From the NCBI GenBank assembly GCA_963708295.1, contig CAVPSJ010000008.1, forward strand, positions 32,001 to 96,000: 64,000 nt of DNA. Reading direction: 5' to 3'. This DNA is from an uncultured delta proteobacterium (GTDB taxonomy: Bacteria > Desulfobacterota > BSN033 > UBA1163). Below, piece by piece: positions 1-64,000 of the stretch (positions within the stretch are counted from its first letter, which is position 1; each line of letters starts with the position of its first letter). Below the pieces are notes generated by a model. That model was not told the origin of the DNA, ran no database searches, and saw only the letters and a program-made list of their open reading frames with translations. Made by a program: the position numbers and the translations under genes.

Positions 1-1
1 T

Positions 2-505
2 GAAGCGGGGAAATTATCCTCAGAAGCGATGAAAAATTTCGATGTGACGAAAAGCCGTTTCATGGCTGCCCTCGATTTTCTGAAGGGACAGCCGACGGTT
101 GATCCAAACCGCGTTGCCGCTATCGGATATTGTTTCGGCGGCGGCATCGTACTTAACATGGCGCGACAGGGAGTGGACCTCGAAGGGGTTGTGAGTTTTC
201 ACGGAAGTCTGACCGCAGTCAAGCCTGCTCAACCGGGCAGCGTCAAGGCGAAAGTCCTTGTCTTGACCGGCGACGCCGATAAATTCGTGACCCCGGAGCA
301 GGTGGAGGCATTCAAGAAAGAGATGAATTCGGCTGGCGCCGATTTTCGGGTTACCTCCTATCCGGACGCGCTGCACAGCTTTACCAACCCCGATGCGACC
401 GAATTAGGAAAGAAGTTTAACATGCCGATCGCCTATAACGCGAAGGCCGACGAAGGGTCCTGGAGCGAAATGAGGGGGTTTTTAAATAAGATTTTCAAGG
501 GATAG
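2..505 (+). CDS. Dienelactone hydrolase family protein (5'-truncated by window edge)
   Basis: GYCFGG nucleophile motif, VSFHG, HSFTNP; frame is open back to the window start. Confidence 0.9.
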   Translation, partial: EAGKLSSEAMKNFDVTKSRFMAALDFLKGQPTVDPNRVAAIGYCFGGGIVLNMARQGVDLEGVVSFHGSLTAVKPAQPGSVKAKVLVLTGDADKFVTPEQVEAFKKEMNSAGADFRVTSYPDALHSFTNPDATELGKKFNMPIAYNAKADEGSWSEMRGFLNKIFKG

Positions 506-534
506 GGCGGAAGTGGAACCGGACGGGGAGCAAG

Positions 535-850
535 CTATCCTCCGAAAAGGCACTTTGTACAAAAATCTAGATCGCTTGTCAGATTCACGCCTAACTTTCG
601 GAGTCCGGCTTCAGCTCCCGGAGTGGGGATACGGGTCATATGGACCTCACAGCCCGCCAATTCTTTGAGCTTTTCGGCCGCCATCTATGCTGCCGGATTC
701 ATGGTAGCGCTGATGCTGAGGGCGATCAACGTTTCCTCCAGATCGAGGCTGACCATTTTCCCCCTGAGCACGCCTTTTTTGAAATGGCTGATCGATTCCA
801 TAATATTGGGAGGCAGAAGATGCATCGTGTCGGGGATTTGAGCTGAATGC
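535..850 (-). pseudogene. C-terminal remnant of a DUF1846-family gene with internal stop
   Basis: Reads ...LLPPNIMESISHFKKGVLRGKMVSLDLEETLIALSISATMNPAA*MAAEKLKELAGCEVHMTRIPTPGAEAGLRKLGVNLTSD...; TAG at 685-687 is in frame with the terminal TAG at 535-537; no N-terminal part present. Confidence 0.7.
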
Positions 851-1031
851 TTCGCCGCTACCCCATTTCTCTTGCTGACACACAACTCTTGACGGGACCG
901 TTTATAGTCTCGGAGGGAAGTTCTGGGGGATGTCTTGCAAATCCAGAAGCAAGCTGATATAAAACCTTTATAGGGAGAATGGGCGTTTCCCTTCGTTGAA
1001 GAATTTCTGAACGAGATTCAACAGAGCAGGA

Positions 1032-2672
1032 GTGTTTATGAAAAGGCTTTTAAAAGGAGCAGCGATTGTTTTGGGAATTCTGGTTATTCTGGTGATCGCA
1101 CTCAGTATTTTTGTCAAAAGTTATCTTTCCAGCGACCGGCTCAAGCCGATCATTCTTCCAAGAGCGGAAGCCATCACAGGGAGAAAGGTACAGTTAGACG
1201 AGATCAACGTTTCTCTTTTTTCGGGAATTGTGGCCAAAGGCCTGAGCGTGAAGGAAAGGGATGGTCAGAAAGACTTCCTGAAGATTGGAAAGTTTGTTCT
1301 CTCCTACCGACTTTTGCCCCTACTGCAAAAACAACTCGTCATCAGCAAGATCGAAATTGTTTCTCCTTCGGTTTCTATCAGGAAGGAAAAAGGAGGGAAG
1401 TATAGCTTCAGCGACATCATGGAAAGACCTTCCCAGGAGCCCAGGAAACCCTCCGCGCCCGAACAAAAGTCGCTTCCTGTCTCCGTGGTTGCCGACCGAT
1501 TGCAGATCCGAAACGCCAGTTTGGCTTTTGTCGATCAAGAAAAAGACTTACCTGATGTCTCCCTTGCTTTGGATGCCGAGTTCAAGGGAGGACTGGAAAA
1601 GGACGGCACCCCCCGTCTGGATTTTGGGCTCATCTCGCTCAAGGAGATGGGAGTTCAGCTGAAGGATCGGGAAATCAAGGTCTCGGGCAAGGTGGAGATG
1701 GATGCCAGGACGATCCGAGCCAATCTTCAAACCGTGATCGGGAAGGATAGTATTCACCTCTCGGCAACGGTCAAAGACTATCGTTCAGCGCCCGATGTGG
1801 TTGCCAATATCCAGGCCAAAACCCTCGACCTTCAGCAGCTGATGGGATTAAGCGGTGAGAAGAAAGCTCAGGAGCGGAGCCCTCAAAAGACGGAGAAGAA
1901 AGGGGAGCCCTCTCGGAGCGGGATGACGGAGAAGCTCAAGGCTTCGGGGCAGATCACGGTGGATAAGGCTACCTATCAGGATTACGTCATCAAAGACCTC
2001 CGCATCCCTTACCAGTATGCAAAGGGTATCCTGAAGATCGACCCTCTGCAACTGCAGTTTTCCGGAGAAGGGTCCTTCACGGCAGAGGGCTCTCTCAACG
2101 GAAAGCTCCAGTGCGAAGGGGAGGACGCGTCCACCATTCAAAAGACCTTAAAAGGGACGGCCGTTGCAAAGCTGGGCAAGGGGGCCATTAAACAATCTCA
2201 GATTTTCGATGCCATTGCGTTGGTCACGGGCATTTCCTTCTTGAAGAATCCTGGATTTGACCAGGGGTTATTCAATTTTGATGTGAAGGACCAAAGGGTA
2301 TTTCTTGATGGCTGGATCAATTCTAGTCTCTTTAAAATCAGTCCGAAGGGTGTGGTTGATTTCGCGAAGGGGCTCGACCTCCCGACAGAGCTTAAGCTTG
2401 CACCGAGCCTGACCGGGAACCTGAAAGGAAAGCTTGCCTCCATCAAATTTCTCGATGACGAGCAGGGGTGGAAAGTCATTCCCCTCAGGATCAAAGGCAC
2501 GACGGATCATCCCAGCATTACTCTTGATGAGGAGGGTTTAGAGAGGCAATTAGGCCGTGGTTTGACGAGAGAGCTCCAAAGGCGTTTTCTGGAACCAAAG
2601 TCTGAGAAGTCGGGGAAACCCTCCGAGAAGAAGAAGGGAAAGGATATTTTGAGAGACCTCTTCGGGGAATAA
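1032..2672 (+). CDS. AsmA family protein
   Basis: N-terminal TM anchor, AsmA-like N-terminus (ITGRKVQLDEINVSLF) and C-terminal IPLRIKGTTDHPSI motif. Confidence 0.8.
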   Translation: MFMKRLLKGAAIVLGILVILVIALSIFVKSYLSSDRLKPIILPRAEAITGRKVQLDEINVSLFSGIVAKGLSVKERDGQKDFLKIGKFVLSYRLLPLLQKQLVISKIEIVSPSVSIRKEKGGKYSFSDIMERPSQEPRKPSAPEQKSLPVSVVADRLQIRNASLAFVDQEKDLPDVSLALDAEFKGGLEKDGTPRLDFGLISLKEMGVQLKDREIKVSGKVEMDARTIRANLQTVIGKDSIHLSATVKDYRSAPDVVANIQAKTLDLQQLMGLSGEKKAQERSPQKTEKKGEPSRSGMTEKLKASGQITVDKATYQDYVIKDLRIPYQYAKGILKIDPLQLQFSGEGSFTAEGSLNGKLQCEGEDASTIQKTLKGTAVAKLGKGAIKQSQIFDAIALVTGISFLKNPGFDQGLFNFDVKDQRVFLDGWINSSLFKISPKGVVDFAKGLDLPTELKLAPSLTGNLKGKLASIKFLDDEQGWKVIPLRIKGTTDHPSITLDEEGLERQLGRGLTRELQRRFLEPKSEKSGKPSEKKKGKDILRDLFGE

Positions 2673-2865
2673 GGAATAGGAGGAGTTGGCTCTCTGGTTC
2701 GACCGACAGCGCCAAAATCCGAGTCGTGCGATCTGCAAGAGTCCCGGGCCGAAGGGGTCATTGAAATAGTGGCTAAAATAGTGGTTGATTTCTCGATTCA
2801 GCTCTGATAGGGCGCCAGTTACGAATCATAGTCCCAAAACGACTTCTGAAGATACGGAGAGCAAG

Positions 2866-4146
2866 ATGATTGTTTATAAAGTCTTCAGTAAAGATTATGA
2901 ACACGAAAAAGTGACGCTCCTGGGTATGATGGCGGAGAGAAGGGGAGATTTGAGGGGGAAAACCCGGTTGGAAGCCGGCCTGACGTGGGCCAGGTTAACA
3001 TTCGGCGATTCAGCAAAAGATAAGGGATCCATCTTCGTCGTGCCGAAAGAGTTGGAGGCAGGACATGCCACAAGAGTGCTCATGAAAAGGACGGTATTTT
3101 ATAAGGGTGATCTTCTGGACATGGTGGACCCCCTTGCTCCCAGCCGGAAGAGACGGGTTGAGACGAAGGATGCTGAGAAAGATAACGTCTTGTCGGGCGG
3201 GTTACTGGAGGTGATCGGAGAGACGACTTCTTATAGGGAGTTTTACGGTTTTTCTGAAAACCCTTTTGAAGTCGTACCGGATCCCCAATTTTTTTATTCT
3301 TCTCCGAGCCACCTGAGCGTATTGACTTCGGTGATTAACAGCATCGAAAGCGGAAAAAGGCTGATGTGCGTCACGGGAGAGGTGGGAACAGGCAAGACCA
3401 CCTTTATTCATTTCTTGCTTCATTGCCTCGAAGAGAAGGTGAAGACCGTCCTGATCGTTCATCCATCGATGACTTTTGAAGAGTTGGTGAGCAATATTCT
3501 TCTCGGCCTAGATCAGGGGGTTGTGGAAGAAACGAAGCAGGCACTCCTGAATCAACTGAATGCATATTTGACGGAGAAGATGGGTGAGGATAAAACCCTG
3601 GTTGTTGTCGTCGATGAAGCACAGAACCTGCCTCCGGAGATATTGGGAGAACTTGGAACGATTTTTGAGGTCCCTGGCTGGCTGGAGCGACTTCAGATGA
3701 TCTTTGTCGGTGCCCCTGAATTAGAGGATAAAATCAGCACGCCCCGTTTGCGGCAGTTCGGGCGAAAAACAGGAATCAGGTGCCAGATCAGCGCCTTGAC
3801 GGAGGATGAATCAAAGAAATATATTGACCATCGGCTCAAACTCGTCGGAAGCAGGGGCCAAGAAGTATTCACTCCGGAAGCTATCTCCGCGGTTGTTCGT
3901 TATGCGCGAGGATTTCCGCGCGTCATCAATATCATTTGTGATAACGCTTTTATGATTGGTTACGGCTTATCGAGAACAAAGGTCGATGTGGATATCATCC
4001 GTCAGGCTATAAAAGATAGGGAAGTTCCGACAGAAAAAAAACTCATTCCCACGAAAATGCTGTCGGCAGTAAAGCAAATTCGTTTGGCGGCACAGGTCCT
4101 ACATTTTTTCAGGCAAAAAATCCTCTCATCATTCCGCTGTATTTGA
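2866..4146 (+). CDS. ExeA/GspA-like AAA ATPase with an extra N-terminal ~60 aa domain
   Basis: YREFYGFSENPF, Walker A GEVGTGKT, Walker B VVVVDEAQ, GFPRVINIICDNA; ATG 2866 preceded by GGAG. Confidence 0.85.
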   Translation: MIVYKVFSKDYEHEKVTLLGMMAERRGDLRGKTRLEAGLTWARLTFGDSAKDKGSIFVVPKELEAGHATRVLMKRTVFYKGDLLDMVDPLAPSRKRRVETKDAEKDNVLSGGLLEVIGETTSYREFYGFSENPFEVVPDPQFFYSSPSHLSVLTSVINSIESGKRLMCVTGEVGTGKTTFIHFLLHCLEEKVKTVLIVHPSMTFEELVSNILLGLDQGVVEETKQALLNQLNAYLTEKMGEDKTLVVVVDEAQNLPPEILGELGTIFEVPGWLERLQMIFVGAPELEDKISTPRLRQFGRKTGIRCQISALTEDESKKYIDHRLKLVGSRGQEVFTPEAISAVVRYARGFPRVINIICDNAFMIGYGLSRTKVDVDIIRQAIKDREVPTEKKLIPTKMLSAVKQIRLAAQVLHFFRQKILSSFRCI

Positions 4147-4311
4147 CCCACCTGCTGGAATCATTCCAGGCTGCGATATCCCTCTCTTACACGGTCATTT
4201 TTCCGATTGTTTTCCTCGATCCTTCTCATCCTCTTGCATCCCTGAACAAGGTCACCCTAGGCCCGTAACTTCTTAAAATTAAAAGGCTAAAAAATTATTG
4301 AAAAATTATTG

Positions 4312-4340
4312 TTGACATCTCCTTATGAAGTTAGTATCAT
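4312..4340 (+). promoter_or_regulatory. Sigma70 promoter of the RHH gene
   Basis: TTGACA (4312-4317), 17-nt spacer, TATCAT (4335-4340); AT-rich upstream element. Confidence 0.75.
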
Positions 4341-4387
4341 GACTCATCATTATTCATCATTTTTAATCATTGAGATTCATTCATCAT
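4336..4387 (+). repeat. TCAT array with 10-bp period (putative operator)
   Basis: TCAT ends at 4340, 4350, 4360, 4370, 4380, followed by TCATCAT to 4387. Confidence 0.7.
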
Positions 4388-4394
4388 CGATCTT

Positions 4395-4595
4395 ATGGTT
4401 GACAAAAGAATAAGACAGCGAATCACGATAAGCCTTGACGAGGACGCATTGAAGAGTGTTTCATCCATTGCCTCTGAAAATGACGTCTCAATAGCCCGGA
4501 TCGTTCGATATGCAGTGGATAACTTTCTGAAAGAATGGAAAGAAGGCAGCCAAGTGCAACTTTTTCTCCCGTTGAGCAAAAAGAAGGGAGGTTAG
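4395..4595 (+). CDS. Ribbon-helix-helix (CopG-like) DNA-binding protein
   Basis: Beta strand RITISLD followed by helices and VSIARIVRYAVDNFL. Confidence 0.8.
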   Translation: MVDKRIRQRITISLDEDALKSVSSIASENDVSIARIVRYAVDNFLKEWKEGSQVQLFLPLSKKKGG

Positions 4596-4599
4596 AGGG

Positions 4600-4785
4600 G
4601 TGGGCAATCTTGCGGAAAAAACAGGGAAAAATCAAGCGACAGCGGAGATGAAAGAACAGAAAAGAGAGCTTTTCGAAAGCACGGAAGCGAGATTGAGAGA
4701 TCTGAAGCATCTTGAAATGGCCTATGAATGGCTGAGAAACAGACAGAAGCCGGTGCAATTGAAGCGTGCAATCGAAAACGTTTAA
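4600..4785 (+). CDS. Small hypothetical coiled-coil protein
   Basis: 61 aa ORF starting 4 nt after the RHH stop, purine-rich RBS, helical charged sequence. Confidence 0.5.
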   Translation: MGNLAEKTGKNQATAEMKEQKRELFESTEARLRDLKHLEMAYEWLRNRQKPVQLKRAIENV

Positions 4786-4956
4786 TGGAATGCCTTGCTT
4801 AGTTGTGTATGACACCAGAGGCATTCTCAACTCCGCGAAAACCTTTACGACGTGTTCTGGCCAGGGTAGTCGAGTCGGCTGAAATTGTAGGTAACCTTTA
4901 TCACTCAACGAACAGGACTCCGAAGAAAGTTACGGAATCGGGTGGAGTCTTCGAAC

Positions 4957-5139
4957 ATGACAGCGTATGAATTCTATTATCGGGATGAAAAAGGAAGAGA
5001 GCACTTTATTGGAATACTGCCGGAGAGAAGGAAAAGCCCAGAAAGAATAACGCGTGAATCTGTCTTGAATTGGGGATGGAAGGTGATAGGCGATACTCCC
5101 GATGTCGAGAATATCTATTTCGTCAAGGTGGACGTGTAG
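4957..5139 (+). CDS. Small hypothetical protein homologous to the N-terminal domain of the ExeA-like ATPase
   Basis: MTAYEFYYRDEKGREHFIGILPERRK...LNWG..IGD..IYFV; GGAG RBS. Confidence 0.7.
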   Translation: MTAYEFYYRDEKGREHFIGILPERRKSPERITRESVLNWGWKVIGDTPDVENIYFVKVDV

Positions 5140-5176
5140 ATTTTTTGATCCGTCGTTAACTCGTTCTTCCAATTCT

Positions 5177-5973
5177 CTACCCCTCTCCTTCCCTGATCCG
5201 ATCCGATCTCTCAACGAATTTCCGAATGGCTTTGAAATAATCCTTGAAGCCGACCAGCATGATGTCATTGTGGGTTGCGGACGGGATGACGAGAAGTTCT
5301 TTTTCTACGGCTCCTAAATGCCGATAGATCTCCCTGGCATTTTCAAGCGGGACGAGGCTATCCTGTTCACCATGAATGATCAGGGTGGGGATGAATATTT
5401 TCTTGATCCTCTCGAGACATTCCTGATCAAGCTTTTCCAGACCCATGACCTGTGCGGGGATTCCCAGGTGAACCATAATCCTCACGATACTGGGGAAGCC
5501 ACTTTCGATGATGAGTCCCTGAATCTCTTTTTGATAGTGATAGGCCAGTTCCAGGCCGGAAATGCTTCCCAGGGACCTCCCCATCACCCACAGGTCTTTA
5601 CGAAGATTTCTTCTGAGGAGCTCCCCTCTCACCTCTTTGAAGATGACATGGGCATCCTGAACGAGATCGGTGAGAGTAGGGGTTCCGCCACTGGCTCCAT
5701 AACCCCTGTAATCGGCCACGACCAGGTTTATTTTACTTTGATGATAAAAGGGAGAGATCTCGTCATAATCGCTCGCCACTTCACCATTTCCGTGGAAAAA
5801 AAGAACCCATGGCCATTCGTCCCGGCCCGTGTAGAAACGACATGAGATGGAAACGCCGTCAGCAACCCATACCGGAAGGTCAGAAGCATTTTCAGGGCAT
5901 GGCGCATGATCTTGACGGGGATAAAAAATAAATGTCGCAGAAAAGGCTGGTCGAGGGAAGAATAATCAATCAT
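5177..5973 (-). CDS. Alpha/beta hydrolase (frameshift near 5' end)
   Basis: LFFHGNGE, DYRGYG, GRSLG nucleophile, IHGEQD, ATHND; N-terminus MIDYSSLDQP is in another frame. Confidence 0.85.
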
Positions 5974-6123
5974 AATTCAAAGTTTAGCACTATTTGGCGG
6001 AGGAGGGAAGGGGTTCGTTCGACTTTCTTCGACCTTGACGATCCTCCCTTACATTATTAAATTAAAGGTTATAGGGCTTTTTATGGATTCGGCCCATCTT
6101 TGGATGATCGAGGGAGGTGCCCT

Positions 6124-6744
6124 GTGATACTGAAAATGTTGGTCGTTGGACCGATTCAGTCAAACTGCTACATCCTGGGTTGTGACCGGACGAGACAGGC
6201 AGCTGTCATCGATCCAGGGGGAGACGTGGACAAGATCTTGATGGCCTTGGCCAAAGACGATTTGCGCTGTGTCTACATCATCAACACCCACGGCCACTTT
6301 GACCATTCGGGTGAAAACAAGCGACTGAAGGAGGTGACCGGGGCTCAACTCATCCTCCACCGTGCCGACGTTCCTATGGTCGTGCATCAAGGGGCCAACG
6401 GGGGGATGTGGGGGATGAAGGTCGAAAATTCTCCTCCTCCTGACCGTTACGCGGAAGAGGGGCAATTGATTACCTTTGGCGACATCTCGTTGAAGGTTCT
6501 CCACACTCCCGGCCATTCCGGAGGAGGAATCTCACTGGTCACTGACAGGATGGCATTTGTGGGAGATACCCTTTTTGCCGGGTCCATCGGCCGGACCGAC
6601 TTTCCCGGAGGCGATCATGAGGCGCTTCTACGTAACGTGCGGGAGAAAATCTTTCCTCTGGGAGATGATGTCGTCATCTATCCGGGACATGGGCCGAAGA
6701 CAACGGTTGGGAGGGAAAGAAAAACGAACCCATTCTTTACGTGA
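6124..6744 (+). CDS. MBL-fold metallo-hydrolase (glyoxalase II-like)
   Basis: THGHFDH, HTPGHS, GDTLF, YPGHG motifs; GGAGGT RBS before GTG 6124. Confidence 0.9.
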   Translation: MILKMLVVGPIQSNCYILGCDRTRQAAVIDPGGDVDKILMALAKDDLRCVYIINTHGHFDHSGENKRLKEVTGAQLILHRADVPMVVHQGANGGMWGMKVENSPPPDRYAEEGQLITFGDISLKVLHTPGHSGGGISLVTDRMAFVGDTLFAGSIGRTDFPGGDHEALLRNVREKIFPLGDDVVIYPGHGPKTTVGRERKTNPFFT

Positions 6745-6803
6745 TATGCTTCAGATACCCATGCCATGAAAAAGAGGGTGTGCCTCCCCTTTCCAAATAA
6801 GAT

Positions 6804-7139
6804 TGAGTGGTGATTCGCCTCTGAATGGCTTCCCGCAATGATGTACTCCGCCGCAGATCCGCCTCGGTTTTCAAGAAAACATTCCTGGTTTCCCTTAAGG
6901 GAAAGGGCAGAACCTTCTTTTAAGTGCCCTGAGTAAAAGCCTGTCACCTCTAGGTCTCCTTTGATCGCCAGAACAATCTCCCCATGTTACGGACCGGGTT
7001 TCACTGATCTCGCCTTTTCTCTTGGCTTCAAGACACCATAGATCATATAGCAGGCATGGCTGCCAGTCTCTTGGAAGCCGAGCGAAAATTCTCTTCTTTT
7101 CGAATGGGTCGCGCCGTTTTTGACTTCGTATATTTTCAT
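6804..7139 (-). pseudogene. Small cupin-like hypothetical gene with in-frame TAA
   Basis: MKIYEVKN...GSHACYMIYGVLKP...KPGP*HGEIVLAIKGDLEVTG...YIIAGSHSEANHH; AAGGAG RBS; both halves are in the same frame across TAA 6987-6989. Confidence 0.55.
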
Positions 7140-7433
7140 CCTTTGCGACTCCTTTCGAGGATAGTGAGAATCGGCTCTCCAAATCTGAAGCCCATTTTTT
7201 ATCAGGGCCACCTTGATATTATAATCGATATTATAATCCCTTTCGTCATTTGGCCTTCCTCTTAAGAGGAAGGCAATAAAGAGAGAACAGGATTTGCAAA
7301 TCGGAGGAGAATGTCCCATTTTATGTATTAAAATAGAGAGTGGCCGTTTGAAGAATGAGAGAGTGAAGAGCATGTGAAGTCTGAACAGTGGATATGGCAC
7401 ACGTAAACGAATGAGCGGGAAAGGAGAGGGGCG

Positions 7434-8015
7434 ATGGAACAAAAAACACCTACACGCCAGGAGGCCTTGGCACTTCTGCATCAGTACACTGCGAACGAGA
7501 GCTTGCGCAAGCATGCCTATGCCGTGGAAGGGGTGATGCGCCACCTTGCCAGGAGGCGGGGCGAGGATGAGGAGAAATGGGGGATCGTCGGTCTTATCCA
7601 TGACCTCGATTATGAAAAGTTTCCCGATCAACACTGCTCCAAGACAGGCGAAATCCTGCGAGAGCATGGGTGGCCGGAGGAATATATTCGAGGCGCTGTC
7701 TCTCATGGATGGGGGAGATGTTTCGACGTCATGCCACAGACCGACCTCGAAAAAGCTCTGTACGCGATTGATGAACTGACCGGGCTCGTTGTCACCACTG
7801 CCCTGATTCGCCCCTCAAAAAGTGTCCTGGATGTTCAGGTGAAATCGGTGAAGAATAAATGGAAGGACAAGAGGTTTGCGGCGGGAGTGGATCGGTCGGT
7901 GATCGAAAAAGGGGCGGAGATGTTGGGAGTGGGATTGGATGAGTTGATTGAGGATACGATCAAGGGGATGCAGGAGGTTGCCGAGGCCATCGGACTCAAG
8001 GGCAATCCAGGGTGA
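7434..8015 (+). CDS. HDIG/HD-domain hydrolase
   Basis: LRKHAYAVEGVM, GLIHDLDYE, SHGW, DELTGL. Confidence 0.85.
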   Translation: MEQKTPTRQEALALLHQYTANESLRKHAYAVEGVMRHLARRRGEDEEKWGIVGLIHDLDYEKFPDQHCSKTGEILREHGWPEEYIRGAVSHGWGRCFDVMPQTDLEKALYAIDELTGLVVTTALIRPSKSVLDVQVKSVKNKWKDKRFAAGVDRSVIEKGAEMLGVGLDELIEDTIKGMQEVAEAIGLKGNPG

Positions 8016-8358
8016 ATCTTTCCCTGTGTGCCACAGATCCCCCTCACCCCAGTGGGGCTGTGTAGCCATCGCGACCTCGACGGAAGAGACAATCGGGTTC
8101 CAAAGTGTTAAGATACATTCTTTTAGGAATGGCTGGTCGGTGCTTGCGGAAAATGGAGTTATCCAATGACATGGAATGTCTGAATCTCGAATGTTAAAGG
8201 TTGCCGCTCTGAGACTTTGGGAAGCGTCTCGTATTCCTTTGGCAGGCCGCCCAATATCCCCGACCGTCTCTTCCGGCTTGTTGGGAGGCGGTTTTTATTA
8301 TTGTGACACAATCTCGGTGGAGAGAGGGGTAGGGTGAGGAGCGCAAAAGCCTGCGATT

Positions 8359-9513
8359 TCACCTGCAATCATCATTTCCATGGCTTTGTCGAATCGGACG
8401 ATCATCTCTTTTCTCCATTCTTCGTCGATGGAAACAGCTTCGGGAAGCCACCTGTTCACAATAACCGCAACGGTCGCAATCCGTGTGAAGGCAATCTGTT
8501 TTCTTGAAATGGTCGAGAAACCCGTTGAATTTTGAGTTGTCGATGTAGACCTTTCCGGGAAAAGGCTCCTTGAGGACTTCCATCGCTTCTCCCATCATCT
8601 CGGGCTCGATGAGGTCGGTTCGTTGAAGGACCTCCAGATTGGGTGATAGGAAGGCTCCTTGCTGGGGGAGCGACAGGAGTTCCACCAGGTTTCCTTTATA
8701 GCTTTTTCGCTCATAGGCATTGACAATCTGAACCAAGCTTTCTGTTCCTCTGAACCTCTCGATGAGCTTCAAACAGTCTATTCCTAAGGCCTCGTAATCG
8801 GACACATCCTCAGGCCGTATCCAGCGGGACTTGATCAATTCGGCGGGCCGAAACAGCTTCAGACGCTGGCAGGCGAGCTTACAATAGTCCGGTGCGAAAC
8901 CCCCGCATGGATGACCCTCCTGGGAGCCATGAGAGACCATGTTCCGGTGGTGGAGGTCGAGAGGACATTGAAAGAGGCAGCAGTGATTGGCGATCAGTTC
9001 AAGCTCGCAATCGACGGCCTCCCGGATGGAGCGCAGGGTCCGAAAATCACGGCCGATGGATTCAGGAAGGATGATCTTATCCGCCCCCAGATCTTCCCAG
9101 TAATGTGCCAGATGAACGTTCTGGACACGGGCAAAAGAGGAGACGCAGACCCTGAGGTTCGGAAATTCCCTCTTCACCATCTGAAGAAGGAAGGGAAGGG
9201 TGAGGGTCACCATGCCGGCCCCGGTCGAAGAGATCCACTCTAAATGCTCCCTGATCTTCTTATATCCTTTTTTGGTGAACTCCAGGTTGTCAAGACAGGT
9301 CGAGTTGATGAGGTAGTTGAAATCGAGACCTCTCTTTCGAGCCTCGGCGATAAAGGAGGCCACTTCTTTCTTTCCCACTTTGGGAATGAAGAGGGCCATC
9401 CTTCCTCCTCCCAGGGGGTCGTTCCACATCTGTCCGTAGAGGCTTCGAACGGAGGTTCCTTCGAGCCTCTCCAGTAAACCGAAATCCCAATTGGTGGCTA
9501 TGGAATAATGCAT
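8359..9513 (-). CDS. Peptidase U32 family Fe-S protein (frameshift near C-terminus; true frame may run to ~8194)
   Basis: FNYLINSTC, LELIANHCCLFQCP, YCKLAC, WIRPEDV, LKLIER, C-terminal CLHTDCDRCGYC. Confidence 0.8.
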   Translation of the reverse strand: MHYSIATNWDFGLLERLEGTSVRSLYGQMWNDPLGGGRMALFIPKVGKKEVASFIAEARKRGLDFNYLINSTCLDNLEFTKKGYKKIREHLEWISSTGAGMVTLTLPFLLQMVKREFPNLRVCVSSFARVQNVHLAHYWEDLGADKIILPESIGRDFRTLRSIREAVDCELELIANHCCLFQCPLDLHHRNMVSHGSQEGHPCGGFAPDYCKLACQRLKLFRPAELIKSRWIRPEDVSDYEALGIDCLKLIERFRGTESLVQIVNAYERKSYKGNLVELLSLPQQGAFLSPNLEVLQRTDLIEPEMMGEAMEVLKEPFPGKVYIDNSKFNGFLDHFKKTDCLHTDCDRCGYCEQVASRSCFHRRRMEKRDDRPIRQSHGNDDCR

Positions 9514-9637
9514 CGCTGACTCTCCTTTTGAGCCTAGAGTAAACGTGCCTTCGTTGATACCAAGTGTGAAACTCCAATCACCAGATCTCTAGTTCCAAAC
9601 AATATCAAGTGACGAAGTTAATACAAACGCATTAAGT

Positions 9638-9700
9638 GAGATGCTGAAACGAGTTCATGACAAGAAAAAGTATGTCATTCCGAACTTGTTTCGGAATCTC
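9638..9700. repeat. REP-like inverted palindrome pair
   Basis: GAGATGCTGAAACGAGTTCATGACA and TGTCATTCCGAACTTGTTTCGGAATCTC are inverted copies, each self-complementary. Confidence 0.6.
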
Positions 9701-9786
9701 GAATTTAAGCATGACGGTGAATTAGCCGGGTTTGCCTTGAAATCATCCAAACGTATTGGGTTCTTAGAATTCTTATCATCGCTTGG

Positions 9787-11273
9787 TTACGGGTGTTTGG
9801 GGCTGGGTGCTTTATCACTCATCCCTTCTATCCCATCTTTCTTCTCCACATCGCACCAGCGAAGCAGAGAGGACAGAGGGGAAATTCCGTCATGATGCCA
9901 CATCATGGAGGGGACGGGCATCTTTCCAGGAGAAGTGATTCGAGCTAACCCCAGCTCCCCCAATCTTCCGATAAAGTCCCTTTCACGCTCATCCCCAATG
10001 GCCACGGCTGCATTCTGCAAGTAAGGAGCGATCGACTTCAGGGAAGGCAGTATCTGGAAAATATCTTCCACCCCATAGATCCGGATGAAACGATTCAAAG
10101 GGGAGGGAGAGAACGTTCCCGGATCCTTTTCATAAACGATTGTCCAATCCGTTCCGTGAGGCGAGGCTAACAGAAGAACCTCCTCGTTATTTAACTCCCT
10201 GAACTCATACTTGGTCTCTAAGCTGATGGATGGCTGAAGCCTCCCCGGGAGAAATCTTTCCCGCGGGGCATCTTTAGATTCAAACCTTCCATGGCTTCCG
10301 CCAGGGTCCGGCAAAATTCCTGTGGAGAGACCTCCCCCCCTGCTTCCAGCATAATAGATATGGGGAGCGAGGCATGCCTGCTGGTCGAACATCGAGCAAT
10401 CGTATGCAACAGAGGCTGCCAGTTCCTCTAATCCATGGCGACTCAATCTCTTCCGGCCGATGATTCCAAATCCCAGCTTATGACCGTGAAGAAGAGCCCT
10501 TCACCTGCCTCGGGGGATCTTCTTCCTGAGGGATTCACAGGCCTCGACCCCGCCAAACATGATGACGGCATCGGCTTGATGAAAGGCTGCCTCTTCAATC
10601 TCTTCTTCTCCCCCTCGCCAGTAAAGGACGGCCATGGATTTCAGCCATCTCCGGATCGATCTCTTCGATCGTCTTGAGATAGAGCGGAGCAAAGGTCGGT
10701 TCTCCTGCGGCCACTTTTCCCAGACAGGCGGCCTTCAGAAGGAGAGCCCTCATGAAGAGGAGATGGGGCAGGGCAGGAATATTTTCGGAGAAAATGGAGA
10801 GGATGAGCTTCGGGCCAAAGGCCCGGCTGTAACCCTGCCAGCTCCGGGGAGTATTGAAAATCGTCGAGAAAGAGAGGATTCTTGATCTCGGAGCAGAGGG
10901 CGCGCCAGATATCTTCCCGCAGGGAACTCTCCATCTCCACATCGATACTGGCCTCCACCACCTCACGAGAGAAATGGGTGATCGCAGGAATGGTCTTGAG
11001 CGCGAGTTTCCGAAGAGGATAATCTCTTTCAAGCCATCTCCGGGATGCCTGATCAAGGACATCGATGATTTTCCCGATAGGAAGGCCGGCAAGGTATGTC
11101 TCTCTGCTCTTCTTCAGGTGATCGGCCAAGGTCTCCACGAAAGATCTGCTGATCTGAGGGATTTTGAGATGAATCGTAATGTCTCCATCCTGATAAGCCT
11201 CGGTTCTGAAGGCCTTCACCTGACCTCTAAAATCCGGAGGAAGGTAGTATGCATCCACTTCGATGATTTCCAT
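9787..11273 (-). CDS. LuxC-like acyl-CoA/acyl-protein reductase (multiple frameshifts)
   Basis: IFSENIP, ADAVIMFGG, FDQQACLAPH with catalytic Cys, WHHDGISPLSSLLRW; reconstructed from ORFs 10641-11360, 10595-11092, 10501-10692, 9787-10446. Confidence 0.8.
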
Positions 11274-11356
11274 CAACACTCCTTTTGATATATTCGAGGG
11301 TGGAGAGTAGAGGTGAAAAGGAGTTAAGACCCCATTCACCATTCCACGTTCTACGT

Positions 11357-12480
11357 TCAAGTCCTTATCTGGGTCATCTCATCGATCGTCAAAGAACAGC
11401 CTCTCGCGTCTCCGTCTCTGGTTCTGCCGTCAATCTCAAATCCTTCTGGAGTGATTCTTCCCAGGTCATCGGACTGAATGGCCAGAAGATGCCCCCGGTT
11501 CGCCAGGTCAAAGTGTCGGAGCAAACCCGTCTGACCCGGGGGAAGCGGCTCCAGGGTATCCGGGTCCACCACCAGGGTTCTTGTCCACGGAGGATTGATC
11601 TTGGCCCTCGGGAGATTTGTTCCCCTTGAGGGCGTTCCTCAGAGTATTGTCATAAAATTGAGAGCTGATCTCGGTCATTCCAAGAAGATTGACACAATAG
11701 TCCTTTGCGACTCCAAGGAAATCCTCACAATCGCTGACAAATTCTTCCCGTTTCACTTCCCTGCTTTTTCCTTTAAATCCTCCGGCATCGAGTGTTCTCG
11801 AACCCGGAGGGAGTTTGAAGCGTAACCCTTTCTCACGACAGTAATCGAAGAAATTGACAAAGCCGAAAGAGCCGCCGCAGATCGTTATGGGAATACCCTC
11901 TGCTTCAGAACGGCGTAACTCATCGACAAGCACTCTGGATATCGAAGCCTTCCTTGCCGATGAGAAAGCGGCTTTGGGATGATCCAAAGTATTCCTATCA
12001 ATCGATTCATCCCATAGGCCATGACCATCGTGGGAGACGATCTCCGGAGAGGGGGCGATGATCAGGAGGGTTGTCTTGATCTTGTCCGGGAAGAGGAAGG
12101 AAGAGGCCGCTTCATAAATGGTGGCATCCATGAGCCTGAGGCCTCCTTCGTCGTAATGGACCTTTCCCCTTTCCTCCGGTCTCGTCGTCCCGCTTGTCAT
12201 AAAGGTCCGTACCGTGCTGGAGGGAAACATGGCGAGTTCCATCACTTTGAAGGCATCCGTGGGCAGGGCGGGAATCTGATCCCAGGAAGAGATCTTCTCC
12301 GGGGTTACTCCGCGCTTTTCACAGTAGCGCCTGTAAATCGGAATATATTTGACCTGGAGTTCAAAGATCCGAAGGGCAAGGCGATTGAACTCTTCTGAGT
12401 CCTGATGATCCGTCCCCCTGTCGGATATAGGACAGGATCTTTTCGTCGAGATCCAATATCTCTTTGGGTAACTCCATCAT
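11357..12480 (-). CDS. LuxE-like acyl-protein synthetase (frameshifted)
   Basis: FMTSGTT loop, DAGGFKG, GMTEISSQFYD, HFDLAN, IQSDDLG, C-terminal RGCSL acylation Cys. Confidence 0.85.
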
Positions 12481-12514
12481 TCCCTCTCTCCATAAGCAAA
12501 ATGATCGCTCGTAA

Positions 12515-13770
12515 TTAATCGAAACAGAAACTTCCAATACAAGACGGGACACCACTTAACATCCCATCGATATGGAAGGTGATCATCTTCTTCTCGACTA
12601 AGTGGATGAGCACCCTTTTCAAATCTTCCAACGGGAGTTTTTTCTTCTCAGCGATCTCCTGAATGGACAGATTCCCATGAAGCTTTTCTGCCAACCCTGA
12701 CCGGCCTTTCCCCAAGGCAGCTTTCATCTCTTTGTCAGAGACCAAGGACTTCGGAAGAAGCCTTTCATCGAGGGGAGGGAGTTCTTGAAAGTGAGATGGA
12801 ATGAGAAAATCGGTCGGCCGATAGGCGAAGAGGGACGGGAGGAATTCCAAACTTCTTCTGGTAGACATAGCGATAAGCGCTCAACCCTCCTGCTATTCCC
12901 TGGGCCACGGCCCGGGAGAAGGAGTTGTAGCCTCCGGAGGTCACATCTCCGACAGCGAATACCCCAGGAATGGAAGTCTGCATATCCTGATCCACTTTGA
13001 TGAAAGGAGAATTGAAATCCTCAGCCCCTATCTCAAATCGCCAGGCGGGCGAGAGTTCATAGGAGTTGAAATCAAGGAGGACCTTCGGACAATGGATCTT
13101 ACGAGAGCCTTTGGATGTTCGGAGGGTCAGTCCCTGGAGTCTGCCATCCCCCCAGTATCTTTCCACCCAGCCTCGAAGGATGTCCTCCGTATCCTCTCCT
13201 TCTCCCTCCATGATGAATAAGAGAGGAGATTTACCTGCGTTTAGATCTCTGATCAAGGGAATCAGGTTTTGCAACTTCTCGCTTCCCACAATGACCAGCC
13301 TTGGTTCCCATCTTCTGCTGAGAAGTTTTTTGAGGTGAGAGATGATAAATTCATATCCCATACTGGTCACTTCAAGGCCCCGTCCCAGGTAGTCCCTCTC
13401 ATTGACCAGAACCTTGATCCCGGTGGCAATGATCACGGCTAATGAACGGAAGACTTTTCCGTCAGAAGTGAAGACCTCTTTGATTTCGCCTTGGAGGTTG
13501 ATCCGGTTGACTCTTCCCTGATGGACTTGTATCTGCAAACTCTCCATATCCCTCAGGAGGCGCCTGGACAATCTCCTTCCCCTGGATCTTCCATGAAGGT
13601 CCTGTGAAGATACATCCCCGCCAGCCTGCTAAACCTCCGAGAAAGGAGTTCTCAATCAGCAGGGTGCTGCAAGGGATGGCCTTGTATCTCTTGACCCATC
13701 GGGCCCGGATGGCCGCGTTGAGCCCGGCCGGCCCTCCTCCCACCACAATCACGTCCCAGTCATATCCCAT
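12515..13770 (-). CDS. FAD-dependent oxidoreductase, TrxB-like fold without CxxC (frameshifted)
   Basis: DVIVVGGGPAG, VIIATG, TSIPGVFAVGDV; extra C-terminal domain. Confidence 0.75.
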
Positions 13771-14288
13771 CCTTCTCTCCCTTCCGTTCCTTCTGAAGAT
13801 AGGGAATCAGTCCCCCCGCCTCCAAGATCTTTTTGATATGGGGGTCCATGGGGGAAAATGGGAAACGTCTGGCATTGGGGAGGTCAATGATTCCCTCGGT
13901 GGTGAGGATATCGATCAATTCTCCGTCTTTGACCCGATTCTGAATTTCTCTGCATTCAAAAGTCGGGACGCCGAGATTGGTTAAGCTCCTGAAGAAGATT
14001 CTGGCAAAGGATGCTGCGACGACTGGCCTTCACGCCGAAATTGCGAAGACCTCTTACCGAAGTCTCCCGGCTGGAGCCGCAGCCGAAATTTCTTCCTGCC
14101 ACGATGACAAGTTTCTCATGGGAGGATTCCGTTTCAAAATTCGCGCCCAGCCTCCCCATCCCTTCAATCAACCCCTCCTTCACTCTCTTCTCATCCAGGC
14201 TGAAGAAGAAAGAAGGGTGGAGGACATCGGTATTGACATGATCCCCTAATTTCCAGACCCGTCCGGAAATCTTTTCGGGAAGTGTCAC
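13760..14288 (-). CDS. LeuD/HacB-like isomerase small subunit (frameshifted)
   Basis: GRVWKLGDHVNTD, AGRNFGCGSSRE, ASFARIFFRS, ILEAGGLIPYL. Confidence 0.85.
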
Positions 14289-15541
14289 ACATCACCTCTC
14301 TTGGGTCGATGATCCTTCCTGCCAGGGCAGAAGCAGCGGCTGTCAGGGAGAGGCAAGGTAGATGTCTGGAAGAGGGATCTCCCATCCTCCCCTGGAAGTT
14401 TCTGTTGGAAGTGCTCAGACACCTCTCTCCCTGCTCCGAGAATTCCTTTATCGATGCCCCCGCAGAGACCACAGCTCGGATTCAGAATCACCCCGCCGGC
14501 CTCCACGATGGTCTGAAGATATCCCCTTTCGATCGCCTCCCGGTAGATCTTCTGGGAAGCCGGCGAGATGAGAAGTCTCATCCCCGAAGCGATCTTCTTC
14601 TTCCGGAGGATACGGGCCGTCATTTCAAGGTCCCTGAGCCTTCCGCCTGTGCAGGAACCGATGAAGACTTGCTGGATGCTCTTCCCCTTTGATCTCATCC
14701 AACATCTACGACCCGGGCAGGGCTGTGAGGGAGGGCGACTTTAGGATGAAGCGAGGAAAGGTCTACCTCCATCCTGTTACGGTACAGGGGATTCTCATCA
14801 AAACACTCTCCCCAGTCGTCTGCACTGGCCGTCCCTTTCCTCCAAATAATTCCGGGTCACTTGATCGGGGATGAAGAGCCCGTTTTTTGCTCCTCCTTCC
14901 ACCACCATGTTGCAGACGGCAAACCGGTCGTCCATCGGAGAGGGCTCCGTCATCGTCATAAAACTCGAGGGCCTGATAGAGAAACCCTCCTTCTCCGAAT
15001 CTTCCCAGGAGGTCGAGGATAATGTCCTTCCCCATGAGGTAAGGGGGGAGTTTTCCCTTGAGGTCGATTCGGACTGGCTGACGGGAGGCTTGAGCCATGT
15101 CTTTCCTGTCATCAAGGTATAAAGAATATCGGTTGAACCCATTCCCGTTGCTAAACATCCCAGAGCTCCGGCGGTGGTCGTGTGGGAGTCGGCGCCGAGG
15201 ACTAACATGCCGGGCCTCAGCCAGGGCCCTTCGATCAGGAGCTGGTGGCAGATTCCTTGATAGATGGACTGGTGAGGTAATGCCTCGGCCTTGGCAAAGG
15301 AGATGACCGCTTTTGCGATATTGGCCCGTTCAATCGTGGAGGGAGGGGCAAAATGATCGACCGTGACGAAAACCCTCTCCTTGTTCCAGATCCGACCTCC
15401 CAAATCTTTTAGCTCTGAAAGGAGAAGAGCAAAGGTCGGGTCAGGCAAGAGGACAAAGTCGACATCGACGGCATAGTATTCGCCCTCTCTTCTTCCGTCC
15501 GAATGTTTCTGGATGATTTTATCCGTATATCCTTCAAACAT
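14285..15541 (-). CDS. LeuC/HacA-like [4Fe-4S] isomerase large subunit (frameshifted)
   Basis: VDHFAP, GICHQ, GADSHTTTAGALG, FIGSCTGGR, NPSCGLCGG, STSNRNFQGRMG. Confidence 0.88.
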
Positions 15542-16736
15542 CCTTTTTCAGAACCCCTTTTGCGATATCCCAGAAAGCCTCCAACGGGAAATTGAGAGAG
15601 CCTTCGTAATAGGATTCCATCTCTTTTGCCATCCGATGGATCTCCGCCTTACCCTTTGCCATCTTTCTCTCCTTTACCTTTTGAAGGATCTCCTTCAGCT
15701 CTTCCTCGTTTGCTTCATATCCTCTTTGTCCGAGGAGATGCATGATGGTCTGGGTGCCTGTATGCTTTCCCAGGACGAAAGAGGATTCTCTTCCCACTTC
15801 TTTCGAATCGATGATTTTGTAAGTCTGGCTGTTTTTGAGAATGCCATCCACATGGATCCCCGATTCGTGGCGAAAGGCATTGAGCCCGATGATCGGGGCA
15901 TGAGGAGGGATGAAGATCCCTGAACACTGCTCCACGAGCCGGGAAAGGCTGTAGAGCCCCTGCAGATCGATTCCGTGTTCGCCGGTGGAAGATCTTCTCC
16001 AAAGCCAAGACCACCTCGTGAAGGGGAGGATTCCCTGCCCGCTCGCCGATTCCGTTGACCGTGACCGAGGGATAATTCACTCCGGCTTCTATGGCAGCCA
16101 GGGTGTTGGCTGTGGCCAGGCCGAGGTCATTGTGACAATGGACGCCCAATCTCCATCTCCTGTGGAATTCGGTCTCTCACTTTCTTGACCAGGTCCTTCA
16201 TCCTGAAGGGTTCCATCACGCCCACCGTGTCGCAGATAAAGGCCCGTCGGGCTCCCCGGTGGAAGGCGTAGAGAAAGGATCTCACAGAGAAAAGGAATTT
16301 CGGCCCGCGCCGCGTCCTCTGCCGCCAGGTTGATCAAAAATCCCTTTTGATCGGCATACCGGATCACATCCCCCATCAGTCGCTTCACACCCTCTTCATC
16401 CAATCCCAGCTTTGAGCGCACATGGAGGGGGCTTACCGGACAGATGATAAACACCTCTTTCACGTCACATTCAGACGCCTGGTCCACCTCATCCCTTTTG
16501 AGCCGGATGGACACTCCGATGGACGCCTTGAGCCCCTGGTGGGCAATGGCAGAGATGGCCTCCCTCTCCTCCGAAGATATGGATGGCATTCCCACGTCGA
16601 GAATGGGCACACCGATTCGGTCCAAAGCTCAGAGCAATCTCGAGTTTTCTCCTCCTTGGTGAAGATAGACTCCGGGAGACTGCTCGCCCTCTCTCAGGGT
16701 TCCATCCACAAAATTAATTTTATCTGACGGTTCCAT
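15534..16736 (-). CDS. DRE-TIM acyl-CoA:2-oxoacid synthase (homocitrate/isopropylmalate synthase-like; frameshifted)
   Basis: [44 protein letters not shown]; no LeuA regulatory domain. Confidence 0.88.
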
Positions 16737-16836
16737 AAAAAGGTTTCAGCCCATTCCCCATTTGAGTGACATCGCACCCCGTAAGTATAAGAAAAACCGC
16801 GTTGGAAAGGTTTGGAAGCATGCCCAACTGTCTACT

Positions 16837-18398
16837 TCAATGGCTACCCCTCGAACGCCAGCTCATATAACGACAGAAGAGCCTGCCCCAAAAGGGATCG
16901 CTGGCTTTCCCGGATTAGGATGGAAGGAACAGAAATCCCGACACTTGGCCTCTCGTAAGACCTTCTCAAAATCTTGTGGGTTCAGTTCCTTTCCATTTCC
17001 CATATAGTCAGGGATAGCAGTAGCCCAATCCTCCACCTTCAGGAGAACTTTTTTGATAAAAGTCAGCAAAGGTCTGCTTCGTCGAAACAATTCCGAACTC
17101 CTCCGGATGGAGGTGCCAGGGAGAGGCAGGCTCCAGGGATATCGGAGCAGACCAGATTCTCCCTATATTTTTGAATCTTCTCTTGATTTCTCTTTTCAAG
17201 GCAGAGGTCTTGGATAAATCAGAATATCTTTCCCCTGGGATTCCCATAGCGAAGAAGATATCGGTCCTGATCCCAAACTTTTCTGCTGCGGAGATGGCCT
17301 CCATCAGTTCCTCGTTGGAGTAAGTGAAGGTCTTGTTACGATGCCTCACCCTTTCATCTCCGGACTCAGGAGAGAGGGCGATCATCGAGCCGTCAAGAAT
17401 GAATGTATTTGCCAATTCCCGGAGGAAGCGCTCTGAAGGGAGAGAGAAGGATTCAAAGTAAACTCTTGTGCGAAGCTTCTTTTTTCTCAACAGGGGGAAT
17501 AAATCTAGATAATATTTTTCTCCTTCTTTCCCCGGATCAAAGGCGATGTTGAACATCTCGTAGCCTAATTCGAGCGCTTCGGCCATCGTGTCGGCGACGG
17601 CTTCGGGTGAGCGGAAAACCACCCCCTTTCTCCCGTTGACTCTTTGCTGGGCCTCCGCACCCCCTCCGCACCAGGTGCAGTTTCCAAAACACCCTCTGCC
17701 GATATTGAGAGGAAAGAGAGGAGGGCCAAGATGAAAGTGTCGTCTGTTCTCCTCTTTGGAAAGTCCTTTGGCCCAGACAAAAGGCATTCCGATATAGCGA
17801 ATATAAGTCTCCTTACCCTCAAGCAAAGAGAGATTGATATACGAGGATCGGTCCAAATCCGCTTCAGAAGCCACATAGGAGAGAGGATTTTCTTTGATCT
17901 CCCCATCTTTTCTCCAGGTGAGGTTGGGGATGTTTTCCCAACCCCTTCCTTCTTTCACAGCATTCATCAACGCGATGAGCGGGATTTCAGCGTCGCCACG
18001 GATGATCGCGTCCAACTGAGGAAAAGAGCTCAGAATCTCTCTGTGAAAAAGACTGGCAGTGTACCCACCCGACAAGATGGTGATATCCGGTCTCTTCTCT
18101 TTTATCTCCTTGGCGATCCTCATCACGTCATACGACTGCGGGTGAAAGTGGAGCGGGATGGCCACCACCTTGATCTCCTTATCCTTCAAATAGGCGAGGG
18201 GCGAGGAGATCCTCTTTTCGATCCACTCCAGACCCAGGTGCAGGATTTTGGTCTTGATATCCTTTTTGTGTGGCAAGGTCAGCAAGGGAGAGGGTCCCCA
18301 TCGGAAGGAGATTGACGGTCATATACTCGCCGAAGGGACGGTAGAAATTGTGAGAATTTGGGCACATGAATGAAAAGGAGATCAAGCGATTCGGTCAT
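16837..18398 (-). CDS. Cobalamin-dependent radical SAM enzyme (frameshifted at both ends)
   Basis: N-terminal B12-binding-type domain (LPMGTLSLAD, LSGGYTAS, IRGDAE), GRGCFGNCTWCG CxxxCxxC, SPESGD, GIPGE. Confidence 0.88.
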
Positions 18399-18685
18399 GT
18401 ATCTTAAGTTGTTTTGCTTTTTTAATGGCGTTATTGATTGGAGGATTTTTAAAAGTTGATAAATTATAACCTATCTTTCTTTCTTAAACTACACTCCCTC
18501 TGTCATTTCGGTAATGAGTGGCTATAGTTCCGTTGGACAGACCCGCCGGAGCGCAGTCCTGAAAATCGAATATGCGGTTCGTGATCGAATACAATGTTCC
18601 CCTTAAAGAGGAGGTTCCTTACGGGGGACCGGCTTGCCATGCCAAATTCCCAATGATTGCACTAAAGGCGAAGGAGGTAAAGACC

Positions 18686-18874
18686 AGGGTCGCACAAGAA
18701 AAAGAATTAAGCTGCAGAGACTTCAGACAGGACTGTGGTTTTAGCGCGAAGGCAAAGACAGAGAAGGAGGTATTAGACAAGTGTTGGGTGCATGCGTGCA
18801 GTGCTCACGGGCAATGCAATGATTCGCCTGAGATCCGGGAAAAAATCAGGTCGCGGATCAGGGATGTCCTATGA
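18686..18874 (+). CDS. DUF1059-like small metal-binding protein (start codon appears mutated)
   Basis: LSCRDFRQDCGFSAKAKTEKEVL...HACSAHG; AAGGAGGT RBS followed by in-frame AGG where ATG is expected. Confidence 0.65.
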   Translation, partial: RVAQEKELSCRDFRQDCGFSAKAKTEKEVLDKCWVHACSAHGQCNDSPEIREKIRSRIRDVL

Positions 18875-19244
18875 GTGAGTCCTGTTGAAGAAAGGTGCAA
18901 TTTAGAATTATAAGAGAAAAAAAGAAACAAGATTTTAGGGACCCGCAGATCTTGCCAGAAGACGGAGAGGGTCCAATCTTTCGGAGGCTATCGTAAGAGG
19001 ATCAGAAAGCAAAAGCTTCCGGGGAAAGCGGGCTTCAAAAAAGAAGAAGTCCCATCCCCCAAGCTGGGTTTATTTATTGGTCGAAAAATCACGCCTTATG
19101 CATTCAAATTCCTATTTACTTAAAAAATGGTCACTTCCGAAATTTATGATATTCTTCCAGAACGTTTTCTGATCTTTTGCGGGTGATATCTGAGTTTCCA
19201 TTGACCCGTAAGAAATAAAGAACCGCCAGAAACTCTAACCGGGG

Positions 19245-19382
19245 TTACTCCGCTAAGACGATCATCGGCATGGGATGCTCGTGCTGGCAAGGTTGGCTAT
19301 CAATCATCAACTTTTCGCCGTCGCGGTAGACATGGAGAAACCCGCCGCTTTGCATATCATACAGCAAACCTTCTTCTTTCAT
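19245..19382 (-). CDS. 45 aa hypothetical small protein (below ORF-track cutoff)
   Basis: GGAGG RBS then MKEEGLLYDMQSGGFLHVYRDGEKLMIDSQPCQHEHPMPMIVLAE*. Confidence 0.45.
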   Translation of the reverse strand: MKEEGLLYDMQSGGFLHVYRDGEKLMIDSQPCQHEHPMPMIVLAE

Positions 19383-19607
19383 GAGAACCTCCTGTTTGAA
19401 TCAGTCACGCGAACTTATTTCATACAAAAAATAGTCATTCCTGCTCCAAAAGTCAAGAATGCTAACGGGTCAACTTCGTACGGAGATCAAAATAGGCATA
19501 GAGGGATTCAGCCCAACATGACCCTGAAGTTAACGACAGAAGGGGTATGGAGTTGCTGATGGAGGTAAAAGGAGACTTTCAACATTTCGATATCACATGA
19601 GGGAGGG

Positions 19608-20972
19608 TCAGAAGGATTTGGACCAGAGAAAGGTTACGCCGCTTCCGGCCTTTCCGTCGCGTAAAAAGCCAGTGTCCCACGCATACTCGATATACAATTG
19701 GGATTTCCAAAAGAAACCGCTCGTCACAGCAATTGCCGCCGTCTGACCCTTATCGCTCTTGAACCCGATCTGGTTTAACGCGATAATCGTCGACCGGTCC
19801 CCCCAGATGAAGGTACCCCGCAGTTCAAGATACAGAAAAGGGAGGAGCTCGCGCCGGTATTCCAGATTGAGGAGGAGATATTTGGAAACGAGAGTGACCG
19901 TGTCCAGAGCCCCTGGATAATTTGGACGAGCAAGGTCATCCGTTTCTTGGGCGAACGGGCCGCCGTCAAGACGGATCGCATTGTACCGGTCCGCGCTCTT
20001 TTTGTCCATGTAGCTTCCGTGAATGCCAGCAACGATGCGATTTTTCTCAGACAGGCCAGGAATGCCGAAGGCACCCACAAGGTATCCGGATGCGATGAGG
20101 TAGTTCTGGGTATCGTCTTTTTGGAAGGTGATGATGGCGTTGCCATAGTCTGCCCAATTTTCACGGTGAACGAAGTCCAGATTAAATCCTCCAGCCATCC
20201 CTGCATGGGGGAGTTCCATAAGGTTCCGGCGAATCCCATTGTAGCGTCCCCTCAGCTTTACGCCATACAACATCGTGTCGGGCGGTAGCCTGACGTCTGG
20301 ACCGGTTTCGCTCGTTTCTTTGGAATACAGATATCCTACCCGGCCAAGAACCTGGAGTCTCAGATCGTTGTCGACCTGGTAGGGAGCGACGGAATAGCGA
20401 AGTCCAGCACCGAGGAAACCGGAAAGCGTCCCCCATTTCAAAGAACTTTCATCGACCTCTTCGTTGCGGCGGAATCCTTTCTCGCTAAAGGGAATGGTAT
20501 AGTTTTCAAATCGGGCCACGAGCTCGGGATGCCCGAAGCTCTTCGCGCCGTCCACTTCGTTGACGAATGCACTCGCGACGATGCGCAACTGGGCTTTTTC
20601 CCACGTACGTCTCATAAATAGGGCGAAGAGTGGGGCGGAGGTCGTATCTGCCAGCTCTGGAAAGTAAGTGGTTGCCCCCAGCTCCAGCGAGGTCACATTG
20701 CCCCTGTCCCGCGCGGGGATCACAATACTTCGTCCCATGAATTCTAAATGGAAGGGTTCGCCGGCAAGAGGCGTATGATATTTTCCGTCGATGTCTTGCT
20801 GTGCTGGCTTACTTTCCGAAGCCAAGGTTTGGGTCGGATCCTGTTCGGCAAATGCAAGTTGTTGCTTCGGCCAAAAACTAAGAATCAAGAGGATGAGAAA
20901 AAAAATGGGAGGCCAAAAGAATTCAATTTGATGAGTCGCTTTGAACGTACCCTTCATGGTTCGTCTCCCCAA
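19608..20972 (-). CDS. Putative outer-membrane beta-barrel protein
   Basis: Signal-peptide-like N-terminus, alternating amphipathic strands, C-terminal Phe (GVTFLWSKSF). Confidence 0.65.
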   Translation of the reverse strand: MGRRTMKGTFKATHQIEFFWPPIFFLILLILSFWPKQQLAFAEQDPTQTLASESKPAQQDIDGKYHTPLAGEPFHLEFMGRSIVIPARDRGNVTSLELGATTYFPELADTTSAPLFALFMRRTWEKAQLRIVASAFVNEVDGAKSFGHPELVARFENYTIPFSEKGFRRNEEVDESSLKWGTLSGFLGAGLRYSVAPYQVDNDLRLQVLGRVGYLYSKETSETGPDVRLPPDTMLYGVKLRGRYNGIRRNLMELPHAGMAGGFNLDFVHRENWADYGNAIITFQKDDTQNYLIASGYLVGAFGIPGLSEKNRIVAGIHGSYMDKKSADRYNAIRLDGGPFAQETDDLARPNYPGALDTVTLVSKYLLLNLEYRRELLPFLYLELRGTFIWGDRSTIIALNQIGFKSDKGQTAAIAVTSGFFWKSQLYIEYAWDTGFLRDGKAGSGVTFLWSKSF

Positions 20973-21430
20973 AACCTCTCCTTTCTATATCTTACCAAAA
21001 AAGGTAAGGGGAATTCTATTTTTCTAGGAAAAAGGCTCGGGTGAAACGTTGCTTTGGCCCGGTCACAGAGGATGCATTACGATATAGTTACAGCAGAAAT
21101 TCTCACATCTATGGGCTGGTACTATCTGGTCATCCTTCTCCTGGTTGCCTTCGACCTTAAGAGCAAAAAAAAGAGCTTCGGACATTTTTGTCAATCGATG
21201 TGTTATTTTGTATCAACAAAACTGAAGATTGGCACTTGCGCCTAAATGGGCATACTGGATAATCAATTGAATCTATTCTGAAATTATTATTGGCAAACCA
21301 CTGGCATATTTCTTAATTTTTTGCACAGATTTTGCAGCCAAAATACCTTATTCCACATGGCTGTCTAACGGTACCAGTCCGATAAGTCGAGAGGTTCACA
21401 CTACTCACTCTTAAACAGAGAGGAGGAACA

Positions 21431-22417
21431 ATGTATAGCAGACTAACGGCATGGCAAAATGCCACAAGAGACGCAAAAAACAACCTTCCAGGCAGGAGTG
21501 ACCAACAATTCTCTTCGTTTGAGAAAGAGCTGATGGCAATGGCCAGGAATGAGGCCCGGCAAATTACCTCTTCCTATGGCCCCCAATTAGAGGTCCTCAA
21601 CGGAAAACACAAACCCTTGCTTATGGATTATGAACGTATCTCCAAAGATTATGAAGCTCATGCGGCCAGGATCAATCGCAGTGAACCCAGTGTGGAGTTG
21701 ACCAGGACAAAATACTATGTGCTGATGGCTTTATTTGTCCTGGGTGAAATTCCCATGAATTCCCTCGCCTTCGCAGTGTTTGGAGAAAACCAGATCTTTA
21801 CATGGGTCATGGCGATCGGCGTAGCCGTAGCGATTCCATGGATTGCCCACGCCATGGGGATTCTTTTGAAGCGTTGGTCTGATCCATGGTGGAAAAACGC
21901 CATCGGCATCGGATCACTCCTTTTCCTTACCATCGGAGGCCTGGTGGCGATCGGCTACGTACGTGTCCAGTACCTGGGTGACCTCAGCAAAACGGGAGCA
22001 GTGATCGGCTTCGGCAATAGTACTCTGATAGGCGCTGCTTTTGTTGGCCTGAACCTGGTCATTTTAGCCGCAGCGACACTCTGTTCTTATTTTGCCCATG
22101 ACACGGACCCCATGCTAGAGCATTTACATCGAAGGACGAATCAACTGGACAAGGCCAGGCGATCCATCGAAGCAAAGTACAGGAAAATCCTGACCGAACA
22201 ACAACAAAAATTACACCGGATTCAGCAACGAACCCAGGAGATCATCCATTACTACCGCAAAATCAACCTGCGGAAGCGCCCTGACCATGAAAAGCCAAAA
22301 TCCTTTGACCGGGATCATGAGTTGGGTGTTGAGTTTGAAAATGGAGACCAAGACATTAAACCGGAAACCGAGACCACTCGTCTGAAAATGGTGGCAGCCG
22401 GTCAAACCCGTTCATAA
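21431..22417 (+). CDS. Hypothetical membrane protein (about 4 TM, flanking coiled coils)
   Basis: GAGGAGG RBS; four hydrophobic segments; charged helical termini. Confidence 0.75.
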   Translation: MYSRLTAWQNATRDAKNNLPGRSDQQFSSFEKELMAMARNEARQITSSYGPQLEVLNGKHKPLLMDYERISKDYEAHAARINRSEPSVELTRTKYYVLMALFVLGEIPMNSLAFAVFGENQIFTWVMAIGVAVAIPWIAHAMGILLKRWSDPWWKNAIGIGSLLFLTIGGLVAIGYVRVQYLGDLSKTGAVIGFGNSTLIGAAFVGLNLVILAAATLCSYFAHDTDPMLEHLHRRTNQLDKARRSIEAKYRKILTEQQQKLHRIQQRTQEIIHYYRKINLRKRPDHEKPKSFDRDHELGVEFENGDQDIKPETETTRLKMVAAGQTRS

Positions 22418-22438
22418 GGATTGAGGTGAAAAATCCAA

Positions 22439-23227
22439 ATGAAACAGCGGCAACTGAGACTGTTGGGGCTTATCATGATTGGCACGTTTTTGTTGTGCAG
22501 TCCGTCGAACTGGAGTGGCGACGCTTTCGCAAAATCCGAAAACCCCGCCCAACCTCCACGGCTGATCGTAATTTTTGTGGACATGTCGGCCAGCGCAGAT
22601 CAGGCCCGGCGTACCGTCTGTAAGGAGGCGTTTGAGAAGATCTATCAGAATCTTCGGCAGGGGGATCGCGTGGTGGTGGGGACCATCACCAGTCAATCCT
22701 ATGTCGAATTCAAACCGGCCGTGGATGAGGAGATTCCGAAAAAAACGGTTTGGGATAACCGCCTTCAGTATGAGAAAAAACTGACAGATACCAAGGAGAA
22801 GATTCGGAGGGAAGCGAATAAACTCCTCTCGCAAAAGGAGGGGACTTTGCTGACGGAGATCTTAGATTCGCTCAATATTGCCGATATCATTTTTCATGAC
22901 GGGAAGGAGCGTCAAAAGGTTTTGGTTCTTCTTTCTGATATGATCCAGGATTCAAAGGAGTACAGATTTGATAAGGACAAGATTACAGACGAGTATATTA
23001 ACAATGTCATACGGTCTCGGCAAAAGAGCAAGCTCGTTCCAAACCTTGCCAATGTCAAGGTCTATGTGGCAGGGGCCAGTGCGGCCGATTCCGAAAAATT
23101 TCGAGCGATACAAGCATTTTGGGCTCGCTATTTCGCCGAAAGCAAAGCGGATTTCTCCCCTCATCGCTACGGCCATTCCCTGATCAATTTTGAAAATGGA
23201 TCCCAACCAAAATCAGCCCCAAAATGA
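22439..23227 (+). CDS. Exported vWA-like domain protein
   Basis: Signal peptide; IVIFVDMSAS (MIDAS DxSxS), VLVLLSDMIQDS. Confidence 0.7.
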   Translation: MKQRQLRLLGLIMIGTFLLCSPSNWSGDAFAKSENPAQPPRLIVIFVDMSASADQARRTVCKEAFEKIYQNLRQGDRVVVGTITSQSYVEFKPAVDEEIPKKTVWDNRLQYEKKLTDTKEKIRREANKLLSQKEGTLLTEILDSLNIADIIFHDGKERQKVLVLLSDMIQDSKEYRFDKDKITDEYINNVIRSRQKSKLVPNLANVKVYVAGASAADSEKFRAIQAFWARYFAESKADFSPHRYGHSLINFENGSQPKSAPK

Positions 23228-23303
23228 AACAGGGCCTCACGTTTGCAGTGCTGTTGGTTTAAAGTAACGATTGGTCAGCCTGCCTATTCACCGGTCCACA
23301 AAC

Positions 23304-23693
23304 TCAGTGGGTATGATGCTCCTCTTCAGCTTTGTCTGCCTCGGCCTTGGTTTTGTGCACTGTGCCGTCGGGGTGGTTTGGCGGCGAATAGATGGTGTAT
23401 AGCTTCAACCGACCCCTTCCGGTGTTTATCACGTTGTGGAAGGTTCCCGCCGGGACAATGACCGCCTCGCCGTCATGGACCACATGCTCCTCTTTTTCAT
23501 TGAAAATGAATTTTGCCTCGCCTTGCTCAATCCTGAAGAACTGGTCTACATGAGGGTGGACCTCGTCTCCAATTTCCTCTCCTCGTTGAAGGCACATCAC
23601 AACCAGTTGAGCATTGTTTGCCGTGAACAAAACCTGCCTGAAATAATTGTTCTTCAATGTCTGCTTCTCGATGTTTCCAACATAACCTGTCAT
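23304..23693 (-). CDS. Cupin domain protein
   Basis: EIGDEVH..DQFFRIEQG, VPAGTFHNVIN, YTIYSPPNH. Confidence 0.9.
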   Translation of the reverse strand: MTGYVGNIEKQTLKNNYFRQVLFTANNAQLVVMCLQRGEEIGDEVHPHVDQFFRIEQGEAKFIFNEKEEHVVHDGEAVIVPAGTFHNVINTGRGRLKLYTIYSPPNHPDGTVHKTKAEADKAEEEHHTH

Positions 23694-23957
23694 TCTGGCA
23701 CCTCCTTGTAGGATTTTATTTTAATGTGCCGTTCGTCTTTCATGGAATTCTTCGGGATCTGAGATCCACCTCCTCCTGGTGGGATCTCTTACTTCATTCG
23801 TACAGATCCATGATACCCTTACCTACTTCTACTTGAGGATAGGGCGAGGGGTTGCACCTGAGTTGGTTCGGCGGCGATACGCCGTCCGCGGAACCGGTTG
23901 TTAGCTGACCGTATTTTATCTCCCTGTCAGAACCCCTCGAAGACGTTTATGCTACGA

Positions 23958-26195
<2,238 letters not shown>

Positions 26196-26281
26196 CTATG
26201 TATAATAGTGTTTCGCTGCCCATCTAGCTAACAGTTAATGGACGAAACCGATGCCAAGAAAGAGAGAAAGGCATAGGGCCG

Positions 26282-26752
26282 TCAGGCATTCTCTTCCTCG
26301 ACACGCTTATCCCCGCCCTCTTTTGTTTTTGCATGGCAGTCCCTGCAATACCCGTAATACTCCAGCCGGGTGTCAGTGATCGAGAAGCCGGTCTTCTTCA
26401 CGACCCTCCTGGGGTCAACAGTAATGGGGACTTTGTAATCGAGTATCTTCTTACATTTCTCGCAGACCAGATTAATATGCTCTTCAAGATTCCCTTCGTA
26501 GCGGTTTTCCATCTTGTCAAACTGAAGCGTCTTGATGATTCCGTGGCGGGATAGCTCGTTGAGCGTCGCATAAGTGGTCGATAAGCTTACATTCTTCTTT
26601 TTCTTCCTTGCCTCCTCATAAACCAGACGCGCGCCGGGATGAAGATCCCTCTGCTCGATCAGCACCTCGATGATCACCACTCGTTGAGGGGTGACTTTTA
26701 ATCCCCTCTCCCTCAGTTGTTTGATGATCGCTTCTTTAGTGATGTTTTCCAA
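26282..26752 (-). CDS. Fur-family regulator, probably PerR-like
   Basis: GLKVTPQR, HPGA, HINLVCEKC, GYCRDC; directly upstream of katG. Confidence 0.88.
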   Translation of the reverse strand: MENITKEAIIKQLRERGLKVTPQRVVIIEVLIEQRDLHPGARLVYEEARKKKKNVSLSTTYATLNELSRHGIIKTLQFDKMENRYEGNLEEHINLVCEKCKKILDYKVPITVDPRRVVKKTGFSITDTRLEYYGYCRDCHAKTKEGGDKRVEEENA

Positions 26753-26778
26753 TTCGGAACCATTCCAGATTAAATTTC

Positions 26779-26807
26779 AGTATAATAACTCACCCGACAT
26801 CTGTCAA
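26779..26807 (-). promoter_or_regulatory. Sigma70 promoter of the Fur-family/katG unit
   Basis: TTGACA, 17-nt spacer, TATACT on the minus strand. Confidence 0.65.
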
Positions 26808-27072
26808 GGCTTACTTTTAGACAAAATTACGAGTGGATTGGGGGGGGAGAGAATGGGATCTTATCTCCCAAGGAGGAATTTAATCCATAGTGTCCACCCC
26901 ATTAGGGACTGGCTATTAAGTCCAGCAGCGAATCGATTACAAATAAACTCTAAGAAGCTGCTGCGTGAATCGCAGTAAATGGTCTCCTTGCGTCCTAAGG
27001 GTTGATGTGCTACGAAGAAGTTGCTTTTTCGTTTAATTTGAACTTACCGTTGAAAGCGGAGGAAGAAAGTTT

Positions 27073-27825
27073 ATGGCTGAGCCATTTCTGGTTGCCCGGA
27101 AACTGCACAAGAGCTTTAACGGGCACCACGCCGTCCATGATGTTTCCTTCACTATCGAGAAGGGTGAAATCTTCGGTTTGCTGGGTCCCAACGGCGCCGG
27201 CAAAACGACCACGATCCGCATGCTGTCCACGGTCCTGCCCCCTGACCACGGCGATGTTACGATCGGCGGCTATTCACTCAGAGATAACGCGGCAGCCGCC
27301 CGAAGACTGATCGGTGTGTGCCCGCAGGACCTGGCCCTTTACCAGGACCTTTCCGCCCTGGATAATCTCATTTTCTTCGGTCGGATGGAAGGATTAAGCG
27401 GCAAAGAAGCGCGGGCACAGGCCGTGGCCAACCTGGAGCTGGTGGGCTTGCTGGAGAGGGCCAAAGAGAAGGTGGAGAAGTTTTCCACCGGCATGAAACG
27501 GCGGGTCAATCTGGTCGATTGCCCTGATGGGCGACCCCAGTCTCCTCTTTCTTGATGAACCCACCGTCGGCATCGACCCCCAGTCCCGTAACAATATCTA
27601 CGAGACCATCTTCGGCCTTCGCGACAAGGGGATGACCATCCTCTACACCACTCACTACATGGAAGAGGCCGACCGCCTGTGCAACCGGATTGCCATTATG
27701 GACGCCGGGAAAATCATCACCATGGATACGCCCAATCATCTGAAGAGCCAGGATAGGGGACGCCGGAGAAAACGACACTCGAAGACGTTTTCCTGAAGCT
27801 GACGGGCAGAAGCCTGCGGGATTAA
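27073..27825 (+). CDS. ABC transporter ATP-binding protein (frameshifted)
   Basis: GPNGAGKTT, FSTGMKRR, LFLDEPT, YTTHYMEE, LEDVFLKLTGRSLRD. Confidence 0.9.
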
Positions 27826-29013
27826 TTGAAAATGAGACGAGCTTTTTGGGTTGCCCTGAAAGAAGTGCGCCTCTTTTTGCAGGATAAAGGAGACTTGGCC
27901 TTCAGCCTGCTCTTGCCTATCGCTGTCTTCGCCCTCATGTATGGCGCTTTCGGGGGGCAATCCCTCTTTCACGGCATCGCCCACATCGTCAACGGAGACC
28001 CTGACGGCGCGTACTCGAAGCTCCTTCTGGAACGTCTGGACAAAAACGAGAACCTTGACATCGAGATGCACTCTGCCGCCGACGCCGAAACGAAGCTGGG
28101 AAACTCCGACCTGCAACTGGTCCTTTTTATCCCCGGTGATTTTTCCAGCAAGCTTGGCGCAGGAGAGAAGGCAACGCTGGTCTTCAAACAGCGGGGAAAC
28201 GGCGGTCAGGAAGGGCAGATTGTCGCCGGCATCATCCGGAGCGTTGCGCAGCAGATAGCGCAGGAAGTCCAGGTGCAGCGGCAGGTGCAGGCAGCCCTGG
28301 CCGGACAGAACATAAGCGGAGCCCAGGTGACCGTCGCCGTGCAGAAATTCATCGACCGTGAGCGAGAGCATCCCACCGTCCGTATTACTGAGACCATGGT
28401 GGGCGTCCGGCCTGACCCGGCAAAACAGTTTCTGCCCGGCATCCTGACGATGTTCATTCTTTTCGCGATCACTCTCAATGCCCGGGCAATTGTGGAGGAG
28501 CGCAAGAAGGGCACTCTTGAACGGCTGATGACCACCCGGCTCACCTCCGGTCAGCTTTTTGTCGGCAAATTTCTCGCCGGTATTTTCCGTGGTTTCATCC
28601 AGACCGTTATTTTGCTCATCCTGGCATACCTGGTTTTCCGGTTCTTTACCCCTCTTACCTTTCTGGAGTCCTTGCTGATCGCCCTTGTCTTTGCGGCGGC
28701 AGCCAGCGCCATCGGTCTGGTGATCGCCGTTATTGTTCGCACCGAAGACGCTGCGACCTGGGTTGCCGTATTCGTCACGATGCTGATGACCATGCTGGGG
28801 GGTACTTTCATCACGATCCGTCCGGGTTCGATATGGGACACCCTGAGCAAAATCTCCATCAATACTTATGCCAATAACGCCGTGAAGACCGTCGTTCTCA
28901 ATGGAGGCGCCTTTGCCGATATCGCGATGGATCTGGTGGTGCTGGCCGGAGTGGCGGTAGCAGGAGTCATCATCAGCCGCATCCTTTTCCGTATCGTACC
29001 CGGAGGCAAGTAG
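27826..29013 (+). CDS. ABC-2 type permease
   Basis: EERKKGTLERL motif, six-TM layout with extracytoplasmic domain. Confidence 0.9.
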   Translation: MKMRRAFWVALKEVRLFLQDKGDLAFSLLLPIAVFALMYGAFGGQSLFHGIAHIVNGDPDGAYSKLLLERLDKNENLDIEMHSAADAETKLGNSDLQLVLFIPGDFSSKLGAGEKATLVFKQRGNGGQEGQIVAGIIRSVAQQIAQEVQVQRQVQAALAGQNISGAQVTVAVQKFIDREREHPTVRITETMVGVRPDPAKQFLPGILTMFILFAITLNARAIVEERKKGTLERLMTTRLTSGQLFVGKFLAGIFRGFIQTVILLILAYLVFRFFTPLTFLESLLIALVFAAAASAIGLVIAVIVRTEDAATWVAVFVTMLMTMLGGTFITIRPGSIWDTLSKISINTYANNAVKTVVLNGGAFADIAMDLVVLAGVAVAGVIISRILFRIVPGGK

Positions 29014-29018
29014 TCTTT

Positions 29019-30269
29019 ATGAAACAGATGAAACGCGCCTGGTTTATCGCCATGAAGGACTTAAGACTTTTTGCCGCCCACCGCGGGGCGCTCTTCTTTG
29101 CCCTGCTCTTTCCCTTCTTCTTTGCCACGATGTTCTACTTCCTGATGCAGGGGGTCGGCGGGAGTGATAAAAGGCTGGAACTCCACCTGGTCACCCGTGA
29201 GACGCAGGGGATGAGCCACCAGATTATCGAAGCAATGGTCACCAAGGACGAAGCCCGGCTCAAACCGGGCGAGCCAAAAATCGTCTGGGACAAGGACTAT
29301 GAGAAAGCCAAGCGGGCGGTGGAGGACAAGAAGCTTGCAGGGTTCCTGGCTTTCCCCCCTGATTTCACCCAGGGCGTCTCGCTGGGCTACGGCGCCAACC
29401 TGGAAATCGTGGTCAATGCCGAGTCTCCCGGCTGCCCGCGCCGCGCTGCATGGCCTGGCACAGGGCATTGCTGCGCAGGCCGGAGCGCAGCAGGTTTCCA
29501 GTCCGCGCCACATTGGGCTTGCTCGTTGAGGGGGAAACGTCCTCGGGAAATCGCGCTCAACATCGCCCAGGTGATCCAGCAGATCCTGCCCAAGATATCC
29601 ACTCGGCAACCGACTGCGGAGGAGTCCCTCATTACCTTTGACATTCGGAAGGCAGGCGAAGTGGAAGCGAGAACCCGTCTAACTATGTCATCCCCGGCTA
29701 CCTGGTCATGTTCGTCTTCTTCGCAGCTGCGCTGGGGGCGGAGGCGATTGTCCGGGAGCGGCAGAACCAGACCCTGGAGCGGCTGTTGGCAAGCTCGGTG
29801 CGGCGGGAAGCGATACTTGGGGGGACTCTTTGCCGGTACCGCCTTAAAAGGATTGATTCAGATTATTCTCTTCTGGATCGTAGGGATCTTCGCCTTCAAG
29901 ATGAAGCTGGGAGCGTCGCCGGGCGGCGTTATCCTGATGTCCGTTTTGATGGTGCTGACGTCCTCCGCCTTTTCCATCATGCTGGCCACGCTGGCTAAAA
30001 CACGCCCGGCCGCCATTGCCGTCGGCGTGCTCACTTCGTTGATTCTGGCGCCGCTGGGCGGCTGCTGGTGGCCGCTTTTCATCACTCCGAAATGGATGCA
30101 GTTCCTTGCTCAGTTTACCCCCCATGGTTGGGCGACGCTGGGCTTTAACAAGCTGATGGTCTTTGGCGCCGATTTCAATGCCGCCCTTCCCAATATGCTT
30201 GCCCTCGTTGGATTCGCCGTGGTCTTCGGCATGATCGCAGTGTGGCGTTTCCGCACCAGCGCCACTTAA
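29019..30269 (+). CDS. ABC-2 type permease (compensating internal frameshifts)
   Basis: LGGCWWP, TPHGWA; RERQNQTLERLL motif lies in alternative frame 29708-29998. Confidence 0.85.
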   Translation: MKQMKRAWFIAMKDLRLFAAHRGALFFALLFPFFFATMFYFLMQGVGGSDKRLELHLVTRETQGMSHQIIEAMVTKDEARLKPGEPKIVWDKDYEKAKRAVEDKKLAGFLAFPPDFTQGVSLGYGANLEIVVNAESPGCPRRAAWPGTGHCCAGRSAAGFQSAPHWACSLRGKRPREIALNIAQVIQQILPKISTRQPTAEESLITFDIRKAGEVEARTRLTMSSPATWSCSSSSQLRWGRRRLSGSGRTRPWSGCWQARCGGKRYLGGLFAGTALKGLIQIILFWIVGIFAFKMKLGASPGGVILMSVLMVLTSSAFSIMLATLAKTRPAAIAVGVLTSLILAPLGGCWWPLFITPKWMQFLAQFTPHGWATLGFNKLMVFGADFNAALPNMLALVGFAVVFGMIAVWRFRTSAT

Positions 30270-30587
30270 CCGAATCTTATTTATATTTAGATAGATTATT
30301 TCAAAAATAGAAATTTGTAATTTTATGGAATCCCGCCTATCTGTCTGCGGTCAGCAAGGTTATAAACCGAGGAGATTAGGCAAAACTGATTTTCCAAGAC
30401 TTGACCCCATATCCCATTGCGGGTGGGACCAAGGCAAATATTGGATTTTATGAGTAACTTTTTGAAGACAGGAGGCTGTTTTTGGCTTTAGAATGGCCAT
30501 TTTGGGGTTGAAATCATCGTGCTTAGGAACTTTAAGTCTGGGCGCGCAGAAGCGGGATGGGATTGACTGGATTGGTGGACTGGCGAT

Positions 30588-30995
30588 TCAGGGCAGGCGG
30601 CTGATGCCTTCAAATTGCTCAAAATGTTTGTCAAAGGCAAAGGCGCTTTTCAGTTTGAGAGACCTCATGATGGAGAAGCTTGTGCAGTCGGTAAAACTGA
30701 AATCCTTGTCGGCGTATCGTTTGAAAATAGTAAAAGCCGCGTCCTCAATAGAAGGAGTCACTGTGACAATTTCAATGAAACCGCTTTTCTTCAGGTTCTC
30801 CCGGAAAAGAACGGCGATATGATGTGAAATCCTCGCCCTGAGGTAATTCATCGTCTCGCAGACAACGAAGTTTGTGGTGACAAACCGCGTCCCCTTTTCC
30901 TTTGCATTTCTGTAAAAGGCAGCAGCAGCCTTGTGGTTTTCGTCATCTGCATCGGTGAGCGCTATAAATGCCCCCGTGTCTACAAACAACTTCAT
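30588..30995 (-). CDS. vapC: PIN-domain toxin (VapC family)
   Basis: LFVDTGAFIAL, VVCET, FSFTDCTSF, FAFDKHF. Confidence 0.9.
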   Translation of the reverse strand: MKLFVDTGAFIALTDADDENHKAAAAFYRNAKEKGTRFVTTNFVVCETMNYLRARISHHIAVLFRENLKKSGFIEIVTVTPSIEDAAFTIFKRYADKDFSFTDCTSFSIMRSLKLKSAFAFDKHFEQFEGISRLP

Positions 30996-31243
30996 TGCTT
31001 TCTCCCGTAGAGGTAGCGGTCATGCTTTGAAGACGCATCTTTGATGCCTGATCTTGCGATTCCGATCACGTCTTCAAAAGGGTCCTTTTCGCGTTCTTCA
31101 GGCTGTGGAGCGGCAGCGAGAGACATCTCGATCGCTTCGCGGATAATCTGGTTCACGCTCTTCTTCTCCTCGATTGCTCTGTACTTGAGGGTCTTCAAGA
31201 GATCTTCGGGAAGCCGTATATTCGTTGCTATCGTTGCAGGCAT
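30992..31243 (-). CDS. RHH antitoxin (VapB-like)
   Basis: TNIRLPEDL..LK..A....SVNQIIREAI, C-terminal DASSKHDRYLYG; 4-nt overlap with toxin; GGAGG RBS. Confidence 0.85.
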   Translation of the reverse strand: MPATIATNIRLPEDLLKTLKYRAIEEKKSVNQIIREAIEMSLAAAPQPEEREKDPFEDVIGIARSGIKDASSKHDRYLYGRKQ

Positions 31244-31272
31244 AATGAACCTCCATTCAGTTACTGAATAAT

Positions 31273-31301
31273 ACCATAGCATCATAGTATCATGATGTCA
31301 A
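31273..31301 (-). promoter_or_regulatory. TA promoter with palindromic operator
   Basis: TTGACA-17-TATGGT; CATCAT-N6-ATGATG palindrome at 31280-31297 spanning the spacer and overlapping the -35. Confidence 0.65.
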
Positions 31302-31357
31302 GATATATTCTTTGCTATTGTCTTTGAATGCGGTATTGAGTCGCCGCATAGGTGATT

Positions 31358-31675
31358 CTAACGGTGTCGATCTGTCATGAGGGCAGGGTATTTAAAAGGG
31401 TATCCTATATTAACTAGGCCCTCTTTGATTCCTCTGGAAACCTCATTCGCGAAGCGATTCAAGGTTTGTTGATCCATCTTTTTATAGATGCCTTTATCTG
31501 CAAGAACCCAGACCTTCCTTTCGAGGAGGGAGATGAAGAAGAGAACTCCTGTACTCTTCTTTGTCCTGTAGAGTCCTCTCTCGAAAAAAGCCCCCTCAGC
31601 CCTCAGCCTGACTGCTTCCACTTTTCTTCTGATTCCGATAAAGGCCTTTTTCAACCGCTCGACTTTTATAAAGAG
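31358..31675 (-). pseudogene. Internal fragment of a TPM-domain (DUF477-like) membrane protein
   Basis: AFFERGLYRTKKSTGVLFFISLLERKVWVLADKGI; both ends missing. Confidence 0.7.
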
Positions 31676-31676
31676 G

Positions 31677-31829
31677 TAATGTTGCGGAGCACCAGGTCTT
31701 TGTAACGGTTCTCTTAATAGTCACTCCCCAGATTGGTATAGGACTGCCCGGTTGTGCACATGCGGTAGAAGAGGCGGGCGAGTTTATGGGGGTGTCGGTG
31801 ATCGCCTTTGGTGCCCCGAGACGGGCACG
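31677..31829 (-). mobile_element. IS110-family transposase C-terminal remnant
   Basis: RARLGAPKAIT..(frameshift)HKLARLFYRM...GQSYTNLGSDY*ENRYKDLVLRNIT matches the typical IS110 C-terminus (LGAPKAITATAHKLARL.Y). Confidence 0.7.
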
Positions 31830-32016
31830 ACTTTCGCGCCTTTGGCGTCAAGTCCCTCGCGTGGTCTAAAACCAACAAAAAACCCTTGTCTTATAGGCAA
31901 GATATTTATAAGATGAGAAGACTGGAGAAGGAGTTCGGCGGTCGGATGATTGGGAAGATAAGCAGAGCTCAAGGAATTTGTTCTAATTAGATTGAGGTCC
32001 TGTAAATGATCGGAGG

Positions 32017-33051
32017 TTGGGTGAAATGGTTAAGCAGGGTGTCCTAAGAAATCCATATTTAAGAAATATCTTGATCTCGTCCGTTATTATAGCGATAGCT
32101 TTAATCTTGTACGTTACGTTTCTTATTACGCCTTCATTCACTAAATTATTAATTAGTGCTACGAAAAACGATGCTGAACGTATAGCAAGGCATTTAACTT
32201 CCTCTATACTCATTTCAGAAAAAACTGAGATAGGAAAGGATTCTCTTAATACCCGACTATTAGAAAAAGAAATCGAGAAAATAGAAAGGGATTTTGAGTT
32301 GATGAACTTTAAGGTTTTCTCACCGTCGGGCGAGATTGTTTTCTCTGGTGACCAAAATGAGGTAGGAGAGATAAATCAGAAAGGATATTTTCACGATTTT
32401 GTTGCAAAAGGAAAAGTCTATGCAAAGGTGGTCCCCAAGGACGAGGATTCCCTTGAAGGTCGGAAAGTGACCAGGGACGTGTTGGAGACTTATGTGCCCC
32501 TCATGAACAATGGCAAGTTTTTGGGGGCTTTTGAAGTTTATTATGATATCACGGATAGAAAGAAACAACTTGATAAGCTCCTTTCGCGAACTTCCACCAT
32601 TATCATGATGTTTGCATCAGGGTTTTTGATCGCAATTATTTTCATACTGTATCAAGAGAATATTGCGATGAAAAAACGTAGACAATTGGAAGAGGAACAA
32701 TTCCAGAGAGAAAGGCTTCAAGGTGTCATTGAGATGGCGAGAGCAGCTTGTGACGAGTTAGATCGACCCTTACAGAGTCTTTTTGGAAATTCTCGTTTGT
32801 TATCTTTGTTATTATCCGATCTATCAGGAGACAGTCCACCGCTTGTGCAAATAAAAAAGATTGAAGAAATGGTTGATCAGTTGGGGCAGATAACGAAGAA
32901 AATCATGCATATCACGAGATATGAGACCAAGAAACACACCGACGGTTCCAATATTATTGATATCGACAAGGCTTCTTCATTAAAAATCTATCAAGAGAAA
33001 AATCCACCGGAAGAGAGCTCTGGTCATGTAAAAGGAGTAGGAAGGGTTTAG
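32017..33051 (+). CDS. Membrane sensor with Cache-like domain and degenerate HisKA helix, no HATPase domain
   Basis: Two TM segments, ETYVPL..GAFEVYYD, MARAACDELDRPLQ; AT-rich. Confidence 0.7.
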   Translation: MGEMVKQGVLRNPYLRNILISSVIIAIALILYVTFLITPSFTKLLISATKNDAERIARHLTSSILISEKTEIGKDSLNTRLLEKEIEKIERDFELMNFKVFSPSGEIVFSGDQNEVGEINQKGYFHDFVAKGKVYAKVVPKDEDSLEGRKVTRDVLETYVPLMNNGKFLGAFEVYYDITDRKKQLDKLLSRTSTIIMMFASGFLIAIIFILYQENIAMKKRRQLEEEQFQRERLQGVIEMARAACDELDRPLQSLFGNSRLLSLLLSDLSGDSPPLVQIKKIEEMVDQLGQITKKIMHITRYETKKHTDGSNIIDIDKASSLKIYQEKNPPEESSGHVKGVGRV

Positions 33052-33400
33052 GTTAGTATCCCAGATGACGATTAGCGAAGGAAATCTTTTTTCAAGATCG
33101 ATACCTGTCAGCCAATGACTTCAGGAAGCACCAAACAAAATTTCCTTTTTGAGAAGTTTGGAGTAGGTTGATAGGAAAATTTGGCCAGTGCACCTACAAA
33201 GGGTTAAAGATGGTTAGTGATAAATTCTATTGATTTTTGATTGAAAGAAAGAACAACTCCTCGGATGAACCCCAGGTGCTTCCCAAATGTGCCAATCTTT
33301 CCGAGAATTCGATTTTATCTGAATATGTGTTATGCTTCTTCGAGCAACTTTCGAAAAGGCTCTCAAAAGCATGAGAGAGAGGGTGACCCAAGGAAAAGAA

Positions 33401-33742
33401 ATGGCAGAAACAGTTGATGAAATCACCATAGACTGGACGGACGAAAACGGGCAGCAACTGGTAAGGCAGCTTAAGAAAGAAATCCTCACCAGTGGAGCGT
33501 GGTCAACGATCATGTTCTTGTACCAGGATTTTGACAAGAAGGCGGGCGATTGGGGACCCAAAAAGATCAGGGTAGTTCGCTACCAGAAGCGGGGAGGAAA
33601 GTACATTCCCCAGTCGAAATTTAATGTTTCCTCAGCCAAACAGGCAAGACAGATCATAGAAAGCTTACAAAACTGGCTACCCGAGATGGATAACCAAGGC
33701 AGTTCTGAAGATTTTAACGGCAACAGTAATGTCAAACCCTGA
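33401..33742 (+). CDS. Hypothetical protein
   Basis: MAETVDEITIDW...GAWSTIMFLYQD...RYQKRGGKY..QSKFNVSS; coding-like composition. Confidence 0.7.
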   Translation: MAETVDEITIDWTDENGQQLVRQLKKEILTSGAWSTIMFLYQDFDKKAGDWGPKKIRVVRYQKRGGKYIPQSKFNVSSAKQARQIIESLQNWLPEMDNQGSSEDFNGNSNVKP

Positions 33743-34040
33743 CCTTTAGCGCTAATGGCCCTCTTCCGATTTAAGTTGTCATTGGTCTACGGCATTGGAC
33801 AATGACGAGACGTCTCTCATCTGTCCTGAAGGATACTTGACGTTGCAGGCGCTGCTTGAAATTACCCTTGGTTAACGTGTACACCTACAAGTTTAGAATG
33901 GCAAGTTGAGGTGGGAACTAACGATTTCGGAATGATCCATACATCCAATGTTGGACAAATTATTTTATCTCCATTCGCTTGGGAAAGAGGTAGAAGATAT
34001 CATCTCTGGGCTATAATGCTTTGGCTCCACACGACTGAAT

Positions 34041-34820
34041 TTAACGATACATCTCCTCGGCGGCCAAATTTTCAGGCCTGACCTCCCTTGTTGAAAGATC
34101 GACAGTCCATTTCCTGACAAAGGGAGGGGCGCTTCTCTCCTCCACATATTGGAGGACGCGAAATTTCTTCTCTCCAATCTCATTCGCTTCATATCTCCAT
34201 CTGGGATACGGAAAAGACTTTGTCTTTTCGTCCATCATCCTCTTTTCAACGGACCCACCCGGAGTGGGATGGTTCTTCACCAGCTCCACGGCGTGAGAAG
34301 AGAGTTCTTTAGACTGACTTAAACTTTTCTTCTTGATGCTCGTTCTTTTCGGAACGGAAATGAGACTTCCGTCCTTGATTTTTATTTCTAAATAGATCCC
34401 ATCGGCACTTAAATAGCCTACTTGACCCGTATCAAATTTTACCCGATAGAAATTCATCGTCCCCGAATGATTCTGAACCACTTCTGTGATCACAAAACCC
34501 TCTTTCTCTTGTTTGATTATCAATTTCTTTTCCGAATCATCAGGAGATTCATAAAACTCTGCCGGGTTGATCTTCTTGACAGTTAGATACCGCCTGCCGA
34601 TGTTCCCTTTCAATTTAGCGAGTTTCTCTCTCTCATATTTTTCGACCCCCGGAAGAGAACTTTCTTTCGAATCCTCAGCAGGAGAAGGTCCTTCCCCGTT
34701 CTTCGCCAAAAGAAAAGAAGAATCTCCATAAAAGCGCTGACCGGCACATGCATGCGTAGCGATGAAGGAGAAACAGGAGAAAACAATTATTCCAAGCAAA
34801 ATAGGCAGACGGGCATTCAT
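34041..34820 (-). CDS. Exported hypothetical protein
   Basis: Signal peptide, 259 aa open frame, SH3-like YRVKFDTGQVGYL segment. Confidence 0.7.
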   Translation of the reverse strand: MNARLPILLGIIVFSCFSFIATHACAGQRFYGDSSFLLAKNGEGPSPAEDSKESSLPGVEKYEREKLAKLKGNIGRRYLTVKKINPAEFYESPDDSEKKLIIKQEKEGFVITEVVQNHSGTMNFYRVKFDTGQVGYLSADGIYLEIKIKDGSLISVPKRTSIKKKSLSQSKELSSHAVELVKNHPTPGGSVEKRMMDEKTKSFPYPRWRYEANEIGEKKFRVLQYVEERSAPPFVRKWTVDLSTREVRPENLAAEEMYR

Positions 34821-34843
34821 AGGTCTATCCCGGTCAAAGGATA

Positions 34844-34860
34844 TGCAAATATGATGCCCT
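34844..34860 (-). promoter_or_regulatory. Putative sigma54 promoter
   Basis: AGGGCATCATATTTGCA (GG-N10-GC), 24 nt upstream of the ATG. Confidence 0.5.
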
Positions 34861-35224
34861 CTTCGAAAATCTCACAACTTCCTGAAATCCCTGCGATCGT
34901 AAAAGGATATCTCTGAGAAGACCGGTCAAAAAGATAACCCTTGTCCAATTCTGTCATAATCATAGTCAGTGGAAATGAAAAAAGGATTCACACGACTTGG
35001 ACACGACTTGGGGACGGGTCCCGTATTCAAGAGCAATAACTGATAGATACAGACTATTTTTTATCTGCTCCTCTTCGGTTTGCGGTTACCCAATCAGACA
35101 AATATTTTGTAATCACAAAATGAGCGTTCGACCAGGCCGCGGTATTGAATCTCCACATCTTTAGCGCAGGGTACTTAAGAAGTTAAGATTTGTCACGGCT
35201 TGTGATATCCTTTCCTACAGGGAG

Positions 35225-35689
35225 GTGATGTCGATGAAACTCTATCTCGTGCAGCACGGAGAGGCCAAGTCTGAGGCGGAGGATCCGGAACGCTCACTGA
35301 CCATTCGGGGAGAAGAGGAGACCAGGAAGATCTCCGACGCCGCAAAAAAGCTGGGTTTTCGTCCTTCAAGAATCTATCACAGCGGGAAGAAGAGGGCGGA
35401 GCAGACAGCCGGGATCATTGCGGAGGCCTTGAACCTGTCTGTTCAGGCGGGCCAGGGGCTCAATCCGAACGACGACATCCGTCCGTGGGCAGAGCGAATA
35501 AACAGAGAGGCGGAGGACCTTATGATTGTCGGCCACCTGCCGTTCCTGGAAAAGCTTGGTTCCTTTCTTGCTTGCGGCGACGAAGGTGCAAAGGCAGTGA
35601 TGTTTCGGTACAGCGCTATCGTATGCTTGGAAAGGAAAGAATCCGGAAGATGGTCAGCGGACCGGGTGATCAAACCGGAAATGGTCTGA
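35225..35689 (+). CDS. sixA: Phosphohistidine phosphatase SixA
   Basis: LYLVQHGEA, HSGKKRAEQTA, IVGHLP. Confidence 0.9.
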   Translation: MMSMKLYLVQHGEAKSEAEDPERSLTIRGEEETRKISDAAKKLGFRPSRIYHSGKKRAEQTAGIIAEALNLSVQAGQGLNPNDDIRPWAERINREAEDLMIVGHLPFLEKLGSFLACGDEGAKAVMFRYSAIVCLERKESGRWSADRVIKPEMV

Positions 35690-35713
35690 GGGACGGCTTC
35701 GATGCGGATTCTG

Positions 35714-35890
35714 TCAGGCGATCAAAGGGCTATCCAGCGTCCGGTACTGGATCGCTTCGGAGAGATGGACAGGCTGGATATTTTCCTGGCCATCGAGGTC
35801 GGCAATGGTCCGGGCGACCTCCAAGATTCTCGTATAGGCCCTTGCGCTTAAGCCAAACTTATCGATGGTCGACTCTAATAATCTCTGGCT
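35714..35890 (-). repeat. Displaced duplicate of the comM 3' end (direct repeat of 37095-37271)
   Basis: Colinear at offset 1381; 74 bp identical (35730-35803 vs 37111-37184); remainder has mostly synonymous differences. Confidence 0.92.
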
Positions 35891-35946
35891 AACATTTCAT
35901 ATTATTTCAATCACAGTCGACCAACACAAGGCGGTATAGCATGCGC

Positions 35947-37056
35947 TCATAAATTTATTACGCTTTCTGCAATCGTTTTGGCTGCATAAGGACGAGAAAT
36001 GGCTTTGGCTCTTTTGGACATATCTGCCAACTTTTCGGGATTTCTTATTAACAGACCAAGTTTATGAAGTAGGACCGGCAGATTGCGAGCCTTGACTCCT
36101 GCACCTTGCTCAATGAGGTAGTCCGCATTGGCTTCTTCTTGTCCCGGAATCGGCTCAATGAAAATCATTGGCACTCCCATAGCCATGCTCTCTGATACCG
36201 TAATTCCACCAGGCTTGGTTATCAATAGGTCGGATATTGCCATCAACTCATCCATAAAATCGACAAAGCCAAAGACTTTCTTGAGCCGAGGATCGGACTC
36301 TCGTTTTATCTCCAGGTCTTTTCTTAATTCGGCATTATTGCCACATACTACCATTATCTGAAATTCATCTTCGATACCCCCAAAATCCGCAATTATCTCT
36401 CCGAGGGGCGTGACACCGAAACTTCCGGCAGAAATCAAGATGACCGGCGAGTGGTTATTCAACCCATATTTGGCCAATAATTTTTTCCTGTCTTTTTCTT
36501 CTGAAAATTTTGGGTGAATCGGTATGCCGCTCGTAACAATTTTCTCCGAGGGTATACGATGAAACAATAGACTACTTTTAACCTCGTCAGTGGCGGTAAA
36601 ATACAAGTCGACATTGGAAACAAGCCAGACAGGATGAAATTCATAGTCCGTTAAGGTAACTGCAATCCTAAATTGTTTTTTCTTTTTCCTTCGGTAATTC
36701 TCCAAAACCGCCTCTGAAATAAAATGAGTTGCAACCACGACATCAGGGTTAAAATCCTCAACAATTCCGAAAAAATCGCTGAAATTGAATTTGTCTATCA
36801 AGAAACGGGGCTTAATAAACTTCTTTGAGGATTCATAGTGTTTGTAGCTATAAGCATAGAGTTCTGGAATGGCCTTTACTACGTCCAGATACATTTTCCC
36901 GTACAAATATTTGATGAAATCATTTGAATAATCCAAGAGGTCAACGTTTTTGACTTCTGCACTCGGCTGATATTTCGCAAATGCTGCCTGCACCGCTTCA
37001 GCAGCCTTTAAGTGCCCAGCACCCGCCTTTACTGAAACAATAAGAATTCTTGGCAT
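35947..37056 (-). CDS. UgtP/MGDG-synthase-like glycosyltransferase (GT28)
   Basis: GAGHLKAA, VVATHF, TDYEFHPVW, GIPI, ITKPGGITVSE, PIPGQEEAN; visibly more AT-rich than flanks. Confidence 0.9.
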   Translation of the reverse strand: MPRILIVSVKAGAGHLKAAEAVQAAFAKYQPSAEVKNVDLLDYSNDFIKYLYGKMYLDVVKAIPELYAYSYKHYESSKKFIKPRFLIDKFNFSDFFGIVEDFNPDVVVATHFISEAVLENYRRKKKKQFRIAVTLTDYEFHPVWLVSNVDLYFTATDEVKSSLLFHRIPSEKIVTSGIPIHPKFSEEKDRKKLLAKYGLNNHSPVILISAGSFGVTPLGEIIADFGGIEDEFQIMVVCGNNAELRKDLEIKRESDPRLKKVFGFVDFMDELMAISDLLITKPGGITVSESMAMGVPMIFIEPIPGQEEANADYLIEQGAGVKARNLPVLLHKLGLLIRNPEKLADMSKRAKAISRPYAAKTIAESVINL

Positions 37057-37094
37057 AGGTTGATGTGTCCTCCTTGCCTTCCTTTTTTCTATAA

Positions 37095-38627
37095 TCAGGC
37101 GATCAAATTCCTATCCAGCGTCCGGTACTGGATCGCTTCGGAGAGATGGACAGGCTGGATATTTTCCTGGCCATCGAGGTCGGCGATAGTTCGAGCGACC
37201 TTGAGGACCCTCGCATAGGCCCTGGCGCTCAGGCCGAATTTATCGATAGCCAATTCCAATAATCTCTGGCTTGCCTCGTCAATCTGACAGAACTTCTTGA
37301 TATGGCGGTTGGTCATCTGAGCATTGCTGTATATTTTCATCCCTTTGAAACGCTCGACCTGAATCCTTCGGGCCGAATCGATCCGTTGCTTAATCTCCCT
37401 GGAAGACTCCCCTGCCTCACGACTCGCCAGGTCCCGATACTTCACGGCAGGAACTTCAATATGGATATCGATTCGATCCATTAAAGGTCCGGAAATCTTT
37501 GACCTGTAACGCTGAATCTGAGGAATGGTGCAGGTGCATTCATGGCTGAGGTCACTGTAATACCCGCACGGGCAGGGATTCATCGCGGCGACCAGCATGA
37601 AGCGGGAAGGGTAAGTGAGGGAGGTGGCTGCCCGCGCGATCGTCACCCTTTCTTCCTCCAAAGGCTGCCGCAGGACTTCAAGAACATTCTTCTTGAATTC
37701 GGGCAATTCGTCCAGGAAAAGGACCCCGTTGTGGGAAAGGCTTACTTCTCCGGGTCTAGGGATCTGCCCTCCTCCAATCAGACCCGCGTCTGAGATCGTG
37801 TGATGAGGACTTCGAAACGGCCGGGTGACAATGAGGGCGCTATCGGGCGGGATCAACCCCATCACACTATGGATTTTTGTTGTTTCAAGACTCTCCTCAA
37901 AATTCATATCCGGCAGGATGGTGGGAATACGTTTGGCCAGCATGGTTTTCCCGGAGCCGGGGGGGCCGATCATAATCACGTTGTGACCGCCTGCCGCGGC
38001 AACCTCCAGACATCGCTTCACATGCTCCTGGCCCTTCACGTCGTTGAAATCGACCGGATAATTCATTTCCGTTTTGAAAATCTCATTAAGATCCACATCA
38101 ACCGGATCAATATGGAGGCCTTCATTCAGAAATTGAACGCAGTCTGAGAGGGTATCGAGAGGGAGGATCTCAATTCCTTTTACCACGGCTGCTTCTTTTG
38201 AATTATCCCTGGGGAGCAAGAGACCCCGGTATCCTGCGTCTCTTGCTGCCACGGCAATCGGGAGCGTGCCTCTGATCGGTTTGACCTGGCCATCCAGGGA
38301 GAGCTCGCCTAAAACAAAATAATGGGCTAATTTGCTCTTTTGGACGACCTCGGTCGCTGCGAGGATGCCGATGGCCATGGGGAGATCGAAGGCCGTTCCT
38401 TCCTTCTTGATGTCCGCTGGAGCAAGATTGACGGTGATCCGGCGAGCAGGAAAGTCGTAGCCGCAGTTTTTGACAGCTGCCTTGACCCTGTCCTTGGATT
38501 CTTTGACCGCGCCCTCGGGAAGCCCCACGGTGGCAAAGGCAGGGAGACCCTGAGCGATGTCCACCTCCACCTCGACCACATAGGCATCAATTCCAAAGAC
38601 CGCGCTGCTCAAGACCTTCGATAGCAT
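37095..38627 (-). CDS. comM: ComM/YifB Mg-chelatase-like AAA+ helicase
   Basis: [46 protein letters not shown]. Confidence 0.93.
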
Positions 38628-38694
38628 AACGTTTTCACATATATCAGAAATACAACAGGCAGACAAGGGAAAAATTCGACTGCCTTATGGCTGC

Positions 38695-38723
38695 TTGACA
38701 AAAAACGATTTCACGTTCATACT
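38695..38723 (+). promoter_or_regulatory. Sigma70 promoter divergent from comM
   Basis: TTGACA-17-CATACT. Confidence 0.55.
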
Positions 38724-38846
38724 GGCAATCGAAAGGAAGGCAGAAGGCCGTCGGAAGTGGGCAGGATAAATAGAGCAACAAATCAGGAGCAATTTCCCAA
38801 GACGGCTGCGGCACCCTTAAACCATGAAAATCGATTCCTACCTATA

Positions 38847-38941
38847 CCCTCCCCGTTCAAGAGGGGAAGGCGAGGGTGGGGGTGGATGTTCAAATCATGT
38901 CCCCCCTCACCTCAATCCTCTCCCTCCGAGGGGAGAGGAAG
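38847..38941. repeat. REP-like palindromic pair (CCCCCTCACC...CTCTCCC...GGGGAGAGG type)
   Basis: CCCTCCCC..GGGGAAGG.GAGGGTGGGGG and inverted CCCCCTCACCTCAATCCTCTCCC..GGGGAGAGG; partial copy at 8319-8340. Confidence 0.6.
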
Positions 38942-39009
38942 CACTGGGCGGAGTTATTTTCTAGGTAATGGACAATAGGCAATGGTCAATTGACGAAAGG
39001 AGGGGAAAA

Positions 39010-39126
39010 ATGGATGTTCTGTGGATCGTCAACACAAATACTTTCCTTCTGGTGTTTCTCGTCATCATGGTCTCTTATCTCACAGTTCAGGTGAACATGG
39101 TGATTCGATGGCTAAAGAGGGAATAA
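39010..39126 (+). CDS. 38 aa single-pass membrane peptide
   Basis: AAGGAGGGG RBS; MDVLWIVNTNTFLLVFLVIMVSYLTVQVNMVIRWLKRE*. Confidence 0.55.
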   Translation: MDVLWIVNTNTFLLVFLVIMVSYLTVQVNMVIRWLKRE

Positions 39127-39243
39127 TACTTCCATTTCGGATTTCGGAACGCGGAATGGAGAATTAGAAATTTTGTGTCAAATCTTCCTTCCCCCGGTTT
39201 TGAGATTTTGTTTGCAGTGGAATGCAGCGAGTCATACAATAGG

Positions 39244-40716
39244 TCACTTGATTTTCCAGGCAGTGCCGGAGGGGGTGTCCTCTAAGACAATTCCTTTTGA
39301 AAGGAGATCGTTTCGAATTTCGTCTGCTCTTTTCCAGTTCTTTTCTTTTCTGGCCAGATTCCTGTCTCCGATGGATCGAAGAATTTCTTCCTCTGTCAGC
39401 TTCAATCTTTGTAACCCCTCTTTTCTCCGCCGAGCCAGATACTGTTCAGGGTCCTCTCTGAATAAACCGAAAACCCATCCTGTTTCCAGGAAATAGTCGA
39501 GGCCCTGGTTCAGCAGATGGACGATCTCTTCTGTCGGTTGGCCCTTCGAAAGAGTCAGGAGGCTATTGAAATGGGTTTGAAGATCATAGAAATATCCTAA
39601 AGCCTGAGCCGTATTGAAATCGTCATCCATGGCCTCTTCGAACTGGGCTCGGAATGACTCAACGGCTTCGCGGCAATGGACGATGATAGAGGGTTCCGTT
39701 TTCTTTTGTCCCTGAAGGGGTTTCTTGAGCTCCTCCTGAATGGAGCTCAGGGTAGTGTAAAATTTGTCGAGTCCGATTTTTGCATCGTTGAAGCTATCCT
39801 CCGAATAATCCACAGGGCTTCGATAGTGGTGTGAGAGAAAGAAGAGGCGAAGAACCTCCGGGTGCCAGTCCTTAAGGATTTCTTTGATGGTCAGGATGTT
39901 CCCGAGGGATTTAGACATCTTTTCCCTATTGATGTTGACGAATCCGTTGTGAATCCAGTACCGGACGAAGGGTTTTCCGGTTGCCGCTTCGGACTGAGCG
40001 ATCTCATTTTCATGGTGGGGGAAGGTCAGATCTCTTCCCCCCCCGTGGATATCGAACGTTTCTCCCAGGTATTTCTGGCTCATGACAGAGCATTCGATAT
40101 GCCATCCCGGCCTTCCTTTGCCCCAGGGGCTTTCCCAAAAAGGTTCCCCGGGTTTGCTGCCTTTCCAGAGGGCAAAGTCAAGGGGGTTTTCCTTTTTTTC
40201 ATCGATATCCACCCGGGCCCCCGCCTGCATATCCTCCAGGTTTCTCTTGGAAAGTTTCCCATAATCTCCAAATTTCTCCACCGAGAAGAAGACATCCCCT
40301 CCTCCCTGGTAGGCAACCCCTTTTTCAACGAGGGTTGAGATGAGCCGGATCATTTCCGGGATATGCTCTGTGGCCCTGGGTTCAACTGAAGGTTTTTCCA
40401 AACCCAGCCTTCCCATGTCCGTATGGAACTCGCCGATATACTTCTCTGCGATCGCTTTCCAGTCCACCCCCTCCTCATTCGCCTTCTTGATGATCTTATC
40501 GTCAATATCGGTAAAGTTTCGAACGAAGGTCACATCATATCCGCGATATCGAAAATAGCGATAGATCGTATCAAAGACGATCGCTGAGCGGGCATGGCCG
40601 ATGTGACAGAGGTCATAGACCGTTACCCCGCAGACATACATCCCCACCCTTTTTTCATGGAAAGGAACAAATTCTTCTTTTTTCCCGGTCAGAGTATTAT
40701 GGATGCGGATTCCCAT
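39244..40716 (-). CDS. cysS: Cysteine--tRNA ligase
   Basis: YVCGVTVY, HIGH, GRPGWHIECS, KMSKS. Confidence 0.98.
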   Translation of the reverse strand: MGIRIHNTLTGKKEEFVPFHEKRVGMYVCGVTVYDLCHIGHARSAIVFDTIYRYFRYRGYDVTFVRNFTDIDDKIIKKANEEGVDWKAIAEKYIGEFHTDMGRLGLEKPSVEPRATEHIPEMIRLISTLVEKGVAYQGGGDVFFSVEKFGDYGKLSKRNLEDMQAGARVDIDEKKENPLDFALWKGSKPGEPFWESPWGKGRPGWHIECSVMSQKYLGETFDIHGGGRDLTFPHHENEIAQSEAATGKPFVRYWIHNGFVNINREKMSKSLGNILTIKEILKDWHPEVLRLFFLSHHYRSPVDYSEDSFNDAKIGLDKFYTTLSSIQEELKKPLQGQKKTEPSIIVHCREAVESFRAQFEEAMDDDFNTAQALGYFYDLQTHFNSLLTLSKGQPTEEIVHLLNQGLDYFLETGWVFGLFREDPEQYLARRRKEGLQRLKLTEEEILRSIGDRNLARKEKNWKRADEIRNDLLSKGIVLEDTPSGTAWKIK

Positions 40717-40727
40717 AAACTTCTCCA

Positions 40728-40843
40728 AAATGTCAAATTTCAAAATCCAAATGTCAAATGAATGTCAAATGCCTAAGTGTGTTAGCGGGTTTAACATTTG
40801 AAGTTTGGGATTTGAGCTTGATTTGAACTTTGACATTTGAAAT
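40728..40843. repeat. Degenerate 7-mer-repeat inverted element
   Basis: AAATGTC/AAATTTC/AAAATCC units followed by complementary TTTGRNA units. Confidence 0.7.
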
Positions 40844-42289
40844 CTAAGTTACTTCCAAAGCCATTTTTAGGCGTTGAATAATCCTTTCTTTTCCGAGGAG
40901 AGGAAGGGCCTTGGCCAACTCAGGCCCTCTTGTTTTTCCGGTGATGGCTGCCCGAAGGGGGGCATAGAGATCTTTCCCTTTTCGCCCTGTCTTTTTTTCC
41001 AATTGAGGCAGCAGGGGGGCCTGATCATCCGATCGGAGGTCTGAGAAGTCTTCAAAAAAGCGGAGCACGGAACCCAGGGTCTCCCGATTTCTGGGGTCTC
41101 GGACGATGGCTTTGGCTCCATCCTCGAAGAAGAATTTTTCATCGAAAAAGATGCCCAGATACTGCTCCACCTGTGAGAGGACGATGAGGTTCTCCTTTAA
41201 GAGATCTGAAATTTGGCTCAGCCATTGAGGACTGATTCCATCGATTTGGATCCCAGCCTTCTGGAGATAGGGAGCCAGAAGGCTGAAAAGCTGTCCTTTC
41301 TCCTTTGCCCGGATGTAGTAACTGTTCAGCCACTCCAATTTTTTCCGGTTGTAAACAGGGGCACTTTTCGAAACATCCTGGAAGGAGAATTCCTCTATCA
41401 TTCTTTCCAGAGAAAGAGTTTCTTGGCCGGAGGGGGGCGTCCAGCCCAGAAGGACAAGATAGTTCTCAAGGGCTTCTGGCAAAAAGCCTTCTTCCCGGTA
41501 TTGGGAAACCGCTGTTGCGCCATGGCGTTTACTCAAGGGAGAGCGGTCCGGTCCAAGGATCAAAGGGTGGTGAGCAAAGAGAGGAGGTTGCCAGCCCAGT
41601 GCCTGATAAAGGAGGATCTGCCGGGGCGTATTGGAGAGATGGTCTTCCCCCCGGATGACATGCGTGATGTCCATCAAATGGTCATCCATGACACAGGCAA
41701 AATTGTAAGCGGCCATCCCATCCGACCGGACGATGATAAAATCCCCGATTCCCGCGGAATCAAAATTCATCTTTCCATGGATGAGATCATCGAAAAGAAT
41801 CGACCCTCTCCCCACATGAAACCGGATGACGGACCGGAGCCCGGAAGATTCCATCCCGGCGATCTCGGCTGCGGAGAGGGAACGGCACCGCCCGTCATAG
41901 CGGGGCATCTTTCCCGCGGAGAGTTGTTCCTTCCTGAGTTTTTCGAGTCTCTCTTCGGAGCAAAAACACTTATAGCTCTTCCCTTCCTGGGAGAGCTTAT
42001 CGGCGAATTCACGGTAGATGGATATTCGCTGGGATTGACGATAAGGTCCCCAAGGTCCCCCCTGGTCAGGGCCTTCTTCCCAGGAGATTCCTAACCACTG
42101 GAGATCTTCTACGATCCGATTTGCGGAAGTATCGGTCGATCGTTCGATATCCGTATCTTCAATGCGGAGAACAAATGTTCCTTGATGCCGTCTTGAGAAG
42201 AGAAAATTGAAGAGGGCCGTTCTGGCGTTTCCGATATGGAGAAGTCCAGTCGGAGCAGGGGCAAAACGGACCCGAACTTTAGAATTCAT
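40844..42289 (-). CDS. gltX: Glutamate--tRNA ligase
   Basis: RVRFAPAPTG..HIGN, LRIEDTD, IRGEDH, LSKR. Confidence 0.96.
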   Translation of the reverse strand: MNSKVRVRFAPAPTGLLHIGNARTALFNFLFSRRHQGTFVLRIEDTDIERSTDTSANRIVEDLQWLGISWEEGPDQGGPWGPYRQSQRISIYREFADKLSQEGKSYKCFCSEERLEKLRKEQLSAGKMPRYDGRCRSLSAAEIAGMESSGLRSVIRFHVGRGSILFDDLIHGKMNFDSAGIGDFIIVRSDGMAAYNFACVMDDHLMDITHVIRGEDHLSNTPRQILLYQALGWQPPLFAHHPLILGPDRSPLSKRHGATAVSQYREEGFLPEALENYLVLLGWTPPSGQETLSLERMIEEFSFQDVSKSAPVYNRKKLEWLNSYYIRAKEKGQLFSLLAPYLQKAGIQIDGISPQWLSQISDLLKENLIVLSQVEQYLGIFFDEKFFFEDGAKAIVRDPRNRETLGSVLRFFEDFSDLRSDDQAPLLPQLEKKTGRKGKDLYAPLRAAITGKTRGPELAKALPLLGKERIIQRLKMALEVT

Positions 42290-42312
42290 TTGAAATCCTC
42301 ATCAAGTGTTAC

Positions 42313-42471
42313 AAAATCCGAAATCCGAATATCGGGCGAAGCGTCCGCCTCGGACCAATCCGGAACAAACTCTAAAATCAAATTTCAAAATCCTAAACCG
42401 TTCCTGTCTCGGTCATTTAGATTTTGGTCATTCGTATTTGTTTCGCAATTCGAATTTCGTGCTTCGAATTT
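42313..42471. repeat. Degenerate 7-mer-repeat inverted element
   Basis: AAATCCG AAATCCG AATATCG ... TTCGAATTTCGTGCTTCGAATTT. Confidence 0.7.
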
Positions 42472-42500
42472 ATTCTCAGGATGGAGTTGAAACCGCTCGA

Positions 42501-42974
42501 TTAATCTTCTTCGACCAGGGCTACGGCATAGGCGGCGATTCCCTCTTCTCTCCCGGTGAATCCCAACCCCTCGGTGGTGGTGGCTTTTACATTGACTCTT
42601 CCCGCCTCGATTTCGAGAACATTGGCAATCTCTTTGACCATTCTGGGAATGATCTCCGAGAGTTTTGGCTTCTGGGCGATAATCGTGGTATCCACATTGA
42701 GAAGATGAAATCCCTTTTCTCTTACCTTGTCGATCACCCTCTTCAAGAGAATCGTGCTCCTGATGTCTCTGTACCGAGGGTCGGTGTCCGGAAAATGCCT
42801 TCCGATGTCTCCGTCCGCAATCGCCCCCAGCAGGGCGTCACAGATCGCATGGACGAGGACATCCGCATCCGAATGCCCTTTCAACCCAAAAAGGTAAGGG
42901 ATCGTTATCCCTCCCAGGACCAACGGTCGGTCTGCAGCGAAGGGATGAACATCATATCCAAAACCTACTCTCAT
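42501..42974 (-). CDS. ispF: 2-C-methyl-D-erythritol 2,4-cyclodiphosphate synthase
   Basis: [35 protein letters not shown]. Confidence 0.97.
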
Positions 42975-43720
42975 CTGGCTTTCTCCCCCCCTCGCGCCCC
43001 TTTCTTCGAAGAAACATTCATCTCCAAAAAAAGATTGGCGAGAACAAGATCTTCAGGGGTAGTGATTTTGATGTTCGCATAAGACCCTGTAAGGATATGG
43101 ACCTTTCCTCCCAGCCGTTCGACCAGAGAGGCGTCATCCGTCCCAACAAACCCGTCCTCTATGGCCCGAGCGTGAGCCTCCCTGATCACATTGACGTGAA
43201 AGGTTTGGGGGGTCTGAATCTGCCATAGGGATTCCCGATCCAGTGTTTTCAGGACTGTTCCGTCCGGGTTGGACATCTTGATGGTTTCTTTCACCGGCAT
43301 GGCGAAGACCACTGCTCCGTATCGGACAGCGGAGTGAATCGAATCCTCGATCATGGTCTGGGTGACGAGGGGGCGGACACCGTCGTGAATCGCCACAATA
43401 TCCCCGTCTTTGGGAAGAGCATCGATTCCATTTTTTACAGACTCCTGCCTCCGCTTTCCACCCGGAACAATCTGAGACACCTTTTGGAATCCATATTTTT
43501 CAACGATTTCCTTCAAGCAGTAGTCCATGTCTTCTTCACCAACCACCAGGCGAACGGAACGGATCAAAGAGCAGGCTTCGAATTTAGCCAGGGTATGGGC
43601 AAGAATAGGCTTTCCTCCCAGGAAGGTGAATTGTTTCTTCCCCTGGTTGGGTTTGGTCGACTTCCCTTCCATGAAACGAAGCCCCTTCCCTGCGGAGACA
43701 ATCACTGCGTCAGCCTTCAT
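42971..43720 (-). CDS. ispD: 2-C-methyl-D-erythritol 4-phosphate cytidylyltransferase
   Basis: [37 protein letters not shown]. Confidence 0.96.
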
Positions 43721-43799
43721 CGTTCAGCCATAAGATAAAGAATAATGGAAGAGTGGGAAGAGTGGGTTCAAAACCTTCCCACTCTTCCACCTGAAAGAC

Positions 43800-44900
43800 T
43801 TAGAACTCGCTGTCCAGGGGATAATAGTAGTCTTTCCCCTTGTTTTCCCGACCGGCCTCTTCTTTGAGACGGGCGAAGATCATTCTCCCTGCGGGTGTCT
43901 GGAGGACGCTGGTCACGACAACATCAATGGTCTTGCCCATATGTCTTCTGCCGTTATCGACCACAATCATCGTCCCGTCGTCCAGATAGGCGACCCCCTG
44001 TCCCACTTCCTTCCCTTCCTTAAGAATTTTAACGTTAATTTCCTCTCCGGGAAGGACCACGGGTTTTATGGAATTGGCTAACTCATTGATGTTCAAGACC
44101 TGGATCCCCTGGAGTTCCGCCACTTTGTTCAGGTTAGAGTCATTGGTGACGATCTTTCCCCGAACCTCTTTAGCCAATTCAATCAGTTTTGAATCGACCT
44201 CTTTGATTGCAGGAAAATCGTTGTCGACGATTCGAACATCGACAATCGCCTGCTTTTGGATGTGATGAAGAACTTCTAAGCCCCTCTTGCCCCTCGTCCG
44301 TTTGATGGAGTCCGAGGAGTCGGCGATATGTTGCAGCTCGTTCAGGACGAATTGCGGAATGATCAACGTTCCCTCCACAAAACCCGTTTCCGTGATGTCG
44401 GCGATTCGACCGTCGATGATCACACTCGTATCCAAAATCTTCGAGTTTTCACTTTGGGGAGCATTTTTTGAGAAGAGTTTCCAGCCGGACAGGTGAATAT
44501 CTTCTCCCTTTTTGAAACCGATGAGTAGACCCATATATCCACAAATCCCGTAGAGGATGCTTAGAAGCGGAAGGATCATTTGTTGATGATTGTATAAATT
44601 GGCGAAAAAGACGTTAGACAGGAGATTGGCCACCATGATGCCGAGGATCAATCCGATGAAACTTCCTAAGAGGTTCTTTAAAGGGATCTGCTTTAACCCT
44701 TTCTCGATCAAAAGGGTCAAGGCTGCAAGGAATAGTCCGCCGATCATCCCCAGAAGAGGCATGGGGGGGGAAAGAGAGACTTCCCGGGTCAAGGTATACC
44801 CGCTGATTCCGCAGATGAGGAATAATAAGATACGAAGAATCCATGAGCCCAACGCGCTCACCTCCTTTCCATGGGTGGATGATATGAAAAGACATTCCAA
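43800..44900 (-). CDS. PIN/TRAM domain membrane protein (YacL-like)
   Basis: TM N-terminus, KILDTSVIIDGRI, GVAYLDDGTMIVV, VLQTPAGRMIF; true start probably ~44852. Confidence 0.92.
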   Translation of the reverse strand: MECLFISSTHGKEVSALGSWILRILLFLICGISGYTLTREVSLSPPMPLLGMIGGLFLAALTLLIEKGLKQIPLKNLLGSFIGLILGIMVANLLSNVFFANLYNHQQMILPLLSILYGICGYMGLLIGFKKGEDIHLSGWKLFSKNAPQSENSKILDTSVIIDGRIADITETGFVEGTLIIPQFVLNELQHIADSSDSIKRTRGKRGLEVLHHIQKQAIVDVRIVDNDFPAIKEVDSKLIELAKEVRGKIVTNDSNLNKVAELQGIQVLNINELANSIKPVVLPGEEINVKILKEGKEVGQGVAYLDDGTMIVVDNGRRHMGKTIDVVVTSVLQTPAGRMIFARLKEEAGRENKGKDYYYPLDSEF

Positions 44901-44933
44901 TAAAAACGAGTGGTAGGGAATCTGGAGAGGTCA

Positions 44934-45413
44934 TTATCCGAAGATTGAGTTGATCTCTCTCAAAATATCCGTCTCTTTTACGTCCCGCGCGATGGCCAGT
45001 TCCTTGACCAGAAGATTTTTGGCCGTATCCATAATTTTCCTCTCACCGAAGGAGAGTTCTTTCTCCTCTCTGAGGAGATGGAGGTCACGAAGCACTTCCG
45101 CAATGCCGTAGATCGACCCCGTGTTGATTTTTTCCATATACTCGCGGTATCTCCGATTCCAGGTCTGATTATCAATGGTGACATCCCTGGCCTTCAGGAT
45201 CCCGATGACCTTCCGGACATCAATCTTCCGGATCACCCCCCGCAACTTGGCCGCCTCCACATTATCCTGGGGAATCATGATGGTCATTCCGTTTTCTAAA
45301 ATTTTGAGGATGAAAAAAATCTGCTCTTTACCAGAAATTCGCTTGGTCTCGATGGATTCAATGACTCCAACGCCGTGGCCGGGGTAAACCGCTTTATCAC
45401 CGATCTGGAACAT
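44934..45413 (-). CDS. carD: CarD/CdnL family RNA polymerase-binding factor
   Basis: FQIGDKAVYPGHGVG, WNRRYR, LSFGERK. Confidence 0.93.
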   Translation of the reverse strand: MFQIGDKAVYPGHGVGVIESIETKRISGKEQIFFILKILENGMTIMIPQDNVEAAKLRGVIRKIDVRKVIGILKARDVTIDNQTWNRRYREYMEKINTGSIYGIAEVLRDLHLLREEKELSFGERKIMDTAKNLLVKELAIARDVKETDILREINSIFG

Positions 45414-45568
45414 AATCTTAAAACCTCCTTCCTGGAAGTAAGAAAAAGAGCAATTTCAATTTGGAACCAAACGATATCAAGACAAAGGGAAATACGCCCG
45501 ATAGAAAAACTGTTCAAGACGGCTAACTCCGTTCTTTACCGACCAAGGAGAGAAGCCGTGTAAGGAAT

Positions 45569-46711
45569 TCAGGTTCCTTGACTTTTGGCCAATTTCAAAA
45601 TGTCATCTACATCGGGGTTTTTCCCTTGGATCAACCTGCCCATGGAGGCATCAATTCCAAAGAAGGCCGAAATTCGAATCTTGCCCTTCACCTCGGCGTG
45701 TTCGCCAGACCCGCCGGGCCGAAACACTTCCATCACATCTCCCACCTGAAGGCCCGTTAATCTCCCGGCGTTCAGGTAGACCTGCTCACCCTCTACCTTG
45801 GCGATCCGACAAAACCAATCCATGCCATCTAATTCCTTGGCCAGGGAGCGCCCCAGGTTAGCCAGGGTGACATCAATCGCCTTGATTTTGGCCTTCTCTT
45901 CGGAAAAGGATCCTTTTTCCTTGGCCGCAATGATGGGATTATTGGCGGACAAGTTCTTAAGGGTTTTACCCGTCAAGGTGTCCATCAGCCGCATGTCAAT
46001 GTTGATAATCGCCGAGGCCGCCGCTTCCCGTTCTTTCGTTGTCTTGGTGGTGAAGACATAGGGGCCGGAGAGTTCCCCTGCGACGAGGGCATGAGCTCCG
46101 AAAACTTCGTTGAGGTATAGGAGACTTTTAGACTTTTCAAGGTCCTTCAGGTCGAATCCCTTTTTTTCATAAAACTCTTTGACCATTTGATAGTCGACAA
46201 ACAGGACCTGTAGTGTCCTTCGGTTTACCTCTTTCATCAGCTTTTCGGCCACCCAGTCTCCGAACACCTCTTCGCCCTGAGTGGTTCGATCATCGAAATA
46301 AGTGATTAACACCTTCTTCTTCAAGCGTGGAGGCGCCGATTTCGACGGAGATACCGCGAGCGTCTCTTCCTCTAATAATACGGAGGACGGTCTTGTCGGA
46401 GTAGAAGCGGACTCCTTCCTGACCGCTTCGGTCCCCGTGGTCGTGGCCGCGTTGAAACTCTCTTTATGGGAAAGGTATTCTTGAACAGGAACATAGAGGT
46501 ATTTGGGCTGGTCCTTTCCGTCAGAGTCTTTAGGGTTTAAAACCTTCACGTACTCTTCCTTATCGATAATGACCACTTCTTTATCGAGCAATTCTTTCAT
46601 TTTTGCCTTACGAGAGGAAAACCAGGAAGATGTAGAACACCCGAGAACGAGAAGCAGGAGAAGGAGAAAAATAAGGATGAAAGGGCGAGGGGAATTTTCT
46701 CTTAAGTTCAT
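45569..46711 (-). CDS. Lipoprotein with CsgG/FlgT-like domains
   Basis: Lipobox VLGC; C-terminal VYLNAGRLTGLQVGD beta domain. Confidence 0.7.
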   Translation of the reverse strand: MNLRENSPRPFILIFLLLLLLVLGCSTSSWFSSRKAKMKELLDKEVVIIDKEEYVKVLNPKDSDGKDQPKYLYVPVQEYLSHKESFNAATTTGTEAVRKESASTPTRPSSVLLEEETLAVSPSKSAPPRLKKKVLITYFDDRTTQGEEVFGDWVAEKLMKEVNRRTLQVLFVDYQMVKEFYEKKGFDLKDLEKSKSLLYLNEVFGAHALVAGELSGPYVFTTKTTKEREAAASAIINIDMRLMDTLTGKTLKNLSANNPIIAAKEKGSFSEEKAKIKAIDVTLANLGRSLAKELDGMDWFCRIAKVEGEQVYLNAGRLTGLQVGDVMEVFRPGGSGEHAEVKGKIRISAFFGIDASMGRLIQGKNPDVDDILKLAKSQGT

Positions 46712-46867
46712 TTTTTCGATTTAGAATAAGTATACCTTAAAATCGTTCAAAAATCAACCCCCGATTCCACGCCCTTTTGACTCATTTTGCTAAAGGGAGG
46801 AGGAAAATCGCTAAACAATAAAATGCCAATATATTAAATAGTTACAAATTTATGCGGTCCGTCATTT

Positions 46868-47656
46868 TTATCGAGGACGAGACAGGTAAGCGATTACCTT
46901 TTGCAGGTCTTCAGGGGTGTCGACGGCCAGGGGTTCGTAGTCAACAGGCGTCACTTTTATAGGGTAACCGTTTTCTAGGGCCCGTAGCTGTTCGAGTTTC
47001 TCAAGTTTTTCCAAGGGGGTGGGCTTCATCTTTGTAAAATGGAGAAGGAATCTCCGGCGAAATACGTAGACACCGATATGCTTAAACACCCTCTTGGGAA
47101 GGGGTCTGCTTGTTCCAAAAGGGTTGGATTCCAGGCGTCCAATCTGAAGGTCCCGGGGAAAGGGAATAGGAGACCGCGAAAAATACAGAGCAAGATTCTT
47201 CTGATCCACCACAACTTTTACAATATGAGGATTGAGCCAATCTCTCACCTCTTTGATCCTGGTCATCAACGTGGACATTTGGAGATGATCGTTGCCCACG
47301 AGAGGACGGATCGCTTTATCAATAAAACTTCCGCTTATAAGAGGTTCGTCTCCCTGGACATTGACGATGATTTCCGATTTGAGCTTTCTGGCAACCTCCG
47401 CCACCCTGTCTGTTCCGGTGAAGTGGGTAGGGGAAGTGATGACGGCCCTTCCGCCAAAACTCTTTACGGCCTCCAGGATCCTTTGATCGTCTGTGGCGAC
47501 GATCACATCGTCAATCAATTTTGATTGGCGCACTCCTTCGTACACGTATTGAATCATCGGCTTGCCCAGAATATCGGCAAGGGGTTTCCCTTCAAAGCGA
47601 GTCGAACCGTACCGGGCAGGGATAACCGCAGAAATTTTGATCTGAACCCTTTTCAT
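46868..47656 (-). CDS. kdsB: 3-deoxy-manno-octulosonate cytidylyltransferase
   Basis: IPARYGSTRFEGKPL, NVQGDEP, YFSRSPIP, LEQLRALENG. Confidence 0.96.
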   Translation of the reverse strand: MKRVQIKISAVIPARYGSTRFEGKPLADILGKPMIQYVYEGVRQSKLIDDVIVATDDQRILEAVKSFGGRAVITSPTHFTGTDRVAEVARKLKSEIIVNVQGDEPLISGSFIDKAIRPLVGNDHLQMSTLMTRIKEVRDWLNPHIVKVVVDQKNLALYFSRSPIPFPRDLQIGRLESNPFGTSRPLPKRVFKHIGVYVFRRRFLLHFTKMKPTPLEKLEKLEQLRALENGYPIKVTPVDYEPLAVDTPEDLQKVIAYLSRPR

Positions 47657-47799
47657 CTTAGTTCTCCTGCAGGGGAAGACCGGGAGGCCCATCCCGCGGT
47701 AGACCTCCTTGGTAAAAAAAGAATCTCACGATGAAAGGTCATGACATTCATCAATAAGCACGGTTTTACCCGTCTTCATCGTCTGGAATATCCCTTAGC

Positions 47800-48450
47800 T
47801 TAGGTCAGGCATCGCTTTGCTATGGATTCGGCGTTTCTAAGCATGGTTTGGTAATTTCCTTCCATCAAACCTGCTCCCACAACGATCTCACGCAAGCGAC
47901 CCACAGGCCATATATCGCCAGGAGCATGGGCGTCGCTGTTCAATATCACGGGAGCCCCGATCCGATGAGCCAGCTTGGCCACATGACCGTTGGTCAATGA
48001 GTGGCCTTTGCGCGAGGTCAACTCTAAGTATACAGAGCGTTCCTTGGCCAATAAGACTTCCTCTTCTGTGATCAGTCCCGGATGAGCCAGGATATCTGCA
48101 GCGGACTCGATGGCCATTCTGTTGGTTCCTGGGGCTACCGGCTCTACAATCGTCTCCCCGTGGACCACCACCAATCTTGCCCCCAACTTCCTGCTCCTAC
48201 CGATCAAGGCAGGCAGGGTCTCCGGCCGGGCATGGGTCAGTTCGATCCCCGGAATCAGGCGAATTCCCTCCAGACGATTGAGCTCCTTACAAAAGGCCAC
48301 GAGTCGGGGAATGATGAGGTCGATATTTGACTGGTCGCCGTGGTCGGTGATCGCAAGAGTTGTATAGCCTGCGACCTCGAACCTCCGGGCCAACTCAGCC
48401 GGGGTGAGTTCTCCATCGCTAAACAAGGAGTGTGTATGCAGATCGATCAT
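47800..48450 (-). CDS. PHP-domain phosphoesterase
   Basis: DLHTHS, ITDH, GIELTH, VHGET, AHPG, NSDAH. Confidence 0.9.
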   Translation of the reverse strand: MIDLHTHSLFSDGELTPAELARRFEVAGYTTLAITDHGDQSNIDLIIPRLVAFCKELNRLEGIRLIPGIELTHARPETLPALIGRSRKLGARLVVVHGETIVEPVAPGTNRMAIESAADILAHPGLITEEEVLLAKERSVYLELTSRKGHSLTNGHVAKLAHRIGAPVILNSDAHAPGDIWPVGRLREIVVGAGLMEGNYQTMLRNAESIAKRCLT

Positions 48451-48649
48451 CCTCGGTCCAAAAACTCGAATTTCTAAGCGCGACCGTTAACAGGCAACAA
48501 ACCCATTCAATCAATAAAACACTTTAATTTAGTATATCACGATGCTAGAATAGTACAACTCGAAAACGAGGAAAGATCAAATCGTGACCCGCGATTGAAC
48601 GTTGACCCGTTCGGCGGCGCCGGTCCGCACCTTTGAAGGTGTGGGTAAC

Positions 48650-48750
48650 GAAGCCCCGCTCAGGGTCGACCCTGAGCCTTCGACCCGAACCTTTCGGCAG
48701 GCTCGAGGCCCTGAGCTCAATAGAGAGGCTCAAGGCGAGGGGCTAGCCGT
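48650..48750. repeat. REP-like nested palindromes (GCTCAGGG...CCCTGAGC type)
   Basis: GCTCAGGGTCGACCCTGAGC perfect hairpin followed by CTTCGAC...GGCTCGAGGCCCTGAGC. Confidence 0.55.
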
Positions 48751-48774
48751 GGCCTTCAGGGGAGGGGAAGGAGA

Positions 48775-49443
48775 TTGTTTTTTGGAGGATCAACTATGAT
48801 GGTGCGAAAGGCAAAGAGAGCCTGGCTCCTCATCGGAGTTCTCATTTTGCTCCCTGTGGCCTCCCCGTCTGACGCCGAGGAGGTCTACCAGTGGGTTGAT
48901 GAGAAAGGAACGGTCCATTTTTCAGAAGATGAATCAAGTGTACCCGAAAAATACGGAGAGCGAACAGAAAAGAAATCCCTGCCGGAAGAAGTGAAAGGAG
49001 CAGAAAAGAAGGAGAAGATCAGAAAACAAGATGGGAAAGGTGCAAAGGACCCACTTGCGGCGAAGGAGAAAGAAAGTATCAATAAGAACAGGATAGAAGG
49101 CGATGTCGTCGAATCCGTCAAAACGATCCTTTCTCTGTGGAAAGACGGGAAATACAATGAATTGTATGATCATGGAGATCAAAAAAGCCGAAGGGCCATC
49201 GGTAGAGAAGATTTTGAAAACCGGATGAGGAAGAAGGGAATAGGATTAGCCTCTTCCTGGGAGACTCTCCGGGATATCCAGGTTGATGTTGAAAGCGCCA
49301 CCCTCGCCTATGCCACAGTCAGAATAGGCTTGAAACCCAAAAAAGGAGGGGAGACAAAATTTCGTACGGAGACCTATCGGCTGCCCTTTGAAAAGGGGAT
49401 GTGGAAAATTAATCTACAAAAGATCTTGCAGAGCAAGATATGA
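48775..49443 (+). CDS. DUF4124-domain exported protein
   Basis: Signal peptide then VYQWVDEKGTVHFSED..VPEKY; likely start ~48796. Confidence 0.85.
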   Translation: MFFGGSTMMVRKAKRAWLLIGVLILLPVASPSDAEEVYQWVDEKGTVHFSEDESSVPEKYGERTEKKSLPEEVKGAEKKEKIRKQDGKGAKDPLAAKEKESINKNRIEGDVVESVKTILSLWKDGKYNELYDHGDQKSRRAIGREDFENRMRKKGIGLASSWETLRDIQVDVESATLAYATVRIGLKPKKGGETKFRTETYRLPFEKGMWKINLQKILQSKI

Positions 49444-49543
49444 TTCCTTATGGATCTCTCCTCCTTCCGCCTCGTGTTTTTGACAAGGGAATGGGAGCGC
49501 CTTGGAACCGGGACTGAGGGATGGCCTTCTCTTATTCGGATTC

Positions 49544-51808
49544 TTAGGCGGCGGGTGGGTGATCCTCTGCCCCGGGAAGAAAAGTTTCCAGCATCTTCAA
49601 AAAGGTTTCCAAGAGGTCGGGGTCAAACTGTGTTCCGGCATGTTTCTGGAGCTCAGCCACGGCCTCCTGATGGGAAAACGTCTTGCGATAGGGGCGGGCG
49701 CTGGTAAGGGACTCGTAGGCATCCACGATCGCCAGCAAGCGGCACTCGACGGGAATTTCTTCTCCTTGAATGCCGAGGGGGTAGCCCTGACCATTCCACC
49801 ACTCATGGTGCTTGAGGATCCAGTCGGCAATCGGAACGAGGTCGGGAGCGGACAGGGCGATTCGATAGCCGATCTCACAATGGCGTTTCATCTCTGTCCA
49901 CTCGTCAGGAGTGAAAGGTCCTTCTTTGAGGAGGATGGCGTCGGAGATTCCGACCTTGCCGATGTCATGAAATTTGGCCAGGAGAGATAAGTCGGCCGTC
50001 GTGGACTCGGGGAGCCCGACCAGGGCCGCCATCCGGACCAATAACTTTTCCAGGTGGTCGTCGTGCTGTTCGGTTGTCAGGTCCCTGACTTTCAGGGTAT
50101 TGATCAGGGTGCTCACAATGGTGCTCCGGACGCTCTGGGTGCGATAAAGCTTCTTGCGGTACATGTGGTTATCCGCTTCTTTAAAGACGTCCTTTAGGTT
50201 TTTGTGGGATCCGTTTCTGACGGCGAATCCGACGGAGATGCTGAGAGGGAGTTCGGGGGTGGCGACGTTGTAGGAGTCGACCGCCTCCTGAATTCTCTGG
50301 CAGGCGTTTTCAACGGCGGATCGGGTGGTGTTTGGGAGGACAACGGCAAATTCATCCCCGCCGATGCGGGCCGCCAGATCCCCCTCCCGGAAGGAATCCC
50401 GGATTGCCCTGGCGGCGGAGGCCAGCAGGCGATCCCCCTGGTCGTGTCCCAGGGTATCGTTGACCAGCTTGAGACCATCCACATCGCACGCCAAGATGCC
50501 GACCGTCTCATAGCGTGCTTTTTCTATCCGGCTCATCTCCTCTTCGAAGTAGATGCGGTTATAGAGTCCGGTGAGGGGATCATGGAGGCTGAGGTATCTG
50601 AGCTTTTCTTCCCCGAGCTTGAGGTCTGTGATATCCGCGGCAATGCCGACAGCCCGCTGTGTCCCTCCGGAACCATTCTCGATCGGAAAAGAGCGGTCTC
50701 TGATCCAGCGGATGGATTGATCCGGTCGTACAATGCGATAAACGACCTCATACTCCTCGTGCGCTTTTTTCTCGATAAGTCCCTTCACATGATCCCTGTC
50801 TTCAGGATGGATTGTCTCCCAGAAGGAGTTTGGGTCTTCGTAAAGGGTTTGAGGCGCACGTCCCCAGATTTCGGCAAAGGCGGGGCTGACGTAACTGGGA
50901 CGTCCCTCTTCGTGGATATAGAAGACCTCACGGATGTTTTCTGCCAGTTCACGGAACCTCTCTTCACTCTCGCGGAGTGCCTCCTCCGCCCGCTTGCGCT
51001 CGGTGATGTCCCGCACAATCCCCCGAAAGCCTACCGGCTTGCCGGAGGCGTCGTTTCGTAGCGACACGGAAGCTTCAAGGTATCTTTTGGTCCCGTCTTT
51101 TCTTATGATTCCCCAATCACACTCCCTGCTGGGTTCGCCTGTCCGGTAGACGTTGTTGAAGGCTTGAAATAGTCTCTTTGCGTTCTCCTGGTCTGTATAC
51201 TGCCGGTTATTCATGCCCATCAATTCTTCTTTGGGATACCCCCATATCCGGCACATGGAATCGTTGAAAAAGGTTAAGTTCCCTGCCAGGTCGACTTCGT
51301 AATAACCATCTTCGATGTTTTCAAGAATGGTTCGATATTGCTCTTCGCTTTCCCGCAGTCTCTCTTCCGCGTGCTTGCGTTCGATCGCGTACCGGATTGC
51401 CCGCGCCAGCAAATTGCTGTCCATCTGGCCCTTGACCAGGTAGTCTTCGGCTCCTTCTTGGACAGCCCGGATCGCGACCGTTTCATTGTCGAGGCCCGTT
51501 AAAATTACTACGGGCAAATACGGCGCGACAGCACAAACCGGTCTGATGGCATCGAGACCATGGCCGTCCGGGAGCGACAGGTCAAGCAGGATGACGTGAA
51601 AACTTTGGTCCTTCAATAGGAGGGACAGACCTTCTTTGATCAGGCCCACATGGGCCAGACTGAACTGGTTTTCGCCGGCATCGATCAGCATCTCTTTTAC
51701 TAAACGGGCATCTCCCGGGTTATCTTCGATCAGCAGGACGTTGATGACCTCGGGCGGTGGATCGACGCTGTTCGCCGACTTCTCCTTTGGTTCTTCACAA
51801 TCAGACAT
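49544..51808 (-). CDS. REC-PAS-PAS-GGDEF-HD-GYP c-di-GMP enzyme
   Basis: LLDLSLPD receiver, two PAS/PAC, REGD I-site plus GGDEF, HDIGK and [11 protein letters not shown]. Confidence 0.93.
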
Positions 51809-52286
51809 CGGCGTCCCCCTTCTTTGAACGCTTGACGATGGTGAACCAGAAATCTTCTATCAGTTTGACAACCGTAACGAACTGCCCAAAGTCCACCGGC
51901 TTATTGATGTAACAGCTTGCATGGAGATCATGGGTTTCCAAAATATCTCTCTCTGAATTTGAGGTGGTCAGCACGACGACCGGAATTTGCTTCAGGTCCT
52001 CTTCCTCGTCGAGCTCGGAAAGGACGTCACGTCCGTTTTTCCTGGGAAGGTTCAGATCGAGCAGAATGAGGTCCGGCCGGGGGGCATCAGCAAATGGAGA
52101 TTCCCGACGCAGGAAGGCGAGAGCTTCCACCCCATCCCCGACCACGCTCAGATGGTTGTATATCTTCCCCTCCTTGAACGCCTCCACGGTGAGGCGAACG
52201 TCACCCGGATTATCCTCCACGAGTAAAATTTCCACGGGTTGACATTCTCTCTCTGGCTTCATTTCTTCTTTTTCCTTCTCATTCAT
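51801..52286 (-). CDS. Single-domain response regulator (Rcp1-like)
   Basis: [32 protein letters not shown]. Confidence 0.93.
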
Positions 52287-52287
52287 T

Positions 52288-55080
52288 TCAAACCTGCTCC
52301 CGAGCGGCTACGGGGAGCGGTTCTGTCTTAACGGCTGGAAGGATGAAGTGAAAGGTGGCCCCCTTCCCGACTTCCGATTCCACCCAGATGCGTCCTCCGT
52401 GGCGTTCCACAATCTTTTTGCAGATCGCCAATCCGATGCCGGTACCGGCATACTCCTGCCGGCTGTGAAGCCGCTGAAAGATGACGAAGATGCGCTCGGC
52501 GTACTCCGCGGCAATGCCAATGCCGTTGTCCCTTACGGAGAAGGTCCAGCCGTTACCGTTTCGGCTGGCCGAGATGTGAATGCGGGGTGGCTCGTTGCCC
52601 CGGAACTTGACGGCGTTTCCGATCAGGTTTTGGAACAGCTGCCCGAACTGGGGGCGGTCAGCCATCACCATCGGGAGAGGGTCGTGGGTGACCAGGGCCC
52701 CATTCTCTTCGATGGCCACCTTCAGGTCGTCGAGCGGACTGGGCGAGGACCTCTTGGGAGTCGGTGGGGGAAAATTCCTTGCCTTGCGTTCCCACGCGGG
52801 AGTAGGCCAGCAGGTCATTGATCAGCTTCCTCATGCGGACGGCCCCATCCACGGCGAAGTCGATGAACTCTTTGGCATCGGAGTCGAGCTTGCTTTCGTA
52901 TCGCCTGGCCAGCAGCTGGACATAACTCGTCACCATGCGCAGCGGTTCCTGAAGGTCATGGGAGGCCACATAGGCAAATTGCTCCAGGTCTTTATTCGAT
53001 CGGGCCAGCTCTTGGGTTCTCTTTTCCAGAACGCTTTCCACCCGTTTGCGTTCGGTGATATCCTGGACAGTACAGCGCATCCCCTGGATACCCCCTTTTT
53101 CGTCGAAGATCAGTCTAGCTTCAATCGAAACCGGAAACGTCGTCCCGTCTTTTCTTCGGTAAATCCGCTCCATTTGCTTGCCAGGGGGCTGGGAGCCGGC
53201 CAGTTTAGCCATCACCTCTTCTCGGATCGCGTCTCTTCGTTGGCGGCTAGCTTCCAAATGGGCCGCCCGATCATTTCCTCGGCAGTGTATCTAAGCATCT
53301 CCAGCTCGGTGCGATTGATAATGGTGATGCATCCTTTGCTATCGTATTCGTGGTAGCCCATTGGAGCATGGTCATAAAGATTCTTGAACTTCCTCTCACT
53401 TTCTATCAAAGCTTCCGCTGTGCGTTTGTGTTCTGCAAAAAGAACGGCGTTGGCAATGGCGCCCGCAATCTGAATGGCGATGCTCTCTGCAATCTTCAGA
53501 TCTCTTTCCGTGTAGGCGTTCGGTTTGAAGGATCGCAGATTGAGACCTCCGATGACCTGATCTTTTGAGATCAGAGGGACCGAAATCATGGACCTGAATC
53601 CAGTCCGAAGGGAGGCCCGAAGAAACGGATACCTCCTTTCCATTTCAGAGGTACCCTCCGTTTGGACAAGGAGGCCTGATCGAGTTTTCAGGATATGTTC
53701 ATAAATCGACTCAGAGAGAGGAAAGACCTCTCCGAGCCTCCGGCCTGGTATCTCCTTTCCCATTTCATATGCGACCGTACCCGTGTGATGTTCCGCATCG
53801 ATGATGCAGATTGCAATTCGGTCGAAATCGATCAGATGACGGACGGTCCCCGCGAAACGGTCATAGACTTCGTGAATGGCGAGTGTAGAGCCGACGATCC
53901 GGCCAATCTCAGCCATCGCCGCATTTTCTTGAGATAGTCTTTTTACCGCCTGCTCTCCCTGAATGCGCTCGGTCACGTCGTGAGCCATGGCTCGAACAAC
54001 GGGCGAAGCCACGCCTTCTGTGCGGAGAGTATTGTTGTATTCCCAAATACGGGGGACACCGGCGGCAGTCTGCAGCAACATGAGCCCTTTCGCGGCGCCA
54101 TTTTTTCGGATCGTATCGAGGTAGGTCGTGAATCCGTCCCTGAACTTAGGCGCTAAGAGATCTTGGGCATTCTTCTCGAGAAGGTCTCTTTGGTCATAAC
54201 CGAGAAGTCTTGCGCCATCATGGTTAGCGGAGAGAATCTGGCCCCGTAGATCATGGGTGCAGATCAGATATTGACTGCACTCGACCAGATCTCGATAGCG
54301 ATCTTCGCTTTCGCGAAGCGCCTTCTCTGCCTGCTTGCGCTCCTCCATCTGAGTATTCAGCTGCTCATAAGCTTGCCGATAGCGGTTTTCGGATTCTCCA
54401 AGGTTTCGCTGATGATTGAGCAATCTCTGCAGGACGCGGCGGAAAGCATGCTCCAAGAAGAGGGATACCATGCAAACCACAAGAAATGAAATCAAAAATC
54501 GATTTCTCAATTCTTGGATTTCAAAGGGTGTGACTTTTTGTAAATCGAAATGAAGTATGATGAACGCCAAAATGCCGTAGAAGACGGATACCCAGATGAT
54601 GCCTTCAGATACACCGACTGCAAAGAAGACCAGGATGGGGTAGATATAAGACCATTCGATGCGACTAAAATTCGATAGAAACCCAATCTCGTAGAGAAGC
54701 GAGATGCCAACCGCTGCCGAAAACAGCCTGAAAAGAATGGCGTAGATTCTATATTCGGATTTCTCGTCGATTTTCCTCGCGGTCAAGAAATAGAGAAAGA
54801 CCGTCATCAGAAACATGGCGCAATTCGAGAATGCCGTGAAGTATGCGCCTTTTGTGAGATTGTTGATCGCCAAAGCGGCCACGAGAGGAATTCCTATATA
54901 TAGACCGATTTTGACCACAGATCTCCTGTGGTACATCATCATCGATTTGAACCGATCCCCATGGGGAAGGCTGGAATCCGTCATGGTTATGTTTTCCGCA
55001 CCTTGAAATACTTGTTTATCCGGATGAGTCATTAAAGAATCTCGCGTACTTTGATCCGCCTCAATCCCTTCCTTAATCAT
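52288..55080 (-). CDS. Membrane PAS/GAF sensor histidine kinase (two frameshifts)
   Basis: TM N-terminus, PAS, GAF, PAS, H-box [30 protein letters not shown]; ORFs 53212-55080, 52658-53257, 52288-52818. Confidence 0.88.
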
Positions 55081-55163
55081 ATCCGCCGGTTTGAAAACCC
55101 CGCGATCCGAGGAAGTTCTTTGGCTTTATCTTCGAATAAACGTAAAGAGCCATCTTCGTATTG

Positions 55164-55180
55164 AGCAAATCTAATGCCGA
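55164..55180 (-). promoter_or_regulatory. Putative sigma54 promoter of the kinase operon
   Basis: TCGGCATTAGATTTGCT (GG-N10-GC); IHF-like AAATCAACTGAGTT just upstream (~55197-55211). Confidence 0.55.
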
Positions 55181-55493
55181 AAAGAAAAAAACCGTGAACT
55201 CAGTTGATTTCACAAGGTTTTTCAAAAAATGAGAATTTCTGAAACGGGAGGGATGTGCCCTTTTTTGTCTCAAAAAGCTAGTTACTTCTACTAGATAAGG
55301 AGACACCCACTCCTCAAAGGCACCTTGGAAACTTGGAAATAGGGTGGAGGTATACGGAGTGATGAATGCAAGGGAAATCTTTGAAAGAAGAATGTCTCGT
55401 GGGTCGCTTTCTCAGGCAAGGAGAAGGAAACTAAGAGATCGTCAGCTCCTGAGAATGATATCAACAGAGGTAAACATCCGATAAAGACTCTTT

Positions 55494-56687
55494 CTATCTT
55501 TTTTCTATGGCGAGTTTTTTCGCGACGTCCCTAAATCCAGGGAGAGCGGCCTCAATCATCTTCTTGTCCACCGCATAGGCAATTCTGAAATAACCCGGTT
55601 TTCCAAAACCCCTTCCCGGAACCGTCAAGATTCTTTCTGATTGAAGTTCTTTGACAAAGGCCAGATCATCTTCAATGGGGGCCTTCGGAAAAAGATAAAA
55701 AGCCCCTTGGGGTTTCACGACGTCGTACCCGAATGAGATCAAGGCATTGTAAAACAGATCCCGTTTCTCCTCGTATTCTCTGATGTTGACCGAATTCCTT
55801 TGAAGGGGAGCGACTAACCTCTGCATCAATGCGGGGGCATTGACAAAACCGAGCGTTCGGAGAGCAAAGACAATGGCAGAAATCAACTCGTCCGTTTCCT
55901 CACAGAGAGGGCTCACAGCAATATAACCGATCCTCTCTCCGGCGAGAGAAAGGTCTTTCGAGTGAGAGGTCACACGAATCGTATGGGGGTAGTGATGAAA
56001 GGCGATCGGAAGCCGAATGTGATCATAGACGATCCTTCGATAAGCCTCGTCCGTAATGAGGTATAAGGTTTTGCCCGACTCTCGGTTTTTCTTTCTGAGC
56101 AGCTCCCCCAGATTTTCGAGAGATCCCTGATCATAAACAACGCCGGTGGGATTATTGGGTGAGTTGATCAGGATGGCCTTGGTTTTGGCCCCGATCGCTT
56201 TTTCAATCTCCGGAAGGTTGAGTGAGAAGTCCTCACGGGTGTCGACCAATCGCATTTGACCGCCACAATTTTCGATATAAAATTTGAATTCCATAAAATA
56301 GGGGGAAGGAACGATGACCTCATCTCCGTCGTCTAAGATTGCCTTTAAGACAATATTCAGCCCACCGGCAGCCCCTACTGTCATCACGACATGCTTTTCA
56401 TCAAAGGGGAGTCCGGATTCCTCTTTCAGATATTCGGCGATCGCTTTTCTCGTCTCACTGTATCCGCTGTTCGCCATATAGCGATGCATTCCCGGGATTG
56501 GACGATCGGCAAGGGCTTTCAGTGCCTTCTTCAAGGATTCAGGGGGCTCGAGATTGGGATTCCCTAGGGAAAAATCATAGACGTTTTCTTCCCCGTAAAG
56601 TTTTTTCATCGACTCCCCTTCTTCGAACATCTGCCTGACCCAGGAGGCACCACTCAATGAGTTCTTCACCTTCCTTGAGATGGCCAT
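55494..56687 (-). CDS. Class I PLP aminotransferase (aspartate/aromatic/prephenate type)
   Basis: FSLGNP, INSPNNPTG, DEAY, SHSKDLSLAGERIGY; AAAGGAG RBS before ATG 56687. Confidence 0.92.
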   Translation of the reverse strand: MAISRKVKNSLSGASWVRQMFEEGESMKKLYGEENVYDFSLGNPNLEPPESLKKALKALADRPIPGMHRYMANSGYSETRKAIAEYLKEESGLPFDEKHVVMTVGAAGGLNIVLKAILDDGDEVIVPSPYFMEFKFYIENCGGQMRLVDTREDFSLNLPEIEKAIGAKTKAILINSPNNPTGVVYDQGSLENLGELLRKKNRESGKTLYLITDEAYRRIVYDHIRLPIAFHHYPHTIRVTSHSKDLSLAGERIGYIAVSPLCEETDELISAIVFALRTLGFVNAPALMQRLVAPLQRNSVNIREYEEKRDLFYNALISFGYDVVKPQGAFYLFPKAPIEDDLAFVKELQSERILTVPGRGFGKPGYFRIAYAVDKKMIEAALPGFRDVAKKLAIEKR

Positions 56688-56729
56688 ATTTGAACTCTCC
56701 TTTCTTACCCTTCTCACTCAGTCCGATAA

Positions 56730-56765
56730 GAAACAAAAAAGCCATAAGGCTAGGTCCCTATGGCT
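56730..56765 (-). terminator. Second (downstream) intrinsic terminator in aminotransferase leader
   Basis: AGCCAUAGGG-loop-CCUUAUGGCU then UUUUUGUUU. Confidence 0.7.
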
Positions 56766-56768
56766 GTC

Positions 56769-56809
56769 AAAAAGAAAAAGCCATGGGCCCGAGCAGTCAC
56801 CCATGGCTT
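56769..56809 (-). terminator. Attenuator terminator in aminotransferase leader
   Basis: AAGCCAUGGG-12 nt-CCCAUGGCUU then UUUCUUUUU. Confidence 0.85.
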
Positions 56810-56832
56810 CCATCCCTCCATCGGGATTGGAT

Positions 56833-56883
56833 TTATGGGTGACCTTTCCAAAAGTAAAAATAAAAGAAGCAAAAGTTGAACAT
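56833..56883 (-). CDS. Aromatic amino acid-rich leader peptide (attenuator)
   Basis: GAGGAAG RBS; MFNFCFFYFYFWKGHP* (6 Phe, 2 Tyr, 1 Trp); 3' codons complementary to the terminator 5' arm. Confidence 0.85.
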   Translation of the reverse strand: MFNFCFFYFYFWKGHP

Positions 56884-57151
56884 TTTTATCTTCCTCAAAT
56901 ATTATTGTATGACATAAGTGGCTGGATTTGTCAAGGAAAATATGACCTTAGCCTTTCCGGATTTCTCAAAACATCCAGGGGTGAAAAAGTGGAAACGATA
57001 CTGGCAGGCTCGCCTCCGAACTTCAGAATGCGGTCGTCTAGCAGGCTCGTCGTTTCATCAGGCATTGAAGCCGGGCCTCAAAGGGTTGACTTTTCTCAGA
57101 AATCTCTTTAATATTGCCAAGATATATTTTATCCGGAGATTGAGAGAAGAG

Positions 57152-59191
57152 ATGGCTGGTGAGAAACGGCTCGCCCGAACCAGAAATATCGGATTTATGG
57201 CCCATATCGACGCGGGGAAAACCACTGTCACGGAAAGGGTCCTTTTTTATGCTAAGAAGACCCACCGCATGGGAGAAGTCGATGATGGGACGGCCACCAT
57301 GGACTGGATGCAACAAGAACAGGAGAGAGGCATTACTATTACCTCTGCCGTCACGACGGTTGAATGGAAAGGGACTACCATCCATATTATCGATACTCCC
57401 GGTCATGTCGATTTCACGATCGAGGTGGAACGTTCGCTGCGCGTGCTGGATGGGACCGTCGCAATCTTCAGTGCTGTCGAAGGAGTGGAGCCCCAATCCG
57501 AGACCGTATGGCATCAGGCGGATAAATATCGAGTTCCGAAGATGGCCTTCGTTAATAAGATGGATCGAATCGGCTCGGATTTCTTCGGGACGGTAAAGAT
57601 GATGGCTGACCGTCTTGGAGCCCATCCCCTGATTACGCAAATCCCCATCGGTACGGAAGACCGGTTCATTGGAGTGGTTGATCTCATCCGGTCCAAAGGA
57701 ATTGTCTGGGATGAAAACAGCCTGGGGGTCGAATTCAGGGAGGTTTCGATTCCCAAGGAGGTAGAGGAAGAAGCCGCCTTTTACCGGTCAAGGCTGATTG
57801 AGTCGATTGCCGAGTTGGATGAACAGTTGACGGAAAAGTATCTCAACGGAGAGCCGATCTCCGAATCTGAATTGAAGGGAGTCCTCAGGAGAGCCACCAT
57901 CTCCATGAGGGCCGTCCCCGTCCTCTGCGGTGCCGCATTGAGAAATCAGGGAATCCAGACCCTCGTGGAGGCCATTGTGGACTATCTTCCTTCTCCCCTC
58001 GATATCCCACCGGTGGAGGGGAAGCATCCGGTGACGGGAGAGCCGGAATTCAGAATGGCCAGGGAGGATGAATTTCTCGCCGCCTTAGCTTTCAAGGTGA
58101 TGATGGATGAAGGCAGGAAATTGATCTATATCCGCATTTACTCCGGTATCCTCAGGGTGGGGGCCGAGGTTTACAACCCTCGATTGAAGAGGGGTGAGAA
58201 GATCTCAAGAATCTTTCAGATGCATGCCCATCAGCGCACTCGCACCGAAGAGGCAAAGGCAGGTGAGATTGTAGCGGTGATGGGTTTAAAGGAAACAACC
58301 ACAGGAGACTCCCTCTGCGATCGGAATCGCCCGATTTTCCTCGAGCCCATTGATTTTTATAACCCTGTCATGTCCATCGCCGTGGAGCCCAAGACAGGCA
58401 TGGATCAAGAGAAGCTGACCGACTCTCTCGAAAAGTTGAGTGAGGAAGACCCCACCTTCCAGGTCAAGCTGGATGAAGATACCGGTCAGACGATCCTCTC
58501 GGGGATGGGGGAACTACATCTGGACGTGTTGGTCAATCGTCTCCTGACGGAATATCACCTGGAGGTCAACGTGGGGAGGCCTCAGGTTGTCTATCGAGAG
58601 ACGATCGAAAAAGAGGTAGAAGCTTCGGCCAAATTTATGAAAGAGATGGACGAAGTGAAACATTTCGGGGAGGTCTTTTTGCGGATCTCGCCCAACGGAC
58701 GCGGAAAGGGAATTGAATTTCATTCGGAGGTGCCGGAGAGATCGCTGTTCGCCGAAGGGCTTCTTGCAGTGGAGGAAGGCATTCGAGAGTCTTCCACCGT
58801 GGGAGTGATTTTGGGTTATCCCATGGATGACCTGCGGGTCACTTTGCTAAAAGCCAATATTGATCCCGTCCATCCCTCTCCGCTCGCGCTCAAGATTGCT
58901 TCCTCCAATGCGGTGCGAGAAGGATGTCGGAGGGCTCAACCGGTGCTCATGGAACCGATGATGGAAGTCAGTGTGATCGTTCCTGAAGAGTTCATGGGAG
59001 AAGTGGTAGGAGATCTGAAGGCGCGGAAGAGCTCCGTCGAAGCGATTACCCCCAAGGGAAAAGTCACGATGATCAGCGCCCTCTCCCCCCTCACCCGGAT
59101 GTTTGGTTATTCGACCGATTTGCGATCCCTCACCCAGGGACGGGGAACCTTCTCCATGCAGTTTTCCCGCTATGACAAAATGATCTCGTAA
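57152..59191 (+). CDS. fusA: Elongation factor G paralogue with divergent domain IV
   Basis: [46 protein letters not shown]; not in the str operon. Confidence 0.92.
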
Positions 59192-59275
59192 AAGGGGATG
59201 GATGAAGCGGGGTCAAGGGTTCTAGGTTTGAAGGTGGAAGTGGATGGGACCTCTTGAAATCGTGAGGGATCAGCC

Positions 59276-60295
59276 ATGGATGAAGAGATCCTCCAACTCC
59301 TGAGGGATCACTCATCGGAGTTTCTTTCCGGAGAACAGATCAGCCGTCATTTGAGGGTGAGCCGGACGGCGGTATGGAAGAGAATCCAAAAGCTCAGGGC
59401 GCTGGGGTATGAGATTGAGGCTTCGACCCGTTCCGGGTACCGTTTGCTTGGATCGCCAGATCTCCTCACCCCAGCTGAAATCAAACCCTATCTGAAAACA
59501 ACGTGGATCGGGAAAACAATCCATCATTTCGATACCCTTGACTCAACGAATGCGAAAGCCTATCAGCTGGCTCTCGATGGTGCAGAGGAAGGGGAGGTGG
59601 TGATTGCGGAGTCGCAGGAGAAGGGGAAGGGGAGATTGGGAAGACAGTGGGTTTCTCCGCCTTTTCTAAACCTTTATCTTTCCGTCATCCTCCGGCCGAA
59701 AATACCCCCTCATCAAGCCTCCCTCATCACGCTCATGGCGGCCGTCGCTACAGCAGACGCCATCCGGGGGTTCTCCGGACTCGCTCCATTGATCAAATGG
59801 CCCAACGATATTCTTCTCCAGGATCGAAAGGTAGCCGGACTCCTGAATGAGATCCACTCAGAAATCGACCGCATCCATTTCGTGATTCTTGGGCTTGGAG
59901 TAAACCTCAATGCCGGCGAGAAAACGCTTCCAAAAGAGATCCGGGGCATCGCCACCTCGCTCAAAATAGAAATGGGACAGACGATTTCGAGAAAAGCCTT
60001 TCTCCCTTTGTTGTTACAGGAACTGGAAAAGTGGTATTCGATCTTCATCCATAGAGGCAGTGCCGTCATCCTGGACGCCTGGAGAGGTCGAGCTCATCTT
60101 CAAGGGAGACGGGTCAGGATCGTTTCCTTCGGGGAGACACTCACCGGCACCGCGATTGATGTGGATTCAGATGGAGCCTTGATCTTGGAGACAGCAGATG
60201 GAGAACGAAAAAGAGTGGTGGCAGGAGACGTGGAGTATTCAACGAAGATTGAAGCACCAAATCTCAAGCACCAAGGTCCAAACAAATCCCAATGA
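59276..60295 (+). CDS. birA: Bifunctional biotin ligase/repressor
   Basis: N-terminal HTH (SRTAVWKRI), DSTN, GKGRLGRQW, KWPND, KVAG. Confidence 0.95.
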   Translation: MDEEILQLLRDHSSEFLSGEQISRHLRVSRTAVWKRIQKLRALGYEIEASTRSGYRLLGSPDLLTPAEIKPYLKTTWIGKTIHHFDTLDSTNAKAYQLALDGAEEGEVVIAESQEKGKGRLGRQWVSPPFLNLYLSVILRPKIPPHQASLITLMAAVATADAIRGFSGLAPLIKWPNDILLQDRKVAGLLNEIHSEIDRIHFVILGLGVNLNAGEKTLPKEIRGIATSLKIEMGQTISRKAFLPLLLQELEKWYSIFIHRGSAVILDAWRGRAHLQGRRVRIVSFGETLTGTAIDVDSDGALILETADGERKRVVAGDVEYSTKIEAPNLKHQGPNKSQ

Positions 60296-60387
60296 CCAAA
60301 ATTCTAAACTCTAGATAGAATTGTTCTGGTCATTGGAAATTGAAATTTGGAATTTAATTGGGGTTTGGAATTTGGGATTTGAGATTT
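60252..60387. repeat. Degenerate 7-mer-repeat inverted element overlapping the birA 3' end
   Basis: AAGCACC AAATCTC AAGCACC AAGGTCC ... TTTGGAA TTTGGGA TTTGAGA TTT. Confidence 0.7.
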
Positions 60388-60417
60388 CCCCCAGCCACGC
60401 TGGGAGGAGGGGGTTCT

Positions 60418-61200
60418 ATGCTGCTGGTTCTTGATGTGGGAAACACGAATACGGTTCTGGGAGTTTATGATGGAGGGGTCCTGGTGGATCATTGGCGGAT
60501 CGCTACCGAAAAGGGAAAGACGGCGGATGAATGGGGGATCCTGTTTCGAGACCTGTTCCTGTTTGATCGGATCGATACCGAAGATTTTGAGGGGTTGATC
60601 ATCTCCTCCGTGGTTCCTCCTGTCCTGGATATGTTGCAGGGAATGGCTGAAAAGTATTTTCATGCCAAGCCGCTCATCGTCGGGCCAGAACTCGATACGG
60701 GAATCGTGGTCGCCTATGATAACCCTGCCGAGGTGGGAGCGGACAGAATCGTCAATGCCGTTGCTGCCTATGCGCGATATAAGAGGAGCCTGATCGTCGT
60801 CGACTTTGGAACAGCCACCACCTTCGATTATGTCTCTTCCAGGGGTGAATATCGTGGGGGCGCGATTGCACCGGGGATCGGGATTTCCGCGGAAGCCCTG
60901 TTCCAGAAGACTTCCAAACTTCCCAGGGTAGAGATCGTAAAACCGAAACACGTGATCGGAAAAAATACCATTCACAGTATGCAGTCGGGTATCTTTTTCG
61001 GATACGTCGGATTGGTCGATGAAATCGTGAGGAGAATGAAGAAGGAGGTGAAATCGAAACCCAAGGTGATTGCGACGGGCGGACTGGCAGGCCTCATCGC
61101 GATGGAGTCGGAAACCATCGAGGAGGTGAATGAATTTCTCACCCTTGAAGGGCTAAGGATCATCTACGAGAGGAACCAGAGGAAAAGGAAGAAAAGGTGA
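60418..61200 (+). CDS. coaX: Type III pantothenate kinase
   Basis: [31 protein letters not shown]; GGAGGAGG RBS. Confidence 0.96.
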
Positions 61201-62062
61201 GCAGGAGCCGTTTCAGTTCTTCCTCAGTGTTTTTATCCGGTCTTTTTAAGGGAGGCCGTGGATTTCCGCCGAAGTATCCGGCCAGATCCATCGCCATTTT
61301 GAGGCCGCCGATGCCGTACTTTGTCGTCACTGCGCCAGCCAACGGAGTCAATTGACCCTGTAATATCCGCGCCTCATCAAACTTTTTCTCCTCAAACAGA
61401 TTCTGGATCCGGACGCATTCCTGAGGCACCACATTGGCCACGGCCAATATTCCACCCACGGCCCCTACACAAAGGGCAGGGAAGAATACGGGTGCTGAAC
61501 CGACGAAAACAGCAAATCCTTTTCGAGAAAGACGAATCACTTCACTCAATTGGCCAATATTCCCTGAGCTGTCCTTGACGCCGATGATATTCGAGTGTTC
61601 AGAGAGCCTGGCCACCCATTCTGGCTCTAAATTGATTCCGGTAAACTGGGGGACGTTGTAGATCAGAATTCCGATGCGGGAAGATTCCGCCACGGCCACA
61701 AAATGATCGTATAAAATCTGGGGCTTCATCGATCCCTTAAAATAAGAGGGAGTGACGACGAGGGCGCAATCTGCACCCATTTTCGCGACTTGATTCGTAA
61801 ACCGGATGGTCTCCTCCGTCGATTCCATTCCCGTTCCAACAAGCATGATTTTCGAGGCGGGGATAGATTCCCTTGAGATTTCGACCGTTTTTGTTTTTTC
61901 CTTCTCGTTTAAATAGACCGCTTCGCCGTTCGATCCCAGGACGAGGTAGCCGGAGAGATCTGTCTTGTTCCATCTCTTAAAATTTTCCTTGAGTTTCTCC
62001 GGAGCCAGTTTCCCATCTTGGAAAGGTGTGGCCATGGGTGGCATGACACCGCTCAGTTTCAT
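61160..62062 (-). CDS. DapA-family aldolase, 4-hydroxy-2-oxoglutarate aldolase-like
   Basis: LGSNGE (not GTTGE), IYNVP, GVKDSSG. Confidence 0.85.
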
Positions 62063-62262
62063 CAAACCGTCCTCCTTATTCCTCTTTTCTTGCGTAAAGA
62101 TTCCAAAAGAAATATGGAATCCCGGGTCCTTGTTTTGGCAATCGGTTTTGAAATTCACCACTTAGAATTTCGTCTAAAATAACATGTTACTCAAGGTGCG
62201 GTCAAATGATTTTCCGGCGTTTCCGAAAGTCTGTCCGAGGAAAAATGTTGATAGGGTTTTGT

Positions 62263-62292
62263 TTGACAAATACGAAGATGAATGGGTAGAAT
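62263..62292 (+). promoter_or_regulatory. Sigma70 promoter
   Basis: TTGACA-18-TAGAAT. Confidence 0.55.
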
Positions 62293-62366
62293 TTCTACAA
62301 AGTGAACCTTTCTCGCCCCGTCAGGACGAGCACGGCAGCGAGGCTTCGCGGACAAGGAGGAGAATC

Positions 62367-63157
62367 ATGACGGAGGGTTTTTCCCGGGACTCCATGATGG
62401 CTGGGAACCCGGCGGAAAAGGTCCCCAAAAGGGCACCGGAGGCAATTCAGCAAGTGGTGATGGCGAACAGGATCCTGAGCAATGAGGGCATCCTCGATGC
62501 CCTCGGGCATGTGAGCGTGAGGAACCCAGTGAACGCAGCACCTTCTTTCAGGCGCGCTCCATTTCTCCTTTCGAAGTCACCCCGGAGGATATCCTGGAGA
62601 TCGACCTCGACGGGGATGTCGTCACTCAGACGACGATGAAACCTTACGGAGAGCGCATCATCCATGGGGCGATTCTCAAAGCCCGTCCCGAAATGAATGC
62701 TGTCTTTCATGGCCATTTCGCTGCCGTCATACCGTTTTCGGTCACGAACACCCCTATCCGTCCGATCACCCATGTGGGAAGTTTCCTCTATCAGGGAGTC
62801 CCGATTTACGACGATTACGAACCGGATGGAGGCATGCTGATCAGGACGAAGCAAGAAGGAGAGCGAATCGCCAGGCATCTCGGCCAGCACAGGGTCCATC
62901 TGCTTCGCGGGCATGGATGTAATATCGTTGCCGAGAACCTTCCGCGGCTCGTTGCCTCTGCCATCCACCTGAGGGAAAATGCGACCATTCAGTGGCAGAC
63001 GCTTCTGAGCGGCAAGGAGGCGAAATACCTTTCCCCTGAAGAAGCGGAAGCGGCCATGGAAATCGCCCTCTTTGGCGCCAGCCCGATCGACCGGATGTGG
63101 CGGTACTGGGTCGCAAGGGTGAAGAGGAACATGCCCGATATGAAAGATTGGAAATAA
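62367..63157 (+). CDS. Class II aldolase/adducin family protein (frameshifted)
   Basis: ANRIL..EGILDALGHVSVR, ERIIHGAI, VFHGH, LLRGHG. Confidence 0.85.
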
Positions 63158-63248
63158 GCCGCATCAATGAAAACCTCAGAGAGCAGTTTGCCCACACCCT
63201 TTGCGAGGAGAGGTAAAAAACTGGGGGAGCGCGAGGGTCGTTTTCCTG

Positions 63249-63277
63249 TTGACATACCCCCCCTTGTTATGTATATT
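63249..63277 (+). promoter_or_regulatory. Sigma70 promoter
   Basis: TTGACA-17-TATATT. Confidence 0.6.
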
Positions 63278-63425
63278 CCACCCATTCATCCGTCCAAGAG
63301 TGAATTCTTGTCATCTGTCGGAACAGCAAAAAGATTGAGTTCCATGCCCCCGTATCCGTCAAGCGGCCTGCCTGGGCCGCCCGCCCAAACGGTGTTGGCA
63401 GGAAAGAAACCCTAAGGAGGTGTCA

Positions 63426-64000
63426 ATGATGAAACGATGGATCTCTGTGATATCCGTGCTCGGTGTCGCTCACGCTGTTTGCAGCCACTGATCTGTATGC
63501 GGCCCCGTTTTACGAGGGCAAGATCGTGCGCGTCACCGTCGGCTTTTCTGCCGGGGGAGGCTTCGACCTGTGGGCGCGCGTCGTCGCTCGCCATTTGGGA
63601 AGGAACATTCCCGGGCAATCCCACGGTCATCGTGGAGAACATCACCGGAGCGGGCGGCCTCATCCAGACGAACAAGCTCTTCAAGGCGACCAAGCCGGAC
63701 GGACTGACCATCGGCCACATCAACGGCGGACTTATCCTGAGCCAGATGATGGGCCAGCCGGGGTACGACTTCGACAGCCAGAAGTTCATCTACATCGGCG
63801 CCGCCAACAAGGAGAACACCGTATTCGTCTTCGGCAAGAAGAGCGGCATGACCTCGGCCGACAAGTGGCGGACCTCGTCCGTCGCCTGTCAAGATCGGCG
63901 GCCTTGTGACCGGGAATTTTATCGACAACTGCGACCGGGTGATGAAAGACGTGCTCGGCTTTCCCACGCAGATCATCACCGGCTACAAGGGCACGGCCGA
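63426..64000 (+). CDS. Tripartite tricarboxylate transporter substrate-binding protein (Bug/TctC-like; frameshifted, runs off window)
   Basis: AAGGAGGT RBS, signal peptide, VGFSAGGGFDLWAR, VENITGAGG, KPDGLTIG, GYKG. Confidence 0.85.

Follow-up and report, generated by a model that had tools for sequence, protein, structure and literature searches.

The eight genes at 8359-18398 of the window (the whole stretch of DNA that was analysed, 64,000 nucleotides) form a dedicated accessory biosynthetic operon and not a housekeeping one. It is the form that a widespread, uncharacterised core of five genes for homologation and reduction takes in Desulfobacterota. We give a probability of about 0.6 to the reading that it is a functional homologation-and-reduction operon with modification by radical SAM and U32 proteins, and that its frameshifts are artefacts. 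An earlier note on this DNA had described eight co-oriented genes, and all eight are indeed on the minus strand. The genes and three stretches between them are:

16840..18398, minus strand, B12-binding radical SAM gene (start ATG at 18398; about 520 amino acids in relatives)
16724..16846, no strand, short stretch at the radical SAM/synthase junction, missing from relatives
15534..16730, minus strand, DRE-TIM 2-oxoacid:acetyl-CoA synthase (LeuA/NifV/HphA family), a short form without the LeuA regulatory domain
14285..15541, minus strand, LeuC-like aconitase-family large subunit (Pfam Aconitase)
13760..14288, minus strand, LeuD-like small subunit (Pfam Aconitase_C) with a distinctive substrate loop
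12515..13770, minus strand, thioredoxin-reductase-fold flavoprotein (Pfam Pyr_redox_2)
12475..12573, no strand, short stretch at the flavoprotein/LuxE junction, where relatives have about 9-20 other letters
11357..12480, minus strand, LuxE-like acyl-protein synthetase, adenylating (Pfam LuxE)
9787..11273, minus strand, LuxC-like acyl thioester reductase (Pfam LuxC, three pieces)
9514..9840, no strand, intergenic insertion at the LuxC/U32 junction, not in relatives, with a short repeat as its core
8359..9513, minus strand, U32-family Fe-S protein, here U32A (Pfam Peptidase_U32), intact in the window

The gene families given in the earlier note agree with Pfam for all eight genes, using the open reading frame pieces of the window together with intact orthologues. 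On the window pieces, B12-binding and Radical_SAM matched at 17008-18318, HMGL-like and HCS_D2 on three frame pieces at 15534-16628, Aconitase at 14285-15547, Aconitase_C at 13956-14291, Pyr_redox_2 at 12765-13806, LuxE at 11357-12476, LuxC on three pieces at 9787-11378 and Peptidase_U32 at 8359-9513. The gene overlaps described there are also present, namely 15534/15541 between the synthase stop and LeuC (8 nt), 14285/14288 (4 nt) and 13760/13770 (11 nt).

The eight-gene operon is real and is kept intact in related anaerobes. Of the 17 loci that a search with the U32 protein gave, 12 have the eight genes intact and in the same order. The five-gene core (synthase, LeuC, LeuD, LuxE and LuxC) occurs across many phyla, in 54 of the 79 unique loci. 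Both counts bear out the co-conservation that had been proposed as a check. B12 radical SAM and flavoprotein genes are added in 36 of the 54 core loci; the flavoprotein is present in all 36 radical-SAM loci, and the radical SAM gene was never found without it in the 54. Fourteen of the 36 also add U32, all of Desulfobacterota type, and 10 have a cytoplasmic iron-binding-protein-like gene instead. Loci without the radical SAM and flavoprotein genes contain FAD monooxygenase-type genes, a PF00891 O-methyltransferase, an aminotransferase or amino-acid dehydrogenase and, once, DAHP synthase. Each of the accessory genes for aromatic tailoring is limited to 3-4 loci, and these loci all belong to this other cluster type. 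According to record titles the core is also found in Blastocatellia, Gemmatimonadota, Myxococcota and cyanobacteria, mostly aerobic groups, and it occurs in actinomycetes and an endofungal Mycoavidus as well. Of the versions, only the one with U32 seems to be specifically O2-independent, and the O2-independent route proposed earlier would apply to it rather than to the core at large. A search of the full-text literature, with MIBiG and MetaCyc outside its scope, gave no published description of this gene set, in agreement with the earlier statement that no described pathway contains it.

As in the Hph system (HphA, HphCD and HphB) of cyanobacterial homophenylalanine and homotyrosine synthesis, LeuC/LeuD-like subunits come after a short synthase of the LeuA family in the operon. 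We compared the synthase pocket at the five positions in Table 1 of the HphA mutagenesis paper (PMC12961565), where the IPMS signature is L/E/S/N/E and the HCS signature is H/R/T/S/H. The operon synthase has S/N/A/F/S, which agrees with homo-HphA at four of five positions and with HphA at two of five, position 1 moving by one residue between two pairwise alignments. The 31 cluster synthases follow the pattern [ST]/[NH..]/[VA]/hydrophobic/[TSA], with positions 2 and 4 variable among them. Judged by these residues the pocket is neither IPMS- nor HCS-type, and its likeness to homo-HphA suggests a bulky, perhaps aryl, 2-oxoacid as the substrate. Unlike Hph, the operon cluster has no HphB/LeuB-type dehydrogenase, and its radical SAM enzyme, flavoprotein, LuxE, LuxC and U32 have no Hph counterpart.

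The same families serve the first two steps in LeuABCD, HCS/homoaconitase and AksADEF, and the operon could in principle be a second leucine, lysine (alpha-aminoadipate) or Re-citrate route, with LuxE and LuxC replacing aminoadipate reductase in the lysine case. The synthase scores nearly equally with NifV/homocitrate and isopropylmalate synthase models (for its orthologue in locus L001 the NifV and LeuA subfamily models gave 385-387 bits, less than their cut-offs), and among its PDB matches the solved homocitrate synthase 6KTQ ranks second. Fungi reduce aminoadipate as an adenylated carboxylate, according to the review PMC12041015. LeuC and LeuD pass broad archaeal-type subfamily models, the L001 LeuC orthologue passing NCBIfam PRK00402 (457 bits, cut-off 385) and TIGR02086 and the LeuD-like subunit TIGR02087. 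However, the pocket and loop signatures differ from those of leucine and lysine elongation. The housekeeping LeuA of this genome has the full IPMS set L/E/S/N/E, which the operon synthase lacks, and the LeuD substrate loop 'DVLHP[S/P]xFFS', conserved across phyla in 19 cluster sequences, lacks the 'IPARYL' of the housekeeping LeuD loop (DAIIPARYLNQT). The separate leucine genes for which a check had been proposed are present as a leuA-leuC-leuD set at C17:109511-113170, and the genome has also another LeuCD pair and four genes of the LeuB family. Compared with 2-oxoacid elongation in LeuABCD, HCS and Aks, the operon is an accessory trait of patchy distribution: of 401 genomes sampled from the phylum only 14 have the flavoprotein marker, and it was absent from the single same-genus genome that was sampled. 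Neither an aminotransferase nor a dehydrogenase is present in type I clusters. A role in primary metabolism is thus extremely unlikely.

Like the LuxC-LuxE system of luminous bacteria (7XC6), the operon has LuxE followed directly by LuxC. The C-terminal Cys in 'RGCSL' of the operon LuxE aligns with the LuxE Cys of 7XC6 chain E, and 'FDQQAC' of the operon LuxC aligns with 'YDQQAC' of 7XC6 LuxC. Both cysteines are acyl carriers according to the review PMC12041015, and by alignment both are conserved. The intact L001 LuxC orthologue gave 272 bits to Pfam LuxC. Unlike the luminous bacteria, the operon lacks both LuxD transferase and luciferase.

In their native role LuxE and LuxC reduce fatty acids (PMC12041015), and the operon might belong to a lipid-modifying pathway. 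LuxE and LuxC would then make a fatty aldehyde from a long-chain fatty acid as in luminous bacteria, the radical SAM and U32 proteins would modify an alkyl or isoprenoid chain, and the synthase and isomerase would give a branched primer or head group. Some neighbours are consistent with this: four unique loci have a DedA (VTT-domain) membrane protein after U32, L015 has a FabD-like acyltransferase and further B12 radical SAM genes next to a radical SAM and U32A pair, a GDSL lipase is next to the LuxE-LuxC-B12 set in L037, and CrtI-like flavin oxidoreductases adjoin both radical SAM paralogues of this genome. The NCBIfam radical SAM models for hopanoid and ladderane-type lipids also give weak matches. 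However, such neighbours are few and outside the conserved core, and genes for an acyl carrier protein, a ketosynthase or glycerol lipids are absent from the core clusters. The NCBIfam scores for true LuxE and LuxC equivalogs, 58 against a cut-off of 550 and 95 against 750 bits, are far too low, and the conserved synthase and LeuCD trio with its HphA-like pocket would be left unexplained. The substrate of LuxE and LuxC is probably not a plain fatty acid, and we regard a lipid pathway as rather unlikely.

Like TsrM, MgmA, CysS and TokK, the radical SAM enzyme has an N-terminal B12-binding domain and a CX3CX2C core, and its fold matches theirs with TM 0.55-0.64. CX3CX2C is invariant in the alignment and is also present in the window translation; three extra C-terminal Cys (C502, C506 and C525) are invariant too. 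The structure model (pLDDT 90.3) has TsrM, MgmA, OxsB, CysS and TokK as the nearest solved folds, and the fold neighbours are mostly B12-dependent methylases, with the non-methylases OxsB and AprD4 among them. A phmmer search gave no PDB relative by sequence, and the best NCBIfam model, TIGR04190, scored 220 bits, under its cut-off of 500. The flavoprotein has 3F8D as its best PDB sequence match, and its model (pLDDT 89.4) is nearest to TrxR, ferredoxin-dependent TrxR and TrxR-type FNR. It contains neither CxxC nor a second dinucleotide motif, has a C-terminal extension of about 100 aa, and showed no invariant Cys in an alignment of 16 sequences (A3). Sequence and model together indicate a TrxR/FNR fold without the redox disulfide, and the protein is probably the electron donor or partner of the radical SAM enzyme.

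U32A shares the U32 domain with RlhA and TrhP, its Peptidase_U32 match of 48.8 bits exceeding the Pfam cut-off of 22.4. It is 18% identical to UbiU and UbiV, and its sole NCBIfam match is TrhP at 20 bits. Eleven Cys are invariant in 12 U32A orthologues, with C179 and C215 aligned to UbiU C169 and C193, and only two of the four UbiU ligand positions match a Cys. The spacing C-x9-C-x3-C-x31-C is neither the usual family motif CX6CX15CX3/4C nor CX6CX16CX38C, and there is an extra C-terminal motif, C-x4-C-x2-C-x2-C. A gene for a second U32 paralogue, U32B, is located between the LuxC and U32A genes in five loci (L013 and L033-L036). The U32A-U32B complex model scored 0.89, a mark that 58 of the 80 solved complexes and 2 of the 110 mismatched pairs also attained, and the best control scored 0.00; the runs shared at least 79% of contacts, with a partner pLDDT of at least 84. 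U32A is predicted to pair with U32B, as UbiU does with UbiV. Because the two proteins are 38% identical, the score may reflect a general tendency of the family to dimerise. UbiU-UbiV, the prephenate-dependent, O2-independent hydroxylase of ubiquinone synthesis, resembles U32A in its conserved Cys, two aligned ligands and predicted paired paralogues; it differs in that no UbiT-like or ubiquinone genes lie near the operon.

The pathway suggested earlier, in which a substituted malate is built, a carboxylate activated and reduced, and the molecule methylated or hydroxylated, is supported by the families, their conservation and co-occurrence, the pocket and the cysteines; the class of substrate, the order of the steps, the part played by the flavoprotein and the product are what we infer from these. 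The HphA-like synthase would make a 2-substituted malate from acetyl-CoA and a 2-oxoacid that is bulky, hydrophobic and possibly aryl, and the LeuC/LeuD-like isomerase would shift the hydroxyl. No LeuB-type gene was found in any cluster examined, and chain extension may therefore stop at the substituted malate; alternatively, a LeuB-family dehydrogenase encoded elsewhere may finish it. LuxE would adenylate the carboxylate and then hold the acyl group on its C-terminal cysteine, and LuxC would receive it on its own cysteine and reduce it to the aldehyde. The B12 radical SAM enzyme is most likely a C-methylase, with the flavoprotein probably supplying electrons. U32A, probably paired with a second U32 protein whose gene is elsewhere in this genome, would hydroxylate the molecule without O2 on the model of UbiU-UbiV.

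The same steps could be imagined in a catabolic module, where an aromatic or dicarboxylic acid from the environment is activated and reduced and the synthase and isomerase work in the cleavage direction. Record titles include Syntrophaceae and Syntrophorhabdus, which are degraders of aromatic and fatty acids, and LuxE-type ligases activate free acids. However, no transporter, CoA-transferase or ring-reduction genes were found in type I clusters, the cyanobacteria, actinomycetes and Mycoavidus have the same core, and the reduction of an acid to an aldehyde at ATP cost is unusual in catabolism. We consider this very unlikely and retain the biosynthetic reading.

Seven of the eight operon genes are broken into pieces in two or three reading frames in the window, and only the U32 gene (8359-9513) is intact. 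A DNA alignment with three relatives revealed 31 private one-base and two two-base (15078 and 10507) insertions in 8441-18399, mostly outside homopolymers, the few within the poorly aligned 16633-16664 and 12516-12559 being less certain; there were only three private one-base deletions (16909, 14345 and 14288). In the radical SAM gene, where tblastn with the L001 protein covered 18477-16846, private insertions are at about 18351, 18256 and 17016. If these roughly 30 insertions were real, the operon would be a dead remnant here, the pathway being lost in this strain and active in relatives. They are concentrated within the operon, the 8.4-kb flank (1-8400) having zero private one-base insertions and two one-base deletions; the cluster is accessory, with the patchy occurrence given above, and only this copy has the three extra intergenic insertions. 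However, natural gene decay is biased towards deletions, and here the changes are nearly all one-base insertions, with no larger deletion. Once the private insertions are dropped, dN/dS is 0.09-0.18, equal to that of intact relatives, and seven genes have no in-frame stop (the synthase has two). An unlinked DedA gene on C4 also bears a private one-base insertion, and a CrtI-like gene on C4 is likewise split across frames. Given this dN/dS and the presence of such insertions in other parts of the assembly, we read the frameshifts as artefacts. The operon is most probably functional in this organism, and a dead remnant is unlikely. Contigs of four other metagenome runs were without the extra letter at at least 11 of the same insertion sites. 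The best-matching run contained 0.17 of the sampled words, and the artefact reading is an indirect one.

The insertion at 9514..9840 is missing in L001, and one metagenome contig joins 9520 to 9820. Word depth is 60-1223 over 9500-9796 against about 10-50 in most operon bins, and four partial copies with 82-92% identity are found elsewhere in the genome. At 12475..12573, L001 is gapped and contigs of four runs skip 86-97 bases. At 16724..16846 there are 13- and 44-base insertions relative to L001-L003, and contigs skip 121-122 bases.

The operon lies on the minus strand between 8359 and 18398, within an assembly of 4.95 Mb and 20 contigs. An earlier note had described eight consecutive co-oriented genes here, and this is borne out. 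When the ORF pieces of the window itself were scanned with Pfam, the gene families named in that note came out for all eight, and the start/stop overlaps at 15534/15541, 14285/14288 and 13760/13770 are all present as it gave them. The genes are, in order:

minus strand, radical SAM gene (Pfam B12-binding and Radical_SAM)
minus strand, synthase gene (HMGL-like and HCS_D2)
minus strand, LeuC-like gene (Aconitase)
minus strand, LeuD-like gene (Aconitase_C)
minus strand, flavoprotein gene (Pyr_redox_2)
minus strand, LuxE-like gene (LuxE)
minus strand, LuxC-like gene (LuxC)
8359-9513, minus strand, U32 gene (Peptidase_U32), the sole single open frame among the eight

The other seven genes are each broken over two or three frames. 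To judge from sequence, the operon proteins are members of each broad enzyme family, while the specific tests for isopropylmalate synthase (IPMS), homocitrate synthase (HCS) and thioredoxin reductase failed. Promoter and terminator scans were not above shuffled sequence (11 against 7.5 +/- 2.4 and 18 against 14.4 +/- 5.0, respectively). No tRNA gene and no Rfam family at threshold was found anywhere in 1-64000, so there is no cobalamin or SAM riboswitch upstream of the operon.

The operon is real and conserved; its substrate class we only infer. A search with the U32 protein, one genome per species, returned 17 loci, whose record titles assign them to Syntrophaceae, Syntrophorhabdus and other MAGs of the Thermodesulfobacteriota. 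The eight genes are present in the same order in 12 of the 17, and all eight frames are intact in each of the nine complete loci whose ORFs were listed (9/9). Three of the 17 loci end at contig ends and hold cluster genes only, with the order kept. One locus (L014) is the continuation of a cut cluster (L029) in the same MAG, and another (L015) has a radical SAM paralogue adjoining U32 and no other cluster gene. Nine aligned LuxC proteins served as the query of a second search, which found 77 loci in many phyla, and 79 unique loci were left after duplicates of the same contigs were removed. The co-occurrence of these families in other genomes, which the earlier note proposed to check, was evident here too: the five-gene core of synthase, LeuC, LeuD, LuxE and LuxC is found in 54/79.

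Gene content of the unique loci with the five-gene core
Core, B12 radical SAM and flavoprotein: 36 loci
Of those 36, with U32 in addition: 14 loci, all of the Desulfobacterota type
Core and flavoprotein only: 8 loci, four of them on contigs cut at the synthase
Core and an SBP_bac_8-like protein without signal peptide, without radical SAM and flavoprotein: 10 loci

Among the unique core loci there are no cases of the radical SAM gene without the flavoprotein gene, nor is the SBP-like gene ever seen with one or the other. Clusters of the radical SAM/flavoprotein version have flanking genes that vary from locus to locus, so the unit is bounded by the radical SAM gene on one side and by LuxC or U32 on the other. 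In the phylum of the window, the flavoprotein marker was detected in 14/401 sampled genomes (11/339 of high quality). It was found in 4/11 other genomes of the same family and was absent from the one genome sampled of the same genus. From this distribution the cluster is an accessory, patchily distributed unit. Record titles of at least 54 core loci name Thermodesulfobacteriota, Acidobacteriota, Gemmatimonadota, Myxococcota, cyanobacteria and others. In the protein atlas, LuxC and the flavoprotein matched generically named clusters only.

Locus L035 has a block of flavoprotein, LuxE, LuxC, U32B (a second U32 paralogue) and U32A (the operon's U32 protein) without radical SAM, synthase and LeuCD, and another B12 radical SAM gene downstream at 14540-15874. 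An ISL3-family transposase (4433-5692) stands in place of the upstream half, so we regard this locus as a rearrangement and not as a variant pathway. The LuxE-LuxC pairs on plasmids of Azospirillum and Pantoea, found by tblastn with LuxC, lie with SDR and ABC-transporter genes and have neither synthase nor LeuCD; we took these contexts to be unrelated.

The broken frames of the window copy could be artefact or decay. We aligned the DNA of the operon region with three close relatives (L001-L003, 89-91% identical). Between 8441 and 18399 this alignment has 31 one-base insertions and two two-base insertions private to the window, against no more than three one-base deletions of that kind. Different bases are inserted, for the most part outside homopolymers and in a few cases in poorly aligned stretches, and the flank at 1-8400 has zero private one-base insertions. 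At 11 or more of the same places one letter is omitted in contigs of four metagenome runs from wetland and soil; the contigs compared are those of related populations, and the best DNA sequencing run contained 0.17 of the sampled words. With the private columns removed, dN/dS against L001 is 0.09-0.18 per gene (0.09-0.22 among the intact relatives themselves), seven genes are without in-frame stop and the synthase has two. Long ORFs cover 0.40-0.49 of the 10 kb windows that hold the operon (genome median 0.66, 5th percentile 0.34), which does not show the operon patch to be unique in the genome.

On contig C4 of the same genome, a DedA orthologue (36500-37136; about 10500-11140 of the retrieved locus L098) differs from seven relatives by a private one-base insertion (L098 10684), and a CrtI-like gene (9873-11385 of locus L018) is in two overlapping frames; frameshift-type errors thus occur outside the operon also. 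Close synteny around this second frameshifted patch on C4 was limited to short matches, with the DedA gene alone comparable. Because of the dN/dS values, the alignments with relatives, the metagenome contigs and the insertions elsewhere in the assembly, we read the one-base insertions as probable sequence or assembly artefacts, lying in patches of a long-contig assembly. That the operon copy in this genome is really dead we hold to be quite unlikely.

Short intergenic insertions private to the window copy lie at 9514-9840, 12475-12573 and 16724-16846. The first, some 300 bp long and placed between LuxC and U32, has no counterpart in the relatives. Four partial copies of its core (about 9619-9745), of 82-92% identity, are found on contigs C4, C15, C12 and C20, and its word depth in environmental contigs is 60-1223, far above most operon bins. 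It looks like a small mobile repeat.

The LuxE-like and LuxC-like proteins align over their full length with the Photobacterium complex 7XC6. The former matches PF04443 with 81 bits, and the Cys of its 'RGCSL' aligns with that of 'KGCSL' in chain E. The latter matches PF05893 with 272 bits, its 'FDQQAC' aligns with 'YDQQAC' in chain A, and its active-site Cys (C301) is invariant in nine orthologues. By alignment the two have the features of their families, namely a predicted adenylating fold with a C-terminal Cys in LuxE and a predicted ALDH-like fold with the essential Cys in LuxC. The text on LuxE and LuxC in a review (PMC12041015) names these cysteines as carriers of the acyl group. As both are kept in the operon proteins, a route through acyl-cysteines is indicated, and the predicted activity, in which ATP drives the reduction of a carboxylate to an aldehyde via two acyl-cysteine intermediates, is well supported. 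The LuxE-like protein scores only 58 bits against the equivalog NF052244 (cut-off 550) and is therefore distinct from the luminescence enzyme proper. More generally, the operon falls well short of the equivalog models for the luminescence enzymes.

The synthase is unlikely to serve leucine synthesis. As the earlier note had left to be checked, the genome has its own leuA-leuC-leuD set outside the operon (C17:109511-113170). Also present, and likewise outside the operon, are another LeuCD pair, three further paralogues of the synthase and four LeuB-family genes. At 417 aa the operon synthase is a short form and lacks the LeuA regulatory domain; the LeuA of this genome has 522 aa. It has an HMGL-like TIM barrel and a post-barrel HCS_D2, which are features of DRE-TIM enzymes of the LeuA/HCS/HphA type (PF00682, 241 bits, and PF22617, 77.5 bits, in L001; the window pieces match the same two models). 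NifV and LeuA subfamily models score about equally, under all equivalog cut-offs, and TIGR02660 gives 385 bits against a cut-off of 463. Among solved structures the best matches to it are a homocitrate synthase, a LeuA and a methylthioalkylmalate synthase from a plant.

Table 1 of a 2026 paper on HphA (PMC12961565) separates HphA, homo-HphA, HCS and IPMS by five pocket positions, which read A/D/A/M/S in HphA, A/N/A/F/S in homo-HphA, H/R/T/S/H in HCS and L/E/S/N/E in IPMS. We mapped these positions by conserved anchors, with the housekeeping LeuA as positive control, and the latter gave L/E/S/N/E. The operon synthase has S/N/A/F/S in both the window and L001, identical to homo-HphA at 4/5 positions and to HCS or IPMS at 0/5, position 1 moving one residue between two pairwise alignments. 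Across 31 cluster synthases the pocket is S or T, mostly N or H, V or A, a hydrophobic or aromatic residue, and T, S or A, with positions 2 and 4 variable. The operon synthase was rejected as an isopropylmalate synthase, as its pocket differs, the regulatory domain is missing and the LeuA equivalogs are under cut-off. It was also rejected as a homocitrate synthase (NifV/LysS/AksA), having none of the five residues of the distal-carboxylate pocket and a TIGR02660 score under cut-off.

The LeuC-like protein matches PRK00402 with 457 bits (cut-off 385) and TIGR02086 with 438 (cut-off 410), and the LeuD-like protein matches TIGR02087 with 116 (cut-off 109). 'GSCTGG' and 'SCGLCGG' are found in the LeuC-like sequence of L001. 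The pair has the predicted make-up of an isopropylmalate/homoaconitate isomerase, a large subunit with three cluster Cys and a swivel-domain small subunit. The substrate loop of the LeuD-like protein is 'DVLHP[S/P]xFFS' across phyla and 'DAIIPARYLNQT' in the housekeeping LeuD. From the pocket signature and this loop we infer that the substrate is a bulky hydrophobic, possibly aryl, 2-oxoacid.

The radical SAM protein has PF02310 and PF04055. C253, C257 and C260 (CX3CX2C) are invariant in 15 sequences, and three more invariant Cys are at the C-terminus. Its model (pLDDT 90.3) is nearest in fold to TsrM, MgmA, OxsB, CysS, AprD4 and TokK, mostly cobalamin-dependent methylases. With an N-terminal B12-binding domain and the CX3CX2C core, it is predicted to be a cobalamin-dependent radical SAM enzyme. 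The flavoprotein has a thioredoxin-reductase fold, to which a helical tail of about 100 aa is added at the C-terminus. Among the proteins nearest to it in fold are ferredoxin-dependent thioredoxin reductases and ferredoxin-NADP reductases of the TrxR type. It was rejected as a thioredoxin reductase, since it lacks the redox-active CxxC and the NADPH-binding GxGxxA of the central domain (compared with 3F8D and in an alignment of 16 sequences, which has no invariant Cys) and shares the fold alone. Because the flavoprotein accompanies the radical SAM gene in 36/36 loci, we propose it as the reducing partner of that enzyme. Alternatively, it may oxidise the isomerase product in the place of LeuB. 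A dedicated reducing partner would help in the reconstitution of radical SAM enzymes, which are difficult to work with.

U32A scores above the Pfam cut-off for its domain. Eleven Cys are invariant in 12 orthologues, and U32B (38% identical) has nine of these positions. As described in PMC6747719, the U32 family commonly has a motif CX6CX15CX3/4C with four Cys binding a 4Fe-4S cluster, the ligands in E. coli UbiU being C169, C176, C193 and C232. In the alignment, two of these ligands meet Cys in U32A (UbiU C169 at C179, UbiU C193 at C215), and the other two (C176 and C232) have no Cys opposite them. The spacing in U32A is C169-x9-C179-x3-C183-x31-C215, plus a C-terminal C-x4-C-x2-C-x2-C. In five loci (L013, L033-L036) the U32B gene lies between the LuxC and U32A genes; in the window's genome it is at C18:37368-38525, adjoining another B12 radical SAM gene. 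A predicted complex of U32A and U32B scored 0.89 (best control 0.00), where the score mark is reached by 58/80 solved complexes and 2/110 mismatched pairs. At least 79% of contacts were common to the model runs, partner pLDDT was at least 84, and the modelled interface takes in Cys73/Cys74 and the Cys-rich segments. The model supports U32A and U32B as a putative UbiU-UbiV-like pair; since they are paralogues, each may also form a homodimer.

The ten clusters without radical SAM and flavoprotein have varied extra genes: a class I/II aminotransferase in four loci, a PF00891 O-methyltransferase in three, FAD_binding_3 or tryptophan-halogenase-like flavoenzymes, and a Glu/Leu/Phe/Val dehydrogenase with a DAHP synthase in one cyanobacterial locus. 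FAD monooxygenase and O-methyltransferase there, against U32 and radical SAM in the anaerobes, recall UbiH/F/I against UbiU/V. By this analogy the contrast in accessory genes would fit an aromatic substrate, in small numbers of loci.

A further-reaching reading, to which we give a probability of roughly 0.3, is that the core is a widely scattered pathway, so far unrecognised, in which an aromatic 2-oxoacid would be homologated and reduced to an aryl-alkyl aldehyde, from which a small redox-active or signalling molecule would be made. Anaerobic Desulfobacterota would finish it without O2, by the B12 radical SAM methylase, the flavoprotein reductase and a UbiU/UbiV-like U32 heterodimer. As the main rival explanation of the operon we retain a lipid-directed role, on account of neighbouring genes: in four loci the gene after U32A is DedA, related gene sets have a FabD-like acyltransferase and a GDSL lipase as neighbours, and CrtI-like oxidoreductases adjoin both radical SAM paralogues of the genome.

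The operon would work as if three systems had been fused: homologation of the Hph/Leu type, carboxylate reduction of the LuxEC type and anaerobic tailoring of the UbiUV type. The UbiU/UbiV-type reaction is given in PMC10990095 as a prephenate-dependent hydroxylation of an sp2 carbon, and for the U32 oxidases treated there and in PMC11574389, ubiquinone precursors and RNA bases are the only characterised substrates, prephenate donating the oxygen. As only these two kinds are among the known substrates, the operon would add a third. If the aryl-aldehyde reading is true, this would be the first U32 hydroxylase of the prephenate type in small-molecule biosynthesis outside ubiquinone and RNA, and a natural anaerobic counterpart of the FAD monooxygenase and O-methyltransferase tailoring of the other cluster version. 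A full-text literature search found no described pathway with this gene set, as the earlier note had claimed; the matches were instead papers on bioluminescence, biofuel, leucine, glucosinolate, HphA and UbiUV. All the enzyme families are known, and the combination has no described product. Solving the operon would give 2-oxoacid elongation chemistry a new branch and LuxE/LuxC-type reductases a role outside bioluminescence, and intact orthologous clusters are at hand for expression (e.g. L001, L003, L008).

Radical SAM, U32 and CrtI-like genes are found side by side more than once. At C4:175069-178385 (L018 8069-11385) a radical SAM gene 44% identical to that of the operon adjoins a CrtI-like flavin amine-oxidoreductase gene. 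At C18:35744-38529 (L019 6744-9529) a B12 radical SAM gene directly adjoins the U32B paralogue, and L019 also has a B12 radical SAM fragment and a second CrtI-like gene on the opposite strand.

The cytoplasmic SBP_bac_8-like gene without signal peptide is seen in L041-L043, L045, L046, L057, L064, L067, L069, L073 and L079. It is directly after LeuD in L064 and L073, and elsewhere adjoins LuxC or lies a few kb off. The best PDB matches of its product are weak, to Fe3+-binding proteins of Thermus (35 bits). L072, L075, L076, L078 and L080 have, between LuxE and LuxC, a gene that fuses an adenylate/guanylate cyclase domain to an RDD membrane domain. Two contigs of Thermodesulfobacteriota-type MAGs (L054, L086) have a variant cluster that lacks U32 and holds a pair of B12 radical SAM genes (about 460 aa and 537 aa), in the order radical SAM, synthase, LeuC, LeuD, radical SAM, flavoprotein, LuxE, LuxC.
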